Positions 1 through 64,000 are shown, counted from the first letter of the stretch. The stretch: DNA of 64,000 nucleotides from an uncultured virus (IMG/VR IMGVR_UViG_3300025141_013938) (IMGVR_UViG_3300025141_013938); one strand, 5' to 3'. Numbers and translations are program-made. Notes: generated by a model not told the origin, from the letters alone.

Positions 1-1
1 A

Positions 2-1813
2 CCATCAAGCGGAATAATTGGAGAAAATCTAACATTTTCAATTGATCATTCACAAAATGTATCTGACTTTTATGCTCCAAAAATTCTCCCAGAGATATCT
101 GGAATGGTAGGCGCGCCCCCCAAAAATCGTCTCATGCTACTTATAAAAGCAAATGATCCAAATATTAGATCAGTGGACATTTATGTCAGAGACATAAAAG
201 AGACAACTGATATCATCTCTAGTGGGTTCAAAAAATTAACAACAGTATACTTTTTACCAAATAGAAGACGTAAAAATGAAGTAATTTCTAGATCATTTAA
301 TAGAAGACAAGAAGGAAAGCTCTCTATCTTTAGATGCGTGCCAAGATCAGTAAATGGAAGATCATATGGAAATTTTACAACATTTTCTCTCATTGATAGA
401 AATTTTTTACCCTATAATGCAGCTATCTTAACAGAGACACAAGGTGATAAAATACATGTATCTGTTAAAAATATTGCTCCGGGCGTAGCTGGGATATCTC
501 TAGTCAGAAGAGATGTGACAGCCAAGCAGAGAACTTTTGATAAACTAGACATCGATCAATCTGAACTGGGTAATACATCTCTGGCGCATCTAGCAAGAGC
601 TATATATCCTAAGTCAACTAACTATGGATGTCTAGACACTACTGTTAAAAAAAATAGAACTTATGAATATAAGTGCATGCTTCATCATGCCAGTGGAGTA
701 AATACTCTCTCTAGTTCATCATCTCATGCAAAAATAATAGATCCGATGAATCTCGTAAGCACCGAGGTGTCTAATATTGAAATACTCTCTAACGCAGCAA
801 TTCCATCACAGAGCTATGGTGATATAAATTATTCACCTGTCAAGATATCATTTAATATCATATCAAGTATAATTGAGAAGGATGTAGACACTCTTCTTTC
901 AATTTTACGTGATGTAGGGCTCGAAGACTTCTTTTCAGAGGATATATCTGAAATAAGAGATCAATTTCAAAATCTACTTGCATTAGAGATTAATAGAATT
1001 GATCTAGATACTGGAAATGTGGTTTCTCTAGGTGTATTGCCAGCATCTGGAAAAATAATAGATGATGGCATAGCTAGCAATGCTCCCCCACCTGCTTCTG
1101 GGAGAATGTATCAGTATAGAATAATGCCACTGCTTATTTCTCCTCAGGCTGTAAAAGAGGAGCTTTCTCTGGCATCTACAGATGCTGTCATAACATTTTC
1201 TAGCGTAATATCACTAAAAAATCCACAATTAATAACACGTGTGAGAAATAATTTTAGGTCGAAAGCAACTCTATCACTGGTTGATAATGAAGAATATAGA
1301 AGAGATATATTCATAACAAATAAGCTCAAAAAATCTATTTCATCTTATTCTTTAGGTAGAGGAACTCTAGTTCCCTCCGTCGCTAGTCTAGCAAGTCAAT
1401 CTTCAAAGTCTGTGTTGCTAGATTATCCGACAGGAGATAGTGTTAAATTCAGCGTAGATACGGGCTACGGAGGAGTCAGTGTAATACCGCAAATGGTGAC
1501 ATATGGCGGCCACGGAGGAGCGAACATCAGGTGGAAGATATCTTCTTCTACAGCCCAGGGGTCCCCACAAAACAATATTGATTATTTTGCTGTGATTGCA
1601 AAGAAGCAGGGTGTGGGCTCTTTGGTTGGCTGCTGTCACGGAATTACAAATACTGGGTCATCATTTTCATATCTTGATTTACAAAATACAGGGTTTATTG
1701 GAAGAATAACCTATAGCGTAATTCCGGTATTTCTTGATGGAAATCTTGGAGAAGAAGTTATTGTGGGATCAATAACTCAGCTTGAGTCAAATGCAGAAAA
1801 AGATAGGAGATAG
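2..1813 (+). CDS. 5'-truncated large putative virion/baseplate-associated protein
   Basis: Frame is open from position 2 to TAG at 1813, so the ATG at 104 is probably internal. FN3-like beta segments (DTTVKKNRTYEYKC, GRMYQYRIMP). Sits in a structural cluster. Confidence 0.55.
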   Translation, partial: PSSGIIGENLTFSIDHSQNVSDFYAPKILPEISGMVGAPPKNRLMLLIKANDPNIRSVDIYVRDIKETTDIISSGFKKLTTVYFLPNRRRKNEVISRSFNRRQEGKLSIFRCVPRSVNGRSYGNFTTFSLIDRNFLPYNAAILTETQGDKIHVSVKNIAPGVAGISLVRRDVTAKQRTFDKLDIDQSELGNTSLAHLARAIYPKSTNYGCLDTTVKKNRTYEYKCMLHHASGVNTLSSSSSHAKIIDPMNLVSTEVSNIEILSNAAIPSQSYGDINYSPVKISFNIISSIIEKDVDTLLSILRDVGLEDFFSEDISEIRDQFQNLLALEINRIDLDTGNVVSLGVLPASGKIIDDGIASNAPPPASGRMYQYRIMPLLISPQAVKEELSLASTDAVITFSSVISLKNPQLITRVRNNFRSKATLSLVDNEEYRRDIFITNKLKKSISSYSLGRGTLVPSVASLASQSSKSVLLDYPTGDSVKFSVDTGYGGVSVIPQMVTYGGHGGANIRWKISSSTAQGSPQNNIDYFAVIAKKQGVGSLVGCCHGITNTGSSFSYLDLQNTGFIGRITYSVIPVFLDGNLGEEVIVGSITQLESNAEKDRR

Positions 1814-1818
1814 ATAAG

Positions 1819-4800
1819 GTGGCAATAAAGGCTAAAAATTCTCTGGGTAGTCGTTTTATGTACATCCAGCCTGTAAAAAAATCCTTGATTGCTCACGGCA
1901 CAGGTAACTCATCTGAGCTAGGGCTTCTTAACAATGCATCATTCGCTCCCAGTGAACTACTTGTAGGTGGAAATGATTTCTTAGACACAGGATACTCTTA
2001 TATAGAGTCTCATTTGAATGAAGATCTAGAAGCAGTTCTCGCAGTGAGAGGGTTTTCTCAACAGCGACCAGTCTTAATCGGTGCATTTGAATATCAGGAA
2101 CCCCTCCAATCAGATACTGTCAACGCTGCCGACGAATGTCATAATTGGAATCCTGCCGGCGGGTACGATTACTATTCTACATCAGCTGGACAGCTCATAG
2201 ACCTCCAGGGGCAGCTGAAACAGTTAAGATACTCAGAGACTCTTGTCTTCATGACTCAAGAGCTCACAGTTCATCTGCTAAGGGCACCGTCTGGAATTAT
2301 ACATGATATTCAAGCCGACGCTGATTTGCCCCCTGGGGACAGATATGTAGGAGGCCTTGTGTTGTCAGATACAGCGCCCGGTTTCGAGTCCCAGGGGGGC
2401 GATTATCTGAAAGAGTTTGATTCTCAGGTACAGCTAGCTGATGATGTTCTTAAATTTTTATCTCTACTGTACAATACGATGTATACTTTTTTGAGGGCAC
2501 TAGACATAAGATCACTGCCCGCATCTAGGCTTTCAGTTTCTGATGATATATCAATATTATATGATGCTATTGATGATGATTATAGTAATGTTAGTAAGAA
2601 GGTGTCTAGCAGATCGCTCAGCGATTATATTGTGCAAGAGCTTGATCTGCCAGACAAGTGGTACAGAAGTGCACCGGGCACATCGATCATTTTGATGCTA
2701 ATAAAAGATGTGCTCATGAAGATACTCTGTCCTATTCCGGGCAACAGGTATGATGGAGTAGACGGCTGGGATGCTCCTGACTTCACAAGTCTCGCTAACA
2801 ATGTCACAAACGGCGAGCTCTTTGGCATCGGAGGCCAAGATGTATATTCCCTCGTAAGAAAAATCAGGGCCCTTGTTCGAGTTAGAGTGGGAAGGCGTGA
2901 GACAACAGAGAGCAGTGACACTGGATTCGTCGGAGCTGATGGAGTAGATCGCGTGGGAAACTTTAGCAATAGCGGACACTCAAATCTTTCAAATGGGACT
3001 TGGTCTGAGGGTGACATGATAAACTTATCTTCAGCATGCATAGACGACGACTGGTTCCCAACAATTATATACATGCAAGAAAGAGACCTCGCAGCTCAAT
3101 TTTATTACAAGTATATTGGCAGTAGTGTAGACACTCCCCCAGACAAGGTCAGAGCAAACATTAATGATGTGTGGTCAGCAGGGGTATCTGACGTTTTCAG
3201 TGAACTTTCTACTATAACTAGTGTGCCACCATTCGCAGCTAGTAGTACAAATCCTGATTACTTGCATCGTCTTGCTTTCGTTGACGCGCGGAGACCACCA
3301 GGATCTCCTGGTTTAATTCTTAGCTTTGATATATCTCCAAGATTTTTTCCCCAGGGAGTATATCCTGGAAGAGATGGAAAATCATACCTCTTTGATGATC
3401 TTTTAACAAGAGAGATGAATGATGTGACGACATCAATAGCTATATTTACACAGAATCTGTCAGAAATGAAGACGAGACTTAAGTCACTTTTTGAGGGTCT
3501 TGTCATGCCAGTGAATCCGGGATCATCTGTAGATGATTCTTCTAGTCTTGAGAATAATATTCTTGAGGGCTCAGGGAGAGCTGCAATTGGCACAATTTAT
3601 CTCAAAAACTTGAATATAAGCATGACATCATTCTTGTACAAGTATATCCAGCCAGATTTGCACTGGACATGGGCTGGAATATTAATGATTGCTAACATGT
3701 GCTGTGAACACTCACATCTCATGTTTAAGATGATCAAGATACTAACAGCTAAGTATGGTGGGCTCATGTCTCTTGCTGATCAGTATGCTAGTGAGCTGGG
3801 AGACGCCATATATGACACGTATGGCCCTACACTTGGAGATTACAACCCTGCCAGCGACGGGGATACAAGAGAGTACTGGGAGTTTGGAGGTCGCGGAGGT
3901 GCTACAACATTTGATAACTCTAGCATGAGAAGCACAGAGCTCAGCAGCCATGATGACTGGACACCGCCACAGCTAACATATGTTCTAGAGCAGATGATCC
4001 GTCGTAATGACACGATATGTGATATATCATATGAAGCATGGAAGACAACACATGCCAGCATCGTGGGGCTTATGGGAGTAACGTGTGAGGGAACCCCTGT
4101 AGACATTAGTCATGAGCCGGGCTTTGGTGTGACTAATGACTGGCTAGGTGTGGGAGGACCGACAGGCGGCTACGATCCCGGCGGAGCGTGGATCCCAGCA
4201 TTTTTATATACATTGAGGATGATCTATAACCATACATATATGGCGCTTGTCCCTGGCGGTAGGGTGACCTCCACTGTAGAAGGGGGCTATCTGGAGAGTG
4301 ACACAAATATTTCATCGCCTGCCCCCTCTACACTTGCATGGGACGCGCGGGCCATACAGTCTCTAAGGCAGGGACTCCACTTTGCCCATTACAGCAGTGC
4401 TGAGTATGATACGTGGTATGAAGAGAATAACGGGCAACCAACAGAATATAATCCCCGCGGTCAGCTCGAGGGTTGGCATGTCTGGGATGGCCACAATGGA
4501 AAAAGTAATCATATATTACTAGTCAGAGATGAGTGGAAAGGTCACATAAAAAAGATAGGAGGATATGGTGTCTCTATTTTAAACTCATTAAGCTTTGTAG
4601 ACTCAATTATCACTAATCTAGAAAGCTCTTCAGAAGCACTAGCAACGGCACTATCTGGCACTGATCTAACAAGCAATGAATTTGATGAGGTCATTGATCG
4701 GATAAAAACAGATGAAGAATTTGGAAATCTTATGTATGCCTCTCTGACACGTGAGCAGCTGATGTTAAATTTCTCTCTCTTCGACTCCATAGCAAACACA

Positions 4801-5871
4801 AATAGAGAGTATCCATACTTACCTGCTAAGAAGGCATTAATGATGAATCAGGCAAAAAATCTTGCAACATTTGTCACTGACTTCAAGTGGCTGCAGACAA
4901 TATACTCTGGAAGAAAGAGAATACTTCCTGTCGGGATAACAGCTGGGCTAGTTGAGTATCTGAGAGACTTAGCGATATACAACACAGCTGACATCGCATA
5001 TAAGACATCAACTGTTATAAAGATAAAGGTGTGGAGGAGAAATCTTCTCGATGACACTGAGGTCCCAAGTCCAAAAGAATACATATTTGACACATCTAAG
5101 TTCATAGTTGAAGGTCTCAGAGATCCACTAACAGGAGGCGCTATGGACGCCTCCGCAGAATATGTACCAGGACAGTCCAAGTCAGACCTCTTAGATAAAA
5201 CATCTGTATATACTTACGGCTCTAGTGGGGTGGAGTCGCAAACAGTTGGAAAGGCTTATAGCTTCAGCAATACAAGCTCAGGCCTTCCAAATGATGACAA
5301 GTTTTCAAAGTATGAAGATGTCTTCATAAATGTCGTAGATGATTTTTACTGTAAGCTCTATCTCATGCTGACGTCAGGAATAGATGTCAATGAGGATATA
5401 TTTCTATTCTTAGAAAAAGAGGCACTATTCACTGGTCCAGATTTAGAGATGACACAAACATATAATGAATTATCTAGACAAGCTGGGGAGAGATTTCCAA
5501 CAAAGGATCTCACCAGTGCAATAAACTATGACAGGCTCATAGGTGAGCTAAGACGATCCATTCTTTTGAGTCCTAAAAAGTGGAGAAATAGAATAGTATA
5601 TCCAAAGATATTTGATAGGGTGATATGCCTACTAATAGATGAAGCAGAGTTTGGAGATGATATACAGGGTCAACGATCCTCGCTCCTTGCTTCGATAATG
5701 TCTAATACAGGGGACATAGACTGGGAGTCAACAAGAGAAGGAATACAGTCAGGAGAGGCATCTGCTGCACTATTAGCTGACGTAAATGTTCCAACGTACT
5801 ATCAATTTTTTACAGAGATAACCATCTTGCCTGACCCAGAGATCTTAGTTAACGGAATTACAGATTATTGA
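1819..5871 (+). CDS. 1350-aa hypothetical protein, probably structural
   Basis: Long ORF with GTG start and upstream AGGAG/AAGG; no recognisable catalytic motif. Confidence 0.5.
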   Translation: MAIKAKNSLGSRFMYIQPVKKSLIAHGTGNSSELGLLNNASFAPSELLVGGNDFLDTGYSYIESHLNEDLEAVLAVRGFSQQRPVLIGAFEYQEPLQSDTVNAADECHNWNPAGGYDYYSTSAGQLIDLQGQLKQLRYSETLVFMTQELTVHLLRAPSGIIHDIQADADLPPGDRYVGGLVLSDTAPGFESQGGDYLKEFDSQVQLADDVLKFLSLLYNTMYTFLRALDIRSLPASRLSVSDDISILYDAIDDDYSNVSKKVSSRSLSDYIVQELDLPDKWYRSAPGTSIILMLIKDVLMKILCPIPGNRYDGVDGWDAPDFTSLANNVTNGELFGIGGQDVYSLVRKIRALVRVRVGRRETTESSDTGFVGADGVDRVGNFSNSGHSNLSNGTWSEGDMINLSSACIDDDWFPTIIYMQERDLAAQFYYKYIGSSVDTPPDKVRANINDVWSAGVSDVFSELSTITSVPPFAASSTNPDYLHRLAFVDARRPPGSPGLILSFDISPRFFPQGVYPGRDGKSYLFDDLLTREMNDVTTSIAIFTQNLSEMKTRLKSLFEGLVMPVNPGSSVDDSSSLENNILEGSGRAAIGTIYLKNLNISMTSFLYKYIQPDLHWTWAGILMIANMCCEHSHLMFKMIKILTAKYGGLMSLADQYASELGDAIYDTYGPTLGDYNPASDGDTREYWEFGGRGGATTFDNSSMRSTELSSHDDWTPPQLTYVLEQMIRRNDTICDISYEAWKTTHASIVGLMGVTCEGTPVDISHEPGFGVTNDWLGVGGPTGGYDPGGAWIPAFLYTLRMIYNHTYMALVPGGRVTSTVEGGYLESDTNISSPAPSTLAWDARAIQSLRQGLHFAHYSSAEYDTWYEENNGQPTEYNPRGQLEGWHVWDGHNGKSNHILLVRDEWKGHIKKIGGYGVSILNSLSFVDSIITNLESSSEALATALSGTDLTSNEFDEVIDRIKTDEEFGNLMYASLTREQLMLNFSLFDSIANTNREYPYLPAKKALMMNQAKNLATFVTDFKWLQTIYSGRKRILPVGITAGLVEYLRDLAIYNTADIAYKTSTVIKIKVWRRNLLDDTEVPSPKEYIFDTSKFIVEGLRDPLTGGAMDASAEYVPGQSKSDLLDKTSVYTYGSSGVESQTVGKAYSFSNTSSGLPNDDKFSKYEDVFINVVDDFYCKLYLMLTSGIDVNEDIFLFLEKEALFTGPDLEMTQTYNELSRQAGERFPTKDLTSAINYDRLIGELRRSILLSPKKWRNRIVYPKIFDRVICLLIDEAEFGDDIQGQRSSLLASIMSNTGDIDWESTREGIQSGEASAALLADVNVPTYYQFFTEITILPDPEILVNGITDY

Positions 5872-5901
5872 TATGATACCTATAATCAGGAATAAATTTT
5901 T

Positions 5902-7899
5902 ATGGTAGTGCCATCACAAAGCAATGATTCACAAAATAATGAAGCAGATGCACTCGAAAGTCAGCTAAATGAGGATTTTAGTGATATTAATTTTACCAGC
6001 CTCCCGGGCACTCCTGTCACTCTTGTTAACATACCTGAGGCAAGATCTGTCAATGCAAAGTTCGTATATAACTTTTATGTAAAAGATGAAAGAACAAATG
6101 GCTCAGGCCAGATGGGTGTGATCCCACTCAATAATCCTTCTCAGGAAGAAATTCAAAGGGCAAGAGCTTCAAAGCTGCCAAGGTATATCGAGATAAACAT
6201 AGAGCCGGCTGTATATGACTCAGATGATCCACACCTCGCCGGATTTGCATCTAGTTTTAAGATATCTGAGAATATTAGCTTATTAAACTTTGAAAGGGCT
6301 GTATCTAACTCTTATTTTTCATCATTAAGACTAAAAGACGATCAGCTAGATCAAAGCTTCTATGATGCTCTTGAGAGCTCTGTTAATTTTTTTGGAGTTA
6401 ATGCTCAGACCAGTGCTCCTCAGCTAGCAAATGCACTAACAAAGCTTGGTGTGACAGGTGAGGCTGCATTTGGGCCTAAGGGGCTGCTTATTAGAGATGT
6501 ATTGTCAAATATGCAAGCCCAGGGAGTTAGGTATGCTCCTACAGACACTAGAAGAGAAATTGTTTCTGAGGCATTGAGATCAGTTCGCTATGTTGACTTT
6601 ACAATGAATATCAACAATCTTGTGATATCAAATGTTGTAAGAGGGTCCGGCGAAGACAAAACCAATATATACCAAGATGAACTTTTCTCTACATATGACC
6701 AAGCTGATAATATTCAGTCACTTGCGATTGGACTAGCAAATCCGTCGCAGATCTCTGCTGATGAATTTGAACTAACACTCAATGTCATAGACTCAGTAGC
6801 TACCACATCATGTTCAACTGAGAATGATGCTCCACTAAATGAGAAATCATTTCCAGTTGGATACTATATAGAAAAATATGAAATTGAACAGATAGATGCT
6901 GAAAAATTTAGAATAATCACACATAATCCTCTAATATCTGATGGGTATACAAGATGCAGCATCTTAGATTCAGGCGTGAAATATGGTAGCACGTATATCT
7001 ATCTTGTGAGGGTAATAGCACTCACAAGATTCCAGGCATTCAGAAGAGATGAGACTGGAAACACAGAGGACCAGGTCGTGACTACAATAGCTGCAGTTGC
7101 ATCTTCTGGTGTTAATGAGAAAGTAACATGCACAGAAAATATTCCGCCTAATCCTCCTAGAAATATTAAGTTTAAGTGGGACTATGACAATGATTGCCTC
7201 ATGTTATTTTGGGACGAGCCTCATAATTCGCAGAGAGATGTCACAAGATATCAAATTTTTAGAAGACAATCAGTAGATGTTCCGTTTACAATTGTAAAAG
7301 AATTAGACTTTGATAAATCTACATCTAGAGTTGTGCCCGCGGAAGTTGTTCCTAAGTCAAAAATACTTGAGGTAGGCGGCCCAAGAAAGTTCTTTAGAGA
7401 CATAGAGTTTAAAAAAGACTCGCAGTATATCTACTCAGTTGCCTGCCAAGATGCACATGGATTTACATCAAATTATTCTGCACAGTTTCTTGTTTCATTT
7501 AACAGGGTGAAAAATAAGGTCATAACTGAACTAGTTTCCAGATTTGGGGCACCCAAGCCCTACCCTAATCTCTACCTCGAGAGGGATCTATTTGTAGATA
7601 CTATGAGAGATTCAGGTCATTCTAGATTAAGAATATTTTTTGATCCAGAATATTATGATGTGACAAAAACAGAAACTATTTCTACATATAAGAGGGGAAA
7701 AGAGTACTTTTCACAAAGAAATGCTTCACTTAATCTGATAGCAGATAATTATAAGTTACAGATAATCAATGTCGATGATCAAATGAGTAAGGTTATCGAC
7801 ATACAGATAAACGATTTATCTGGACCACCGCTTGATGTTCCCATTAATGAGACGACAATAAATACAGCAGGTTTAGGTAACATGGTAAGCACAGAGTGA
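5902..7899 (+). CDS. Putative structural protein with fibronectin-III-like domain
   Basis: PPNPPRNIKFKWD...LFWDEP...YQIFRR...YIYSVACQDAHGFTSNYS fits an FN3-like pattern. Confidence 0.55.
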   Translation: MVVPSQSNDSQNNEADALESQLNEDFSDINFTSLPGTPVTLVNIPEARSVNAKFVYNFYVKDERTNGSGQMGVIPLNNPSQEEIQRARASKLPRYIEINIEPAVYDSDDPHLAGFASSFKISENISLLNFERAVSNSYFSSLRLKDDQLDQSFYDALESSVNFFGVNAQTSAPQLANALTKLGVTGEAAFGPKGLLIRDVLSNMQAQGVRYAPTDTRREIVSEALRSVRYVDFTMNINNLVISNVVRGSGEDKTNIYQDELFSTYDQADNIQSLAIGLANPSQISADEFELTLNVIDSVATTSCSTENDAPLNEKSFPVGYYIEKYEIEQIDAEKFRIITHNPLISDGYTRCSILDSGVKYGSTYIYLVRVIALTRFQAFRRDETGNTEDQVVTTIAAVASSGVNEKVTCTENIPPNPPRNIKFKWDYDNDCLMLFWDEPHNSQRDVTRYQIFRRQSVDVPFTIVKELDFDKSTSRVVPAEVVPKSKILEVGGPRKFFRDIEFKKDSQYIYSVACQDAHGFTSNYSAQFLVSFNRVKNKVITELVSRFGAPKPYPNLYLERDLFVDTMRDSGHSRLRIFFDPEYYDVTKTETISTYKRGKEYFSQRNASLNLIADNYKLQIINVDDQMSKVIDIQINDLSGPPLDVPINETTINTAGLGNMVSTE

Positions 7900-7957
7900 T
7901 ATTATTTACCGATAACGTTTCGGTACAGTATATTTAAAAAAAGGAGTATAACACTAC

Positions 7958-8671
7958 ATGGGATTTCTTGATCAAAGCACAAATAACATAATTTTAGATG
8001 CAGTTTTAACAGACTATGGAAGACAGTCTCTCGCAGCAAATGATGGAAGCTTCTCTATCTTTAAGTTTGCATTTTCTGATGAAGAGGTAGATTACGGAAA
8101 TATAGTCAATTTTGGAAGAACTGTTGGAAAAGAAAAAATTGAAAAAAATACTCCAATCTTGGAAGCACTAACACAGGGAAACTTGGGACAAAAGTATAGA
8201 ACACTATCTATTAATAATGATGCTCTGACTAGACTACCAACACTAACCTTGCAGTCTAATTCTAATATCACAAATTCTATTCTGTCAATAGTAGAGGGCG
8301 GAAATACAAGACAGGTCACTGTTAGTCAGACTCTAGTGTCGGGCGGAACTCTTGACCCAGACATAACTGACTACTCGTATAGAATAACACTTTCTAGTCT
8401 ATTTCTTTCAATACGGGGTAGAACACCAGATAGTGTTGATTCTGATAACATCGCAACCTATATCCTGGAAGCAGATCCTGTAATCAGCTCTGAAGGATTA
8501 TCTGGTTTGACATTCAATATATCAGCTAAGGCTGTCTCAAGTGATCTTTTTGACACCTATAAGCAAAAAGGCGGATCTATAGTTGAAAGAATCTTGACAG
8601 TCTCAGGAAATAACTCAGGTGCTTTTTTAAGCTTCCGTGTACAAATCTCTAGTGGGTCAACTTCTACCTAG
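7958..8671 (+). CDS. Putative baseplate/tail-fibre attachment protein
   Basis: N-terminal LDAVLTDYGRQSLA...FKFAFSDEEVDY resembles the LTxxGxxxLA start of myovirus tail-fibre/baseplate proteins; AAGGAG RBS. Confidence 0.55.
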   Translation: MGFLDQSTNNIILDAVLTDYGRQSLAANDGSFSIFKFAFSDEEVDYGNIVNFGRTVGKEKIEKNTPILEALTQGNLGQKYRTLSINNDALTRLPTLTLQSNSNITNSILSIVEGGNTRQVTVSQTLVSGGTLDPDITDYSYRITLSSLFLSIRGRTPDSVDSDNIATYILEADPVISSEGLSGLTFNISAKAVSSDLFDTYKQKGGSIVERILTVSGNNSGAFLSFRVQISSGSTST

Positions 8672-8688
8672 GTAGATGAGGAGAAAAA

Positions 8689-9969
8689 GTGGCATCATTT
8701 AAAGAAATAACTAGTGCAGACATAAAGACAACTAAGTCTTTTCTTAATCAGCTTGTAGATATAATTCAAGAAGATGTATCTGGGTCAAGCACCAGAAAGA
8801 CATATCAGGTTTTTGTCACTGGCGGAGTCGGTCCTGGAGTGACATCATCACTTTTTCAGACAATATACGATCAAAATTTTGACCTGCAGACAGCAAATCC
8901 TGTTTTTGATCTGACAATAGGATTATTCTCTGGAAGTAATGCAGTCACGGCATCATCGACTGGTGTAGATTCTAACGGTAAAGTTCTTTTCCCATCAAGC
9001 TCACTTATGATGAGAGAAAAGGTTGCTAACTATAGACAGTTCGCTCAGCTCCTTCTGGGAGATTCAAATGCTGCGTTTTACTCTCCTTTCTCAAAATATG
9101 TGGCTGCAACTGATCAGACTGAGGATCGCGCTGCAACAGATGTAATAGATTCTGCTATGTTCGTGTGCTTTAAGAGGCTCTTTTCTAGGGATGAGATAAA
9201 GAGAGAGACATTTGCAATGAAGTTTTTCACAAGTGCGTCACACTCTCCTTATCCAGGAGGTGCAGCAACTGATACCCAGCTTCCAAATCTTGCACAAACA
9301 TCTGAGTCCGGCTCAGCAATATTCACTGATGTAGGTTCTTCAACCAACTTAGAGAGATCATTTGGCGGTTCAGTTGGAAATATTGTCAATGCAGCAAACA
9401 CAAGTGAAAATGTCGGCCTGATGTTTTATGATCAGGGAACAGCTATATTCAATCTAAATAGAATAATTTCAGGATCACAGCATGTGAGCGGAGTTATCTC
9501 AGCAATGAATTCCCTTGGGCCGAGTGGCATACCTGTAGGTAAGACACTCATTGGATCTAGCGACCTTGGCGTGTCCTCAAATCCAAAAGCTAAATTTATT
9601 CCAGACCTGATGGTGTCAGCATCTATTGATGATATCATCAATCACCTTGCTTCATGTAGATTTAGCTCTGGATCTAATACAGCAATGACATTTCAGAATC
9701 TAACTGCTATAAACTCTACTTTAATATTCTGTAGAAAGACAGCAGATGAGTTTAACTATTCGTCTAATCCGACATACGTTGATCCTGATGATAATCGAAT
9801 TAGGGTGATTGAGGTAGGACAACAAGATGTGCAAAGAGCATTTTGTTTCGTCACGACAGTCGGTCTTTATGACGCAAGTGATAACTTACTAGCAATAGCT
9901 AAGCTATCTCGACCCGTCGAGTTCAATAATGAAAAGGACATAACAATCAGAGTAAGACTGGATTTCTAG
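8689..9969 (+). CDS. Putative baseplate/tail-associated structural protein
   Basis: C-terminal FNYSSNPTY...VGLYDASDNLLAIAKLSRPV...IRVRLDF; GAGGAG RBS. Confidence 0.55.
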   Translation: MASFKEITSADIKTTKSFLNQLVDIIQEDVSGSSTRKTYQVFVTGGVGPGVTSSLFQTIYDQNFDLQTANPVFDLTIGLFSGSNAVTASSTGVDSNGKVLFPSSSLMMREKVANYRQFAQLLLGDSNAAFYSPFSKYVAATDQTEDRAATDVIDSAMFVCFKRLFSRDEIKRETFAMKFFTSASHSPYPGGAATDTQLPNLAQTSESGSAIFTDVGSSTNLERSFGGSVGNIVNAANTSENVGLMFYDQGTAIFNLNRIISGSQHVSGVISAMNSLGPSGIPVGKTLIGSSDLGVSSNPKAKFIPDLMVSASIDDIINHLASCRFSSGSNTAMTFQNLTAINSTLIFCRKTADEFNYSSNPTYVDPDDNRIRVIEVGQQDVQRAFCFVTTVGLYDASDNLLAIAKLSRPVEFNNEKDITIRVRLDF

Positions 9970-9980
9970 GGGGCTTCTCA

Positions 9981-12443
9981 GTGTCCCTCATAAAGATACT
10001 GCCAGAATATATAGAGAAATTTTCTTTAACACTCCATCCGGAGATAAGTTATGTGAGTTCCTCTATAGCCGGGTCAACTGGCTCGATGCCGCTGTCTCCC
10101 AGACCAAGCAAGTGTCTAAAAAATATCATCTTGCCAGAAAAGAGCGGTCAAAATGTATTTGATGCTGATAGCACAGCTATTCCTGGGTTCAATGTGATGA
10201 CCTATGAGATACTTGCAGAGATAGATTCAGCAAAGGCAAATGTTGCGAAGGCTGCAATAGATGGAGACTCTGTAGACGTATTAAATACATTTGAAAAATA
10301 CATGGAGTTAGTTAATTCATCGTCACAGATAGCAAGAAATAGTAAGCGATTTGAAATAGTGAGATTTGACCCTCCGTTTACATATAAGCTTAACACGTCT
10401 GTTAAAAATGCAATTAAAAATATACTGATGCCATATTATGCACCGTACTATGATCAGTGTCATTTCGCCTATACCAACTATAACACACTTAATTTTTTCA
10501 CATCATCAAATGTTCCGTCCAACTCAGCTATCATCTATAATAATCTAGATATAGCTGGACTAGAAGGGAGACCATTTCTCCCGTCAGGTTCATTTTCTAT
10601 AGACTTCTATGTTAACCCAAGATACACAAATGAACCGGGTGAGAATTATAAGGCAGGAACTATCATGCATATGTCATCAACATTTGCTGTTTCACTTGTT
10701 TCTGGAAGCACTCATGATGGAAATGGCTCTGCAAACACATTTAGAATTTTATTACAGTTGAGTCACAGCGCAGACATAGCACCTAGTAATATTGATGCAA
10801 GCATAGCAAATAATAAAAGATCATACCCGACAGATCTCGTATTTCTTTCAAAAGAGAGCATGCCTCTCAGTAGAAATCACTGGCATCATGTGTGCATAAG
10901 GTGGGGAGGAAATCTTATTAATGCTGGCTCTGGAAGTATTACAATTGATGACACGCAGACATACTTTAACGTTCCCTCCTCGTCGATAACACCGCCCAAG
11001 CATGTCAGTGCTGCAGCACTTATTCTTGGAAACTACTATAACGGCTGGGATGATGAGGCAAGGTTTTTTAATAACGTCGACGCACCTGTCGAGGGATACT
11101 GGCCGTATGAGACCATTCCCCAAATAGAAGAAAGTAAATTTAAATTTGATCATCCGCTCAATGCTGAGATCCACGATGTAAAGATATTTGACAAATACAT
11201 AGACAGCATTAAAATGAAAGAAAATAGTAAGTCTGGTCAGTCATCTACAGACACAGATGGACTACTATTTTATGTTCCCCCGTTCTTCACACCAGAGTCG
11301 AGAATAGCTGAGCAGATAATAACTCCATTTCAAACAGAGAATAGAGATACTAAAAAACCATTCAATACAATTTTTTCATTTGGCGTGGGAGGCTGCCTGA
11401 TCAATCTTCAAAATTTTGTTAGAGAATTCAAGACAGGTTATCATCCAAGGCTGTGGAACCTGACTGCATCTACGATTGACTATACAGTTCTTGACATAAC
11501 TGCTAATAGCTATGTTTATCACACAGCATCAACTAGAAAGAGAAACTTAACAATTCTTCCAAATGATAATGGGTTATTCACTCCAGACTTTGAGATCTTA
11601 AATAGCGGCTCACTGCAGCAGAAGACAGATGCATTTAGAAGTCCGCACGGTGGGTATAATTTGAGCACAGTTGACTTAAGCGATATGGTCCCACCGATCA
11701 GAGCATACAAGGGATTGACATCTGTTAGTGCAACTGATCTGCTAAAGGCAATAGATAACAAGATATCTAAGCTAGAAGATGACACAACGATGAATAATAT
11801 TGCAAATCAGATTGCTGGAGTCACACCAGAGATATTATCTTCTCTTCAGGGTGCAACACAGCCAGGGCAGATCTTAACAATCTATCAGAGGACAAGAGAT
11901 CCTAGCTCTAATGAAGTCAGTATATTTGATATCTCTAATCTATATTATGGTAATAAAATTTTTCCGGGAAGTTTTTATCTAACAGATCCCAATGTCACAG
12001 CATCTAATGGAATAGTTAAGATGACTCTATCAGACAATGAAAGAGGAAGCCTATACAGGGCTGATGCACTAACTCCTCATGCCAAGTGGTCTAGTGTTGG
12101 ATCACTTTTATATAATGAGGGAGTAGCAGTTGTGAAGTCTCCTCACATACCATTCTTTGGAAAAGATGTTTTTGAAGCAAAATTCAAGGGTGAGCAGAAC
12201 ACTCATATTATGACAGTTAACATACCTGCTAGTGTTGGACTCTTTAACTCATCCTCAAATCCATCCTACAGGATACTTTCTGCATCATTTGATGCAAGTG
12301 AAACAGATCCCAGATTTGTTTATATATCAGGTGTCTATCTTCACGATGATAACTTAAACGTCATAATGAGATCAAATTTAGCTCAGCCTGTCAAAAAGAG
12401 AACAACTGATGAGATGCTAATCAGGGTCAAGCAGGATTTTTGA
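9981..12443 (+). CDS. Structural protein with LamG/ConA-like domain and C-terminus paralogous to 8689-9969
   Basis: FSIDFYV...NHWHHVCIRW...IHDVKIFD (LamG-like); C-terminal FNSSSNPSY...VYLHDDNLNVIMRSNLAQPV...IRVKQDF. Confidence 0.55.
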   Translation: MSLIKILPEYIEKFSLTLHPEISYVSSSIAGSTGSMPLSPRPSKCLKNIILPEKSGQNVFDADSTAIPGFNVMTYEILAEIDSAKANVAKAAIDGDSVDVLNTFEKYMELVNSSSQIARNSKRFEIVRFDPPFTYKLNTSVKNAIKNILMPYYAPYYDQCHFAYTNYNTLNFFTSSNVPSNSAIIYNNLDIAGLEGRPFLPSGSFSIDFYVNPRYTNEPGENYKAGTIMHMSSTFAVSLVSGSTHDGNGSANTFRILLQLSHSADIAPSNIDASIANNKRSYPTDLVFLSKESMPLSRNHWHHVCIRWGGNLINAGSGSITIDDTQTYFNVPSSSITPPKHVSAAALILGNYYNGWDDEARFFNNVDAPVEGYWPYETIPQIEESKFKFDHPLNAEIHDVKIFDKYIDSIKMKENSKSGQSSTDTDGLLFYVPPFFTPESRIAEQIITPFQTENRDTKKPFNTIFSFGVGGCLINLQNFVREFKTGYHPRLWNLTASTIDYTVLDITANSYVYHTASTRKRNLTILPNDNGLFTPDFEILNSGSLQQKTDAFRSPHGGYNLSTVDLSDMVPPIRAYKGLTSVSATDLLKAIDNKISKLEDDTTMNNIANQIAGVTPEILSSLQGATQPGQILTIYQRTRDPSSNEVSIFDISNLYYGNKIFPGSFYLTDPNVTASNGIVKMTLSDNERGSLYRADALTPHAKWSSVGSLLYNEGVAVVKSPHIPFFGKDVFEAKFKGEQNTHIMTVNIPASVGLFNSSSNPSYRILSASFDASETDPRFVYISGVYLHDDNLNVIMRSNLAQPVKKRTTDEMLIRVKQDF

Positions 12444-12997
12444 TGATACTGGGGCTTGATATATCCACAAGTTGCACGGGCTGGTGTGTGATTGATCAAA
12501 GCGGTAGTCTCATAGATATGGGATATATCTTTCTCTCATCTGAGAAGACATTTTTTGATAAAGCAGAAAAGGTAAAGAAAACATTTTTAAGCATAAGATC
12601 ACAGCACGATATTCAAAAAATATTTATAGAAGAAAATCTTCAAGCATTTAGACCTGGATTCTCTTCTGCTAAGACACTGCTAACACTTGCAAGATTTAAT
12701 GGAATTGTGAGCTATTTATCACAGCTAGAATTTTGCTTAGCACCTCAGTTTATTAATGTAAATACAGCAAGAAGAGAGCTGGGAATAAAGATTATTTCTA
12801 AGAAAAATGGAGGTGACCCAACAAAAGAGCAAATTTTATCTTGGGTCGCAGAAGAGATTAAAAATACTAGCTATAAATGGCCAACAAAGATACTTAAGTC
12901 TGGACCTAGAAAGGGTCAAAAAGTATTAGAGTTATTTTGTTATGACATGGCAGATGCATATGTCATCGCTTTATCTGGTCACAGAATGAACACATAG
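12443..12997 (+). CDS. RuvC-like Holliday junction resolvase
   Basis: ILGLDISTSCTGW, IFIEE and DMADAYVIA acidic catalytic motifs; ATG overlaps the upstream TGA. Confidence 0.8.
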   Translation: MILGLDISTSCTGWCVIDQSGSLIDMGYIFLSSEKTFFDKAEKVKKTFLSIRSQHDIQKIFIEENLQAFRPGFSSAKTLLTLARFNGIVSYLSQLEFCLAPQFINVNTARRELGIKIISKKNGGDPTKEQILSWVAEEIKNTSYKWPTKILKSGPRKGQKVLELFCYDMADAYVIALSGHRMNT

Positions 12998-13014
12998 AAA
13001 GATTTCTATATAGT
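12987..13014 (+). promoter_or_regulatory. Candidate sigma70-like promoter (TGAACA-16-TATAGT) for primase
   Basis: The -10 hexamer ends 6 nt before the GTG start; no SD. Confidence 0.4.
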
Positions 13015-13020
13015 TTATCT

Positions 13021-13983
13021 GTGGAAACATTTACTTCAAAATCAGACTTCTTAAGGAGATGCTTTGGTGATCTTCGCTTCTCTAGGTGTGAAAATAATGT
13101 AGCAGTAGAGTGTCCCAGTTGTGGAGACAAAACACAAAAGAAAAAATTCTCTATTAATATCAATAGCTGGAAGTGTCACTGCTGGGTTTGTGGAATAAAG
13201 GGAAAAAACTTATCAAGAATTTTATTTGATCATGTCTCAAAAGATCTCTCTAGAGAGTATTGTTCTAGATTTTTGATAGATTTTGACACAAGTGAGAAGA
13301 TCGTCGAGGCCAAGGAAGAAAAGATATCGTTGCCAGAGGAATTTATTCCTATCACAGATGTGATTAGGTCAAAGGATCCTGACATAAGATCCTGTATAAG
13401 GTATCTATTTTCTAGAGATGTCAGTGAGAGAGACATGTGGATGTATAAGCTGGGAATAGCTACATCTGGAAAGTTTAGAAGAAGAATCATCATGCCATCA
13501 TTTGATGAGTGCGGAGAGTTAAATTATTTTTCTGCAAGAGCTATTGATGATTCAAGATACAAGTATATCAATTCAAAAAATAAAAAGATCGACATAGTGT
13601 TTAATGAGATTAATATTGACTGGAAAGAGGAGCTAGTGATAGTTGAGGGCCCGTTTGATCTTTTAAAGGCAGGATTTAACTCGACATGCTTGCTGGGCTC
13701 GAGTCTATCACCCTCAAGTCTTCTTTTTAAAAAAGTTGTATCATTTCAAACTCCCATTATACTAGCGCTTGATAGTGACATGGATAAAAAAACAAGAAAG
13801 ATAGCTGATCTATTACAAGATTATTCATGTCAAGTAAGAATTATTGATATTGGAAAATTCAATGATGTCGGTGAAATGTCTAAAAATGATTTTTTAAAAA
13901 TTAAAAAGGAAGCGTATGCTTGGAGCAGGGGGACCTCTTTAATTAAAAAAATAGGGGCAATAGAAACAGAATCGATATTTTAG
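13021..13983 (+). CDS. DNA primase (Zn finger + TOPRIM)
   Basis: CPSC...CHCWVC zinc finger; RIIMP...ARAI...KYIN; VIVEGPFD and LALDSD TOPRIM motifs. Confidence 0.88.
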   Translation: METFTSKSDFLRRCFGDLRFSRCENNVAVECPSCGDKTQKKKFSININSWKCHCWVCGIKGKNLSRILFDHVSKDLSREYCSRFLIDFDTSEKIVEAKEEKISLPEEFIPITDVIRSKDPDIRSCIRYLFSRDVSERDMWMYKLGIATSGKFRRRIIMPSFDECGELNYFSARAIDDSRYKYINSKNKKIDIVFNEINIDWKEELVIVEGPFDLLKAGFNSTCLLGSSLSPSSLLFKKVVSFQTPIILALDSDMDKKTRKIADLLQDYSCQVRIIDIGKFNDVGEMSKNDFLKIKKEAYAWSRGTSLIKKIGAIETESIF

Positions 13984-14026
13984 AAATGTTATGTCATATT
14001 TATTATCATGATCTCGCGAGATAAAA

Positions 14027-14257
14027 ATGTCAGTTAGCCTTCTTAGAGCTCTTATTAGAGAAGAAATTAAAAAATTAATTCAAGATGATGCTATATTTTA
14101 TAATCATGATGATTTCGCACTCAAGCAAACTAGAGACACACCGGGAATTGAAGAAGAATTTGATGAACCCGGTGATGACTATCCAAGCTGTGTAGAAGAT
14201 TATGAGGAGATAGCTCTAGAAAGAAGAGCGACTCATATGATCAATAAAGACAGCTAG
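14027..14257 (+). CDS. Small acidic protein with N-terminal LLRALIREEI motif (putative head-targeted)
   Basis: Fills the intergenic gap; preceded by ATATTTA at 13996-14002. Confidence 0.5.
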   Translation: MSVSLLRALIREEIKKLIQDDAIFYNHDDFALKQTRDTPGIEEEFDEPGDDYPSCVEDYEEIALERRATHMINKDS

Positions 14258-14317
14258 TAAGCTTGTACAATTGATAATATTGTGTAAGAATTGTATGTGG
14301 GACGATGATCATAATTT

Positions 14318-17300
14318 ATGAAAATACTTCATATAGCAGACATTCACTGGCGTGGACTGTCTAGACATGATGAATATAAAGAATCTTTTTTAGCATTTTT
14401 TGAACAAGCTAGATCTCTGAATCCTGATATTATTTATATCGGTGGAGATATTGTTCACAATAAGACGCAAGGGATATCTCCAGAGCTGATAGACTGTCTC
14501 TGTTGGTGGTTTAAGTCATTATCTGACATAGCACCCATACACATAATTCTAGGCAACCACGACGGCCTGATGCTTAATTCGGATAGACAAGATGCTATTT
14601 CTCCAATAGTTGAGGCGCTAGATAGTGATAGAATTTATCTCTATAAGAAATCAGGCGTTTTTCCAATATCTGGTCATGAAAAATTTAATTGGTGTGTCTT
14701 CTCCTGCTTTGATGAATTATCATGGAAAGATGTCTTTCCTGAAGATGGTAAGATTAATATTGCACTATTTCATGGAGCAGTCTGGGGTTCACTAACTGAC
14801 ATCGACTGGGAGATAGATGGTGATGTAGATACATCTTTTTTTAATGGCTATGATTTCGCATTGCTAGGAGACATACATAAGCGACAATTTTTAAATAAAG
14901 AAAGAACAATAGCATATCCCGGATCAACAATCCAGCAAAACTATGGTGAATCTTGCGGAAAGGGATTTTTATTTTGGGATATCAGAGAGAAAGATGATTT
15001 TGATGTAGAATTTTTTGAAATTCCGCACTTCAAACCATTTGTCACGCTCGACTGGCAAGGCTCAGTTGAGAAAACACTCTTTATTGCAAATGACTACCCG
15101 GATGAGTCTAGATTTAGAATAAGATCTGATAGCACACTGAGTCACGCAGACAGTAAAAAAATTCAGTTTGACCTTAAGCGAGAGAAGTCAGCAGCAGAGG
15201 TTGTTTTTAAGTCTGAATCTTCTTTTGATGCATCCAAAATTCAAATTCAAGACGGAAGTTTTAAAAAAGAAAACCTAAGAGACACTAGCACAATAAAGCG
15301 TCTAATCAGAGGGTACTATAAGAATTCTGATCTTAGCAAAGAAATTTTATCACAACTTGACAGGCTAATAGACAATTATGTTTCTCAAATTTCTGAAGAA
15401 GAAGAATCTCTTAGAAATACAAGATGGCAAATCAATAAGCTAAAATTTGATAATTTATTTGCATACGGCTCAGGTAATCTTATTAATTTTGAAAATCTTC
15501 CTGGGATAACAGGAATTTTTGGAAAAAATACAAGAGGAAAATCATCTATAATAGGTTCGATAATGTATGGACTTTTTAATACAACAGACAGGGGAAGTAT
15601 TAAAAATGAACACATTATTAATAGCAGAAAAAATAATTGCATAGCAGAGATTGATATTTCTGTTAATAGCGAACCATTCAGAATACTAAGATCAACAAGC
15701 AAGCATCAAACAAGAAAAGGAGAGATATATTCATCAACCTCATTAAATCTTTATAGGCTTAATGAGCTAGGCGATATTAAGGATGACTTAACTGAGGAAC
15801 AAAGAAGAGAAACTGAAAAAGTATTGAGAAAAATAATAGGAAGTGCAGATGATTTTTCTATGACATCTCTAGCTGCTCAAGGAGAAATGAACACGTTTAT
15901 TAGAGAAAAAGCAACTGCAAGAAAGATTATTTTAACTAAATTTCTTGATTTAAATATTTTTGAAAAAATGCATGACATAGCAAAATCTGAATCAGCAGAG
16001 ATCAGAAATAAAATAAAGATCTTTCCAGATATAGACTGGCAATCAGAAATTGATGAGCTTAAGATAATACTATCTGATTCTAAAAATAAAAAAGAGCTTT
16101 ACACAAATGATATTCTCACTAAGAGAGAAATATTGCAAAGATTGAGCGCAGACTTAGCAACATCAGATAATCCAGATATTATTACTATTGAAGAGATAGA
16201 TAGGAAAAAATTATCTATAGATAAGATTTCTAGAACATTGGTTAAAATTGATAAAAAAGAGGATAGTTTAAAGAGTCAGATAACAGAAAAGACAGAAAAG
16301 CGAGAAAAGATTGAACTTGTAAAAAATGATTTTTCAATTGATAGCTTAAGAAACAAGCTCGAACATCAAAATGAACTTGAAAGAGATATTGTTGAGCTAA
16401 AGCATAAAAGTGAAAAGATAGAGTCTGAACTTTTAAGACAAAAAAGATCAATTCAAAAACTAAGCGGGATTCCATGTGGAGATACCTATCCTGCCTGTAA
16501 GTTTATCAAAGATTCACATTCTGACAAAAAGAAAATAGATGATCAAATAGAGCTATCAAAGACTTCTATGCTAGCGCTATCTTCTGCTAAGAGTGCACTT
16601 AATGTAATCTTAGGTGAAGAAATAGATGCTAAAATTAAAAAATACAAAAGGATGTCTGATATGCAAGCAAATTTGTCAATGGAGGTATCAAAAATACAGG
16701 TAGCCTATAATAACACCATAAATGAAAAGAAAAATGTATCTAGTGAGCTTGAATCTCTAAGGGACGATCTAGTAGAGATGAAAGAGAGGTACATAGAAGA
16801 TGAAGATAATAGATCATCTGCGATAAGAAGAAAGATAACAGAAATATCAGAAGAATTAACTTCACTAGATAGAAAAAAGACAAAAGAAATTGAAAAGATA
16901 GCCAAGACGAGTGTAGAGATCTTGGGCCTTGAAAAGGACAAAAAAGATTTTTCAAGATTTAAAAGTGATATCTTAACGTATGACATGTTTATTCAAGCAG
17001 TATCTAAAAAGGGAATACCACTACAGATAATGATGTCACAGTTACCAATAATAAACTTAGAAATATCAAAGATCTTGCAGGGAGTTACTGGTTTTACAGT
17101 TGAGCTAGAGGCTGATCTTGACTCAAATTCCATGGATGTATTTATTAATTACGGCGACAGTAAAAGAATAATCGAGCTAGCATCAGGAATGGAAAAGATG
17201 ATGGCTTCATTAGCGATAAGAGTAGCACTGATTAATGTTTCAACTCTAACAAAAACAAACATGCTTATCATCGATGAAGGATTTGGAGCACTAGATGAGC

Positions 17301-17455
17301 TAAATATTGAGGCCTGTACAAGACTTTTAAGCTCATTAAAAAAATGGTTTAGAAATATTATAATCATATCTCACGTAGACTCTATTAAAGATGCAGTCGA
17401 TCACTCATTAGAAATAACTAAGAAGGAGAAGAATACAGTTGTCTATCATCCATAA
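14318..17455 (+). CDS. Fused Mre11/SbcD nuclease - Rad50/SbcC ATPase (gp47-gp46-like)
   Basis: Metallophosphoesterase motifs HIADIH, GGDIVH, GNHD, LGDIH, then Walker A GKNTRGKSS, coiled coil, signature ASGME, Walker B/D-loop LIIDEGFGALD and IISH, all in one frame. Confidence 0.92.
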   Translation: MKILHIADIHWRGLSRHDEYKESFLAFFEQARSLNPDIIYIGGDIVHNKTQGISPELIDCLCWWFKSLSDIAPIHIILGNHDGLMLNSDRQDAISPIVEALDSDRIYLYKKSGVFPISGHEKFNWCVFSCFDELSWKDVFPEDGKINIALFHGAVWGSLTDIDWEIDGDVDTSFFNGYDFALLGDIHKRQFLNKERTIAYPGSTIQQNYGESCGKGFLFWDIREKDDFDVEFFEIPHFKPFVTLDWQGSVEKTLFIANDYPDESRFRIRSDSTLSHADSKKIQFDLKREKSAAEVVFKSESSFDASKIQIQDGSFKKENLRDTSTIKRLIRGYYKNSDLSKEILSQLDRLIDNYVSQISEEEESLRNTRWQINKLKFDNLFAYGSGNLINFENLPGITGIFGKNTRGKSSIIGSIMYGLFNTTDRGSIKNEHIINSRKNNCIAEIDISVNSEPFRILRSTSKHQTRKGEIYSSTSLNLYRLNELGDIKDDLTEEQRRETEKVLRKIIGSADDFSMTSLAAQGEMNTFIREKATARKIILTKFLDLNIFEKMHDIAKSESAEIRNKIKIFPDIDWQSEIDELKIILSDSKNKKELYTNDILTKREILQRLSADLATSDNPDIITIEEIDRKKLSIDKISRTLVKIDKKEDSLKSQITEKTEKREKIELVKNDFSIDSLRNKLEHQNELERDIVELKHKSEKIESELLRQKRSIQKLSGIPCGDTYPACKFIKDSHSDKKKIDDQIELSKTSMLALSSAKSALNVILGEEIDAKIKKYKRMSDMQANLSMEVSKIQVAYNNTINEKKNVSSELESLRDDLVEMKERYIEDEDNRSSAIRRKITEISEELTSLDRKKTKEIEKIAKTSVEILGLEKDKKDFSRFKSDILTYDMFIQAVSKKGIPLQIMMSQLPIINLEISKILQGVTGFTVELEADLDSNSMDVFINYGDSKRIIELASGMEKMMASLAIRVALINVSTLTKTNMLIIDEGFGALDELNIEACTRLLSSLKKWFRNIIIISHVDSIKDAVDHSLEITKKEKNTVVYHP

Positions 17456-17705
17456 ATCAGATATCATTTTTAAAAATTCTTTAGACAAATTAACTCCTTC
17501 ATTTTGTCCTGTTTGTGACTTTATGATCTCTACTGAATTAGATGTTTTTTCATTTCAGCAATATGAATGCTGTCACTTTTGTTCGCTCAGGTGGGCTGAA
17601 GCTAGAAAAGAATCGTGGAATAATGGGTGGAGACCACGTCAAGACGACATAGATAGTATAAAAGAGGAAAGAAAAATTATTCGTCCTATATTTAAGGAAA
17701 TATAA
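17439..17705 (+). CDS. Small Cys-rich (putative Zn-binding) protein
   Basis: CPVC...CCHFC...W...WNNGWRP; AAGGAG upstream; start uncertain. Confidence 0.55.
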   Translation: MSIIHKSDIIFKNSLDKLTPSFCPVCDFMISTELDVFSFQQYECCHFCSLRWAEARKESWNNGWRPRQDDIDSIKEERKIIRPIFKEI

Positions 17706-17730
17706 AAATAATTATTATTAAGGAGTTGCT

Positions 17731-18111
17731 ATGCTTAATTCACACGAAATCAATGTCTTGGGTCAGACACTAAATGACACATGGGGAAAATCTTCAACAT
17801 CTGTATCACCAACTGTCTCAATCACAACTAAAATGTCAGGTGATACACTGACGCTAAATTATACGACAGTTTGTAATTTAGCATCTGAAAGAAATCTTAG
17901 GGATCAGGTAAAAGTTTTTGAAGAGGAGTCTATACAGCTTATAAAAGACTTTGTCTCTAGAGTAAAGAAAGAGTTTAAGGAAGCAGCTGGAAGAGCACTT
18001 AAGTTAAAAGAACTTTCTACTAATGACAGTGTTGAATTAATAACAGCTTCTCCATTTACTCCAAGAAAGACCGCATACTATAGAAGATTCACAACATTTC
18101 GGTGTGAGTAA
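17731..18111 (+). CDS. Hypothetical protein coupled to terminase
   Basis: AAGGAG RBS; TAATG stop/start overlap with terminase. Confidence 0.65.
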   Translation: MLNSHEINVLGQTLNDTWGKSSTSVSPTVSITTKMSGDTLTLNYTTVCNLASERNLRDQVKVFEEESIQLIKDFVSRVKKEFKEAAGRALKLKELSTNDSVELITASPFTPRKTAYYRRFTTFRCE

Positions 18112-19736
18112 TGGCGAGAATTAATAAGTCTAGACAGATATCAGAGATAATAAAGTGTGGAAAAGACCCTACATACTTTTTTAACTCTTATCTGAGAATT
18201 CAGCACCCAGTTAGAGGATTGATAAAGTTTGATACTTATCCCTTTCAAGATGATTGTGTTGAGACTTTTATTGAAAACAGATTTTCAATAATATTAAAGT
18301 CTAGACAGCTAGGAATGTCAACTCTTGTTGCTGCATATGCGACGTGGATTGCTCTTTTTCAAAAAGATAAAAATATTCTTATTATCGCAACAAAGCTGAG
18401 TGTTGCTCAAAACTTTATCACAAAAGTTAAAACAATGATAAGAAGTCTTCCAGCATGGCTAGTTTTACCTCAAATAGTAACGAATAATAAGCAGCTAATT
18501 GAATTTAATCACGGATCATCAATAAAAGCAGTTCCTACCTCTGAAGATGCTGGACGATCCGAGGCTTTGTCACTTCTAATCATCGATGAGGCAGCATTTG
18601 TTAGAAATTTTGATGAGCTGTGGACAGGCCTTTATCCTACAATATCAACAGGGGGCCGAGTTATTATTCTCTCATCACCCAATGGTGTAGGCGGACAATA
18701 TTACAAGCTATATACAGATGCAGAGGCGAACTTGAATGAATTTCAATCAATAAGATTGCCTTGGGACGTACACCCAGAAAGAGATAAAAACTGGTTTGAT
18801 CTCACAACTAAAAACTTATCACCCCGCCAGATCTCACAGGAGTATTTATGCGATTTTGCATCCTCAGGAGAGACATTTCTATCAGTCACAGATATTGAGT
18901 GGGTACGAGAGGAAATAAAGCCGCCTAGAGAAAGAACAGGATTTGATAGAAATATATGGATCTGGGAATACCCACTATCAGAACATCAATACATTATTTC
19001 CGCTGATATATCTCGGGGTGACTCAAAAGACTTTTCTACATTTCATGTAACTGATATAGATACAGGTGAGTGTGTTGCTGAGTATAAGGGCAAACTACCT
19101 CCAGATAGATTTGGAGAAATTTTAGATGAATATGGAAGAAAATATAATAATGCACTTCTCTGTCCAGAAAATAATTCATATGGATTTGCAACAATTGTTA
19201 AGCTCAAAGATTTAAATTATCCCTGCCTATACTACTCAAAAAGAAAGTCAGTATTTATAGGAGGGTACCAGCCAAAATCAGATTCCGAGATCGCAGGTTT
19301 TACAACAAGTGGAAAGACGCGTAATTTAATACTAACAAAGCTAGAAGAAATTATTAGAAATAAGCAAATAAAGGTATACTCATCTAGATTTTATGAAGAG
19401 TTAAAAACATTTGTTTGGAAGTCTAACAAGGCACAGGCGATGAAAGGGTATAATGACGATCTAGTAATGAGTTTTGCAATTAATATGTGGCTGTACGACA
19501 CTTCATCAGACCATAGCAAAAATTCAAAAGTTTTAAATGCCTCAATGCTTGAAGGAATGAAGTTAACGAGAAACTCATATGATGATCTTCCAGGAGCAAT
19601 AACAGAAGGTAGACCCCATAGCTCTACAAGTAGAGATCCAAAGGCTCATCCAGATGATATGAAGAAAAATTCTTTATCTCCTGGGTGGAATTCTAAAATT
19701 AAAATGCTATCAGAATGGGACTGGGTAGTTAAATAG
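18111..19736 (+). CDS. Terminase large subunit (T4 gp17-like)
   Basis: YPFQ adenine-binding motif, KSRQLGMST Walker A, LIIDEAAF Walker B, SSPNG coupling motif, ISADISRG and NDDLVM nuclease aspartates. Confidence 0.93.
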   Translation: MARINKSRQISEIIKCGKDPTYFFNSYLRIQHPVRGLIKFDTYPFQDDCVETFIENRFSIILKSRQLGMSTLVAAYATWIALFQKDKNILIIATKLSVAQNFITKVKTMIRSLPAWLVLPQIVTNNKQLIEFNHGSSIKAVPTSEDAGRSEALSLLIIDEAAFVRNFDELWTGLYPTISTGGRVIILSSPNGVGGQYYKLYTDAEANLNEFQSIRLPWDVHPERDKNWFDLTTKNLSPRQISQEYLCDFASSGETFLSVTDIEWVREEIKPPRERTGFDRNIWIWEYPLSEHQYIISADISRGDSKDFSTFHVTDIDTGECVAEYKGKLPPDRFGEILDEYGRKYNNALLCPENNSYGFATIVKLKDLNYPCLYYSKRKSVFIGGYQPKSDSEIAGFTTSGKTRNLILTKLEEIIRNKQIKVYSSRFYEELKTFVWKSNKAQAMKGYNDDLVMSFAINMWLYDTSSDHSKNSKVLNASMLEGMKLTRNSYDDLPGAITEGRPHSSTSRDPKAHPDDMKKNSLSPGWNSKIKMLSEWDWVVK

Positions 19737-19756
19737 ATAAAATATCGGTGATTTAA

Positions 19757-21805
19757 ATGGCAAATTCAAATAAAAGCCTATTCAGAAAGTTAACACAGCT
19801 GTTCAGAAGCGGTCCAGTCATAAAGAGAAAGGTTCGAGATTTTGAATCTAGCTCTAAGACATCCTCAGCCTTTGAGCTTTTTAGAAAAAATCAGAGCCAC
19901 GTCTATAGCACAGCAATGAGCGCATATGGCACGTATGATAGGATGGCAAGATATTCTGATTTTTCAGAGATGGAATATACACCAGAGATATCCAGTGCGC
20001 TAGACATATATTCAGAAGAAACTGTGGCATCTGATGAACACGGAAGAGTGCTTCACATCTATTCTGAGAATCCTACGATAGATAGACTATTAACTGAACT
20101 ATTTTATGACACACTAAACGTGGAATTTAACCTCACTTCGTGGGTAAGAAATCTTTGTAAGTACGGAGACTTTTTCTTATTCAATGATGTTGCCCCAGAC
20201 CAGGGAGTCATTAATGCATATCCTATGCCAGTTAATGAGGTAGAGAGAGAGGAGGGCTTTGATCCTGAAGATCCGATGGCAGTGAGATTTAGGTGGGTGA
20301 CCCAGGGGAATCAGGTACTTGAAAATTGGCAAGTTTCTCATATGAGAGTCCTGGGAAATGATGCATTCCTGCCATATGGCTCTTCTGTCCTTGAAGCTGC
20401 GAGAAGAATTTGGAGACAGCTGATACTTGTCGAGGATGCTATGCTAGTCTATAGGGTTGTCAGGTCACCTGAGAGACGAGTGTTTTACGTCGATGTCGGA
20501 AATGTTCCTCCAGAAGATATTCCGAACTATATGGAGCAGGTTCAGTCAACACTAAAGAAGTCCGAGGTGATTGATAAGTCATCTGGAAGGGTTGACCTGA
20601 GATATAATCCTCTGAGTGTTGATGAGGACTATTATATTCCAGTTAGGGGGGCAGAGTCTGGAACAAAAATTGACACGCTAGCTGGGGGAGCAAATGCAAC
20701 AGCAATCGAAGATGTTGAGTATATACAAAAAAAGCTTTTTGCTGCATTAAAAATACCTAAGGCATATCTTGGATATGATGAAGGGCTCGGAGCAAAGGCA
20801 ACCCTATCTCAAGAAGACATACGATTCTCTAGAACAATTGCTAGAATTCAAAGAACAGTCGTAGCTGAGCTCAATAAGATAGCAATAATTCACTTATTTT
20901 GCAATGGATTTGAGGGAGAAGACCTCCTAGACTTCAGCCTTCAGCTCAGCAATCCCTCTACGATTGCACAGCAGCAAAAGCTAGAACTATATAGGACAAG
21001 ATTTGAAATTGCAACATCTGCAGCAGGAAATGAGGGGCTTGTCAGTAGGGACTGGGTTAGAAAAAAGCTATTTAATATGACAGATGACGACATCGCTAAT
21101 ATTCAAAGAGAGAGAATAGAAGATAAGGAAGAAGATCTTGAGGTTGAAGCTGTCAAGTTGCCAGGGTCTGGAGGGGATGAAGAGCTGGGAGGAGATCTCT
21201 CAGCACCACCGCTAGCTGAATCTGAAATAGATGACATCAGTGATAATAAATCAGGCTTTGACTTTGATAAACTATCAATATCAGACATAAATTCTCCAAT
21301 TATTGCTCAAAATACTGTTAACAGGCTATCGTCAATAAATGAGGAGAGTGACAATGAGGAGAGTGACTATGACATCGAAGATGAACTATTAGAGAGTGAT
21401 CCTGAAACACAGGCCGAAAAAGATATAGCAAATAGCAAGAGAAGAAATAGAAAAGGGTACTCAGATACTGATCATCTTTCACTTGTGTCGCATGATCCTT
21501 CAGATGTTTCAGACTCTATTTCTCACCCATACGCTGAAAAGCTCCGAAGGCAAAAAGATAAAGGTGAACAAAGAGATGCTGTTAATCCACTGAGAAGAGC
21601 ACATAGGACTGGATTAAACGAATATGAGGGATATATGACTGGATTTCTTGATGATAAGCTTAATAATCATGCAAATATGACTGCTAGACTACAATCGACC
21701 TTAAAATCTCTAGAGAAGAGAATACATAATAAAAGGACAATTCTTTCTGAGAATGATGAGTTAGACATACAATCTCGTGAGCATGAATCTTACGGGGAGG
21801 ACTAA
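19757..21805 (+). CDS. Portal protein (T4 gp20-like) with long acidic C-terminal extension
   Basis: EDAMLVYRVVRSPERRVFYVDVGN, EDYYIP.RG, IDTLAGG, IEDVEYIQKKLFAALKIPK. Confidence 0.93.
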   Translation: MANSNKSLFRKLTQLFRSGPVIKRKVRDFESSSKTSSAFELFRKNQSHVYSTAMSAYGTYDRMARYSDFSEMEYTPEISSALDIYSEETVASDEHGRVLHIYSENPTIDRLLTELFYDTLNVEFNLTSWVRNLCKYGDFFLFNDVAPDQGVINAYPMPVNEVEREEGFDPEDPMAVRFRWVTQGNQVLENWQVSHMRVLGNDAFLPYGSSVLEAARRIWRQLILVEDAMLVYRVVRSPERRVFYVDVGNVPPEDIPNYMEQVQSTLKKSEVIDKSSGRVDLRYNPLSVDEDYYIPVRGAESGTKIDTLAGGANATAIEDVEYIQKKLFAALKIPKAYLGYDEGLGAKATLSQEDIRFSRTIARIQRTVVAELNKIAIIHLFCNGFEGEDLLDFSLQLSNPSTIAQQQKLELYRTRFEIATSAAGNEGLVSRDWVRKKLFNMTDDDIANIQRERIEDKEEDLEVEAVKLPGSGGDEELGGDLSAPPLAESEIDDISDNKSGFDFDKLSISDINSPIIAQNTVNRLSSINEESDNEESDYDIEDELLESDPETQAEKDIANSKRRNRKGYSDTDHLSLVSHDPSDVSDSISHPYAEKLRRQKDKGEQRDAVNPLRRAHRTGLNEYEGYMTGFLDDKLNNHANMTARLQSTLKSLEKRIHNKRTILSENDELDIQSREHESYGED

Positions 21806-21810
21806 AAATA

Positions 21811-22665
21811 ATGGGAAGATCTCACAATAAAAAGAGAAATGTAGGGATCATTTATGAGCTTTTATTAAGAAATATCTCAAACTCTCTCGTAGAGAGTGAT
21901 AAGAATAAAGCAGCTATGGCACTAAAGATCATAGAAAAAAGATTTGATAGCTCTACAGCACTCTATAGGGAATTTAGATTATTTAATGCACTTGCAAAGT
22001 CAACAATCAGTGATTCTGCAATCGCTGCTGCAATTTTAACAGAGGCAAAGAATGCAGCTAGACGATGTGACATTGGAAAGCTTTCAAAGGAAAAATCATA
22101 TCTTATACGAGATATAAATCACACATTACAAGATGGTGACTTTTATCACAGAAGAATACCTGAGTATAAAATTTATGCGACAATCCAAACACTTTTAAAT
22201 GAGTGGAGAAAAGAAGACAGGTCTAATTTATCTAAAATGGTTCAATATGAAGCAAAAGTCATAGAGTGGCTGCTGAGTGAGAAAGAATCATGTTTAATAG
22301 ATGAAATTTCAAATCCAGACGTCAATCAGCTTGTTGTTAAGATAATGACAGAAAAAATAAATGATAAATACAAGGGGAAGCTTGATAAAAAACAGAGAGG
22401 ATTAATAAAGTCATATGTTTTCTCTATTTCAAATGATAACGGATCCTCTATAAAGCGAAATTTAAAAAATGTCAGGCTAGAGACAATCAAAAATCTTGAA
22501 TCCCTTAAAGAAAACACAGATAATAATATAATACTTGAGAAAATAGATCTTGTGAAAAATAAAGTTGAGAGACAGGATTCTAGCATAATCTCTGATGATA
22601 ATATTTCTAAATTTCTAGTGATAATGAAGCTTCATGAAGAAGTAAGGGAGTCTCTAAATGAATAA
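21811..22665 (+). CDS. Hypothetical head-module protein
   Basis: Helical ORF between portal and protease, overlapping the protease start. Confidence 0.6.
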   Translation: MGRSHNKKRNVGIIYELLLRNISNSLVESDKNKAAMALKIIEKRFDSSTALYREFRLFNALAKSTISDSAIAAAILTEAKNAARRCDIGKLSKEKSYLIRDINHTLQDGDFYHRRIPEYKIYATIQTLLNEWRKEDRSNLSKMVQYEAKVIEWLLSEKESCLIDEISNPDVNQLVVKIMTEKINDKYKGKLDKKQRGLIKSYVFSISNDNGSSIKRNLKNVRLETIKNLESLKENTDNNIILEKIDLVKNKVERQDSSIISDDNISKFLVIMKLHEEVRESLNE

Positions 22666-23266
22666 AGATAATCTTAAGCTCTTAACAGAGTGGTTGCCGC
22701 TAAGTTACACGACTGAAATGATAAACGAGTCAATTCAGAGCAATGACGGAAAGATAATGCTAAAGGGTATATTGCAGAGATGTGATACACTAAATCAGAA
22801 TGGAAGGATTTATCCTAAGGCAATTTTAGAAAGAGAGGTCCTTAATTATCAAAAGTTTATACAGGAAAATCGAGCACTTGGTGAGTGTGATCACCCTGAT
22901 TCCTCTGTTGTCGAATTAAAAAATGTATCTCACATCGTTAGAGATGCACAGATGGACGGAGATAATGTTGTGGGTCTCATAGAGATATTAAATACGCCTA
23001 GCGGAAATATCTTGCAGAGCCTAATACAGGCAGGTGTGACACTTGGAATTAGCTCTAGAGGTGTGGGATCAACACTCAAGGAAGGAAACTGTCAAATAGT
23101 TCAGGATGATTTTCAATTAATTTGTTTTGACATGGTAAGTGAACCATCAACACCTGGTGCATTCATGCTCAGAGAGGGAAAGATGATATCACAGGAAGAC
23201 CTAGATAAATCATTTAACAGAACTGATAGAATTGATAGAATTTTTAATGATATTCTATCGTGGTAG
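22658..23266 (+). CDS. Prohead protease (T4 gp21-like)
   Basis: NQNGRIYP, ALGECDHP, LGISSRGVG, FDMVSEPSTPGA. Confidence 0.93.
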   Translation: MNKDNLKLLTEWLPLSYTTEMINESIQSNDGKIMLKGILQRCDTLNQNGRIYPKAILEREVLNYQKFIQENRALGECDHPDSSVVELKNVSHIVRDAQMDGDNVVGLIEILNTPSGNILQSLIQAGVTLGISSRGVGSTLKEGNCQIVQDDFQLICFDMVSEPSTPGAFMLREGKMISQEDLDKSFNRTDRIDRIFNDILSW

Positions 23267-23273
23267 GTAAATT

Positions 23274-23726
23274 GTGGCGAAGCTCTCTAGGGTCGTAATT
23301 AAAAATATTGTTAAGGAATGTCTAATAGAGATATTAGAGGAAGGTCTTTCTACAGCATCCCCCTCTTTTCTAAGTGAGTCAAGAAAGTCAGCTAGACATA
23401 TAAATGATATCGATGGCAGGCCAGATAGAAAGAGGCCTAGCAAGAAAAATATTACAGATGATAAGATAATTAATCAAGACTTTGAATCAAATGTAAACAA
23501 TGTTGCTAATAGCATGACATCAGATCCAGTTCTCTCATCAATACTTGTTGACACAGCCAAGACAACATTACAAGAGCAGCAGAGTATTGAACAGAGCGGT
23601 GTAGCCGGAAGCTCATTAATGCATCAGTCAGGTGGTGATGAAGCTTCTCAGGTAATGAATAACTCAGACCCTACAGAGGTTTTTTCAGAATCTGCATCTA
23701 AGTGGGCTGACTTAGCCTTTTCCTGA
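23274..23726 (+). CDS. Putative prohead core/internal protein
   Basis: IKNIVKECLIEILEEG N-terminus; head-module position. Confidence 0.55.
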   Translation: MAKLSRVVIKNIVKECLIEILEEGLSTASPSFLSESRKSARHINDIDGRPDRKRPSKKNITDDKIINQDFESNVNNVANSMTSDPVLSSILVDTAKTTLQEQQSIEQSGVAGSSLMHQSGGDEASQVMNNSDPTEVFSESASKWADLAFS

Positions 23727-23798
23727 TCTAAATCGATCTTAATAATTTCGTTAATTTATTACTTGCAAGATATGTATGATTAAGACCCGGAGTTTAAT

Positions 23799-24053
23799 AT
23801 GGCAAAGAGAAGCAAGAAGCTCACACTTAATACGTTGAGAAAGATGGTTAACGAAGAGAAGAAGAAGCTCAAGTCACAGGGTGTCATCTCTTCAGACACG
23901 GTGGAAGATGCCTGGTCTGGCGGAGATAATTTAGTTAATCAAATTGATTACATCAAAAAATTAGGAATTGTTGAGTCAAGGCTAAGAAAGAAGGCAGCCA
24001 AAATATCTAGAGCAAGAGTAGAATTAAAGAAGAGACTAGTTAAGGACATGTAG
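23799..24053 (+). CDS. Small basic head-module protein
   Basis: GGAG RBS; LRKMVNEE motif; very Lys/Arg rich. Confidence 0.6.
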   Translation: MAKRSKKLTLNTLRKMVNEEKKKLKSQGVISSDTVEDAWSGGDNLVNQIDYIKKLGIVESRLRKKAAKISRARVELKKRLVKDM

Positions 24054-24586
24054 TGGCAGACGATCCACAAACTATTGTTGAGCCCATAGTCGAGATACCA
24101 GCTTCACCGTTCGGTTCCCGGAATGAGAGCATCCTCAGAAGTTCATTTCCAAATTCACCGATCTACCTGCATGAGATGACTGATGATAGAATTAAAGATA
24201 GCTTTCAGGACAGTGTGTTAGACGGAGAGGTCATAGCTGGTCTCGGTTTTGCAACTACTGTACAGATGCAATACTATAAAAATAGCCCACCGAACATGAT
24301 TCACGTTGTGCAGACCACCTCATCTCCCGGCGGCGGAATGGGAGCAGGCATGACTGTGACTGATAATGTCTGGCCAGCTCCTAATATTGTTTCTTCACCT
24401 GGGCCACCCAATGCATCAGGCGGTCACGGAGTTGGAGCTGATCCATCATTTCAAGCTAGCGTTGTAAAGGTAGAGCAGACGTCTGTTGGATACGGCTCCG
24501 GGCCAGCAGAGCCCAGTAATCCTTCTGTAGAGTCAGAGAGAATTTCTAATCAACAGTTCAATGGACTTATTCCTGGAAATTCTTAA
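24053..24586 (+). CDS. Pro/Gly-rich hypothetical protein, paralog of 24652-25146
   Basis: Shared PQTIV...P.G.RNE..L...SPIY..E.TDD N-terminus; TAGTG overlap. Confidence 0.65.
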   Translation: MADDPQTIVEPIVEIPASPFGSRNESILRSSFPNSPIYLHEMTDDRIKDSFQDSVLDGEVIAGLGFATTVQMQYYKNSPPNMIHVVQTTSSPGGGMGAGMTVTDNVWPAPNIVSSPGPPNASGGHGVGADPSFQASVVKVEQTSVGYGSGPAEPSNPSVESERISNQQFNGLIPGNS

Positions 24587-24651
24587 AGAATTATAGTCTT
24601 ATTTTCTATATTGAGAATATTTAAAACATAGGATATCGGAGGTACTAGGCC

Positions 24652-25146
24652 ATGGCAGAACAACCACAGACAATTGTCGCGCCACCGCCAGCAGCAGACA
24701 AGCCGCTAGGGGCGAGAAATGAAACAAATCTTCAGAGCGCATACGGTGAATCACCAATATACAAGGGTGAGATAACAGACGATGAGAGAAAGGTGGAGTT
24801 TGAAGCTCTAGCACTTAATGGTCTAGTCACAGACGGGCTTGGAATGAATTCATTCCAGAGAGATTATGATGCTAATAACCCGCCTGATCTCGAAGATGTA
24901 GAAACGGGAGGCCAGGGCAAGCCTGCGACACCCTATGTTCCGAATCCATCCTCACCAGGGCCGGGCAGCATATCACCTAATGATGTGCCAGAATTCACAG
25001 GAGAGATACCAGATAGTGCACCTGAGTTCGGATCTGGTCTCGGAGGCACAACATCACCGTCAGTCACCTCTGAAAACATATCAGCTCAAAAACTAGGCCA
25101 GTATATCTCTGGAAGATCATATCAGGGGTCTGACGGTCGAGGGTGA
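24652..25146 (+). CDS. Pro/Gly-rich hypothetical protein, paralog of 24053-24586
   Basis: GGAGG RBS; similarity to the preceding ORF. Confidence 0.7.
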   Translation: MAEQPQTIVAPPPAADKPLGARNETNLQSAYGESPIYKGEITDDERKVEFEALALNGLVTDGLGMNSFQRDYDANNPPDLEDVETGGQGKPATPYVPNPSSPGPGSISPNDVPEFTGEIPDSAPEFGSGLGGTTSPSVTSENISAQKLGQYISGRSYQGSDGRG

Positions 25147-25805
25147 TGACCAAAAAGCTTTACTATAATCCATCAACTGCTAATGCAGATCTCCGAAAGG
25201 GGATGGGCTATGGTAAGGCTCAAAAGACGCCAAGCCTTGGCACTGGTCTCGGATCAGAGGCTATCATGGGATCATCAGAGACAGGGATATATTCAGAACC
25301 ATCATCTCGTGAATTTTTTGATGATGATCCTCAGGAATTTGGATTTGATGACGATGATATTGATAATTTCGTGTCCAGGGTGAACCTATATTATATGAGA
25401 GCGGATCCAAGTCACTGGCCCAGAGCCGATCGTGGGTCACTTGCTCACTCTAGTAATATATGGGAAGCCACTGATGATGGATTAGTTCCAGCTATTAAGC
25501 CCCAGAGACTTCCCAAAGCTAGAAAGGGAATTTCACCATTTTCTTCTAAGACATTATATCCAAAGGGATTTAATGGTCCGCCACTAGGTACAGGAAATGC
25601 AGGTCAGGCATTTAAAACTACAGGACCATTTATAGGAATAGGAACACAGTATGGAACATCTAGGGCTCCTATTAATACTGTCGATGACGGAATTGAAGCA
25701 GGAAGCTATCTAGATATCCTAGATATGGATCCTTCTGAGAGAGAGATTTTAAAGCAAAGAATAAAGATGCTAAAAATCCTTAACACACTAGACGAAGGAT
25801 TTTAG
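25143..25805 (+). CDS. Hypothetical head-module protein
   Basis: GTGA overlap with the upstream stop; Gly/Pro rich. Confidence 0.6.
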   Translation: MMTKKLYYNPSTANADLRKGMGYGKAQKTPSLGTGLGSEAIMGSSETGIYSEPSSREFFDDDPQEFGFDDDDIDNFVSRVNLYYMRADPSHWPRADRGSLAHSSNIWEATDDGLVPAIKPQRLPKARKGISPFSSKTLYPKGFNGPPLGTGNAGQAFKTTGPFIGIGTQYGTSRAPINTVDDGIEAGSYLDILDMDPSEREILKQRIKMLKILNTLDEGF

Positions 25806-25863
25806 CACCAGAGGGTGGTAAATTCATATTTATCTTTATATTTAATAACAATGAGGGTTACAC

Positions 25864-27417
25864 ATGTCTAAGTCACTTTACGATGAAGCAATCGCCGAGG
25901 CAAAGCTACTACAAGAGACTGCTGAGCAGAATGCAAAAAATGCGATCATCGAGGCAGTTACGCCGAAGATAAGAGAATTCATTGAGGAACAGCTTCTGAG
26001 AGAGACATCAAGTGCATCTGATGATGACATACTTGAAAGTGTTGCAGCTGATATTCTTAGCACTGATGACGAGAATGTTATTTTAGATGAGAGTGCTCTG
26101 TCATCGCTTTTAGAAAAGTTTGGCGGTGATGACATCAGGACTGCTCAAAAGTCTGCTAAGAGCGCCTATAAGTCAGCGCTAAAAGAGGCATTTGACAGCC
26201 TAAATGACGAAAATCGAAGAAAACTGGTTCAAGTTGCTAATAAAGTTAGACATAGTGCTGATTTTTTGCATGAGAGAAACATAGATATTGATGACAAGAC
26301 TCAACAGGAGAACTTAAGCATGTCACGAGATGAGATTTTATATGAGGTCGACCTAGACGATCTTGACAATTTACTTTCTGAGCGTCGCGGAGGCAAGAAG
26401 GGCGATCGCTCTCACGCCGTAGACTATGAGGACTTAGATGAAGAGAGAGGCGGAAAGAAGGGCGATCGCTCTCACGCCGTAGACTTCAGTGAAAGCCTTG
26501 ATGAAGATGATGAGCTTGATCTCGATGAGATAATGAGTCTGCTAGGAGACGACTTATTGAGTGAGGACGTTCTTGAGATAGACCTCGGTGACCTCGCTGT
26601 TGAGGATGAACTGCAAGATGCACTATCTAGAGCATCTATCTCAGTTCGACAGTCTGAAGAGGATGAAGAGGTCGATGTAGATGAACTAGAGGACGCTGAG
26701 GCCCCTGACGACGCAGAAGTCGAGGTGGGCTTCGAAGAAGAATTTGAAGAGGAAAGCCTCGATGAGGTTTTTGAGATAGATGAGAACTTGCTACGCTCTG
26801 AGCTAAGACGCCTTTATAGAAGTGGTGCACTCGAGGAAGCAAAGGATCTTGTTAAACTAAAAGGAATCAAAAATGATATGGCAGCTAGCTGGGGCGGAAA
26901 AGGCGACGGCAAGGCTGGTGTAAAGGGAGCATACGGCGGAACTGGTACTGGAAAGACCGGTCCCGTGGGTGCATATGGCGGCGGAAAGGCGAGCGGAGAC
27001 CCATTAAAGGTCAAGCTCAATAAGCTTTCTGAGGCATTATTAAAAGAGAGACGCAGTAATCGATCTCTCAAAGGAAGGCTCGGTGAATACAGAAGTGCAG
27101 TTGAAACACTTCGTGAGCAACTAACAGACTTAAATCTGTTCAACGCAAAGCTTCTCTATGTCAATAAGCTCTTGCAGGATAAGACGACAACTCCTTCGAG
27201 GAAGCGTTCTATCGTCGAGGCAATTGACAAGGCGAAAACCTTAAGAGAGGTGAAGCTACTTTATAGAAGCCTGACTCAGATAGATTCAGGCAGATTAAAT
27301 GAACACACATCCCGCAGGGTTATGGGTTCCTCATCTAGGCCTACAGGCAGGTCCTCTTCCTCCTCTTCAGCTACGGCTGAAGTGGATAGGTGGTCAGTAC
27401 TAGCAGGTCTTAAGTAA
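25864..27417 (+). CDS. Prohead scaffolding/core protein (gp22-like role)
   Basis: Very acidic, coiled-coil protein directly upstream of the MCP, with many LxE sites. Confidence 0.75.
   Translation: MSKSLYDEAIAEAKLLQETAEQNAKNAIIEAVTPKIREFIEEQLLRETSSASDDDILESVAADILSTDDENVILDESALSSLLEKFGGDDIRTAQKSAKSAYKSALKEAFDSLNDENRRKLVQVANKVRHSADFLHERNIDIDDKTQQENLSMSRDEILYEVDLDDLDNLLSERRGGKKGDRSHAVDYEDLDEERGGKKGDRSHAVDFSESLDEDDELDLDEIMSLLGDDLLSEDVLEIDLGDLAVEDELQDALSRASISVRQSEEDEEVDVDELEDAEAPDDAEVEVGFEEEFEEESLDEVFEIDENLLRSELRRLYRSGALEEAKDLVKLKGIKNDMAASWGGKGDGKAGVKGAYGGTGTGKTGPVGAYGGGKASGDPLKVKLNKLSEALLKERRSNRSLKGRLGEYRSAVETLREQLTDLNLFNAKLLYVNKLLQDKTTTPSRKRSIVEAIDKAKTLREVKLLYRSLTQIDSGRLNEHTSRRVMGSSSRPTGRSSSSSSATAEVDRWSVLAGLK
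26395..26485 (+). repeat. Direct repeat, 31 nt identical, 60-nt period, within the scaffold gene
   Basis: aagaagggcgatcgctctcacgccgtagact at 26395-26425 and 26455-26485 (RGGKKGDRSHAVD twice). Confidence 0.9.
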
Positions 27418-27461
27418 ACAACTGCACAAAACCATTAATATCAAAATAGGAGATAATAAAA

Positions 27462-29426
27462 ATGGCAAAATCATTCACACTTAATCAGCTGACTGAGGGT
27501 ATCCGACAGAGAAATGTTGGTACCGAGGGACGTCGGCTGGTAGAGAAGTGGTCACGGACAGGACTTCTTAGAGGCCTAGACGACCATAAACGAGAGACAA
27601 TGTCTCGCATGCTAGAGAACCAGGCAGCTCAGCTCTTACGAGAGCAGAACAGCCTTGGTACGGGAGCCGGCGCTGGAACCACTTCAGGTGACATCCGTGG
27701 CTTCACTAACATCGCATTCCCGATCGTTCGCCGAGTATTCGGTGGCCTCATTTCTAATGAGCTAGTATCGATCCAGCCGATGAGCCTTCCATCCGGTCTG
27801 CTCTTCTACCTGGACTACACATACGGTACACGAATTGGCGGCGACGCTGACCTTCAGACAGGTGACGCTGGCTCTGCTGACGCGAGTACCTACGCTGTAG
27901 GTCAGTCGATCTATAATCGGCCGACTGGCAAGGGTGTTCAGTCAGGATCACTAGCGACAGGCGGTCAGTATGACCTCGCCGGTCACACATACACTAGAGT
28001 ACACCAGACTGTTGGTGGGATGGCTGCGGCTAACTCGCGGCTAACTCTTCTTAACTGGGGAGCGTGGCAAGGTAGCTCAGCAATGACGACAAATGCTGTC
28101 ATGGCAGCCACTGGGTCTGACGCAAAGAACGCACAGTTCGATCCGCAGCTCTTGTCTGTACTTGAGGGTAACTTAAGTGCTGCTGGCCAGCCTGGCAACA
28201 ATGCAGGAACCTTCCAGTTCTTGGTATTTGATGTCACTGATATGAGTTCACTTCAGATAGATCTGACGTCTGTCAAGGACATATCGCTCTTCAGTGACAA
28301 CGACGGTGCCGGTACGTCTATCAGCCAGACAGGAATGGCTGTTTGGAATGACAGCTGGCAGGGAGGAAAGAATATCCTCAACCTCAGGCGTCTCAATCAG
28401 CTGGGAACATTTGCTAACGGTGCTTTCACAGCTGATCCGATGGTCACGACAGCAACTACTAACGCTGCTCTGCTCTGTGTCGTGTCAGGCGTGCTACCAA
28501 CTGCATTCCGAGCTGTAAACGGTCACGGCCTCACAGGTTCCTATGCACTTGATCCGACACTGAGTGTTGACGGGGCTCAGGGTGACGTTCTCACGATCCC
28601 GACATTTGAGTCGAACTTCGCGACATCTCCTTCTCCTCGCATCCCTGAGATCGACATCAAGATCGAATCGATCGCGGTCACCGCAGTGACACGCAAGCTC
28701 AGAGCTCGCTGGTCACCAGAACTCGCACAGGATCTTAACGCTTACCACAGCCTTGACGCTGAGGTAGAGCTCACACAGATCCTCTCTGAGCAGATCGCTC
28801 TTGAGATCGACCGTGAGATCCTTAATGATCTCCTCACGCAGGCTAAGGGAGCTAACTACTTCTGGTCACGCATGCCAGGTAAGTTCGTTAATAAGACTAA
28901 CGGTGCTGAGCAGAAGCTCGCTGACTCGCTATCTGCCGGACCTCGGTTCACAGGTACAGTCCGTGAGTGGTATGAGACTCTCGTAGAGACAATCATAGAC
29001 GTCGCTAATGAGATCCACCGCAAGACCCTCAGAGGTTCCGCAAACTTCGTGGTTTGCTCTCCAGAGGTCGCTACGGTATTCGAGGCATCAGTTCTCTATA
29101 AGCCGAACTACAGCCTTGACGGACAGGGACAGGTCGGACAGCCCTTCACACTAGGTGCTGCCCCGATCGGATCGCTCAGTAATCGTTTCACGGTCTACAA
29201 GGATCCTTACTTCCCACGGAACAAGATCCTCGTCGGATACAAGGGCGGAAGCTACCTGGAGACAGGATATGTATACGCACCTTACGTGCCGTTGATCGTC
29301 ACACCTACTATCTTCGCACCGGAAGACTTCACACCCCGCAAGGGCGTGATGACCCGGTACGGTAAGAAGATGGTTCGCGCTGACTTCTACGGAACGGTAA
29401 CGGTCCTGGATCTAAACGTCATCTAA
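27462..29426 (+). CDS. Major capsid protein (T4 gp23-like)
   Basis: VSIQPMSLPSGLLFYL, TRKLRARWSPELAQDLNAYHSLDAEVELTQILSEQIALEIDREI, GYVYAPYVPL, FTPRKGVMTRYG. Confidence 0.95.
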   Translation: MAKSFTLNQLTEGIRQRNVGTEGRRLVEKWSRTGLLRGLDDHKRETMSRMLENQAAQLLREQNSLGTGAGAGTTSGDIRGFTNIAFPIVRRVFGGLISNELVSIQPMSLPSGLLFYLDYTYGTRIGGDADLQTGDAGSADASTYAVGQSIYNRPTGKGVQSGSLATGGQYDLAGHTYTRVHQTVGGMAAANSRLTLLNWGAWQGSSAMTTNAVMAATGSDAKNAQFDPQLLSVLEGNLSAAGQPGNNAGTFQFLVFDVTDMSSLQIDLTSVKDISLFSDNDGAGTSISQTGMAVWNDSWQGGKNILNLRRLNQLGTFANGAFTADPMVTTATTNAALLCVVSGVLPTAFRAVNGHGLTGSYALDPTLSVDGAQGDVLTIPTFESNFATSPSPRIPEIDIKIESIAVTAVTRKLRARWSPELAQDLNAYHSLDAEVELTQILSEQIALEIDREILNDLLTQAKGANYFWSRMPGKFVNKTNGAEQKLADSLSAGPRFTGTVREWYETLVETIIDVANEIHRKTLRGSANFVVCSPEVATVFEASVLYKPNYSLDGQGQVGQPFTLGAAPIGSLSNRFTVYKDPYFPRNKILVGYKGGSYLETGYVYAPYVPLIVTPTIFAPEDFTPRKGVMTRYGKKMVRADFYGTVTVLDLNVI

Positions 29427-29454
29427 TTTAATTTAGAGACGCCTAAGTCGCATC

Positions 29455-29491
29455 AGAAGGCACCCCAATTTTGGGGTGCCTTCTTTGTTTT
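29455..29491 (+). terminator. Rho-independent terminator after MCP
   Basis: AGAAGGCACCCCA-attt-TGGGGTGCCTTCT followed by TTGTTTT. Confidence 0.88.
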
Positions 29492-29494
29492 CAC

Positions 29495-29516
29495 TGTAAG
29501 CAAGAAGTGTTATACT
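29495..29516 (+). promoter_or_regulatory. Candidate promoter TGTAA-N11-TATACT (extended -10 TGn)
   Basis: The -10 hexamer ends 6 nt before ATG 29523; no SD. Confidence 0.5.
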
Positions 29517-29522
29517 TAGCAT

Positions 29523-30239
29523 ATGATAATAAGCCACAGTAGAAAATTTATATTTTTCAAGCCGTTAAAGACAGCTGGGACAAGCGTAGAGGTTCTCTTA
29601 AGGGACATGTGTGGTCCAACTGATATAATCACACCAGTAGCACCAGATGAAGTAAAGAAAGGCTTCAATAGCCAGAATAACATTAATGAGGATGGAATAT
29701 TTAAGTTTCACTCTCACACTTGGCCCGACTTGCTTTTTGAAAAAACTGAGAGTACTTGGAATGATTATCACAAGATATCTATGGTGAGAAATCCTTGGGA
29801 CATGTGTGTATCTTATTACTGGTGGACAATGTCTAGAAATAAGAATTCTCAGCTAATAATAAAGGATAGTGACATAGATAGCCTAATAGAAGAAAAATTT
29901 AGATTATTTTTAGAAACCAAGTGCTTCTATGATGAGCACATTCTTAAAAACGTAGATAATTTTTATAAGAGTCCAGTATCGTGGCTATCAGACATATCTC
30001 TGAATTTTATGAGTGAAGAGATAGACACGTATATCAGATTTGAATCTTTGCAAAGTGATTTTAATAATGTGGTGTGTGACCTAGGTGGGAGACCTGTAGA
30101 GCTACCTAGGTTCAAGTCTAATAAAAGAAATCTGAGCTATCACTACTCTAAGTATTATTGCGAACATACAGCTGATTTAGTAAAAAATTATTTTTCTGAG
30201 TATTCAGATAGTCTAGGATATAGCTTTTTAGAGATATAG
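29523..30239 (+). CDS. Sulfotransferase family protein (Sulfotransfer_2-like)
   Basis: KFIFFKPLKTAGTSV (5'-PSB loop), VRNPWD..VSYY (3'-PB motif), IRFESLQSDF. Confidence 0.82.
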   Translation: MIISHSRKFIFFKPLKTAGTSVEVLLRDMCGPTDIITPVAPDEVKKGFNSQNNINEDGIFKFHSHTWPDLLFEKTESTWNDYHKISMVRNPWDMCVSYYWWTMSRNKNSQLIIKDSDIDSLIEEKFRLFLETKCFYDEHILKNVDNFYKSPVSWLSDISLNFMSEEIDTYIRFESLQSDFNNVVCDLGGRPVELPRFKSNKRNLSYHYSKYYCEHTADLVKNYFSEYSDSLGYSFLEI

Positions 30240-30335
30240 AGATCAGCTAGCTAGAAAGATAGTGAATTACAATTTAAAAACTTTAGAGTCTTGAAATAGT
30301 TATCAATAGGGGCTCATAAGCCTTGAGGTATAGCT

Positions 30336-31517
30336 GTGGCAATTTTTTCTAATACTACTAATCCGACACCGTTTGGATTATTTGATAGTGACACAGAGTT
30401 TCAGTCAGAGGCAGATAAGCTCGTCGTATTTGTTAAGCGGAAGTTAGGTGATGATGTACTCAGTGTTGAGCTAACAAAGAAGCAGATATGGGCAAATTTT
30501 GAGGAATCAACACTAGAATTTAGCTCGATATTGAATCAGTATCAGGCGAAGTCACAGCTTGTTCAATTTCTTGGAATGCCGATAACAGGTTCAACAGGTG
30601 CCATGTCAGGGTCTGAGGGAAAATATCCTAGAGAAAATCTTGACTTTTTAGCACGTTTCGCAGAGCCGTATTCAGCAGAAGCAGGTGTCGGTGGCTCATA
30701 TGACATGGTATCAGGATCTATTCAGCTTACCAGAGGAACACAAGACTATAATATCTACAAGGAGCTCAAGGACACAGCTGGAAACTTAATATTTTCTTCA
30801 AGTATGAATAGTCTCAGAACTAAATTGAGAATCAGTGAGGTATTCCACTTCAGCCCACAGGCGGCATATAGATTTTTTGATACAACATCAGCAATTAACT
30901 ATTTAAATAATGAATTCAGCTTTGAATCATTCACACCAGAGACAATATTTTATGTCCTTCCTGTTTTTGAGGATATTCTTAGAGCAGGGATGCTAGATAT
31001 CTCTAATAGGGTCAGAAGATCAAACTACTCATATAAGATCATAGGAACAGATATAAGGATATTTCCTAAGCCAACAGCACAGTCTCCAAAGAAACTGTGG
31101 CTAAGGATAAAATTCTTTTCTGATCCTCTTAATCCAGCATATCAGGACGACACGATACAGGGAGTTTCTAACTTATCTGACATACCGTTTGGAGATCTAA
31201 AATATTCTAATATTAATAGTATAGGAAAGCAGTGGATAAGACAATATACACTCGGTCTCAGTAAAGAGCTACTGGGTCTCATAAGATCAAAGTTTAGCTC
31301 AGTTCCTATTCCTGGATCTGACTTGCAGATGAACGGAGATGCTCTCGTAACACAGGGAAGAGAGGATCAGTCTAATCTAAAGACACAGCTGAAAGAGATG
31401 CTAGAGACAATGACATATGATAAGCTAGCAGAGACACAAGCATCTAGGTCTGAGTTTATAAACAAACAATTGAAGTATGTGCCAATGCCAAACGGCTGGT
31501 CAATCTTCATGGGATAG
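30336..31517 (+). CDS. Neck/head-completion protein (gp13-like)
   Basis: VKRKLGDDVLSVELT, QWIRQYTLGLSKELLGLIRSKF...PG...MNGDAL. Confidence 0.78.
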   Translation: MAIFSNTTNPTPFGLFDSDTEFQSEADKLVVFVKRKLGDDVLSVELTKKQIWANFEESTLEFSSILNQYQAKSQLVQFLGMPITGSTGAMSGSEGKYPRENLDFLARFAEPYSAEAGVGGSYDMVSGSIQLTRGTQDYNIYKELKDTAGNLIFSSSMNSLRTKLRISEVFHFSPQAAYRFFDTTSAINYLNNEFSFESFTPETIFYVLPVFEDILRAGMLDISNRVRRSNYSYKIIGTDIRIFPKPTAQSPKKLWLRIKFFSDPLNPAYQDDTIQGVSNLSDIPFGDLKYSNINSIGKQWIRQYTLGLSKELLGLIRSKFSSVPIPGSDLQMNGDALVTQGREDQSNLKTQLKEMLETMTYDKLAETQASRSEFINKQLKYVPMPNGWSIFMG

Positions 31518-31520
31518 AAA

Positions 31521-32204
31521 ATGTCTAGACTGTTTATAACACCAAGAGAGATAAATTTTATAAATGATATCGCTAAGGAAGTGATAAAAGATGTCGTAGG
31601 GCAAAAAATTTATTATTTTCCAATATCTGTGGATAAGACAAGAGTGCATGATGTGTATGAGGAGGCATCAGAAAAGGTTTTTGAGAATCCAATAGAGATA
31701 GGAGCGCTAGTTAAATATCAGCCTCAAGATATCAGAGCAAATATTTTTGGAAGTGAGGAATACTATACAATAGAGGCCTACCTTCAGGAGAGAGATCTGC
31801 TAGACAAGGGAATAACAGTTCTTGAAGGAGATTTTTTTAGCTATGGGCAGGTTTTTTTTGAGGTGATAACAGCTCCAGACTCAACTACCATATATGGAGA
31901 AGTAGAGCATAAGGGATTTATCACATTAACTGGTAAGCAGGCAAGAAAGGGACAATTCCTTGCAAAGGTATTTGGTCCAACTGATGAGAGATACTCAGAC
32001 CCAAATGCTGTTGAAAATACATTTGTACAACAGAGAGGATTTGCTGAAAACATACAGGGTCCCACAGGCGATGTTCGCTCACTACAGGCAAATGGTGTGC
32101 TAACTAAGCCAATAATTTCTCAACCTGCACAGGTTTCCCTTAAGGGAGATCCCCAGCGTGTAGGTTCGGCATTTTATGGAGACTTTGGGGGAGAGAAAAA
32201 TTGA
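31521..32204 (+). CDS. Neck protein (gp14-like)
   Basis: VVGQKIYYF...DVYEEA...EGDFF; follows the gp13-like gene. Confidence 0.65.
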   Translation: MSRLFITPREINFINDIAKEVIKDVVGQKIYYFPISVDKTRVHDVYEEASEKVFENPIEIGALVKYQPQDIRANIFGSEEYYTIEAYLQERDLLDKGITVLEGDFFSYGQVFFEVITAPDSTTIYGEVEHKGFITLTGKQARKGQFLAKVFGPTDERYSDPNAVENTFVQQRGFAENIQGPTGDVRSLQANGVLTKPIISQPAQVSLKGDPQRVGSAFYGDFGGEKN

Positions 32205-33409
32205 CAGGAAAAATAGATACGGGATATGAGGGATCTGTTCCTGATGATTTTTCTCTTCCTCCTTCAGGAATAGAGGACATTGATAGGGCATTATTTGATC
32301 TATTCGATAAAAGAATACCGTTACAGGTGACAATAGAGTCCCAGTTCACAAAAGTGCCTGTCGTGTTTTCAACCGGAGAGAGGTTTGCTCTCACTAGAAG
32401 AAAGAGGCCAATAAGAGACAGAAATAATGCGCTAATACTTCCCATCATGTCAATTCACAGGATGGGAATTGACCATAGCCCAAGCCAAGGGGGATATAAA
32501 ACTCCAATCGCATTCAGAGATCAGCAGTCATACACAATAAGAAAGAGATTAGACCCTAAGGATAGAAACTATCAAAAAATAATCAATAAATTGGGTCTTA
32601 AAAATCAGCATAATGTTGCAGACAGGGGAAATTTTTCTAAATCAGATATTTTTCCAGGAAATGTTGCAAGACCAGGTCGCCTTGCCTCAAGAAGAAACCT
32701 CAACAATTTATCACTGTTAGATGATCCAAGAGGAAATCTTCTGAGAAATGAAATAGGGAATAATATATTTGAAATAATAACAATTCCCTATCCTACGTTT
32801 ATGGCAATAGACTATGAGGTAACACTGTGGACACAGTATATGACACAGATGAACCAGCTGGTAGAGGTAATTTTCTCTCAATTCGACGGACAGGGTCATG
32901 AGTTCATGCTGACATCAAGAAATGGGTATGAGTATGTTGCATTTATCAAGTCACCATTGACCAATTCAGATAATTTTCAAGATTTCTCTCAAGACGAGAG
33001 AATCATAAAGTATACATTTAACGTAACTATTCCTGGGTATCTTTTAGCACCACAGCAACCTGGATTACCAACACCATTTAGAAAATACTACTCAGCACCA
33101 CAGATCGAATTTGGCTACTACCAGTCAAGTGAACAGGTCATTGAAGAATATTCGACACCTGGCGGTAGCAAGGAGTTGAATAAATTTATACTCAGTGATG
33201 TAAGTGAGCTAGATAGAGATGGAAGAACTCCAGGGATGAGAGGCCAGGGGAGCGAGAGGATCTTTGACGTCATTAAAGACCCATTTAGCGATAAAGAAAC
33301 TGGAAGGTATGTGAGAGTCTTGACGCGCAATCAGAGATCAGGAGAAACTGTTGCAAGTTCGAGAATTATTATAGATCTACAAACTACGCTAGATACACCA
33401 TCTGACTAG
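32201..33409 (+). CDS. Tail terminator/sheath stabiliser (gp15-like)
   Basis: KVPVVFSTGER, LILPIMSI.R, P....IDYEVTLWT.Y..QMNQLVE, ERIIKYTFNVT. Confidence 0.7.
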   Translation: MTGKIDTGYEGSVPDDFSLPPSGIEDIDRALFDLFDKRIPLQVTIESQFTKVPVVFSTGERFALTRRKRPIRDRNNALILPIMSIHRMGIDHSPSQGGYKTPIAFRDQQSYTIRKRLDPKDRNYQKIINKLGLKNQHNVADRGNFSKSDIFPGNVARPGRLASRRNLNNLSLLDDPRGNLLRNEIGNNIFEIITIPYPTFMAIDYEVTLWTQYMTQMNQLVEVIFSQFDGQGHEFMLTSRNGYEYVAFIKSPLTNSDNFQDFSQDERIIKYTFNVTIPGYLLAPQQPGLPTPFRKYYSAPQIEFGYYQSSEQVIEEYSTPGGSKELNKFILSDVSELDRDGRTPGMRGQGSERIFDVIKDPFSDKETGRYVRVLTRNQRSGETVASSRIIIDLQTTLDTPSD

Positions 33410-33469
33410 GGACTTTTGACAATTTGAGCGATAGTTATAGTTGTAGAGAATTGTACAGGAGATCTATAA

Positions 33470-36400
33470 ATGGCTGAGCAGACCTTTAAATCACCTGGGT
33501 TTTTTGAGCGTGAAATCGACCTTTCGCAGAGGGAGACAGAGATCGTAGGTATTCCTGCGGGAGTTGCTGGAACATCTCAACTAGGCCCCGCATTTGTACC
33601 GGTTACTGTTGGTTCATTTGCAGATTTTGAAAGAAGATTTGGAACACTTGACCCAAAGATGTTTGGACCCTATGCTGTCAGAGAATTTCTTAGGTATAGA
33701 ACAGCCCTAACATACGTACGTGTATTAGGAGCAGGTTCTAATGAAACAACCGCAGATATAGAAAATACTAATATAAACGGAATCGTTAAAAGTGCTGGAT
33801 TTAAAATACTCCCCACAGCACTACCTGCTGGTGCTGTTGGAGGTGCAAATGGTGTAGTTCAGTTCATAGCTGCGAAACACTACGTGTCAGCTTCAACTGA
33901 GGGCGTGGGATATCCAATCTTCTCAGATAATAACAGCTATAATGTTGCTAGTGGAGATGGATTTATTAACCTCGTTAGAGGGATGCTATTTACGCCCACA
34001 GGAACACGTTTTCAGGTCATGGATTATAGCTCATCCTATAATGAACTCAGCCCCAGATTGCACGGATCATCAAGCAATTCAGTACCAAGCTCAGAGGGAT
34101 TATTTAAGCTAATAGTCTCTTCCTCTGCAGGTGCAGGATTTTATAAAGATGATAACTCACCTGGAATTAGAGTCTTTACAGCATCTCTAAATCCAGCTTC
34201 TGATGCGTATATTGGAAATATATTAAATACTGATCCAGAAAGATTCCAAAAAGATCAGCACGTCTTATATGCTCACTTCCCAGTTGAGGACCTGGTAGCA
34301 GGAGTTGGAGCAAGCTCTGGCAGGCCAGTCGTCGCACTTGTGTCAGGAAGTAATAAGGACTCTTCAGCTTCTGCTCTATCTACGACATTCTTAAATAGAT
34401 TTGGAAGACTTGATACAAGATATAGCGCAGCAAAATCAACTAGCTTCATATCTCAACCATACGGACAAGCAGAATATGATCTTTTCCACTTTGAAACTAT
34501 ATCTGATGGCCTGGTTGTAAATGAAAGCTTTAAGGTCTCTATCTCTAATATTAGAAAGAGTACTAATCCAAGAGATCCGTATGGAACATTCTCTGTTCTA
34601 GTTAGAGCATTTAATGATACAGATACTAATCCAGCAGTTTTGGAGCAATATCCGCTCTGTACACTTAATCCTAATGATGATGACTTTGTTGCTAAAAAGA
34701 TTGGAGACTTCAAGGCATTTTATAATTTTGACGCCGAGGATGAAGATGAGAGAAAGATGATCGTAAGGGGGAAATATCCTAATAGGTCAACTAGAGTCAG
34801 AATTGTAATGAGTGAGATATTTCAAAATGGAGACGTTCCATCTAGTGCTCTGCCTTTCGGATTCAGAGGACTGCCATTACTGAAGACTTCAGATACACTA
34901 ACAGATCAATCTACCACACCTATAGTTGGAACATATGATAGCCCAGGTGGACCCACATCCAGAAGGCTTAGTAATGTGACTGGATCTGGCACCCCAAATA
35001 GAGCTGCGATGGGATTTGTGTCTGCTCTCAGTGGATCAATCCTACCGCCTGTTCCATTTAGATTTAAGGTGACACGAGGAAATATATCTACAACCCAGCC
35101 CTATGTCGGTGCCCCTGGTGACGATGAAAGGGTAGACAGTAGATATTACTGGGGCGTAAAGTATACTAGAGTAGCTAGAAGTACCGAACTTTCTAATTCG
35201 ATTCTTAATCCAAATGCGTCTGATGCGATCAATGATCTCCTCAGAAACTACTCTAAGATGTTAGGAATTGTAAAGCTAGACTCTCTTGTCACAGGAAGCG
35301 GAGCAGATGAGTTTAATAATAATAAGTTCACACTTGCAAGGGTTGCTCTCTCTAATAGGATACAGGATAATAGCAGCGGAGACCCAGATCTCTCAGTTAC
35401 AGCTAATGGATCGATAACTGGATCTGCAAAGGACCACATATTAGAAACAGCATACATTAGAAACGGAAGTCCTGACAGTGCAAATTACACAGTTGTCGAT
35501 GGCAGTAGGGCTCGTCGCCTAACATTTGCCTCACTTCTATCTCTAACTTCTTCAGTCTATTTTAATAGATTTCATGAGTATACAAAATTCACAAATATGC
35601 TATACGGCGGATTTGATGGTGTGAATATTCTTGATAGAGATATGGCACAGCTAGATGATAGATCTACTTCCACTGACACAGGTGGAAAGGCAGCATCAGG
35701 TGTACCAGCAGTGGGAACATCTATGGATATCGGTCTGAGTTCTGAAAATAATTTTGGAGCTGGTCCGCTGAACGGTATAGTTGCATCTTATAGAACAGCT
35801 GGCAAGATCTTAACAGATCCTATGGTGTCTAGGGTGAACATCCTAGCAATACCAGGGATAAGAGACGGATCACTGTCTAACTACATATTTGACTTACTTG
35901 ATGACTACGGCAAGGCGATATATCTCCTAGATATTCCAAACTACGACAGCGACGGAGTTAGGATTTTTAATCGGTCGAAAAAACCGGCAGTTTCTAAGAC
36001 AGCAGAGGGCTTTGACTCAAGAGCAGTTAATAGCAACTACTCAGCAACATATTTCCCTGATGTATCAATTCAAGATGACATCAATAATCAGCCCGTACAG
36101 GTTCCGTCATCAGTTGCTGCAATAGGTGCACTAGCATTTAATGATAGTATTTCATACCCATGGTTTGCTCCTGCAGGATTTAACAGAGGCGCTCTAGATA
36201 ATGTGGTAAATGTAGATGTGAGACTCAATCAGCGTGATAGAGATGACCTATATGAGGTAAGAATAAATCCCATAGCTACATTCCCACAGGCAGGATTCGT
36301 GATTTTTGGACAAAAGACGCTCCAGATTGCAAGAAGTGCTCTAGACAGAGTCAATGTCAGAAGAATGCTTCTCGAGGTCAAGAGAATTGTTGTTGATATT

Positions 36401-36658
36401 GCAAATAGGATAGTCTTTGAGCAGAACACGCCAGAGACTAGAGCAAGATTTGTCTCACAGGTAACTCCTCTGCTAGCAACAGTTCAGAGTCAGCAAGGAA
36501 TTGATCAGTTTAAGGTTGTGATGGACTCTAGCAATAACACTCAGGAAGATATTGAAAATAATGTTCTGAATGGAAGAATTGTTGTTGTACCCACAAGAGC
36601 AGTTGAATTTGTCGCTATTGACTTTATTATTACCAATGCTGGTGTAAGTTTTGAATAA
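33470..36658 (+). CDS. Tail sheath protein 1
   Basis: FKSPGFFEREID, GPAFVP, PWFAPAGFNRG, INPIATF, FGQKTL, LDRVNVRRMLL, FEQN, PTRAVEFVAIDF. Confidence 0.93.
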   Translation: MAEQTFKSPGFFEREIDLSQRETEIVGIPAGVAGTSQLGPAFVPVTVGSFADFERRFGTLDPKMFGPYAVREFLRYRTALTYVRVLGAGSNETTADIENTNINGIVKSAGFKILPTALPAGAVGGANGVVQFIAAKHYVSASTEGVGYPIFSDNNSYNVASGDGFINLVRGMLFTPTGTRFQVMDYSSSYNELSPRLHGSSSNSVPSSEGLFKLIVSSSAGAGFYKDDNSPGIRVFTASLNPASDAYIGNILNTDPERFQKDQHVLYAHFPVEDLVAGVGASSGRPVVALVSGSNKDSSASALSTTFLNRFGRLDTRYSAAKSTSFISQPYGQAEYDLFHFETISDGLVVNESFKVSISNIRKSTNPRDPYGTFSVLVRAFNDTDTNPAVLEQYPLCTLNPNDDDFVAKKIGDFKAFYNFDAEDEDERKMIVRGKYPNRSTRVRIVMSEIFQNGDVPSSALPFGFRGLPLLKTSDTLTDQSTTPIVGTYDSPGGPTSRRLSNVTGSGTPNRAAMGFVSALSGSILPPVPFRFKVTRGNISTTQPYVGAPGDDERVDSRYYWGVKYTRVARSTELSNSILNPNASDAINDLLRNYSKMLGIVKLDSLVTGSGADEFNNNKFTLARVALSNRIQDNSSGDPDLSVTANGSITGSAKDHILETAYIRNGSPDSANYTVVDGSRARRLTFASLLSLTSSVYFNRFHEYTKFTNMLYGGFDGVNILDRDMAQLDDRSTSTDTGGKAASGVPAVGTSMDIGLSSENNFGAGPLNGIVASYRTAGKILTDPMVSRVNILAIPGIRDGSLSNYIFDLLDDYGKAIYLLDIPNYDSDGVRIFNRSKKPAVSKTAEGFDSRAVNSNYSATYFPDVSIQDDINNQPVQVPSSVAAIGALAFNDSISYPWFAPAGFNRGALDNVVNVDVRLNQRDRDDLYEVRINPIATFPQAGFVIFGQKTLQIARSALDRVNVRRMLLEVKRIVVDIANRIVFEQNTPETRARFVSQVTPLLATVQSQQGIDQFKVVMDSSNNTQEDIENNVLNGRIVVVPTRAVEFVAIDFIITNAGVSFE

Positions 36659-36690
36659 TGGATAATTAATGATATCGGAGAATAAAATAA

Positions 36691-39600
36691 ATGGCTGACA
36701 TACTCTTTGGAAGTGCTGGAACAACAGCAACAGAAATAGACTTATCTTTTCCTACTCCAGCAGCCCCTATCGGTGTCCCGGCTGGTGTCATAGGAACTGC
36801 TGATGAGGGACCTGCGTTTGTTCCCATCACAGTTGCAAGTTACCCAAATTTTGCAGCTGTATTTGGTGACAGTGATGGTGAAAAGTTTGGACCGCTAGCC
36901 GTAGATGCATATCTCAAGTCAGCACAGTCATTGTCTTATATCAGACTGCTAGGAATTGGCAACGGTAAGCGTAGATCCACCACCACAGGAAAGGTGACAA
37001 ATGCAGGATTCGTTGCCGGAGCAGAGATCGTTCAGGATAATGGCACTGTTGCAAGAAATAAATACGGATCTTCTGATGGGAATTCGCTAGGAAGGACATA
37101 CTTCTTAGGCTGTTGGATGTCACAGTCAGCTGGAAGCACAGTCTTCAGTGAGGCGGGCCTCCAGGAAACTAAGGCAACAGCCCTTGGTAGTCCACCAGCC
37201 GTCCCTATCATCAGGGGTGTGCTATTAGCAGCTTCTGGAGTTACCCTATCTCTTTCTGGAAACTTTATCGCTCAGGGCAGTGCAGCTCCCAGTAATACGA
37301 CTGAGTATAGGTCAGGAGACGCAAATATACAGGGTGGCATGACAGGATCTGTTCACCTTTCATCACAAGAATTTGTGATGTTACTTAATGGTCACTCTAC
37401 AGCGATCGCTGGCTCAGGAAAGAATGTTATCACAGCATCTTTTGACATGAAAAAGGATGGCTATTTTGGAAATCAATTTAATACTGATCCAACAGCACTA
37501 GAGCGAACAGGTCACTTACTCTACGCAAGGTATGACATCCACCCAGCTCTCGCTGTCGTCACAGGAACAGGCGTGCTGAGTAACACAGTAGACTTCAGCA
37601 AGACAGGAAATCCCACTAAGTGGAATGAGTGTGCATTCCTGGCCAGTGGATCTGATAGTAGAAATTCCTCTTCGACGACACAGCCTAACTATGAGTCATT
37701 TGAGGATAGATTTACATCACCGTCAGCTCCATTCATGATATCACAGGACTTCGGCGGAACGAAGTATGACCTATTTAGGATTCACGCAATTGCTGACGGA
37801 GAATATTCTAATACAAGGTTTAAGGTGTCTATAGAGAATATTAAGCCACGTCGATCAGCAACTAATAAGTTTGGAACATTTGATATAGTGGTCCGAAAAT
37901 TTAGCGACAGTGACTATGAAAAGGTTATTCTAGAGTCATATCGTGGGATTAATCTTGATCCATCTAGTGACAAGTATGTGGCAAGGGCAATTGGAGATAA
38001 GAAGGTATACTTTGACTTTGATCAGTCACCAGCTGCACAGAAGATAGTCGTAGACGGAGATCACCCTGTCATGTCTAACTTCATAAGAGTTGAGATGTCA
38101 ACAGCGATGAAGGCCGGACAGGTTCCAAAGACAGCACTTCCAATAGGTCACAGAGGATATAATCACCTCGTGACATCAGGAAGTGGTCCTATCCAAACAA
38201 CAGGAACTGCACAGTTCAACACAGCAATAACTAATAATCCGATCAAGCACATAGTAGAAATGCCAATTCCTTACAGAAGAAATGTGGCTGTTGGACAAGC
38301 ACCAAATAAAAGTGCAAAGGCAATTTTTTACTGGGGTGCTAACTTGACTGTAAGTGATCATCCTATTACCGAACCAAATCAAGATGGACTCCTTGATCAG
38401 TCATTTTTCAGCTATGCGAAATACTTTCCAAACTTCGCACCGTCATCTTTAAATGTGTCTGTGGGAAATAATCCTGGAAAGGCAGACTCAGGTGGTGTGA
38501 TATTTGACTGTGATAGGTTCAATAATAATATTTTCACACTAGAGCGCCTCCAGGTGAGAACAGGATCAACAGTTGAGGGCGGTGTCAACATAGCAGACAC
38601 AAAAGAGTGGGCTAGCGCGTCTTACGTGAGAAATGGACAGATATCTGCTAATGAGACTCTCAAGACCCGTGCATTCAAGGTAGATGACCTGAAGTCATCA
38701 GGAAATAGAAGATTTGCCAAGTTCACATTCTTCCTGCAGGGTGGGTTTGACGGAAGCAATACTTTTGATAGGGACAAGGCTAGATTCCTAAATGCTGCTA
38801 TAAAGAGAGAGATGGACGACGCAACTAGCCAAGGAGGAACGTCAGGTCCAACAGTAGCCGCATATAGAAAGGCACTAGATATCATGGGAACTAAGTCAGA
38901 TGTTGATATCAAGCTACTCGCAGTCCCTGGAGCTAGACACAGCGCTGTGACAGACTATGCAATTGACACAGTAGAGAATAGATTTGACGCGATGTATGTG
39001 ATGGACATCGAGGAGCGGGATGAGGTAAACACAGTCGTGACATCCTCTGTTCAAATTCCAAGTGTTGGAAACACAGTCACGTCCTTTAAGAATAGAGGAC
39101 TAAATTCATCCTTCGCCGCCGCTTACTTCCCTGATATGGTTGTCAGAGATCCGACGACATCAACTAATGTCAAGGTCCCGCCCTCAGTCTCTGTTCTAGG
39201 GGCATTGTCACTCAATGACAGCATAGGATATCCGTGGTTCGCGCCAGCAGGGTACTCGAGAGGAGCCCTAGATGACGTGATACTATCGACACTTCCGCTA
39301 AATAAGGCTAATCTTGATGAGATCTATGATGCATCAATTAATCCGATAACTAAGTTCCCTGGAACTGGAATGATGGTCTGGGGGCAGAAGACACTGCTAG
39401 CAGAGGCATCAGCCTTAGACAGGGTAAATGTGAGACGCCTGCTTATTAATATAAGAAGGTCTGTCAGAAATATAGCAAGATTAATGCTATTTGAACCCAA
39501 TAGACAGGAGACTCTAGATAAATTTAATGCACTTGTCACACCGATCTTACAGAGCATCCAGGAAAAGAGTGGTGTGGATAGGTATAAGGTTATTATTGAT

Positions 39601-39735
39601 GCAACAACTACGACACAGGCAGATGTTGAAAATAACACTCTACGAGGTAAGATATTCATACAGCCCACTAGAACGGCTGAGTTCGTATCTCTAGACTTTG
39701 TAGTCACAAATGCAGGTAACTTCTTCGGAGCTTAG
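36691..39735 (+). CDS. Tail sheath protein 2
   Basis: GPAFVP, PWFAPAGYSRG, INPITKF, WGQKTL, LDRVNVRRLL, FEPN, PTRTAEFVSLDF. Confidence 0.93.
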   Translation: MADILFGSAGTTATEIDLSFPTPAAPIGVPAGVIGTADEGPAFVPITVASYPNFAAVFGDSDGEKFGPLAVDAYLKSAQSLSYIRLLGIGNGKRRSTTTGKVTNAGFVAGAEIVQDNGTVARNKYGSSDGNSLGRTYFLGCWMSQSAGSTVFSEAGLQETKATALGSPPAVPIIRGVLLAASGVTLSLSGNFIAQGSAAPSNTTEYRSGDANIQGGMTGSVHLSSQEFVMLLNGHSTAIAGSGKNVITASFDMKKDGYFGNQFNTDPTALERTGHLLYARYDIHPALAVVTGTGVLSNTVDFSKTGNPTKWNECAFLASGSDSRNSSSTTQPNYESFEDRFTSPSAPFMISQDFGGTKYDLFRIHAIADGEYSNTRFKVSIENIKPRRSATNKFGTFDIVVRKFSDSDYEKVILESYRGINLDPSSDKYVARAIGDKKVYFDFDQSPAAQKIVVDGDHPVMSNFIRVEMSTAMKAGQVPKTALPIGHRGYNHLVTSGSGPIQTTGTAQFNTAITNNPIKHIVEMPIPYRRNVAVGQAPNKSAKAIFYWGANLTVSDHPITEPNQDGLLDQSFFSYAKYFPNFAPSSLNVSVGNNPGKADSGGVIFDCDRFNNNIFTLERLQVRTGSTVEGGVNIADTKEWASASYVRNGQISANETLKTRAFKVDDLKSSGNRRFAKFTFFLQGGFDGSNTFDRDKARFLNAAIKREMDDATSQGGTSGPTVAAYRKALDIMGTKSDVDIKLLAVPGARHSAVTDYAIDTVENRFDAMYVMDIEERDEVNTVVTSSVQIPSVGNTVTSFKNRGLNSSFAAAYFPDMVVRDPTTSTNVKVPPSVSVLGALSLNDSIGYPWFAPAGYSRGALDDVILSTLPLNKANLDEIYDASINPITKFPGTGMMVWGQKTLLAEASALDRVNVRRLLINIRRSVRNIARLMLFEPNRQETLDKFNALVTPILQSIQEKSGVDRYKVIIDATTTTQADVENNTLRGKIFIQPTRTAEFVSLDFVVTNAGNFFGA

Positions 39736-39782
39736 AATAATCTTTGCTAGTAGTATATTTAATGATGTTAGGAGAATTTTAA

Positions 39783-40274
39783 ATGGCTGAGACACTTTCT
39801 GTAACCGACATGCTTCCAAATAAGTTTGAGCCCAAAAGACAATTTAGGTGGGTTTTTGCTATAGAGGGTGTTGATGCATTCTTAATGAAAACTGCTGCAC
39901 GACCGCAGATGGCAATTGCTGAGAAGGAGATTCCTTTCATCAATGCTAAGCGATACGTCGCAGGCAGGTTAACATTTAGCACGATGGGTATCACGCTTCA
40001 CGATCCAATAGCACCGTCTGGTGCTCAGCAGGTGATGGAGTGGGTGAGAACGCACTATGAATCTGTGTCTGGAAGAGCAGGATATGCTGACTTCTACAAG
40101 AGAGATATCCAGTGCAAGCTACTTGATCCCGTAGGAACTGTTGTTGAGCTGTGGGATATAAAGGGAGCATTTATCACAGATGCTAACTATAACTCTCTCA
40201 CATATGACAATGATGTGGAGCCTGTTGAGATCTCATTAACTCTAAGATTTGATAACGCTGTTCTTCAATTCTAG
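39783..40274 (+). CDS. Tail tube protein (gp19-like)
   Basis: FEPKRQFRW, RYVAGR, VMEWV, YKRDI..KLLDP.G.VVE.W.IKGAF, LTLRFD. Confidence 0.9.
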   Translation: MAETLSVTDMLPNKFEPKRQFRWVFAIEGVDAFLMKTAARPQMAIAEKEIPFINAKRYVAGRLTFSTMGITLHDPIAPSGAQQVMEWVRTHYESVSGRAGYADFYKRDIQCKLLDPVGTVVELWDIKGAFITDANYNSLTYDNDVEPVEISLTLRFDNAVLQF

Positions 40275-40300
40275 AGTCCGAGATAATTATCCTTATAGAG

Positions 40301-40328
40301 GGTCCCTTACGGGGGACCTTTTTATTTT
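40301..40328 (+). terminator. Rho-independent terminator after tail tube
   Basis: GGTCCCT-tacg-GGGGACC followed by TTTTTATTTT. Confidence 0.85.
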
Positions 40329-40378
40329 ACATTGAAATGATTTAGCTGAACAATTATCTAAAAGAAGATGAGGATTTA

Positions 40379-41191
40379 ATGTCGAGTCGCCCTGAAGTTA
40401 CAGTTCGTGATATTATGAAAGAGGATTTTGGCTGGGAAATTCCAGTTGAGTCAGTTCCTGTTCCGTCAGAGGGGAAGGTATATCCTGCAAATAGCCCGCT
40501 GTTTAGAAGGCAGACTCTAGACATCAGGGCAATGACAGCAAGAGAGGAGGATATTCTTGCGTCAAGACCTCTAATACAAAATGGAACTGTTATCACTCAT
40601 CTTCTTCAGTCATGCCTGATTGACAAGACCGTTGACGTGAGAGACCTGCTGCTCGGAGATAGAAACGCTCTGATGGTCTCTGTGAGGGTAACTGGATACG
40701 GAACTAGATACGGAGCAGAGGTAAGCTGTCCAGAGTGTGCAAATAGAAGCACGCAGAGTTTTAATCTTGCAGAGCTAGAAATTAGACGCCTAGAGATAGA
40801 GCCTGTGAGTCCTGGTGAGAACTTATTCTCATACACACTTCCTGTCACAAAAAAGGTCGTACACTTCAGGTTTCTGACAGGCAGGGACGAAGAGGAGCGT
40901 GCTCTGGTCGCAGAGAGAAAGAAGAAGCTTATTCCTGATCTTGAGGTAGAGAATGCTGTGACAGCTAGGCTCGAGCAGTTCATCGTGTCTGTGGATGGTA
41001 TCACAGACCAGAATAAGATCAACGCATTCATAAGTGGAATGCCAGCACAGGACTCTAGAAAGATCAGGCAGTATATGCTAGAGAGTGAACCCGGGATAAA
41101 TATGGAGGGCTGGATGAAGTGTCCAGGCTGCGGAGAATCATCTCAGGTACCTCTTCCGATAGGAATCAATTTTTTTTGGCCCAGCTCGTAG
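40379..41191 (+). CDS. Baseplate hub/tail assembly chaperone (gp26-like)
   Basis: VPSEGKVYP, IRAMTAREEDIL, LLLGDRNAL, two CxxC, LPVTKK.V.FRFLTG, ends INFFWPSS. Confidence 0.8.
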   Translation: MSSRPEVTVRDIMKEDFGWEIPVESVPVPSEGKVYPANSPLFRRQTLDIRAMTAREEDILASRPLIQNGTVITHLLQSCLIDKTVDVRDLLLGDRNALMVSVRVTGYGTRYGAEVSCPECANRSTQSFNLAELEIRRLEIEPVSPGENLFSYTLPVTKKVVHFRFLTGRDEEERALVAERKKKLIPDLEVENAVTARLEQFIVSVDGITDQNKINAFISGMPAQDSRKIRQYMLESEPGINMEGWMKCPGCGESSQVPLPIGINFFWPSS

Positions 41192-41453
41192 TCTAAGAGA
41201 GCAATTTCTTGAGGAGGCATTCCTCCTCCTCTTTCATCTCAAGATCGACTATAGTGATATCTCGTCTATGCCTGTCGCATATAGGAAGTGGTTTATACAG
41301 AGGATCGCTGATGAGTACTCTGACCAAGCTGACGCACGGAAGCGTCAGTCAGACAACACGTCAAGAAGGAATGTGAGAGATCTTCCTATGGGAGAGATGG
41401 GCCTTGAGGCAGCATCATCACCACCGAAAGATGGGCCAAAGAGCTTTAAGTGA
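41172..41453 (+). CDS. Second tail-chaperone segment, probably reached by frameshift
   Basis: The +1 frame is open from the T8 run: FFGPARSLREQFLEEAFLLLFHLKIDYSDISSMPVAYRKWFIQRIADEY. The ATG at 41268 lacks an adjacent SD. Confidence 0.65.
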   Translation, partial: FFGPARSLREQFLEEAFLLLFHLKIDYSDISSMPVAYRKWFIQRIADEYSDQADARKRQSDNTSRRNVRDLPMGEMGLEAASSPPKDGPKSFK

Positions 41454-41493
41454 TTCTCTGTAGCGTAATACATATTAGACAGAGGGATATCTG

Positions 41494-43935
41494 ATGGTAG
41501 ACGAAACAAGATCTCGCATGACCAGGTCCGAGGCAGAGGTCTGGCGTGAGGCAGCAAATCAGGCCGAACGCGGTGAGGTAGCAACAGCCGGCTGGCGGGC
41601 TAACGTCCGAGGTGCGAATCAGGAGGCATCTGACTTCATCACACTTGGTCGCCAGCTCCAGCAGGTAGGACAGGGAGTCCAGAACACGTGGGATCAATTT
41701 GGCGCGACTATCGCTAGCCAGATTCCTTCGAAGATGCGTGAAGCATATGACAAGATCCAGTACCAATTCGGTGGGCTGGGTGACGACATCCTATCACCTA
41801 CAAATAACATGGCCAGGGTCATGCAGTCGACGACAAGAGATGTCTACAGTGAGATGAATAGGACCTCAGAGATGTATGAGATACATCAGATGAGTCTGAA
41901 AGCTGTGTTTAAGGATGTCGGCGAGGCCATGGAATACTTCAATGAGATGGCTGAGGAGCAGGCAGGTAATTACGCTCTGCTGAGCTCAGCTAATGCAAAT
42001 CTTGCAATAGAGATGCAACTCTTTGGAGAGGGCATAGGCCTAGAGTCGAAGCAGACAGGCGACTTCATAAGGAGACAGATAAGCCTGACAGGCGAGGCTG
42101 GCACAGATATGCTGAGGGAGGCTGTCGTATATGCTAATAAGGTAGCTGACTACACAGGTGACTCAGCTAAGCTCATCGCACAGAACATGTCAGCGATGAT
42201 AAGTGACACCGAGAACTTTGGAAATGTCACAGTTGTCGAGTCAGCTCGAATAAGCTCTGAGTTGCGCCAGATAGGCATCGCATACGGTGACCTATCAGGA
42301 ATGGTGGGTCAGTTCCGAGGATTCGAGCAGGCATCTCAGTCCGTATCAGCTCTCACGACTGTATTCGGAGTTCAGCTTGACGCCATGGAGCTGATGAGGC
42401 TAGCAAATGAGGACCAAGGGGGATTCCTGCGACGGATAAGGCAGGACTTCCTCCAGACAGGAAAGTCAGTTGACCAGCTCAGTCTCGCTGAGAAGCGTCT
42501 CATAAAGGAGCAGCTGAACCTCAAGGACGTCGCTTCCGTTGAACGACTACTAGATCCTAGGACAGCTATCACATCATTCGAGGAGCTCTCGATGGCAACT
42601 TCAGGCGTTGCCACGGATACGGGAGCTGCCATGGATGAGATACAGGATGACATCCAGGTGATGAGCAATGCTGCTGAGATGCGTGCTGATGCAATGAGAG
42701 ATCACATGCAGGAGGCATTCAGGGAGGGTGTCATAGACTCGACATTCCAAGCGGAGCAGCAATTTATCAGGTTCGGACACCAGGCGGTGGAGGCACTGAC
42801 AGACTCGACAGAGAAGTCTGACGCGCTCACAATTGCGATGGAGGACCTGGCTCAGGGCCCGCTATCTATGGAGACAGCAGGTGGCCTGATGGACTGGATC
42901 AACACGCTCAACACAGACGTAAGAACTGCGGGTGCGAAGGTCTACGAAACGACAACTGCCATCGTCAACGGCGTAGAGGTAGAGTGGACAAGATTCTCTG
43001 GCGCTCCCTGGATGGCGATCGTCGAGAGGATGACAGAGGGCCTGACAACTGGATTCTCTAACGCATTCGGAGAGATCGAGAATGACTATCTCAAAATTTC
43101 TACGAGGCCCCCACGCGGCTGGGAAAGGCGCAGCATGTCTCCCGCGGGAAGGGAGGTCTTTGAGGGCTTCAAGCTCGCGTTTGACGCTCTTCCACCTGCT
43201 CTGCAGGAGAGCTTCGGCGAGATGGAGAACATCAACGCAGAGTCAATGAATGTCATGCTAGGTCAGAGTGATAGTGCTCTGACGAGGATGGTCCAGGATG
43301 TGGCCAGGACATATGAGCAGACATATGATGAGCTCAATGAGGATGACAAGATAGCCCTACGGCAGAGGCTACACCTAGGCGAGGACTACGAGGCACAGAT
43401 ACGGTCACTCATGTCGAGCTCAGCTTGGACACAAGGAAAGGACATGCAGGCACTAGAGGATAGCGCTGGGTCTTTTCTAGCTGACATGAAGATGATGAAA
43501 GAGACGTTTAACTCTGCAGACCTCAGGAGGATCCAGGAGCAATTCGGTCTAGACCCAGAGCTAGTTCAAGAGTACATGGGAGCAGAAAGTACTGCATCCC
43601 TCGCTGACATCGCAGGAGAGAGGCTACGAGCAGCGTCACGAGCAAGGGTCGTAGGTGAGGATGAAGAAGCTGCTGAGGAAGAGTCAGAGGATGGAACTCC
43701 CGCACGTCACCGCGGCCGAGCACCGAGACATGCCGGCGGTCCAACATCTAGTTCTAGAAGTCTAGATGAGCTCAAAGAAGTCCTCGAGAAAGTCGAAACT
43801 AACACTGACCCTGACAATAATAGCGTGCAGGTAATAGTCAATCTTGACAGTGTAGCCCTGATAGACCAGATAGTCAGAGGAACTGGGACCGGCGGCGTAC
43901 AGGTCAGTCACTCAACACCTGGGTCCACGGTGTGA
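41494..43935 (+). CDS. Tape measure protein (putative)
   Basis: 813-aa helical Ala/Glu/Met-rich ORF directly after tube and chaperones. Confidence 0.7.
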   Translation: MVDETRSRMTRSEAEVWREAANQAERGEVATAGWRANVRGANQEASDFITLGRQLQQVGQGVQNTWDQFGATIASQIPSKMREAYDKIQYQFGGLGDDILSPTNNMARVMQSTTRDVYSEMNRTSEMYEIHQMSLKAVFKDVGEAMEYFNEMAEEQAGNYALLSSANANLAIEMQLFGEGIGLESKQTGDFIRRQISLTGEAGTDMLREAVVYANKVADYTGDSAKLIAQNMSAMISDTENFGNVTVVESARISSELRQIGIAYGDLSGMVGQFRGFEQASQSVSALTTVFGVQLDAMELMRLANEDQGGFLRRIRQDFLQTGKSVDQLSLAEKRLIKEQLNLKDVASVERLLDPRTAITSFEELSMATSGVATDTGAAMDEIQDDIQVMSNAAEMRADAMRDHMQEAFREGVIDSTFQAEQQFIRFGHQAVEALTDSTEKSDALTIAMEDLAQGPLSMETAGGLMDWINTLNTDVRTAGAKVYETTTAIVNGVEVEWTRFSGAPWMAIVERMTEGLTTGFSNAFGEIENDYLKISTRPPRGWERRSMSPAGREVFEGFKLAFDALPPALQESFGEMENINAESMNVMLGQSDSALTRMVQDVARTYEQTYDELNEDDKIALRQRLHLGEDYEAQIRSLMSSSAWTQGKDMQALEDSAGSFLADMKMMKETFNSADLRRIQEQFGLDPELVQEYMGAESTASLADIAGERLRAASRARVVGEDEEAAEEESEDGTPARHRGRAPRHAGGPTSSSRSLDELKEVLEKVETNTDPDNNSVQVIVNLDSVALIDQIVRGTGTGGVQVSHSTPGSTV

Positions 43936-43936
43936 T

Positions 43937-44176
43937 ATGGACTTCATGAAGGACGTCAGGGAGAGCGAGCTATATAAGAATAGCATACGTGGGCTATCTG
44001 AGGAGGAGATAAAGCAGGTCGAGAGAGAGCTCGAGGCACTAACAGGGCCGCTGAGTGAGCTAGCTAATCACATACAGTCACTCGCAGCAGATGACAAGGG
44101 ATTCTTTGAGATGATAGATGCGATAGCTGAGGTGACAACTGCTAAGGAGGTCAAGAAATGGCACGAGAAAAGCTAA
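43937..44176 (+). CDS. Small hypothetical protein
   Basis: Tightly packed ORF overlapping the next gene. Confidence 0.55.
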   Translation: MDFMKDVRESELYKNSIRGLSEEEIKQVERELEALTGPLSELANHIQSLAADDKGFFEMIDAIAEVTTAKEVKKWHEKS

Positions 44177-47100
44177 AAGACTTCTTGGCTGCAGCCGGTG
44201 TGCACCTAGACGGTGGGATATCAACAGAGAATCGGATAGCATACACGATCGATGATCCGAGTGGTGATGGAGTCGGAGCTGACCTAGGAATAGATCCAGG
44301 AACACAGCGGGAACTACTAGGCCTCCACGAGGGAGGAGTGAGTGAGGGACTACTGGGAGAGTGGCTACAGCTTATCGTAGACGAGTCAGGCAACCTATTC
44401 ACTCTAGAGCCAGGGATAGAGCAGGCTGCGTCGTCTGACAGAGGTAATGTCCTTCCTGCGGCAGAGGAACAGGGTGTCGTCCGTCCGTTCGTCACGACGT
44501 CAGAGTCAGATAGCCTAAACCGTGACCTGGGACCTGTCATGACCTCTTACTCTAACTCTGGAATGTTCGACAGCGGTGAGAATGACCTGTCTGACATAAT
44601 CGATAAGACAGGCCATAATGATCCAAGAATTCAGGATGACCCAAGTGCACAGACACCTCACCACTCTGGACACACGATGCTGTCAAGCATAGTTGGAGAG
44701 GACATGGGAAACCAGGGCTTCGCTGATAGCGGATATCTCCCAGAGTCAATCCTCCAGGAGCAGGTCGAGTCAGACCTCGTCAGGAATAGTAGATTCAACC
44801 CAGCATCTGACGGAAGGAAGAAAATATACTCAAAATATCCAACTACAGTAAGTGCTCTAGAGATGGGAGAATCTATTCAGGGAACAACAACATCTCAGAA
44901 TCTATTTGGTGACTATGACAAGGAGGCTGTCGAGATGATAAGTGACGAGCTCAAAAATGTTGCGGAGTCACTTATGATAAAGGCAGCCGGCTGGGATAAG
45001 TCAACCTCTCCATCAGGCGATGACGGAAGTGTAGATCCAAATGATCCTGTGTATCTTGATAACACAGCTAACAGGGAGTCAACTGACTATACTAATCGGT
45101 TGATTGACCCAGCGGTCCTGCGTGCTAAAAATGCATTCGGTGCACCGAGTGGGGAGTCTGGAGAGTCGACACGTGCTGCGAGAGGGGACCTTCTCATACA
45201 TAATGACTTGAGTCAGACAAGATACACGAGATCTCACGGAACGATAAACACACCCGACACACCGTTCACGAGCTCGACGTCACATCACGTCCTTGTGTCA
45301 CAGGCTGCGGGCGCCATAGTTGCCATGATGGCATTCTCAAAGGTCGTCTTTGACTCAGTTCTCATCGGTGGCCTCAGCAACAGGGTTGACCTGCTAAATG
45401 GTCCTTATTTCCAGGGACAGGCGAGGGTCATACCTCATCTATCAAAGATGCAGCTATTTAGGCGTGTCATTCTCACAAGCACCGACTATCCATATGAGAC
45501 ATGTGTGAACCTAGGATTTGACCTGCTATTTAACATAAACTTCTCATCATTTGAGGCCTCATCAGCAAATACCGCAACAGCTATGAGCTCACTCAGTGAA
45601 ACTGTAGATAATTCACCAATGCTTGGAGAGTCATCAGGCTTCTGGCTATCTGTTGCAAGAAAGATACTGAGATCTTACTCAGACATCTCTGTGACGACAA
45701 ACCAGATAGTAAATAGTGAGGGACTAAGAAACACGACGAGCTCATTCAGTAATATTCTCTTTGAGATCTCAAAGTCAGGCATAATAGACATATTAAATGT
45801 CATGGCAGTAACGGGTGACGTCGCCCTAAAGGCATCAGGTGGATCTGTTGAGGAGGCAAAGACACCAGGATCATCAGTTAGTCCATTTAATGTAGATGCA
45901 TTACCTGACGGCCCAGCCACCAGGATCTCTAAGAGCAGGAGTCAGGATGGCAATACAAACCTAGCCCTAGCGTGGAGGGGAAACTCAGTTCCAAGCATGT
46001 ACATGATATCACAGAATATCATTAACGCGTCTATCCAGCTCAACACAGTTGCCACAGGCCAGAATCCCCTCAAGGGACTGGTTGGGTCTAGCCTCATTAA
46101 AGACACTTACATAGATCCTGCCATGGAGGGGCAGAACGCAAGAATTCCAAGTGACGTCGTAGAGAGAATGGAAAACTTTCTAGATGCAGAGTATGTCCCA
46201 TTTTACTTCCATGACCTACGAACAAATGAGATCGTCTCCTTCCACGCGTTTATCACACAACTCGGTGACTCGTATAACCCGAGGTTCACGTCAACTGCAG
46301 GATACGGTCGAATGGACCCTGTTCAGACATTCAAGAGCACGACACGTAGCATATCACTCTCATTCATCATAGCGTCTACATCTAAGACAGACTTTGATGA
46401 GATGTGGTGGAAGATAAATAAGCTGACTACGATGATATATCCGCAGTGGACACAGGGCGATAAGCTAGCAAGTGCACGTGCACTCGGAAAATCCACATTT
46501 ATCCAGCCATTCAGCCAGGTCCTCGGAGGATCCCCGATCATCAGACTGAGGGTCGGTGACGTGATAAAGGGAAATTATTCAAGATTTAACCTTGCAAGGC
46601 TATTTGGAATAGGAGACACAGGAATTAAGCCTAGCCTCGTCGATGAGGCTGTTGCGCAGAAGACCCTAGCTACAGTACCAGATGCGATGGCTAAGGCTGG
46701 CATGCACCCGGTCCACAGGGAGGTCTTTAATGTGATGTTTGCATCTCCAATGGCACTCATAGCTAAAATTCCTCAGGCTGATGTGGCACGAGCTGTTGGC
46801 TCTGTTGTGTCACAGCTTCTAGAGAATGGATTTGCAAATCCCGCTGCTATGTTCTTTATAAACAGGCAGTTCAAGGATCCCGACTCAGTCTCACAGCCAT
46901 CGGTGCCCTCTGTCACACTGAAGGGGGGCATAGAGTATGCTATGTCTATGCTAGACACAGAGGCAGGCCCACAATTACGTGGATACTTTCCGCTCAACGT
47001 CGTGTATCTCAGGGCAACAGCTGGGTATGACGTGAATTTTACAGCGAAGTCTGGAGACTCACTTGGAAAGTGGAAGATAAATAGGCCGCTGAAGGTCATC

Positions 47101-47829
47101 ATCGTGAAGCCATCACAGATAGACGGACAGAAACAGATGCTGCAGTCTGAGAGAGACGGACACACCGCCCCATTCAAGGGCCCTCGTAATAAGGGAACTC
47201 CTCTGAGGCAGACTAAGTACCAGGTGATGGTGATCGACGTAAATGCACCAGCTAAGTTATTCATGAAGTTCACTGATGTCACACACTCCATGCTATTGCC
47301 AAATCCCTCAGGGATATTTAACATGTATGTTCTGCCGTTTCTAAGCATTGGACAGGCAGGATCAGGACACCTTCAGGAGGCAGCTAACACGCTAGCGTCT
47401 ATAGCTGGAATTCCAGCTGATATCGTATCTGATAATCTCTTTGCAACAACACAGGCCCAGTTCATGCAGGCTAAGAATAATCCGATCACAAAGGCCTTTG
47501 AGTCCTCTAGGGGTCGAGGACTAGCAGGAGCAATAACGAGACTATCATTTGACTGGATGGACTATAACTGGGAGATAGATCATAACTCTCGGGCACCTAT
47601 GGCGGTCAAAGTCGACATGAGTCTTGACGTGATCCACGACATCCCACCAGGACTTGATCACTCCGGATTCAATAGGGCACCAATCTATAATGTCGGAGAG
47701 GTGATGCGGAATGTCGCGGGTGATCCGTATAATGATAGTGGCCGTGCCTCACTAGATGCATATACTAATGCAGGAAGGATCGCGACAGTCAAGAAGAGCT
47801 CAGGAACTGATACACCGGAGGAGGGGTGA
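44158..47829 (+). CDS. Large baseplate/tube-initiator-like protein
   Basis: FYFHDLRTNEIVSFHAFITQLGDSY...GYGRMDPVQTFKSTTRSISLSF...PIIRLRVGD...GAITRLSFDW...APMAVKVDMSLDVIHD resembles the gp48/gp54/gpU tube-like fold, with large insertions. Confidence 0.6.
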   Translation: MAREKLKDFLAAAGVHLDGGISTENRIAYTIDDPSGDGVGADLGIDPGTQRELLGLHEGGVSEGLLGEWLQLIVDESGNLFTLEPGIEQAASSDRGNVLPAAEEQGVVRPFVTTSESDSLNRDLGPVMTSYSNSGMFDSGENDLSDIIDKTGHNDPRIQDDPSAQTPHHSGHTMLSSIVGEDMGNQGFADSGYLPESILQEQVESDLVRNSRFNPASDGRKKIYSKYPTTVSALEMGESIQGTTTSQNLFGDYDKEAVEMISDELKNVAESLMIKAAGWDKSTSPSGDDGSVDPNDPVYLDNTANRESTDYTNRLIDPAVLRAKNAFGAPSGESGESTRAARGDLLIHNDLSQTRYTRSHGTINTPDTPFTSSTSHHVLVSQAAGAIVAMMAFSKVVFDSVLIGGLSNRVDLLNGPYFQGQARVIPHLSKMQLFRRVILTSTDYPYETCVNLGFDLLFNINFSSFEASSANTATAMSSLSETVDNSPMLGESSGFWLSVARKILRSYSDISVTTNQIVNSEGLRNTTSSFSNILFEISKSGIIDILNVMAVTGDVALKASGGSVEEAKTPGSSVSPFNVDALPDGPATRISKSRSQDGNTNLALAWRGNSVPSMYMISQNIINASIQLNTVATGQNPLKGLVGSSLIKDTYIDPAMEGQNARIPSDVVERMENFLDAEYVPFYFHDLRTNEIVSFHAFITQLGDSYNPRFTSTAGYGRMDPVQTFKSTTRSISLSFIIASTSKTDFDEMWWKINKLTTMIYPQWTQGDKLASARALGKSTFIQPFSQVLGGSPIIRLRVGDVIKGNYSRFNLARLFGIGDTGIKPSLVDEAVAQKTLATVPDAMAKAGMHPVHREVFNVMFASPMALIAKIPQADVARAVGSVVSQLLENGFANPAAMFFINRQFKDPDSVSQPSVPSVTLKGGIEYAMSMLDTEAGPQLRGYFPLNVVYLRATAGYDVNFTAKSGDSLGKWKINRPLKVIIVKPSQIDGQKQMLQSERDGHTAPFKGPRNKGTPLRQTKYQVMVIDVNAPAKLFMKFTDVTHSMLLPNPSGIFNMYVLPFLSIGQAGSGHLQEAANTLASIAGIPADIVSDNLFATTQAQFMQAKNNPITKAFESSRGRGLAGAITRLSFDWMDYNWEIDHNSRAPMAVKVDMSLDVIHDIPPGLDHSGFNRAPIYNVGEVMRNVAGDPYNDSGRASLDAYTNAGRIATVKKSSGTDTPEEG

Positions 47830-47835
47830 TAGATA

Positions 47836-48132
47836 ATGTCATTTAGCAGGTACACATTCACACCACAGATACTAGGCAGGAGGATCCTAGGAACTCCAAG
47901 CCTGTCAGGTAAGATACACAGGGCATGTGACACTGGACAGATATCCTATAGGTCTATCACACTCACAGAGGGTGTGAGGCTTGATCACCTATCTGGAAGA
48001 GCATACGGAACCGCTTCACTCTGGTGGGTAATAGCTGCAGCATCAGGAATAGGCTGGTGCCTCCAGGTGCCAGCAGGAACTCTCATCAGGATTCCAACTA
48101 ATCCAGGCATGATCATGTCAATGATGAGGTGA
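47836..48132 (+). CDS. LysM/gpX/gp53-like baseplate protein
   Basis: EGVRLDHLSGRAYG...LWWVIAAASGI...VPAGTLIRIP. Confidence 0.78.
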   Translation: MSFSRYTFTPQILGRRILGTPSLSGKIHRACDTGQISYRSITLTEGVRLDHLSGRAYGTASLWWVIAAASGIGWCLQVPAGTLIRIPTNPGMIMSMMR

Positions 48133-48133
48133 C

Positions 48134-51100
48134 ATGAACGGTCTTAGTAATACTCAGTCTAATTCAGTTAACAGACTATCTGCAGCTATCAGGCTATTAA
48201 ATCAGTACTATGCAGCTCTCGGCAGGGGTGACATACTTGAAATCATTAATAAGGCAGCACTGGGATCTGGGCAAGACATAGATGCTCTCATTGCTGCTGA
48301 CCTCGGTGCTTCACTCGCAGCAGCGGGGCAGGGAGTTAACGCAGAGATCATTGATAACCTTCTCTATATGCTACTCGACACGTCAGAGGGAGCGTACTTC
48401 ACGAAAGATCTCTTGTCTGTGACTCGCCTGCTTGAAAAGTTTAAGGTAAATGAGGGCGGTAATCAGTATGCCGGTGTCGATGATTTCGTCCAGTGTGTCT
48501 ATGAGCCAGGACTATGGACAGAGCTAGATAGCTTAAAGCCACTAGTTAAGACAGCTGCTTATAATCCTCTTGAGTGCGCAGACCCTGATGAACCCGCCGG
48601 GGAGATGATCCTAGATAGAGCAGAAGACAAAGCAGAGATACACAAGATGATCAGGTCTATCGCAGAGGATTATGCCTCTGGTGATGGGGAGGAGGGTAAA
48701 TTTGCAGAAGACAGATCAGGGAGATTCGTCAACAGCGCACCCAAGGATCCTAACAGGTTTATGTCCCCATCACTCTCAGCGTGGTTATTTCCAAACCTCA
48801 GGATTGGTCCGCCCACAAGGAATACAGCTGCAGTCGGCTTATTTGCAAATGCAATTCCAACAGTTGAGATGTCACTCAGCGTTCCTTATATCAACATGTT
48901 CTTTGTCGCCGCAGTCCCTCCATTGCTCGGAGAGAGGACAAAGCAGCTATCACTATTGAGATTCCTTGGGATGAATGGCAATGACGGCAGTCTTCCGGGA
49001 CCCGGGCATGATAAGATCGGAATGAGGTCTGCACTCAGGGTCGCAGCTGTGGGTGGCATGCCCGGACAGATAATCACAGACGCGACAGTCGATGCATCGA
49101 GCCAGAGTGGATTCGATCAGTGGGGAGAGTCTGTATCAACAGCAGGAATGGAGCTATTCACGTCTCCACAGACTCTAGTTAATGCTGACATAAACAGCAC
49201 TGGGAAGGGCGAAGATGGCGGCATATTTCAAAACTTCTCAGGAATGTCTGGAGGTGTGCTAGATCCCATGCAGCCTCTTCTCACACTAGACACAATCAGC
49301 ATCAGCGTGAGAGGACTAGGTCAGGCACTGCTAGCTAATAGGAATGCAACAATAAGCTTCACTCTACATGATCGGTCGAGGATGTCAGACATAGCACCGC
49401 TGATATCAGCTGACTTATTCGGCACGACATATATCATGCTAGAATACGGATGGATGCATCCAAATGACTCGATGTGGTCCACACCTCTCGGCAAGCGTGG
49501 TGCTAGTGAGAGCTCTAATGTATACGGAACTCTGATCAATTCGATGAGGACACGAGGCATCTTTAACATCATGTCATCTAACTTTACAATTGGAAATGAC
49601 GGTCAGGTTAAGGTGAGGATGGAGCTAGCATCTCGAGGCGGCGCAGATGCTAGGTCACTTCCGATAGCTATTGGTAACGTCGTTCCAGCAGCACCTCTCA
49701 AGAGCATGATCACGACTCACCTAGCAAGGCTATTTGACTCATATAACGGGAATGATGACGCATCTAGAGAGATAAGACAGAGAATAAGTGTGTCACTTGA
49801 CGCAGCTAACTCAAATAGCTCAGTTATCCCTAGAAGTCTGTGGACAGAGTATCTCGCCTTGCTAAATTCTGGCAAGCAGGGAGTGCCGGCTGTGGATGAT
49901 CTATACTCTATCATTAAGCTTCTCGTCGGCGACCCAACAGACCCAAATGACATAGGCCTAGTTGCAAAAAGCAATCAAACACTTATGAAAGAGCTCAGGG
50001 CACGTTCTCTAGCACTAGTTGCCCAGCCTGACGCCTTTCGTAGCACATTACCTCCTCCCTTCCTTGAGGCCGTCATGGCTGCAATCTTAGCTGAAGAAGC
50101 ACACGGCGGAGGAATGATTTCACTAGGGATGATCTTTCTAGCATTTGTAGGAAGGCCTCTTGCAGCGTCAGGAAGATATGATGAGGTGCAGATGATGTTC
50201 TATAGATTTAATGCTAGAGCAGGAGAGGCACGCAATTATGACACCATCGCTAACTTCCTAGTTGACTATGCACACTTTCACATGAAGCTAATGGAGTATG
50301 CGGAGTCTTTTCCGGGAATGTCAGTTGAGGGTTTCATTAACATGATCAATGGTGAGTTTGTCAATGATCCGACAGATCTAAACTATGGATTTGAGATGGC
50401 AACCCTGTATAGTAAGCTCAGCGACCTAGAAAAGCGGGACATGGAAGGAGCAACTGAGGCAGAGCAGCGTGAGCACCAGTCCCAGGTACACAGTGTGAGT
50501 AATAAGATCAGCGATGCTCTCATTAGGATGTACAGAGAGGGAGGAGAGCCTGTATTTATCATCCCACGTGTCGTGGCATACTTCGAGACACTTCCAGCAT
50601 ACTCAGTTCAGGACGACGATACATTCGTCTTAGACCCTGATAAGTCTATACTCAGGATCCACATATTTGACTCAAATTCAACACCTCACGATGACCAGAG
50701 ATTCATATTAGCTGCCATGAATGACGCCGATATGGCCATAAAGATAAAGGGATCAACATCTGCAGCCGGCCCCAGCTACCGGCACCTGTATGAAGGCGTC
50801 CGGCCTAACGGCTGTGACACGTCGGTCAGTGACTGCCTAGAGAACAGAAATTCACTAAGGCAATCTACAGACTCTGCTGACAACAGGACAGAGTATATGG
50901 TATACACTGCTAACATATCTAACGCAGAGATAAAGGACATACTCAAGAGCTCTGTTCCCAGTATGACATTTGGGTCACAGTTCAGCGCGATGCAGTCTGT
51001 ATCTCTCAGCTCTAACACCTCAGGTGCTGTTAATAACGTGCTACTACTGAATGCAATATCACAAAGAAATCAGGTGCAGCCTGGCGCAAGTAATGATCTC

Positions 51101-51412
51101 GAGGAGGTGAAGGTGATACCAGCATCAGCTAGGATCACTCTCCTCGGCTGCCCACTAGTTGAGTACGGGCAGCAATTTTTTATTGACATGGGCACAGGCA
51201 CCACAGCAGATAACCTATACAGGGTCACAGGAATAACACATACGATAAGCGCAGGTAGGTTTGAGACATCACTTGACATGACATTTGTGTCAAATGGAAC
51301 GATGAATACATTCAGGGGTGTCCTCGCATCAGCACTCCCACGCCTCGGGGAGATATGTAGTGCAGGTGCGGGAGATGCCTGGGGGCACATCTCCACCGCT
51401 AACATCGGATAG
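48134..51412 (+). CDS. Baseplate hub protein (gp27/gpD-like, enlarged)
   Basis: IMLEYGW and C-terminal ITLLGCPLVEYGQQFFID...LYRVTGITHTISAGRFETSL; follows the LysM-like gene. Confidence 0.62.
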   Translation: MNGLSNTQSNSVNRLSAAIRLLNQYYAALGRGDILEIINKAALGSGQDIDALIAADLGASLAAAGQGVNAEIIDNLLYMLLDTSEGAYFTKDLLSVTRLLEKFKVNEGGNQYAGVDDFVQCVYEPGLWTELDSLKPLVKTAAYNPLECADPDEPAGEMILDRAEDKAEIHKMIRSIAEDYASGDGEEGKFAEDRSGRFVNSAPKDPNRFMSPSLSAWLFPNLRIGPPTRNTAAVGLFANAIPTVEMSLSVPYINMFFVAAVPPLLGERTKQLSLLRFLGMNGNDGSLPGPGHDKIGMRSALRVAAVGGMPGQIITDATVDASSQSGFDQWGESVSTAGMELFTSPQTLVNADINSTGKGEDGGIFQNFSGMSGGVLDPMQPLLTLDTISISVRGLGQALLANRNATISFTLHDRSRMSDIAPLISADLFGTTYIMLEYGWMHPNDSMWSTPLGKRGASESSNVYGTLINSMRTRGIFNIMSSNFTIGNDGQVKVRMELASRGGADARSLPIAIGNVVPAAPLKSMITTHLARLFDSYNGNDDASREIRQRISVSLDAANSNSSVIPRSLWTEYLALLNSGKQGVPAVDDLYSIIKLLVGDPTDPNDIGLVAKSNQTLMKELRARSLALVAQPDAFRSTLPPPFLEAVMAAILAEEAHGGGMISLGMIFLAFVGRPLAASGRYDEVQMMFYRFNARAGEARNYDTIANFLVDYAHFHMKLMEYAESFPGMSVEGFINMINGEFVNDPTDLNYGFEMATLYSKLSDLEKRDMEGATEAEQREHQSQVHSVSNKISDALIRMYREGGEPVFIIPRVVAYFETLPAYSVQDDDTFVLDPDKSILRIHIFDSNSTPHDDQRFILAAMNDADMAIKIKGSTSAAGPSYRHLYEGVRPNGCDTSVSDCLENRNSLRQSTDSADNRTEYMVYTANISNAEIKDILKSSVPSMTFGSQFSAMQSVSLSSNTSGAVNNVLLLNAISQRNQVQPGASNDLEEVKVIPASARITLLGCPLVEYGQQFFIDMGTGTTADNLYRVTGITHTISAGRFETSLDMTFVSNGTMNTFRGVLASALPRLGEICSAGAGDAWGHISTANIG

Positions 51413-51435
51413 CCCACAGCTAAAAATTCAATACA

Positions 51436-51457
51436 TGTAACTCACAGTCTGTATTAT
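51436..51457 (+). promoter_or_regulatory. Candidate promoter TGTAA-N11-TATTAT
   Basis: Same architecture as 29495-29516; GTG start 6 nt after the -10. Confidence 0.45.
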
Positions 51458-51463
51458 TAACAC

Positions 51464-52672
51464 GTGAAAGTCACGATACTGAACAGCACACTAGGAACAC
51501 CGAGGCACCTCGTGCATGACGGAACAGAATTCTCATGGGCGTCGAGCATTCCGAGTGACTCGTGGGTCTATCCTGGAGTCTCCGGTCACAGAGACCTGCT
51601 ACCTATAGCAGAGGCTCTCGGAGAGAAGATATCAGGATTTGAAGACACACCGCACGCAGTGGCCTGGGAGTCAATGACAAGGGGAAGGGATGTCAGGATA
51701 CCATGGATGCATGCCATCCCGCCCGATCAGTTTCAGAGATACCTCTCAGGCATCCTAGATCAGCTCTGGATGATCATCAGGACAGAGAATGACAGTTACT
51801 ATATGAATGAATTCGTGATCAACAGAGGGATGCTAGAGAGCCTCTGTCCGCCCATTGTCGATAAGCTTCTGATAGAGAATTTTTTGATAGACGCGACAGA
51901 TAAGTCCAGAGCAGACCTTCTAAAGTTTTTACCTGATGAAAGTGGACGTGCACCTCACTCGTCTTATACCCAGAGCAACACTGTCACGGGCCGCCTGACA
52001 GCCACGAGCGGACCTAATATCCTCACCCTGAAGAGGAAGTATAGAGGCATGATGAGATCTGAGTTCAAGAACGGATCTATCGTTCAGGCTGACATAGTGT
52101 CTCTTGAGCCCAGGATAGCTCTGTGCGTCGCACAAAAGACTCCACCTGAAGACATATATGACACTATCATGAATGACGTGCTCGGGGGAGAGGTCTCACG
52201 GTCGCAGGCTAAGATAGCAACACTCGGGTGCATATATGGAATGAGCCCATGGACGCTATCTAAGAAGCTCCCTGAGAGTCTAGATGCCAGAGATATATTA
52301 ATGAGAATTAGAGACTACTTCGACATACCACATCTAGAGAGGGGTCTAAAGAGAGAGTTCAGGGAAAAGGGCTTCATTGAAAATATCTATGGAAGAAGAG
52401 TTCCTGCCGGAGATGCACTAGTGAATCACTTTTTACAGTCCACAGGAGCAGATGCATCTCTCCTAGCATTTAGTATGCTTAAGAGCAAGTTAGATGACCT
52501 CAACGCGAGATTTAAACCTCTCTACATCATCCATGATGCGATCTTATTAGATCTAGATGCGTCAGCCCTAGCGTCTCTCAGAGAGATAACATCATCTGGT
52601 CTAGAGGTGCCAAAATTTAAACAAAGATTTCCTATAAAGATAGAATTTATAGGCGGAGATAAACATGAATGA
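51464..52672 (+). CDS. Short family A DNA polymerase (polymerase domain only)
   Basis: TVTGRL, PNIL, motif A ADIVSLEPRI, motif B RSQAKIATLGCIYG, NHFLQSTGAD, motif C IIHDAI. Confidence 0.85.
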   Translation: MKVTILNSTLGTPRHLVHDGTEFSWASSIPSDSWVYPGVSGHRDLLPIAEALGEKISGFEDTPHAVAWESMTRGRDVRIPWMHAIPPDQFQRYLSGILDQLWMIIRTENDSYYMNEFVINRGMLESLCPPIVDKLLIENFLIDATDKSRADLLKFLPDESGRAPHSSYTQSNTVTGRLTATSGPNILTLKRKYRGMMRSEFKNGSIVQADIVSLEPRIALCVAQKTPPEDIYDTIMNDVLGGEVSRSQAKIATLGCIYGMSPWTLSKKLPESLDARDILMRIRDYFDIPHLERGLKREFREKGFIENIYGRRVPAGDALVNHFLQSTGADASLLAFSMLKSKLDDLNARFKPLYIIHDAILLDLDASALASLREITSSGLEVPKFKQRFPIKIEFIGGDKHE

Positions 52673-53252
52673 TCTTGAAAAGATCCAGTCAAACTGGGAA
52701 ACATTTGAAAAGCTTTGTCAGAGGCTATCTGACGACAATCTTAATTCACTGCTAGAGTCACTAGGCGAGAGGATTATAATGACACCGGCCTCTACTAGAA
52801 GAGATCAGTATGGTTGCTTCCCAGGTGGGCTAATCCAGCACTCTCTAGATGTTACGATGACCATGCGAAAACTAAATGATACCCTTGACATGGGAGTAAC
52901 AACTGGCTCTATCTTAAAGGTGGGACTACTGCATGACTTAGGAAAGGTCGGAGGCCTAGATGCACCCCTATTTCTTGAACAGGACTCAGAGTGGCATAGA
53001 GATAAGCTAGGACAGCTATATAAGTTTAATGAGGACCTTTCTAGAGTGTCTGTCTCACATAATACACTATTCTTGCTACAGCACTTTGGGGTGCGTCTCA
53101 CACGAGAGGAGTGGCTATCTATTCAGCTAGCACCTGGATCTCACTTTGAGGAAAATAGATTCTATGTCGGACATGAGCCGTCACTAGCAATTCTAACACA
53201 GCAGGCGAAGTCTATCGTTGTCCACAGGGAAAAATTAGAAAACAAACATTGA
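52665..53252 (+). CDS. HD-domain phosphohydrolase (YhaM-like)
   Basis: PAS...GGLIQHSLDV...LLHDLGK; 8-nt overlap with the polymerase gene. Confidence 0.75.
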   Translation: MNDLEKIQSNWETFEKLCQRLSDDNLNSLLESLGERIIMTPASTRRDQYGCFPGGLIQHSLDVTMTMRKLNDTLDMGVTTGSILKVGLLHDLGKVGGLDAPLFLEQDSEWHRDKLGQLYKFNEDLSRVSVSHNTLFLLQHFGVRLTREEWLSIQLAPGSHFEENRFYVGHEPSLAILTQQAKSIVVHREKLENKH

Positions 53253-53302
53253 TCTGACCTTCTTGGTTTTTAATCCTCTGATATAATAATTAATATTAGA
53301 GT

Positions 53303-54928
53303 ATGAGCAAAAGATTTAAACCAAGTCCAGTTAAGCCAGAAATGGGTGTGTGGTCCGGAAGAGGGATCGGCATTCCTGTTGTGGGAGCGATAGGCGGCGG
53401 AGATGACTATAAGCAGAAGATAGGTCGTGACAAGATACGGTGGGACCAGACAGGCTTCAAGGGTTCTCCTTCTCTGTCTGCTGACGCTACATACTCTGTA
53501 TACCTTGCAAGGGTCAATAAGGACTGGGATGAGGAATATGAGGCTGTAATGTTTCCCAGTCAAGAAGAGGACGATGTGAATATTTATGATATGGATGTCT
53601 CTGCCATAAGAAGCAGAAAGACTCCAAGGGATTTTAAAGTGAAGCATCCAAGAGCTCTCGGAATATCAGAACGTCACGTCTTTGACGAGAATGATGTCGT
53701 CGAGAATAGCCGATATCGTCTCACCCAGGTCACTGAGGGAATATTTACACAGATATTTGGAGATATAGCAGGAGACATAGGCGCAGCTGCTTTAGCAGCT
53801 GTACCACTCTTTGGAGTACCTGCTGCCGCTGGTCTCGCTGGCTGGAATATAAAACAGCTGAAAGATGACATGGATAATTCTGATGTCGCGATCACCGCAT
53901 TCTTAAAATCACCAAGTGATGACACAGTTGAGATGATGAATGATGAGCTAGATAGCATTACAGTTAACCTGATCGACCTCTTTCAGAGACTTCTCGAGTT
54001 AGTTCCAGATGCAGAGTGGCCGATCGGAGAGGCTGCCAGTGTGATGACATCAATAGTTAATAATCTTGTTAAGCTTAAAAGGGCTCTTCAGGTCACAGGA
54101 TTAGCCACACCAAAATTTACTCACATGCCGATCGGGGGCATAGGTCCGACAGGACCAGCCACATCGCTGGCAACAAAAACAGCTGCAAAGGCAAAAGTCG
54201 CTGGAATCATCACACCAATACTCAAGTTCTTCATGGGAATTCTCGACTCTGGAGCTGCACCAAGGGTATTTAGAGATAATAAAGGTGTGATACTTGGAGT
54301 TCCGCGCAGGATGATACTTCTAGCTGACCTCATAGATGACTATCACATTCAGGAAGACGCAGCAGCAGCAGTTGGACAGGAATTTGTTTATCAAAATAGA
54401 ATAATCCCTGAGGGGGGCTATAATTCTTATGACTATGTGAGATCTCCGATAAGATCAGGTCAGCAAGCTCCTCAACAACAAGCTTTTCGAGTTGAGGATC
54501 TAACTTTTTCAGATCCAGCTGCAGCAGTAGCTCACATTCAACGACAGCAACAACAAGGACAACAACTATCTTTAGAGGAAAGAACTATGAGAAAAGATAT
54601 GAAGAATCTAAGAAAATTCATAAGAGAGACAGTTAAGACAGCGCTAAGAGAGACATCTTATCCAGACTATCCCTCTATGCACCCTCCTAATCCCACAGGA
54701 TATCAGTTCAGAAATGTTCCTGTTATCGAACCAGAGTCTCAGCAGGTCGATAAATTTGAAACACTTGATAGCTATGATGACTTCTCTGTCTCATACACAG
54801 CTGATGGAGGAGTTGTCAACTACCAGGCGAGGAATAAGCTTAAGCTCGATGAGGAGAGACATCTCGCTCTGAGAAGGTTAATTCGACAAGATATCGCTGG
54901 GATTGTCAAAGAGTCAAAAAAAAAGTAG
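53303..54928 (+). CDS. Putative head-packaged/internal virion protein
   Basis: LRKFIRE and LRRLIRQ motifs, an Ala/Gly-rich hydrophobic segment and a Gln tract; ends at an A9 run. Confidence 0.55.
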   Translation: MSKRFKPSPVKPEMGVWSGRGIGIPVVGAIGGGDDYKQKIGRDKIRWDQTGFKGSPSLSADATYSVYLARVNKDWDEEYEAVMFPSQEEDDVNIYDMDVSAIRSRKTPRDFKVKHPRALGISERHVFDENDVVENSRYRLTQVTEGIFTQIFGDIAGDIGAAALAAVPLFGVPAAAGLAGWNIKQLKDDMDNSDVAITAFLKSPSDDTVEMMNDELDSITVNLIDLFQRLLELVPDAEWPIGEAASVMTSIVNNLVKLKRALQVTGLATPKFTHMPIGGIGPTGPATSLATKTAAKAKVAGIITPILKFFMGILDSGAAPRVFRDNKGVILGVPRRMILLADLIDDYHIQEDAAAAVGQEFVYQNRIIPEGGYNSYDYVRSPIRSGQQAPQQQAFRVEDLTFSDPAAAVAHIQRQQQQGQQLSLEERTMRKDMKNLRKFIRETVKTALRETSYPDYPSMHPPNPTGYQFRNVPVIEPESQQVDKFETLDSYDDFSVSYTADGGVVNYQARNKLKLDEERHLALRRLIRQDIAGIVKESKKK

Positions 54929-55998
54929 TAGCTGTTGGAGACAGTAATACTGTCGGAGTCGGCAACAACAATACGTCGTATATAAACCTTCTTGGTGACG
55001 ACATCGACGTCGGAAAGTTCGCCACAGGCGGTAAGGCCAGCTTTCAGCTAGGGGGAAAGCTGGCACAGGCCTTGCGAGGTAATCCAGACTATGTTGTAAT
55101 TTTTGTGGGAATTAATAATCCTATGTCTGAAAGAGGTTGCTTTGGCAAATTCCCACGAAAAGGCACTGGGTTCACAGAAGAGTCTTGGGTGGGTGATGTA
55201 ATTAATGACCTGAGGTCATATTATGCTAAAGTAAAAAACAGGGGACCACAGCTCGACCCGCCAAAGGAGATAAGGGTCATAGGAATTACTTTAGTTCCTG
55301 CTGTAGGGCGCTGGAGTAAAAAATATGATAAATGTCTAAAGAATGATCCATATGGGATAAAGTCAAGCAAGGGTGATGTCATAGATCTCGAAGATAAGGG
55401 TCAAAAGGATTGTTATCGATTACGATGTGATGCTTTAGAGGAGCGCGAGCCGGGAGTATTTACAGTCAAGCGTCCAGGTGAGGGACTCGAAAGACGTAAT
55501 CCGAGTATTCTTCTCGCGCAAACTAAAAGGGTTAACGATTGGATACGATCAAATGCTGACATAGTCATCGACGCTGCGTCAGCATTAAGTGATGAGAGTG
55601 GTATCTTACCAGCTTATGATAGTGGTGACGGCATTCACCTAAACAATGCTGCACACCAGTGGATCGCTAGAGAGATTAGTAGAATAGTTGGACCTACTGT
55701 GGCAATAGATGATGCTGTAGAAGACAATGATGATCCTGACGATATCGTGAGAGAGTCAAAAGAGGGCGCTGATCATCCTGGTAAGTCATGTGAGGAGTCT
55801 CATCCTGAGGTGTCACATGATGACTGGGTTGAAGACCAGGCTAATGAGGTCTCTGGTGCGGGAGGAATTGCTGGAGTTATCCTTCCACTTGGAATGTCTG
55901 CACCGTCACATGGAAGAAAGAGAAAGCCAGCTTGGCAGGCTGCAGGATCTGGATTCGCTCGGGCGACACCGGTCGGCGACATAAAGTGGAATAAATAA
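54919..55998 (+). CDS. SGNH/GDSL hydrolase domain in the -1 frame, without its own start codon
   Basis: KKVVAVGDSNT (block I), ATGG (II), FVGIN (III) and DGIHLN (V) in one frame. The ORF-track start at 55072 omits the catalytic Ser. Confidence 0.82.
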   Translation, partial: KKVVAVGDSNTVGVGNNNTSYINLLGDDIDVGKFATGGKASFQLGGKLAQALRGNPDYVVIFVGINNPMSERGCFGKFPRKGTGFTEESWVGDVINDLRSYYAKVKNRGPQLDPPKEIRVIGITLVPAVGRWSKKYDKCLKNDPYGIKSSKGDVIDLEDKGQKDCYRLRCDALEEREPGVFTVKRPGEGLERRNPSILLAQTKRVNDWIRSNADIVIDAASALSDESGILPAYDSGDGIHLNNAAHQWIAREISRIVGPTVAIDDAVEDNDDPDDIVRESKEGADHPGKSCEESHPEVSHDDWVEDQANEVSGAGGIAGVILPLGMSAPSHGRKRKPAWQAAGSGFARATPVGDIKWNK

Positions 55999-56006
55999 TT
56001 AAAAGA

Positions 56007-56035
56007 TGAACATTGATAGCGTCATGCTATATCAT
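56007..56035 (+). promoter_or_regulatory. Candidate sigma70-like promoter TGAACA-17-TATCAT upstream of SSB
   Basis: Same -35 and spacing as 56930-56958. Confidence 0.55.
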
Positions 56036-56095
56036 ATACATGTAAGCTAAATTACATATTGCACATTAAACATTTAATATTTAGGAGATTTAAAA

Positions 56096-56869
56096 ATGGC
56101 AATTGACTTTGATGCAATTCGAGCAAAGCTCGATAGGTTGAGCGGAACATCTAAAAATCGCTCTGTTATGTGGCGGCCCACTGAAGGTGAGGAGCACACA
56201 GTTCGACTTCTCTCTTTCCCAGAAAATGACGGACTTCCCTTTAAGGAGCTGTGGTTTTATTATAACATCGGTGAGCAGCGCGGGCTTCTAGCTCCAAATC
56301 AGTTCGGAGATCCTGATCCCATTCAAGAGCTGATCAACTCCCTGAGAGATGAGGGCTCTAAGGAGTCTTATGAGCTCTGCAAGAAGCTCTATCCGAAGAT
56401 GCGGACATATGCTCCCGTCATCGTCAGGGGTGAGGAAGAGAAGGGAGTTCAGATCTGGGGATTTGGAAAGACTGTCTATCAGGCCCTGATGGGACTTATG
56501 CTAGACGAGGACTACGGCGACATCACTGACCCACTAGAGGGAAGAGATATCAAGGTTCTCTGCACTAAGCAGCCTGGTAAGAAGTGGGCGATGACTGAGG
56601 TCAGGCCACGAGGAAAGCAGTCACCTCTATCATCTAGCACAGATAATGCAAGCGAGTGGCAGAATAATATTCCAGATGTCTCAGAGATCTATCGCTGTAA
56701 GACATATGATGAACTATCTAAGATAGTTAATGACTGGATCAATGATGATGCATCGGGTGATGAGGAAACTGTAACTGAAACTTCAACAGAAGGAGAAACA
56801 AAGGGCTCAACCTCTTCTGGATATAGTAATATTGATGATGCATTTGCAGACCTTATGACTGATGATTAA
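56096..56869 (+). CDS. Single-stranded DNA-binding protein (T4 gp32-like)
   Basis: WRP, VRLL, V.IWGFGKTVY, DITDPLEGRDI, KTYDEL and acidic tail DDAFADLMTDD. Confidence 0.87.
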   Translation: MAIDFDAIRAKLDRLSGTSKNRSVMWRPTEGEEHTVRLLSFPENDGLPFKELWFYYNIGEQRGLLAPNQFGDPDPIQELINSLRDEGSKESYELCKKLYPKMRTYAPVIVRGEEEKGVQIWGFGKTVYQALMGLMLDEDYGDITDPLEGRDIKVLCTKQPGKKWAMTEVRPRGKQSPLSSSTDNASEWQNNIPDVSEIYRCKTYDELSKIVNDWINDDASGDEETVTETSTEGETKGSTSSGYSNIDDAFADLMTDD

Positions 56870-56888
56870 TATCGACGTATCTTAATAC

Positions 56889-56924
56889 GAACCTGTCAGG
56901 ATCTCAGATCCTGACAGGTTCTTT
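56889..56924. terminator. Perfect 16-bp inverted repeat (terminator/hairpin) between SSB and RecA
   Basis: GAACCTGTCAGGATCT-c-AGATCCTGACAGGTTC then TTT. Confidence 0.7.
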
Positions 56925-56929
56925 CATAT

Positions 56930-56958
56930 TGAACAAATAGAGTCTTTCAAGATATTAT
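56930..56958 (+). promoter_or_regulatory. Candidate sigma70-like promoter TGAACA-17-TATTAT upstream of RecA
   Basis: Direct reading; repeated architecture. Confidence 0.55.
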
Positions 56959-56984
56959 TTTAATGATATCAAGAGAAAATACAG

Positions 56985-58181
56985 ATGGCAAAAAATAATA
57001 GACCCAAGAAGGGAGAAAAGGTAGAAGACTTTACTTCTGACCTAATAGCTTCTTTAAATAAAGAACATGGCTCTCGTGTGGCATATAATCTTAGCCAAGA
57101 TGAGTCACCCACACATGTCAGTCAGTGGATAAGTACTGGCTCTCACTTGCTTGACTACATTTGTTCAAATAGAAGAAATGGCGGTCTTCCAGAGGGAAGA
57201 ATCATAGAGATTTTTGGTCCTCCTAGCATAGGAAAGTCTCACATCGCAACACAGATAGCTAGAACAACACAGATGATGGGCGGAATTGTCGTTTATATTG
57301 ACACAGAAAATGCCACGTCAGTTGAAAATTTAGGCCTGCTTGGTGTAGACGTTTCTAAGAGATTCGTGTACGTTGATACACATTGTACAGAAGAGGTTCT
57401 TTCAATTGCAGAGGCAACTATTTTAAAGGCACGTGCAATGGAAAAAGACGTTCCTGTCACAATTGTCTGGGATTCTGTTGCAGCATCATCTCCTAAGGCC
57501 GAGCTAATAGGTGACTATGATAAAGAATCAATAGGCCTTCAAGCTCGAGCGATTTCAAAGGGGATGAGAAAGATCACGGGTGTCATTGCTAATCAAAATG
57601 TTCTATTTGTAATTCTTAATCAGATAAGAACTAAGATTGGTGTTATGTATGGTGATCCTGATATCACCCCAGGAGGCAAGGCAATTCCATTCCATGCTTC
57701 AACAAGAATTAAGCTTGGTGCGGGTCAGCAAATAAAAGATGGTGACGACGTGATCGGAATACACGTGTCAGCTAAGACAATTAAAAATAAGGTTGCACCT
57801 CCATTTAGAAAGATTAATTTTGAAATTCACTTTGGTGTGGGAATCAAGGAGCATGAGCAAATATTTGATGTGCTAAGAAAGCACGGTCCAGAAATAATAA
57901 ATGACAACGAGATCTCTATTTCTGGTACGGGAGCATGGAAGTGTATCACTATCACTGACACAAAAACAGGTGAAATTATCTCTGAAAAGAAGTTTCATAA
58001 ACCAAAATTTGATGAGATAATGTCAGATCCTCAGTATACGAAATATATTGATGATCTCTTAGAGATTGTAATGATTAAAAAATTTAATCCAGAAAACATT
58101 GATGTAGACACAGATTCTTACATTGAGGTAGAGTCTCTTGTTAATAGTATCAGTGAGGATTTCATTGATCCTGAGGCTTAG
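56985..58181 (+). CDS. recA: RecA/UvsX-family recombinase
   Basis: ISTGS..LD, GGLPEGRIIEIFGPPSIGKS, YIDTE, IVWDSVA, NQIRTKIGVMYGDP.ITPGGKAIPF, KNKVAPPF. Confidence 0.95.
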   Translation: MAKNNRPKKGEKVEDFTSDLIASLNKEHGSRVAYNLSQDESPTHVSQWISTGSHLLDYICSNRRNGGLPEGRIIEIFGPPSIGKSHIATQIARTTQMMGGIVVYIDTENATSVENLGLLGVDVSKRFVYVDTHCTEEVLSIAEATILKARAMEKDVPVTIVWDSVAASSPKAELIGDYDKESIGLQARAISKGMRKITGVIANQNVLFVILNQIRTKIGVMYGDPDITPGGKAIPFHASTRIKLGAGQQIKDGDDVIGIHVSAKTIKNKVAPPFRKINFEIHFGVGIKEHEQIFDVLRKHGPEIINDNEISISGTGAWKCITITDTKTGEIISEKKFHKPKFDEIMSDPQYTKYIDDLLEIVMIKKFNPENIDVDTDSYIEVESLVNSISEDFIDPEA

Positions 58182-59140
58182 TGGAAAATACAGACAAGGT
58201 AGTGCTAATAGTTGACGCACTTAATCTATTTACGCGTCACTATGTTGCTCATCCTGCTTTAAATAGCAATGGTGGTCATGTAGGTGGCATAGTTGGATTT
58301 TTATATTCTGTTATATCACTTGTTGAAAGATATAAGCCCAGCGAAGTTGCTATTATCTGGGAAGGCGGCGGGTCCACTAGAAGGAGAGCAATATACAGTG
58401 AGTATAAGTCTAAAAGAAGGCCACAGAAACTAAACAGGTACTATGAGAAAGACATTCCAGATACTGTTGAAAATAGAAACTATCAAATTGCAACACTAGT
58501 ACATCTTTTAGGATTCTTGCCAGCGATGCAGGTATATGTTCCTGATTGTGAGGCTGATGACGTGATAGGCTACATGTCAAAGTATGCATTCAAAGATAAA
58601 AGAAAGGTAATAGTATCTTCTGATAGAGATTTCTATCAGCTTCTCGATAATAAGACAATTATTTATTCGCCAACATGGAAAAAATTAGTGACATTTAAAG
58701 AAGTGAAAGAAAAGTTTGGAATATCTCCTGAAAATTTTTGTCTAGCAAAGGCCATATGTGGAGATCCTTCAGATAATATATCAGGAGTAAAGGGTGTCGG
58801 ATTTAAAACATTGTCTAAAAGATTTCCAGAATTAAGAGAGTCAACATCTGTAGAGATATCAGATATCATAGATGTCTGTAACATGAATATCTCTGAGGGG
58901 ACAAAAATAAAAGCGTACCAAGAGATAGTATCGTCAGAAGATCTTATACGAAGAAACTGGAAGCTAATATATCTTGATACCGTTAATCTTTCAGCATCAC
59001 AAATACAGAAAATTAATTATTTGATTGATACTTTTGCTGTTTCTAGAAATAAAATTCATATGATGAGAGCCTTAATAAAAGAGGGAATTCAATCCTTTAA
59101 CATTGATAGAGCATTTTTATCATTTAATCACATAAGGTAG
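58181..59140 (+). CDS. 5'-3' exonuclease/flap endonuclease (PolI N-terminal/T4 RNase H family)
   Basis: LIVDALN, YKSKR, EADDVI, SSDRDFYQL, GDPSDNISGVKGVG (H3TH). Confidence 0.92.
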   Translation: MENTDKVVLIVDALNLFTRHYVAHPALNSNGGHVGGIVGFLYSVISLVERYKPSEVAIIWEGGGSTRRRAIYSEYKSKRRPQKLNRYYEKDIPDTVENRNYQIATLVHLLGFLPAMQVYVPDCEADDVIGYMSKYAFKDKRKVIVSSDRDFYQLLDNKTIIYSPTWKKLVTFKEVKEKFGISPENFCLAKAICGDPSDNISGVKGVGFKTLSKRFPELRESTSVEISDIIDVCNMNISEGTKIKAYQEIVSSEDLIRRNWKLIYLDTVNLSASQIQKINYLIDTFAVSRNKIHMMRALIKEGIQSFNIDRAFLSFNHIR

Positions 59141-60520
59141 GTGAAAATGTCTGATACTGATCTCTTTAGTCAGTATGGAAAATCTTTTCAAGAAAAGATA
59201 TTTCAAGCACTTTTAACAGATCATACCTGGGGTTCTCAGATGCTTGAGGTAATGACACCTGAATTTTTTGAAGTAAGGTATTTAAGATATCTTACAAAAA
59301 AATATTTTAAATACTTTGAAAAATATAAGACATTTCCAACACTTTCCTTGCTAATAACAATCATTAGAGATGATTTACGTGAGGGAAATGATATAATTTT
59401 GAGAGATCAAATAATTGAATTTCTTCACAGGTTAAAGGTTAGCCCTGATATGGGTGATCTTGCATTTGTTAAAGATAAATCACTTGATTTCTGTAGAAAA
59501 CAGGCACTTAAGAGTGCACTTGAAAAATCTGTTGAGATGGTTGCCACTGATAGATATGAGGAGGTCATATCTGTTATGAAAGATGCTATTTCAAGAGGCA
59601 TGTCAAGTACATTAGGGCATAATTTTTTTGAAGATTTTGAACATAGATTTTCTAAAGTTGCAAGAGTGACTTGCCCAACTGGATTACAACAGCTTGATAA
59701 AAAAGATTTATTAAACGGCGGATTGGGTAGGGGAGAAATAGGAGTTATAACAGCTCCTACCGGGGCTGGAAAATCTCACTTCCTAGTACACCTCGGTGTT
59801 GAGGCACTTAAGGTTGGCAAGAATGTTGTTCACTATACATTTGAACTTTCTGAGAGAGCTGTAGGTCTGAGATATGATAGCAACCTTTGTGACATTCCAA
59901 GTAATGAAGTTATTGACAGAAAGAATGAAGTAATTGAAAAATATGAGAGCATGGATACAGGAAGGCTTATCATCAAGGAATATCCAACTGGTGCGGCGTC
60001 TGTTATGACTATTAGAAATCACATTGAAAAATTACTTCTCAAGTCATTTATTCCAGGACTAATAATAATCGACTATGCAGATATTATGAAGCCGTCGAGA
60101 AAGCTTGATTTTCTTCGTCATGAATTGAAGTTAATATATGAGGAGCTAAGAAACTTATCAATGGATCTAAACGTTCCTGTCTGGACAGCATCGCAGGCAA
60201 ATAGAGAAGCTGCTAATTCATCTGTTGTAGGGCTAGAAAATATGTCAGAGGCTTATGGAAAAGCAATGGTTGCAGATGTTGTACTCTCGCTTTCTAGAAA
60301 GCCTATTGAAAAATCATCTGGTGCTGGAAGGCTATTTGTTGCTAAGAATAGGTCCGGAAGAGACGGAATTTTATTTCCCGTATTTTTAGACACTGCTAAG
60401 TCAAAGATCTCAATTGTTGAAAGTGCAAGTGAGATGTCAATAGAAGATATTATCAACACAGACTCAGGTTCACTAAGAGATCTTTTGAGAGAAAAGTGGA
60501 AAGAGGTTAACGGTGATTAA
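59141..60520 (+). CDS. Replicative DnaB/gp41-like helicase
   Basis: GGLGRGE, APTGAGKS, TFELSE, IIIDYAD, WTASQANR, KNRSG; start may be ATG 59147. Confidence 0.92.
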   Translation: MKMSDTDLFSQYGKSFQEKIFQALLTDHTWGSQMLEVMTPEFFEVRYLRYLTKKYFKYFEKYKTFPTLSLLITIIRDDLREGNDIILRDQIIEFLHRLKVSPDMGDLAFVKDKSLDFCRKQALKSALEKSVEMVATDRYEEVISVMKDAISRGMSSTLGHNFFEDFEHRFSKVARVTCPTGLQQLDKKDLLNGGLGRGEIGVITAPTGAGKSHFLVHLGVEALKVGKNVVHYTFELSERAVGLRYDSNLCDIPSNEVIDRKNEVIEKYESMDTGRLIIKEYPTGAASVMTIRNHIEKLLLKSFIPGLIIIDYADIMKPSRKLDFLRHELKLIYEELRNLSMDLNVPVWTASQANREAANSSVVGLENMSEAYGKAMVADVVLSLSRKPIEKSSGAGRLFVAKNRSGRDGILFPVFLDTAKSKISIVESASEMSIEDIINTDSGSLRDLLREKWKEVNGD

Positions 60521-60555
60521 CTATCGCTGTAAATATTACATTATCGAGGTGTCAT

Positions 60556-63039
60556 GTGTCGACGTTTGAAGAAGCAATTAGTGCATGTATTGAATATTTT
60601 GGAGGAGATGAACTAGCTGCTAATGTTTTTGTGACAAAATATGCTCTAACTGATAAAGATGGTGTGATACATGAGCTAACACCTGATGATATGCATCACA
60701 GAATGGCACGTGAATTTGCACGAATAGAGAAAAAATATCCAAATCCCATGTCAGAGGAAGGGATCTATGATCTTTTCAAGGATTTTAAGTATATAGTTCC
60801 ACAGGGTTCTCCTATGTCAGGTGTTGGTAACCCATACCAGATCCAGTCACTATCTAACTGCTTCGTTATTGAGTCACCATATGACTCATATGGGGGAATT
60901 TTAAAGACTGATCAGGAATTAGTTCAAATTGCTAAGAGGCGAGGAGGAGTAGGGTTTGATCTTTCAACGATTCGACCTAAGGGCCTGTCTACTAAAAATT
61001 GTGCAAGAACAACAGACGGCATTGAGGTCTTCATGGATCGTTTTTCTAATTCATGCCGAGAGGTGGCACAGGGTGGTCGCAGAGGTGCATTAATGCTTAC
61101 GATATCTGTACATCATCCGCAGATCAGAGATTTCATAAGGATCAAGCAAAATTTAACAAGAGTAACAGGCGCAAATATTAGTGTAAGACTGTCTGATGAG
61201 TTTTTACAAGCTGTCAATGACGATAAAAAGTTTCAGCTAAGATTTCCTGTAGATTCTGATGATCCTAAATTTTCCTCACTAGTGTCTGCAAGAGAAATAT
61301 GGGAAGAAATAATTGAATGTGCACATTCTTGTGCAGAACCAGGTCTTCTTTTTTGGGACACTGCAACAAGACTGACGCCATCAGACATCTATTCTGATAA
61401 AGGGTTTGGGTCTACTTCTACTAATCCTTGTGGAGAAATTATTTTATCTCCTTATGATAGCTGTCGTCTTATGGTTATTAACCTTTTATCTTTTGTGAAG
61501 AGTCCATATACTCCCCTGGCTGAATTTGATTTTTCTTCTATGCAAAGTGTTGTTCAAAAAGCACAAAGGTTAATGGACGACATGATTGATCTTGAAATAG
61601 AACAAATTAAAAAAATTATAAAAAAGATTGAAAATGATCCAGAGCCTTCAAGTGTTAAGAAGATTGAAAAGGATATGTGGATAAATATTAAAACACAGGC
61701 ACATCTAGGTAGAAGAACTGGATTAGGCATGACAGCAGTTGGTGATACACTTGCTGCACTAGGAATTCGCTATGGGTCGCAAGAGTCTATTGATGCTGTA
61801 GAGGAATTTTATAAAAATTTAGCCATTAATTCATATAAGTCTTCGTGTGTGATGGCAAAGGAGCGGGGAGCATTTGAAATTCATGATCACAACAAAGAGA
61901 GAGAGAATGAATTTTTGAAAAGAATATGGGGTGCATCTCCAGATGTATATGAGCTTTCTAAAAAATATGGAAGGAGAAATATTGCTCTTACAACTACAGC
62001 TCCAGCAGGATCTGTGTCAACACTGACACAAACAACTAGTGGGATCGAGCCAGCGTATCTAGTAAAGTATACTCGACGTAAAAAACTAACTGAGCATGAT
62101 TTAGACGGTCGTGTTGACTTTGTTGATGACGTGGGAGATAGGTGGCAAGAATATGATGTTTATCATCATGGGTTTAAGCAGTGGATGGAAACTTTATCTG
62201 ATGAAGAGATAAATACATCAAATATAGAAGACTTAGTTGAATCTAGCCCATATGCAAGAGCGACGTCTAGTGAAATTGACTGGGTTGCTAAGGTAAAGAT
62301 GCAAGCTGCAGCACAAAAGTGGATATGTCATGCGATTTCAAATACAACAAATGTTCCAGCTGACACTGATGTAGAGACAATAAAGAAAATCTATCTAGAG
62401 GGGTGGAAGTCTGGATGCAAGGGAGTGACAGTATACCGCGAGGGATCTAGAAGCGGTGTGCTTATTAGATCCTTAGGGAACACTTCTAAGTTTGAGACAC
62501 ACGAGGCACCAGTCAGGCCTGATAAGCTTCCATGTCATATACATCACGCATCTATTAAGGGAGAAGCATGGACAATTCTTGTAGGTACACTAGATGGAAG
62601 GCCATATGAGGTTATGGGAGGACTACAGCAGTACATAGAGATTCCCAAGAAGTATAAGGAGGGCATAATCGTAAAGCATTCAAGAAAGACTAGAAATTCA
62701 ATTTATGATCTTAGGGTCGGGAAAAATGGAGATGAGTTTATTATAAAAGATATAGTCTCAGTATTTGACAATCCAAATCATGCTGGTTTTACTAGAACTA
62801 TCTCTCTCGCTCTACGACATGGTGCAAACATACACTATGTAGTCGAGCAGCTTCAGAAGGATCGAGAGATGGATATGTTTTCATTTTCAAAGGTTATAGC
62901 GAGAGTTCTTAAGTCTTATATTAAGGATGGCACAGTTCCAGGAAAGACTGTTTGTGAAAATTGTAGTGCAGAAGATACACTCAGGTATCAGGAAGGCTGT
63001 GTGATGTGCACTGCTTGCAGTTATTCTAAGTGCGGATAG
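60556..63039 (+). CDS. nrdJ: Ribonucleotide reductase, class II (adenosylcobalamin-dependent)
   Basis: LSNCF, GGVG, RRGALM, ANISV, AEPG, TNPCGEI, RRTGLG, APAGS.S, SGIEP, ISNT.N, KG.TVYR; C-terminal extra domain with CENC...CTAC..SKC; no beta-subunit gene adjacent. Confidence 0.88.
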   Translation: MSTFEEAISACIEYFGGDELAANVFVTKYALTDKDGVIHELTPDDMHHRMAREFARIEKKYPNPMSEEGIYDLFKDFKYIVPQGSPMSGVGNPYQIQSLSNCFVIESPYDSYGGILKTDQELVQIAKRRGGVGFDLSTIRPKGLSTKNCARTTDGIEVFMDRFSNSCREVAQGGRRGALMLTISVHHPQIRDFIRIKQNLTRVTGANISVRLSDEFLQAVNDDKKFQLRFPVDSDDPKFSSLVSAREIWEEIIECAHSCAEPGLLFWDTATRLTPSDIYSDKGFGSTSTNPCGEIILSPYDSCRLMVINLLSFVKSPYTPLAEFDFSSMQSVVQKAQRLMDDMIDLEIEQIKKIIKKIENDPEPSSVKKIEKDMWINIKTQAHLGRRTGLGMTAVGDTLAALGIRYGSQESIDAVEEFYKNLAINSYKSSCVMAKERGAFEIHDHNKERENEFLKRIWGASPDVYELSKKYGRRNIALTTTAPAGSVSTLTQTTSGIEPAYLVKYTRRKKLTEHDLDGRVDFVDDVGDRWQEYDVYHHGFKQWMETLSDEEINTSNIEDLVESSPYARATSSEIDWVAKVKMQAAAQKWICHAISNTTNVPADTDVETIKKIYLEGWKSGCKGVTVYREGSRSGVLIRSLGNTSKFETHEAPVRPDKLPCHIHHASIKGEAWTILVGTLDGRPYEVMGGLQQYIEIPKKYKEGIIVKHSRKTRNSIYDLRVGKNGDEFIIKDIVSVFDNPNHAGFTRTISLALRHGANIHYVVEQLQKDREMDMFSFSKVIARVLKSYIKDGTVPGKTVCENCSAEDTLRYQEGCVMCTACSYSKCG

Positions 63040-63061
63040 CATAGTTATGCTTAGAGGCAAC

Positions 63062-63445
63062 ATGGCATACTCAAAAAAGGTCCTAGATCATTTTAAAAAT
63101 CCCAAAAATATAGGATCTTTAGATAAAAATGATAAAAATGTAGGAACGGGAATTGTCGGAGCGCCTGAGTGCGGTGATGTAATGAAGCTACAAATTAGTG
63201 TAAAAGATTGTTGCATAGTTGATGCTAAATTTAAAACATTTGGATGCGGTTCAGCAATAGCTGCATCATCACTTGCAACAGAAATGATAAAAGGTCGTAC
63301 ATTACAAGAAGCATCAACTCTCAAAAATACAGAAATCGTTGATGAGCTCAGCCTCCCACCGGTGAAAATACACTGTTCTGTTCTAGCTGAAGAAGCTATC
63401 AAGTCAGCTATTGAGGACTACAGGAGCAAGAATGATGAAGGGTGA
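63062..63445 (+). CDS. iscU: Fe-S cluster scaffold IscU
   Basis: MAYSKKVLDHF.NP.N.G, APECGDVMKLQI, KTFGCGSAIA, LPPVKIHC. ATG 63062 has an AGAGG RBS and is preferred to 63047. Confidence 0.95.
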   Translation: MAYSKKVLDHFKNPKNIGSLDKNDKNVGTGIVGAPECGDVMKLQISVKDCCIVDAKFKTFGCGSAIAASSLATEMIKGRTLQEASTLKNTEIVDELSLPPVKIHCSVLAEEAIKSAIEDYRSKNDEG

Positions 63446-63451
63446 TATAGA

Positions 63452-63781
63452 ATGTCAATAACAATGACAGAGAATGCAATAAGGGCAGCATCAGATGCAG
63501 TAAATGATGATGACGCACACCCGATCGGCTTGCGAGTAGCAGTAGTCGGCGGCGGATGCTCAGGATATTCTTATGGCCTTGACTTCGTTGAAGACGATGA
63601 TATAGATGAGGATGATTCTCAGCTAAAATTTGGTGGCTTAACAGTCTATCTCGATCCCCACAGCGCGCAGATGCTCGGCGAAACCGAGATCGACTACGTC
63701 GAAACACTCCAGAAGAAGGGCTTCGTGTTTAACAACCCGAACGCGAAGACAACCTGCGGCTGCGGCTCGAGCTTCAGTTAG
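63452..63781 (+). CDS. iscA: A-type Fe-S carrier IscA/ErpA/HesB
   Basis: LRVAV.GGGCSGYSY...F.NPNA..TCGCGSSF. Confidence 0.9.
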   Translation: MSITMTENAIRAASDAVNDDDAHPIGLRVAVVGGGCSGYSYGLDFVEDDDIDEDDSQLKFGGLTVYLDPHSAQMLGETEIDYVETLQKKGFVFNNPNAKTTCGCGSSFS

Positions 63782-63789
63782 CTAAAAAC

Positions 63790-64000
63790 ATGAAATGGAC
63801 AACTAAAGTATCTCATCTTATTAAAGAGGTTGAGCTCAGAAAAAATCCTATAATTGTGACAGTTAATAAGTTTGACGAAAAATCTGCAAAAGAGTTTCAA
63901 CAGCAGATATCTATGGCACATAACACAGGTCAAAGTGTGATTCCAGTTGTGATTGATTCATACGGTGGACAAGCTTACAGCTTAATGTCTATGATTTCCG
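63790..64000 (+). CDS. ClpP-like protease, 3'-truncated by the window (absent from ORF track)
   Basis: MKWTTKVSHLIKEVELRKNPIIVTVNKFDEKSAKEF...IPVVIDSYGGQAYSLMSMI matches the ClpP I.l.InSpGG motif. Confidence 0.7.
   Translation, partial: MKWTTKVSHLIKEVELRKNPIIVTVNKFDEKSAKEFQQQISMAHNTGQSVIPVVIDSYGGQAYSLMSMIS

Follow-up and report, generated by a model that had tools for sequence, protein, structure and literature searches.

A run of nine adenines closing a 541-aa open reading frame in an uncultured marine T4-like phage (IMGVR_UViG_3300025141_013938) is probably a genuine, conserved recoding site from which two protein isoforms would be made, with slippage of RNA polymerase as the leading cause. 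Taken separately, the recoding site is very likely, and slippage as the main mechanism is somewhat favoured. The analysis covers a stretch of 64,000 nt, in the following called the window, which belongs to a contig of 75 kb. Judged from the comparison of homologous junctions, the recoding appears to be real and old, and the run would be a slip site that a whole gene family of marine T4-like phages has inherited.

Under the proposed model, standard decoding would halt at the TAG TAG and yield the core protein of 541 aa, and a minority of the products would shift into the −1 frame and reach 898 aa, consisting of the core, an SGNH hydrolase domain, an acidic linker and a tail. Most likely, the host RNA polymerase would slip on the A9, by which a part of the mRNAs would gain one untemplated A, and a ribosomal −1 shift at A_AAA_AAG may contribute. 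The esterase would be made in small amounts, carried along as a passenger by the long form. The occurrence of slippage, its level and the ratio of the two forms are inferred.

Organization of the locus

The features of the locus are listed in Table 1. By direct reading, ORF 53303-54928 ends in TCA AAA AAA AAG TAG TAG, and all coordinates which the sequence-only reading had given for this ORF end, for the A9 and for the in-phase A_AAA_AAG hold. Its description of the −1 frame was likewise confirmed: this frame (...KKKVVAVGDSNTVG...) is open from 54853 to 55995, with a stop codon at 55996-55998, runs into ORF 55072-55998 and supplies the GDS block. The extension comprises 357 codons without a start of its own, and the predicted junction peptide of the long form contains ...ESKKKVVAVGDS.... 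The short form and the fusion of about 900 aa that had been proposed thus correspond to predicted products of 541 and 898 aa, arising by recoding at the A run.

Table 1. Features of the predicted recoding locus; positions are counted from the first letter of the window.
Feature	Position	Strand	Basis or remark
Zero-frame ORF, short isoform of 541 aa, C-terminal ...GIVKESKKK	53303..54928	+	ORF listing
Putative slip site A9	54916..54924	+	Direct reading; A9-A12 at the homologous site in 35/35 out-of-frame relatives
Heptamer A_AAA_AAG in phase with the zero frame; ribosomes may shift by −1 here	54919..54925	+	Direct reading
TAG TAG, two consecutive zero-frame stops closing the short form	54926..54931	+	Direct reading
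SGNH/GDSL hydrolase domain, −1 frame	54925..55677	+	Pfam, alignment A4, AF2, PDB fold matches
Inverted repeat GACAGT-AAT-ACTGTC, within the GDSNTV codons	54940..54954	+	Neither unusual statistically nor conserved
TTG, first mechanical start of the −1 frame	55072..55074	+	Product from 55072 would be without SGNH blocks I and II
Acidic linker with the motif ..HPGKSCEESHPEVSHDDW.., common to some relatives	55678..55809	+	Alignments
Conserved family tail ..EVSGAGGIAGVILPLGMSAPSHGRKRKPAWQAAGSGFARATPVGDIKWNK and stop codon	55810..55998	+	tblastn, alignment A3, tail HMM

The ORF listing contains ORF 55072-55998 as a separate entry, and gene callers gave the truncated products P0103 (308 aa) and P0105 (260 aa), as would be expected if translation of the SGNH protein alone started internally, either at TTG 55072 or from some unusual start codon. 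Against this stands that 55072, the earliest ATG, GTG or TTG of the −1 frame, lies behind the nucleophile Ser, and that between the upstream TGA at 54850 and the GDS no ATG, GTG, TTG, CTG, ATT, ATC or ATA codon occurs in this frame. Moreover, free-standing SGNH relatives open with M-x-K-IVAVGDS and thus begin two to three residues ahead of IVAVGDS, which is where the run ends here. Internal initiation is therefore regarded as extremely improbable. The gene callers split or truncate the locus into a protein of 541 aa and a 308-aa "esterase" without a nucleophile, and they miss the tail of the relatives, so that real products would be missing from the protein databases.

Conservation of the out-of-frame junction

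The A9 is the sole A/T run of at least nine in the 75-kb contig, which is about what its base composition predicts, and A8 words occur 5 times in the window compared to 4.35 expected. Within the window alone the run is therefore no more than chance, and only a comparison with relatives makes it significant. For this, the junctions of the window and of loci L001-L078 were compiled, the loci being drawn from two collections. Among the 51 distinct sequences obtained, 9 leave the contig and in one the contig ends at the stop codon, which gives 41 assessable junctions. The tail is located in the −1 frame in 31 of these, in the +1 frame in 4 (L024, L039, L041 and L072) and in frame in 6.

All 35 out-of-frame junctions carry an uninterrupted run of A9 (12), A10 (14), A11 (7) or A12 (2); runs of 7 or 8 were found in none of them, so that nine is the minimum. 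Outside the junction, a single A/T run of at least nine is present in 195,475 nt of 33 out-of-frame loci. KKK+ tracts elsewhere in the tails (n = 19) are interrupted by AAG, with a longest A run of 8 and an AAA:AAG ratio of 37:34. Since 35 of 41 junctions are out of frame with A9-A12 and such a run is otherwise rare, the recoding is taken to be real and old. Homologs thus keep both the slippery site and the frame break, a point which the sequence-only reading had named as a check. The shifted frame first opens within the run itself in 11 of 33 loci, and ATG, GTG and TTG are absent ahead of the tail core in 26 of 33.

Most relatives share 30-54% identity with the core of the window. In the family tree, the −1 state is distributed across deep branches (lengths of more than one change per site), and for the +1 state at least three changes are forced by the tree. 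Of 102 database proteins of the family, 55 end at the K-rich site, 29 continue in the same frame into the tail, and the remaining 18 comprise fragments and other cases. The 29 proteins with the tail in the same frame indicate that the long form is a real protein. Taken together, three sequence features expected of a slippage site are present, i.e., a homopolymer of at least nine, a conserved out-of-frame layout and a selected extension that is found within one ORF elsewhere (29/102 database members, 6/41 loci).

Homopolymer miscalls are common, and a true A10 in the window would turn the locus into a single gene of 898 aa; alternatively, the downstream frame could be dead. These assemblies do contain single-base indels, be they errors or mutants, since L004 differs from its near-twin L029 by a one-base G insertion inside the tail. 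The A9 was, however, also assembled in L001 and L002, which match the window at 100% identity along 7,400 and 4,015 nt, respectively, and are thus possibly not independent of it. It was found again in gapless contigs bridging the site from two further sequencing runs (X3 record 5, and X5 record 20, the latter with two other letters). Four runs were compared in total as assembled contigs, which hide minor variants in run length; for X4 and X7, no bridging contig was among the pieces listed. Among the sequencing runs listed for this stretch, none is an RNA run. The presence of the out-of-frame layout in 35 lineages from two collections and the 55 database proteins ending at the K-rich site also argue against an error, and decay is contradicted by the conserved tail, the four conserved SGNH blocks and the 357 codons without a stop. 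Artefact or decay is accordingly considered very unlikely.

Homopolymers of 9-12 are also prone to slippage during replication, and phase variation at the DNA level would bring the tail into frame in a subpopulation of the genomes, so that the two forms would originate from different genomes. The in-frame relatives L026 and L071, which retain A9 at the site, fit this explanation, as does the 98-aa database fragment P0062, which is 91% identical to the C-terminus of the core and reads ESKKVV... in one frame. On the other hand, 35 of 41 lineages have an out-of-frame assembled consensus, and duplicate copies of one junction in several contigs agree in run length (e.g., six loci with A11, four with A9). 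Close relatives (L021/L012, L063/L075 and L006/L047) differ in run length by substitutions or by 3-nt steps and not by single-base indels, which keeps the frame offset, and no insertion or deletion was reported in the compared contigs, although contigs hide minor variants. Phase variation is thus rated as improbable. The A9 in L026 and L071 suggests that the run may have another role in addition to giving access to the tail, or may toggle in the DNA itself.

Probable mechanism of recoding

The sequence-only reading had proposed a programmed ribosomal −1 frameshift. Recoding at the run is upheld by the present comparison, whereas a purely ribosomal −1 shift appears less likely than slippage of RNA polymerase. 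A_AAA_AAG is the most shift-prone heptamer tested in Escherichia coli, where a single tRNA-Lys decodes both codons, according to the account in PMC5009743. No tRNA genes are present in the window or in the 75-kb contig, hence no phage tRNA-Lys. A dnaX-like ribosomal shift is furthermore in line with the zero-frame phase of the heptamer and with the 31 of 35 out-of-frame relatives that require −1. Any A run of at least nine, however, holds an in-phase heptamer of the A_AAA_AAG type, so that the phase does not discriminate between the mechanisms.

Several observations speak against the ribosome as the sole agent. Four of the 35 out-of-frame relatives require +1, among them L072, in which the codons tca aaa aaa aag are the same as in the window, and no run of 7 or 8 was found, though these would be enough for programmed ribosomal frameshifting. 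In many relatives the last letter of the heptamer is A, C or T instead of G. The hairpin GACAGT-AAT-ACTGTC with the outer TGTTG/CAACA, pointed out earlier as a potential stimulator, is present and part of the minimum-energy fold, whereas a stimulatory role found no support: the fold in the window (−13.8 kcal/mol, z −0.51) is matched in stability by 61 of 200 shuffled sequences, and the inverted repeat starts 14 nt past the heptamer, compared to 5-9 nt in the dnaX-type criterion. Downstream folds with z < −2 were found in 0 of 34 loci (mean z −0.15, folds without pseudoknots), and a 4-nt SD-like word within the 24 nt upstream in 6 of 34, at varying distances.

Bacterial RNA polymerase slips efficiently at nine A or T, and its RNA:DNA hybrid measures 9-10 bp, as stated in PMC5009743. 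The lack of runs below nine, the four +1 lineages and the absence of a conserved structure or SD word favour slippage of RNA polymerase, and purely ribosomal frameshifting at 54919-54925 is considered a possible but rather doubtful explanation.

The conserved tail

The C-terminal tail of 60-90 aa is common to the whole family. A tblastn search with the tail of the window recovers the shifted-frame extensions of the relatives, and five of the closest tails (L003, L008, L027, L028 and L029) share 47-54% identity with it (alignment A3). The tail HMM matches the genome of the window with an E-value of 2.6e-13 and gives a match at the junction in every locus it matches; a search for further tail copies in the 75-kb contig and the loci resulted in none except a weak second match within the own ORF of L073. 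The tail is thus under purifying selection, and it would be the ancestral and truly conserved target of the recoding, which was missed in the sequence-only reading. It may act as an interaction or localization module.

The SGNH domain

The complete SGNH hydrolase that had been recognized in the extension is borne out by Pfam (PF13472, E-value 9.5e-16, 59.2 bits at a cut-off of 32.9; PF00657, 32.1 at 23.6), by four conserved blocks (I AVGDS, II GGKAS, III GINNP and V DGIH) and by a confident AF2 model (pLDDT ~85-95 over residues 1-260). In alignment A4, D238 and H241 are invariant and G38, G65 and N67 nearly so. A fold search with the model revealed 59 PDB chains at E ≤ 0.001, and all 37 chains listed are of the SGNH/GDSL type; sequence-profile matches to the PDB were obtained as well. 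The nearest structures are thioesterases, carbohydrate esterases and polymer esterases, a variety that allows no substrate to be named for the predicted esterase. The catalytic set is intact, and its nucleophile block is reachable via the shifted frame only.

According to Pfam, the domain starts at residues 4-6 past the run, and its first beta-strand begins at the slip site. It is a recent, lineage-specific insertion that separates the slip site from the tail. Searches of viral contigs with P0062, P0105, P0107 and A4, aimed at the DNA of the nearest relatives that carry the SGNH domain, resulted in the contigs of the window itself, tail-only loci or nothing, and a collection of genome contigs gave no match. 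Judging by the gene calls, the run is probably conserved ahead of the SGNH domain in the P0002/P0105 and P0104 relatives; P0002 and P0105 are encoded on one contig of 15 kb, with protein identities of 73% and 52%.

Additional domains are carried by single lineages: the SGNH esterase in the lineage of the window, and an unrelated extra domain of ~230 aa located after the tail in L041. A BLASTP comparison of the latter with the domain at the C-terminus of free-standing SGNH proteins showed no relationship either (E-value 0.96).

As a tentative and rather unlikely extension of the model, the slip-dependent segment might be a low-dose cargo slot, into which lineages insert domains such as these, with the tail targeting the rare long isoform to a partner or place. 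If this were true, accessory enzymes would form a small fixed fraction of an abundant protein of the replication block and be delivered with it, and marine T4-like phages would use slippage of RNA polymerase to set both the dose and the destination of such enzymes.

The core protein and its gene neighborhood

The 541-aa core is a member of an undescribed family in uncultured marine phages, and the type of mechanism itself is already known. No name could be assigned to the core with Pfam and PHROGs, as neither the protein of the window nor 18 in-frame relatives reached a curated cut-off. A blastn search in distant mode with 53303-55998 and a tblastn search with the 541-aa protein against 50,697 phage records resulted in zero matches among cultured phages, and a literature search found neither this family nor poly-A recoding in marine T4-like phages described. 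The AF2 model of the core, calculated from an alignment of 60 sequences, has a mean pLDDT of 64.4. In its predicted layout, a disordered N-terminal part containing conserved motifs is followed by a helical bundle, modelled with confidence at residues ~160-370, and by a beta-hairpin and a helix at the C-terminus. Using this model, Foldseek found no match at E ≤ 0.001 in the PDB or in BFVD; the top score in the ESM Atlas was 0.78, and no family emerged. For transmembrane helices, the 19-residue Kyte-Doolittle maxima of 1.1-1.8 in 12 family members are borderline and inconsistent, and no claim is made.

The gene (X) is located in a fixed block PolA-HD-X-gp32-RecA-FEN, in which gp32 denotes a gp32-like SSB; this block was found in the window and in all five relatives checked. 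A DnaB-like protein is also among the neighbouring replication proteins. This fixed position suggests a role in replication or recombination. It also agrees with the earlier view that the site lies outside the usual tail-chaperone context, whereas the idea of a head-packaged protein with capsid cargo found no support: no Pfam or PHROG match was obtained, and the head genes lie at 18111-29426, far from the slip gene. The motif [ILV]-x-E ahead of the K run resembles the motif of the T4 prohead protease, which we take to be a lead only.

Comparison with known recoding systems

The family would provide a deeply conserved example of poly-A recoding in phages, spanning dozens of lineages and located outside virion-assembly genes. 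With −1 and +1 layouts both present and no run below nine, it represents a natural experiment on the mechanism, and since the cassette is short, a reporter test would be able to tell slippage of the polymerase from that of the ribosome. In the lineage of the window, a complete enzyme domain seems to have been captured into a segment reached only by recoding, which would tie its expression to a rare event.

The site of E. coli dnaX possesses an upstream SD-like element and a downstream stem-loop. Neither stimulator is conserved here; in addition, the shift in E. coli leads to the shorter product, and four relatives of the family have the +1 layout. The in-phase heptamer A_AAA_AAG is identical in both, as far as the E. 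coli site is described in PMC5009743.

The capsid gene 10A/10B of phage T7 is expressed mainly as a short form and, at a set ratio, as a minor form with a C-terminal extension. Lambda G/GT, in the description of PMC5009743, is likewise one phage gene with a major short and a minor C-terminally extended product at a set ratio, as is predicted here for the two forms. These two are ribosomal −1 shifts in virion-assembly genes, whereas the present gene belongs to a replication/recombination block and has a run of at least nine.

In Thermus thermophilus dnaX (tau/gamma), slippage on A9 results in mixed mRNAs and two protein lengths, with no RNA stimulator needed, according to the accounts in PMC1088944 and PMC5009743. 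Both genes have a run of nine A in the coding sequence, two lengths from one gene (predicted here) and a place among replication genes. In Thermus, as portrayed there, slippage leads to the short form and the long form is the standard product, whereas here and in 35 of 41 junctions the long form would depend on slippage. The in-frame relatives with A9, L026 and L071, correspond to the Thermus layout, in a protein family that is unrelated to Thermus dnaX.

Shigella flexneri mxiE and spa13 resemble the locus in that overlapping ORFs are joined by one untemplated base at a homopolymer; there, the longer product is minor and functional, amounting to 25-30% of the product for spa13 in the accounts cited (PMC1088944, PMC5009743). 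Both belong to cellular type III secretion and contain T/U runs, whereas here a phage gene with an A run would carry a whole enzyme domain in its extension. In orfA-orfB fusions of IS elements at A9, the criterion for functional slippage, as formulated by Baranov et al. (2005; PMC1088944), is that the overlapping ORFs and the A9 are conserved in non-identical homologs, and the same is seen here. Unlike these fusions, the present case involves no mobile element; its family has diverged much further and includes −1 as well as +1 layouts. In Citrobacter rodentium tssM, in the description available, a poly-A tract interrupts the gene and transcriptional frameshifting gives two length variants. This is the rescue of an interrupted cellular secretion gene, whereas the layout reported here is conserved across a deep family of phage genes.

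Junction at the end of gene X

The sequence-only reading had proposed a programmed −1 frameshift at the end of gene X (the core, or short form), and all of its coordinates, including those of the inverted repeat 3′ of the run, were found to be correct when checked against the window sequence (see the feature table). The junction reads ...GTC AAA GAG TCA AAA AAA AAG TAG TAG CTG TTG GAG ACA GT.... According to the ORF listing, a TTG is the earliest ATG, GTG or TTG codon of the −1 frame, and direct reading of the sequence revealed no near-cognate start upstream of GDS in this frame. The GDSL/SGNH domain begins at residue 4-6 counted from the start of the run (Pfam PF13472, E 9.5e-16). Since no start precedes GDS and the domain begins at the run, a frame change inside the run is the sole route to the SGNH nucleophile block.

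For the window alone, neither the A-run count nor the downstream fold is significant. Five A8 words were observed versus 4.35 expected, and in the 75-kb contig of the same phage (GC 41.5%) the A9 is the sole A/T run of at least nine nucleotides, roughly as base composition predicts. The 70 nt 3′ of the run fold with −13.8 kcal/mol compared to −12.5 ± 2.5 for shuffled sequences (z −0.51), of which 61 of 200 fold equally well.

Coordinates of the junction and of further features in the window and in related loci
Feature	Coordinates	Strand	Remarks
Gene X ORF	53303-54928	+	541 aa; C-terminus ...KESKKK, then two stops
A9 run	54916-54924	+	sequence reading
Heptamer A_AAA_AAG	54919-54925	+	zero-frame phase
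Open −1 frame	54853-55995	+	reads ...QRVKKKVVAVGDSNTVGVG...
Inverted repeat	54940-54954
Earliest TTG of −1 frame	55072
Cys/His motif	55780-55850		HPGKSCEESHPEVSH
gp23-type capsid protein	27462-29426		N-terminal extension of ~380 aa
Sulfotransferase-like gene	29523-30239		PHROG match
Tail-sheath paralogs	33470-39735		1,062 and 1,014 aa
Family-A DNA polymerase	48134-52672		seemingly two ORFs: 1,092 aa without Pfam match, then 402 aa
NifU-like Fe-S cluster scaffold	63047-63445		Pfam E 2.6e-50
Short gene X	L018:3986-4702
Central helical module	L018:5010-6527		separate 506-aa ORF
+1 extension	L041:4275-5249		after A10

Conservation of the proposed slip site

Loci of relatives (L003-L078) were taken from two scans and identical junctions were merged, resulting in 51 distinct junctions. 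Nine that run off the contig and one whose contig ends at the stop were left out. Among the remaining 41, the tail, i.e. the C-terminal part common to the family, lies in the −1 frame in 31 (including the window), in the +1 frame in four (L024, L039, L041, L072) and in frame in six (L013, L025, L026, L057, L071, L073). All 35 out-of-frame junctions carry an uninterrupted run 0-9 codons ahead of the zero-frame stop (A9 n=12, A10 n=14, A11 n=7, A12 n=2), and only one further A/T run of at least nine nucleotides occurs in 33 out-of-frame loci (195,475 nt). Other Lys-rich tracts of the tails (KKK or longer; n=19) served as an internal control; all 19 are interrupted, with a longest A run of 8 and an AAA:AAG ratio of 37:34. 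In 11 of 33 loci, a TAA is formed at the run start, so that the shifted frame opens within the run and the frame change must occur there. In 26 of 33 loci, the shifted frame has no start codon ahead of the tail core.

The shifted-frame peptides align well and share the order acidic stretch, (D/E)E-x-S, G-x-x-G-x-x-x-P-[LM]-G, then a segment that is basic or contains FGG, and in many cases a poly-basic end. Wherever the tail HMM has a match, one lies at the junction; the window's contig has one match (E 2.6e-13), and the sole second match, a weak one, lies within L073's own ORF. Just ahead of the tail core, a Cys/His motif, C..[DE]HPG[KQ][ST]C[EK]E.., recurs in several lineages (window, P0080, P0097, P0099, P0062) and may represent a metal-binding knuckle. 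In two in-frame loci, L026 and L071, the homologous site (...E-[ST]-K-K...) still contains an A9, a layout resembling that of Thermus dnaX, in which slippage would shorten the product.

Placed on a maximum-likelihood tree (40 family members), the −1 state occurs across branches exceeding one change per site; at least three state changes are required for +1 and one to three for the in-frame layout. Between close relatives, run length differs by substitution (L021 A9 vs. L012 A11; L063 A10 vs. L075 A11) or by a whole codon (L006 A9 vs. L047 A12), and the frame offset is unchanged in all three pairs. Because run lengths vary while the offset is kept, the out-of-frame state itself is maintained.

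Sequencing or assembly errors were considered as a source of the frame breaks. Identical junctions in several contigs agree in run length (e.g., A11 in six loci, A9 in four). L001 and L002 also carry A9; as they match the window at 100% identity across 7.4 and 4.0 kb, they are perhaps not independent. Contigs of two sequencing runs bridge the site ungapped, X3 record 5 (53892-55328) without differences and X5 record 20 (54888-55184) with two other letters; both are assembled, which hides minor variants. Two otherwise identical contigs (L004:5380-5620 and L029:3880-4120) show a one-G difference (GGG vs. GG) within the tail that breaks its frame in L004, either an assembly error or a mutant, and the slip run is A11 in both. 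Single-base contig indels thus do occur, yet they cannot explain 35 out-of-frame lineages. The conservation points to recoding at the A-run, very probably at a real, conserved site that would yield two isoforms.

Probable mechanism of recoding

RNA-polymerase slippage is, on comparative grounds, a reasonably probable main cause: slippage on the A9 would add one A, whereupon reading enters the extension and gives the long form. The alternative of pure ribosomal shifting is less favoured for five reasons. None of the 35 out-of-frame runs is shorter than nine A's; runs of 7 or 8 are absent from these lineages, though 7 suffices for the heptamer, and bacterial RNA polymerase slips efficiently on runs of nine, a length matching its 9-10-bp RNA:DNA hybrid (PMC5009743, PMC1088944). 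The four +1 lineages need one A fewer or two more; in one of them, L072, the codons at the site (tca aaa aaa aag) are those of the window. For −1, the predominant layout, a single additional A is needed, and this is the slippage product most often reported for Thermus dnaX (PMC5009743). Finally, among 34 loci neither a conserved downstream structure (0/34 with z<−2) nor a conserved upstream SD-like word (seen in 6/34) could be found. Besides polymerase slippage, the ribosome may contribute at A_AAA_AAG.

The SGNH domain and other extension variants

The extension of the window comprises 357 residues up to the stop at 55996-55998, of which the final 60-odd form the family tail. Its nearest tree relatives (L003, L027, L028; core identity up to 54%) have extensions of only 66-71 residues with the tail and without the SGNH domain, which is therefore an insertion between slip site and tail. 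Two database relatives, P0105 and P0104, likewise carry the domain and end in the tail; P0105 shares a 15-kb contig with P0002, whose core is 73% identical. Free-standing SGNH relatives start with M-x-K-IVAVGDS, exactly where the window's run ends, and SGNH blocks I, II, III and V are intact in the window. Residues 1-260 are modelled with confidence by AF2, the first strand beginning at the slip site, and the tail is predicted to be disordered. Among 59 PDB structure matches at E≤0.001, the 37 listed are all of SGNH/GDSL type, and their wide-ranging substrates single out none for the modelled domain. Among the closest free-standing relatives (e.g., P0109, P0113), the C-terminus is one of two kinds: a hydrophobic, probably membrane-anchoring segment, or, for P0107-P0111, a conserved domain of ~300 aa that belongs to no family.

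The database fragment P0062 (98 aa; 91% identity to the end of the core) has ESKKVV-TGEDESSEDIVRESKEG... in a single frame and lacks SGNH. In L041, the tail is followed by an extra domain of ~230 aa, which has no Pfam match and no relation to anything tested. After the SGNH domain, this is the second instance in which the recoded extension has gained a domain.

Genomic context and core protein family

The window originates from an uncultured T4-like myovirus encoding a gp17-type terminase, gp20 portal, gp21-type prohead protease and gp23 capsid protein, as well as two tail-sheath paralogs, a tube protein, gp15 and a baseplate hub. The sheath paralogs are adjacent, with the sheath domains confined to the C-terminal third of each, and the sulfotransferase-like gene follows the gp23-type gene between head and neck genes. 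The replication block contains a family-A polymerase, an HD protein, gene X, a gp32-like SSB, a RecA/UvsX-like protein, a flap endonuclease, a DnaB-like helicase and a ribonucleotide reductase, which adjoins the NifU-like gene. In the second polymerase ORF, the match is confined to the C-terminal portion of the polymerase domain, and this two-ORF layout recurs in relatives.

The order PolA-HD (or RNase T)-X-gp32-RecA-FEN is kept in all five loci checked by Pfam, and by ORF sizes the neighbourhood is kept in 14 of 14. Gene X is thus grouped with replication and recombination genes, immediately 5′ of the gp32-like gene, and the suggestion that it encodes a head-packaged protein found no support.

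No relatives of gene X were found in a 50,697-record collection of cultured phages. A word-indexed search yielded 19 relatives (484-547 aa), none of them fused, and an exhaustive search 89 cluster representatives. Nearly all aligned C-termini read ...E-[SN]-K-K-K plus 0-3 residues. Sorting 102 family proteins by HMMs, 55 end at the K-rich site, 29 continue into a conserved tail in the same frame and 18 are fragments or others; the tail hence belongs to the protein in about one third of the family. We infer that it is probably an interaction or localisation peptide.

For the core protein, no family, fold or Atlas match was obtained. In its model, a disordered N-terminus bearing short, highly conserved motifs precedes a helical bundle predicted with confidence, and the C-terminus forms a hairpin and a helix. 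In some relatives (L018, L011, L017, L058), gene X is short (240-260 aa) and consists of the N- and C-terminal modules only; in L018, the absent central module is encoded just 3′ of the tail.

Comparison with known recoding devices

Full-text literature searches found no description of the gene X family or of its recoding. The device itself is already known, related cases in PMC1088944 and PMC5009743 being Thermus dnaX, Shigella mxiE and spa13, IS elements and E. coli dnaX, and the family displays the comparative pattern by which functional slippage is recognised in the former. New are the gene X family itself, its depth with −1, +1 and in-frame layouts side by side, and the fact that the recoded segment has captured an entire enzyme domain.
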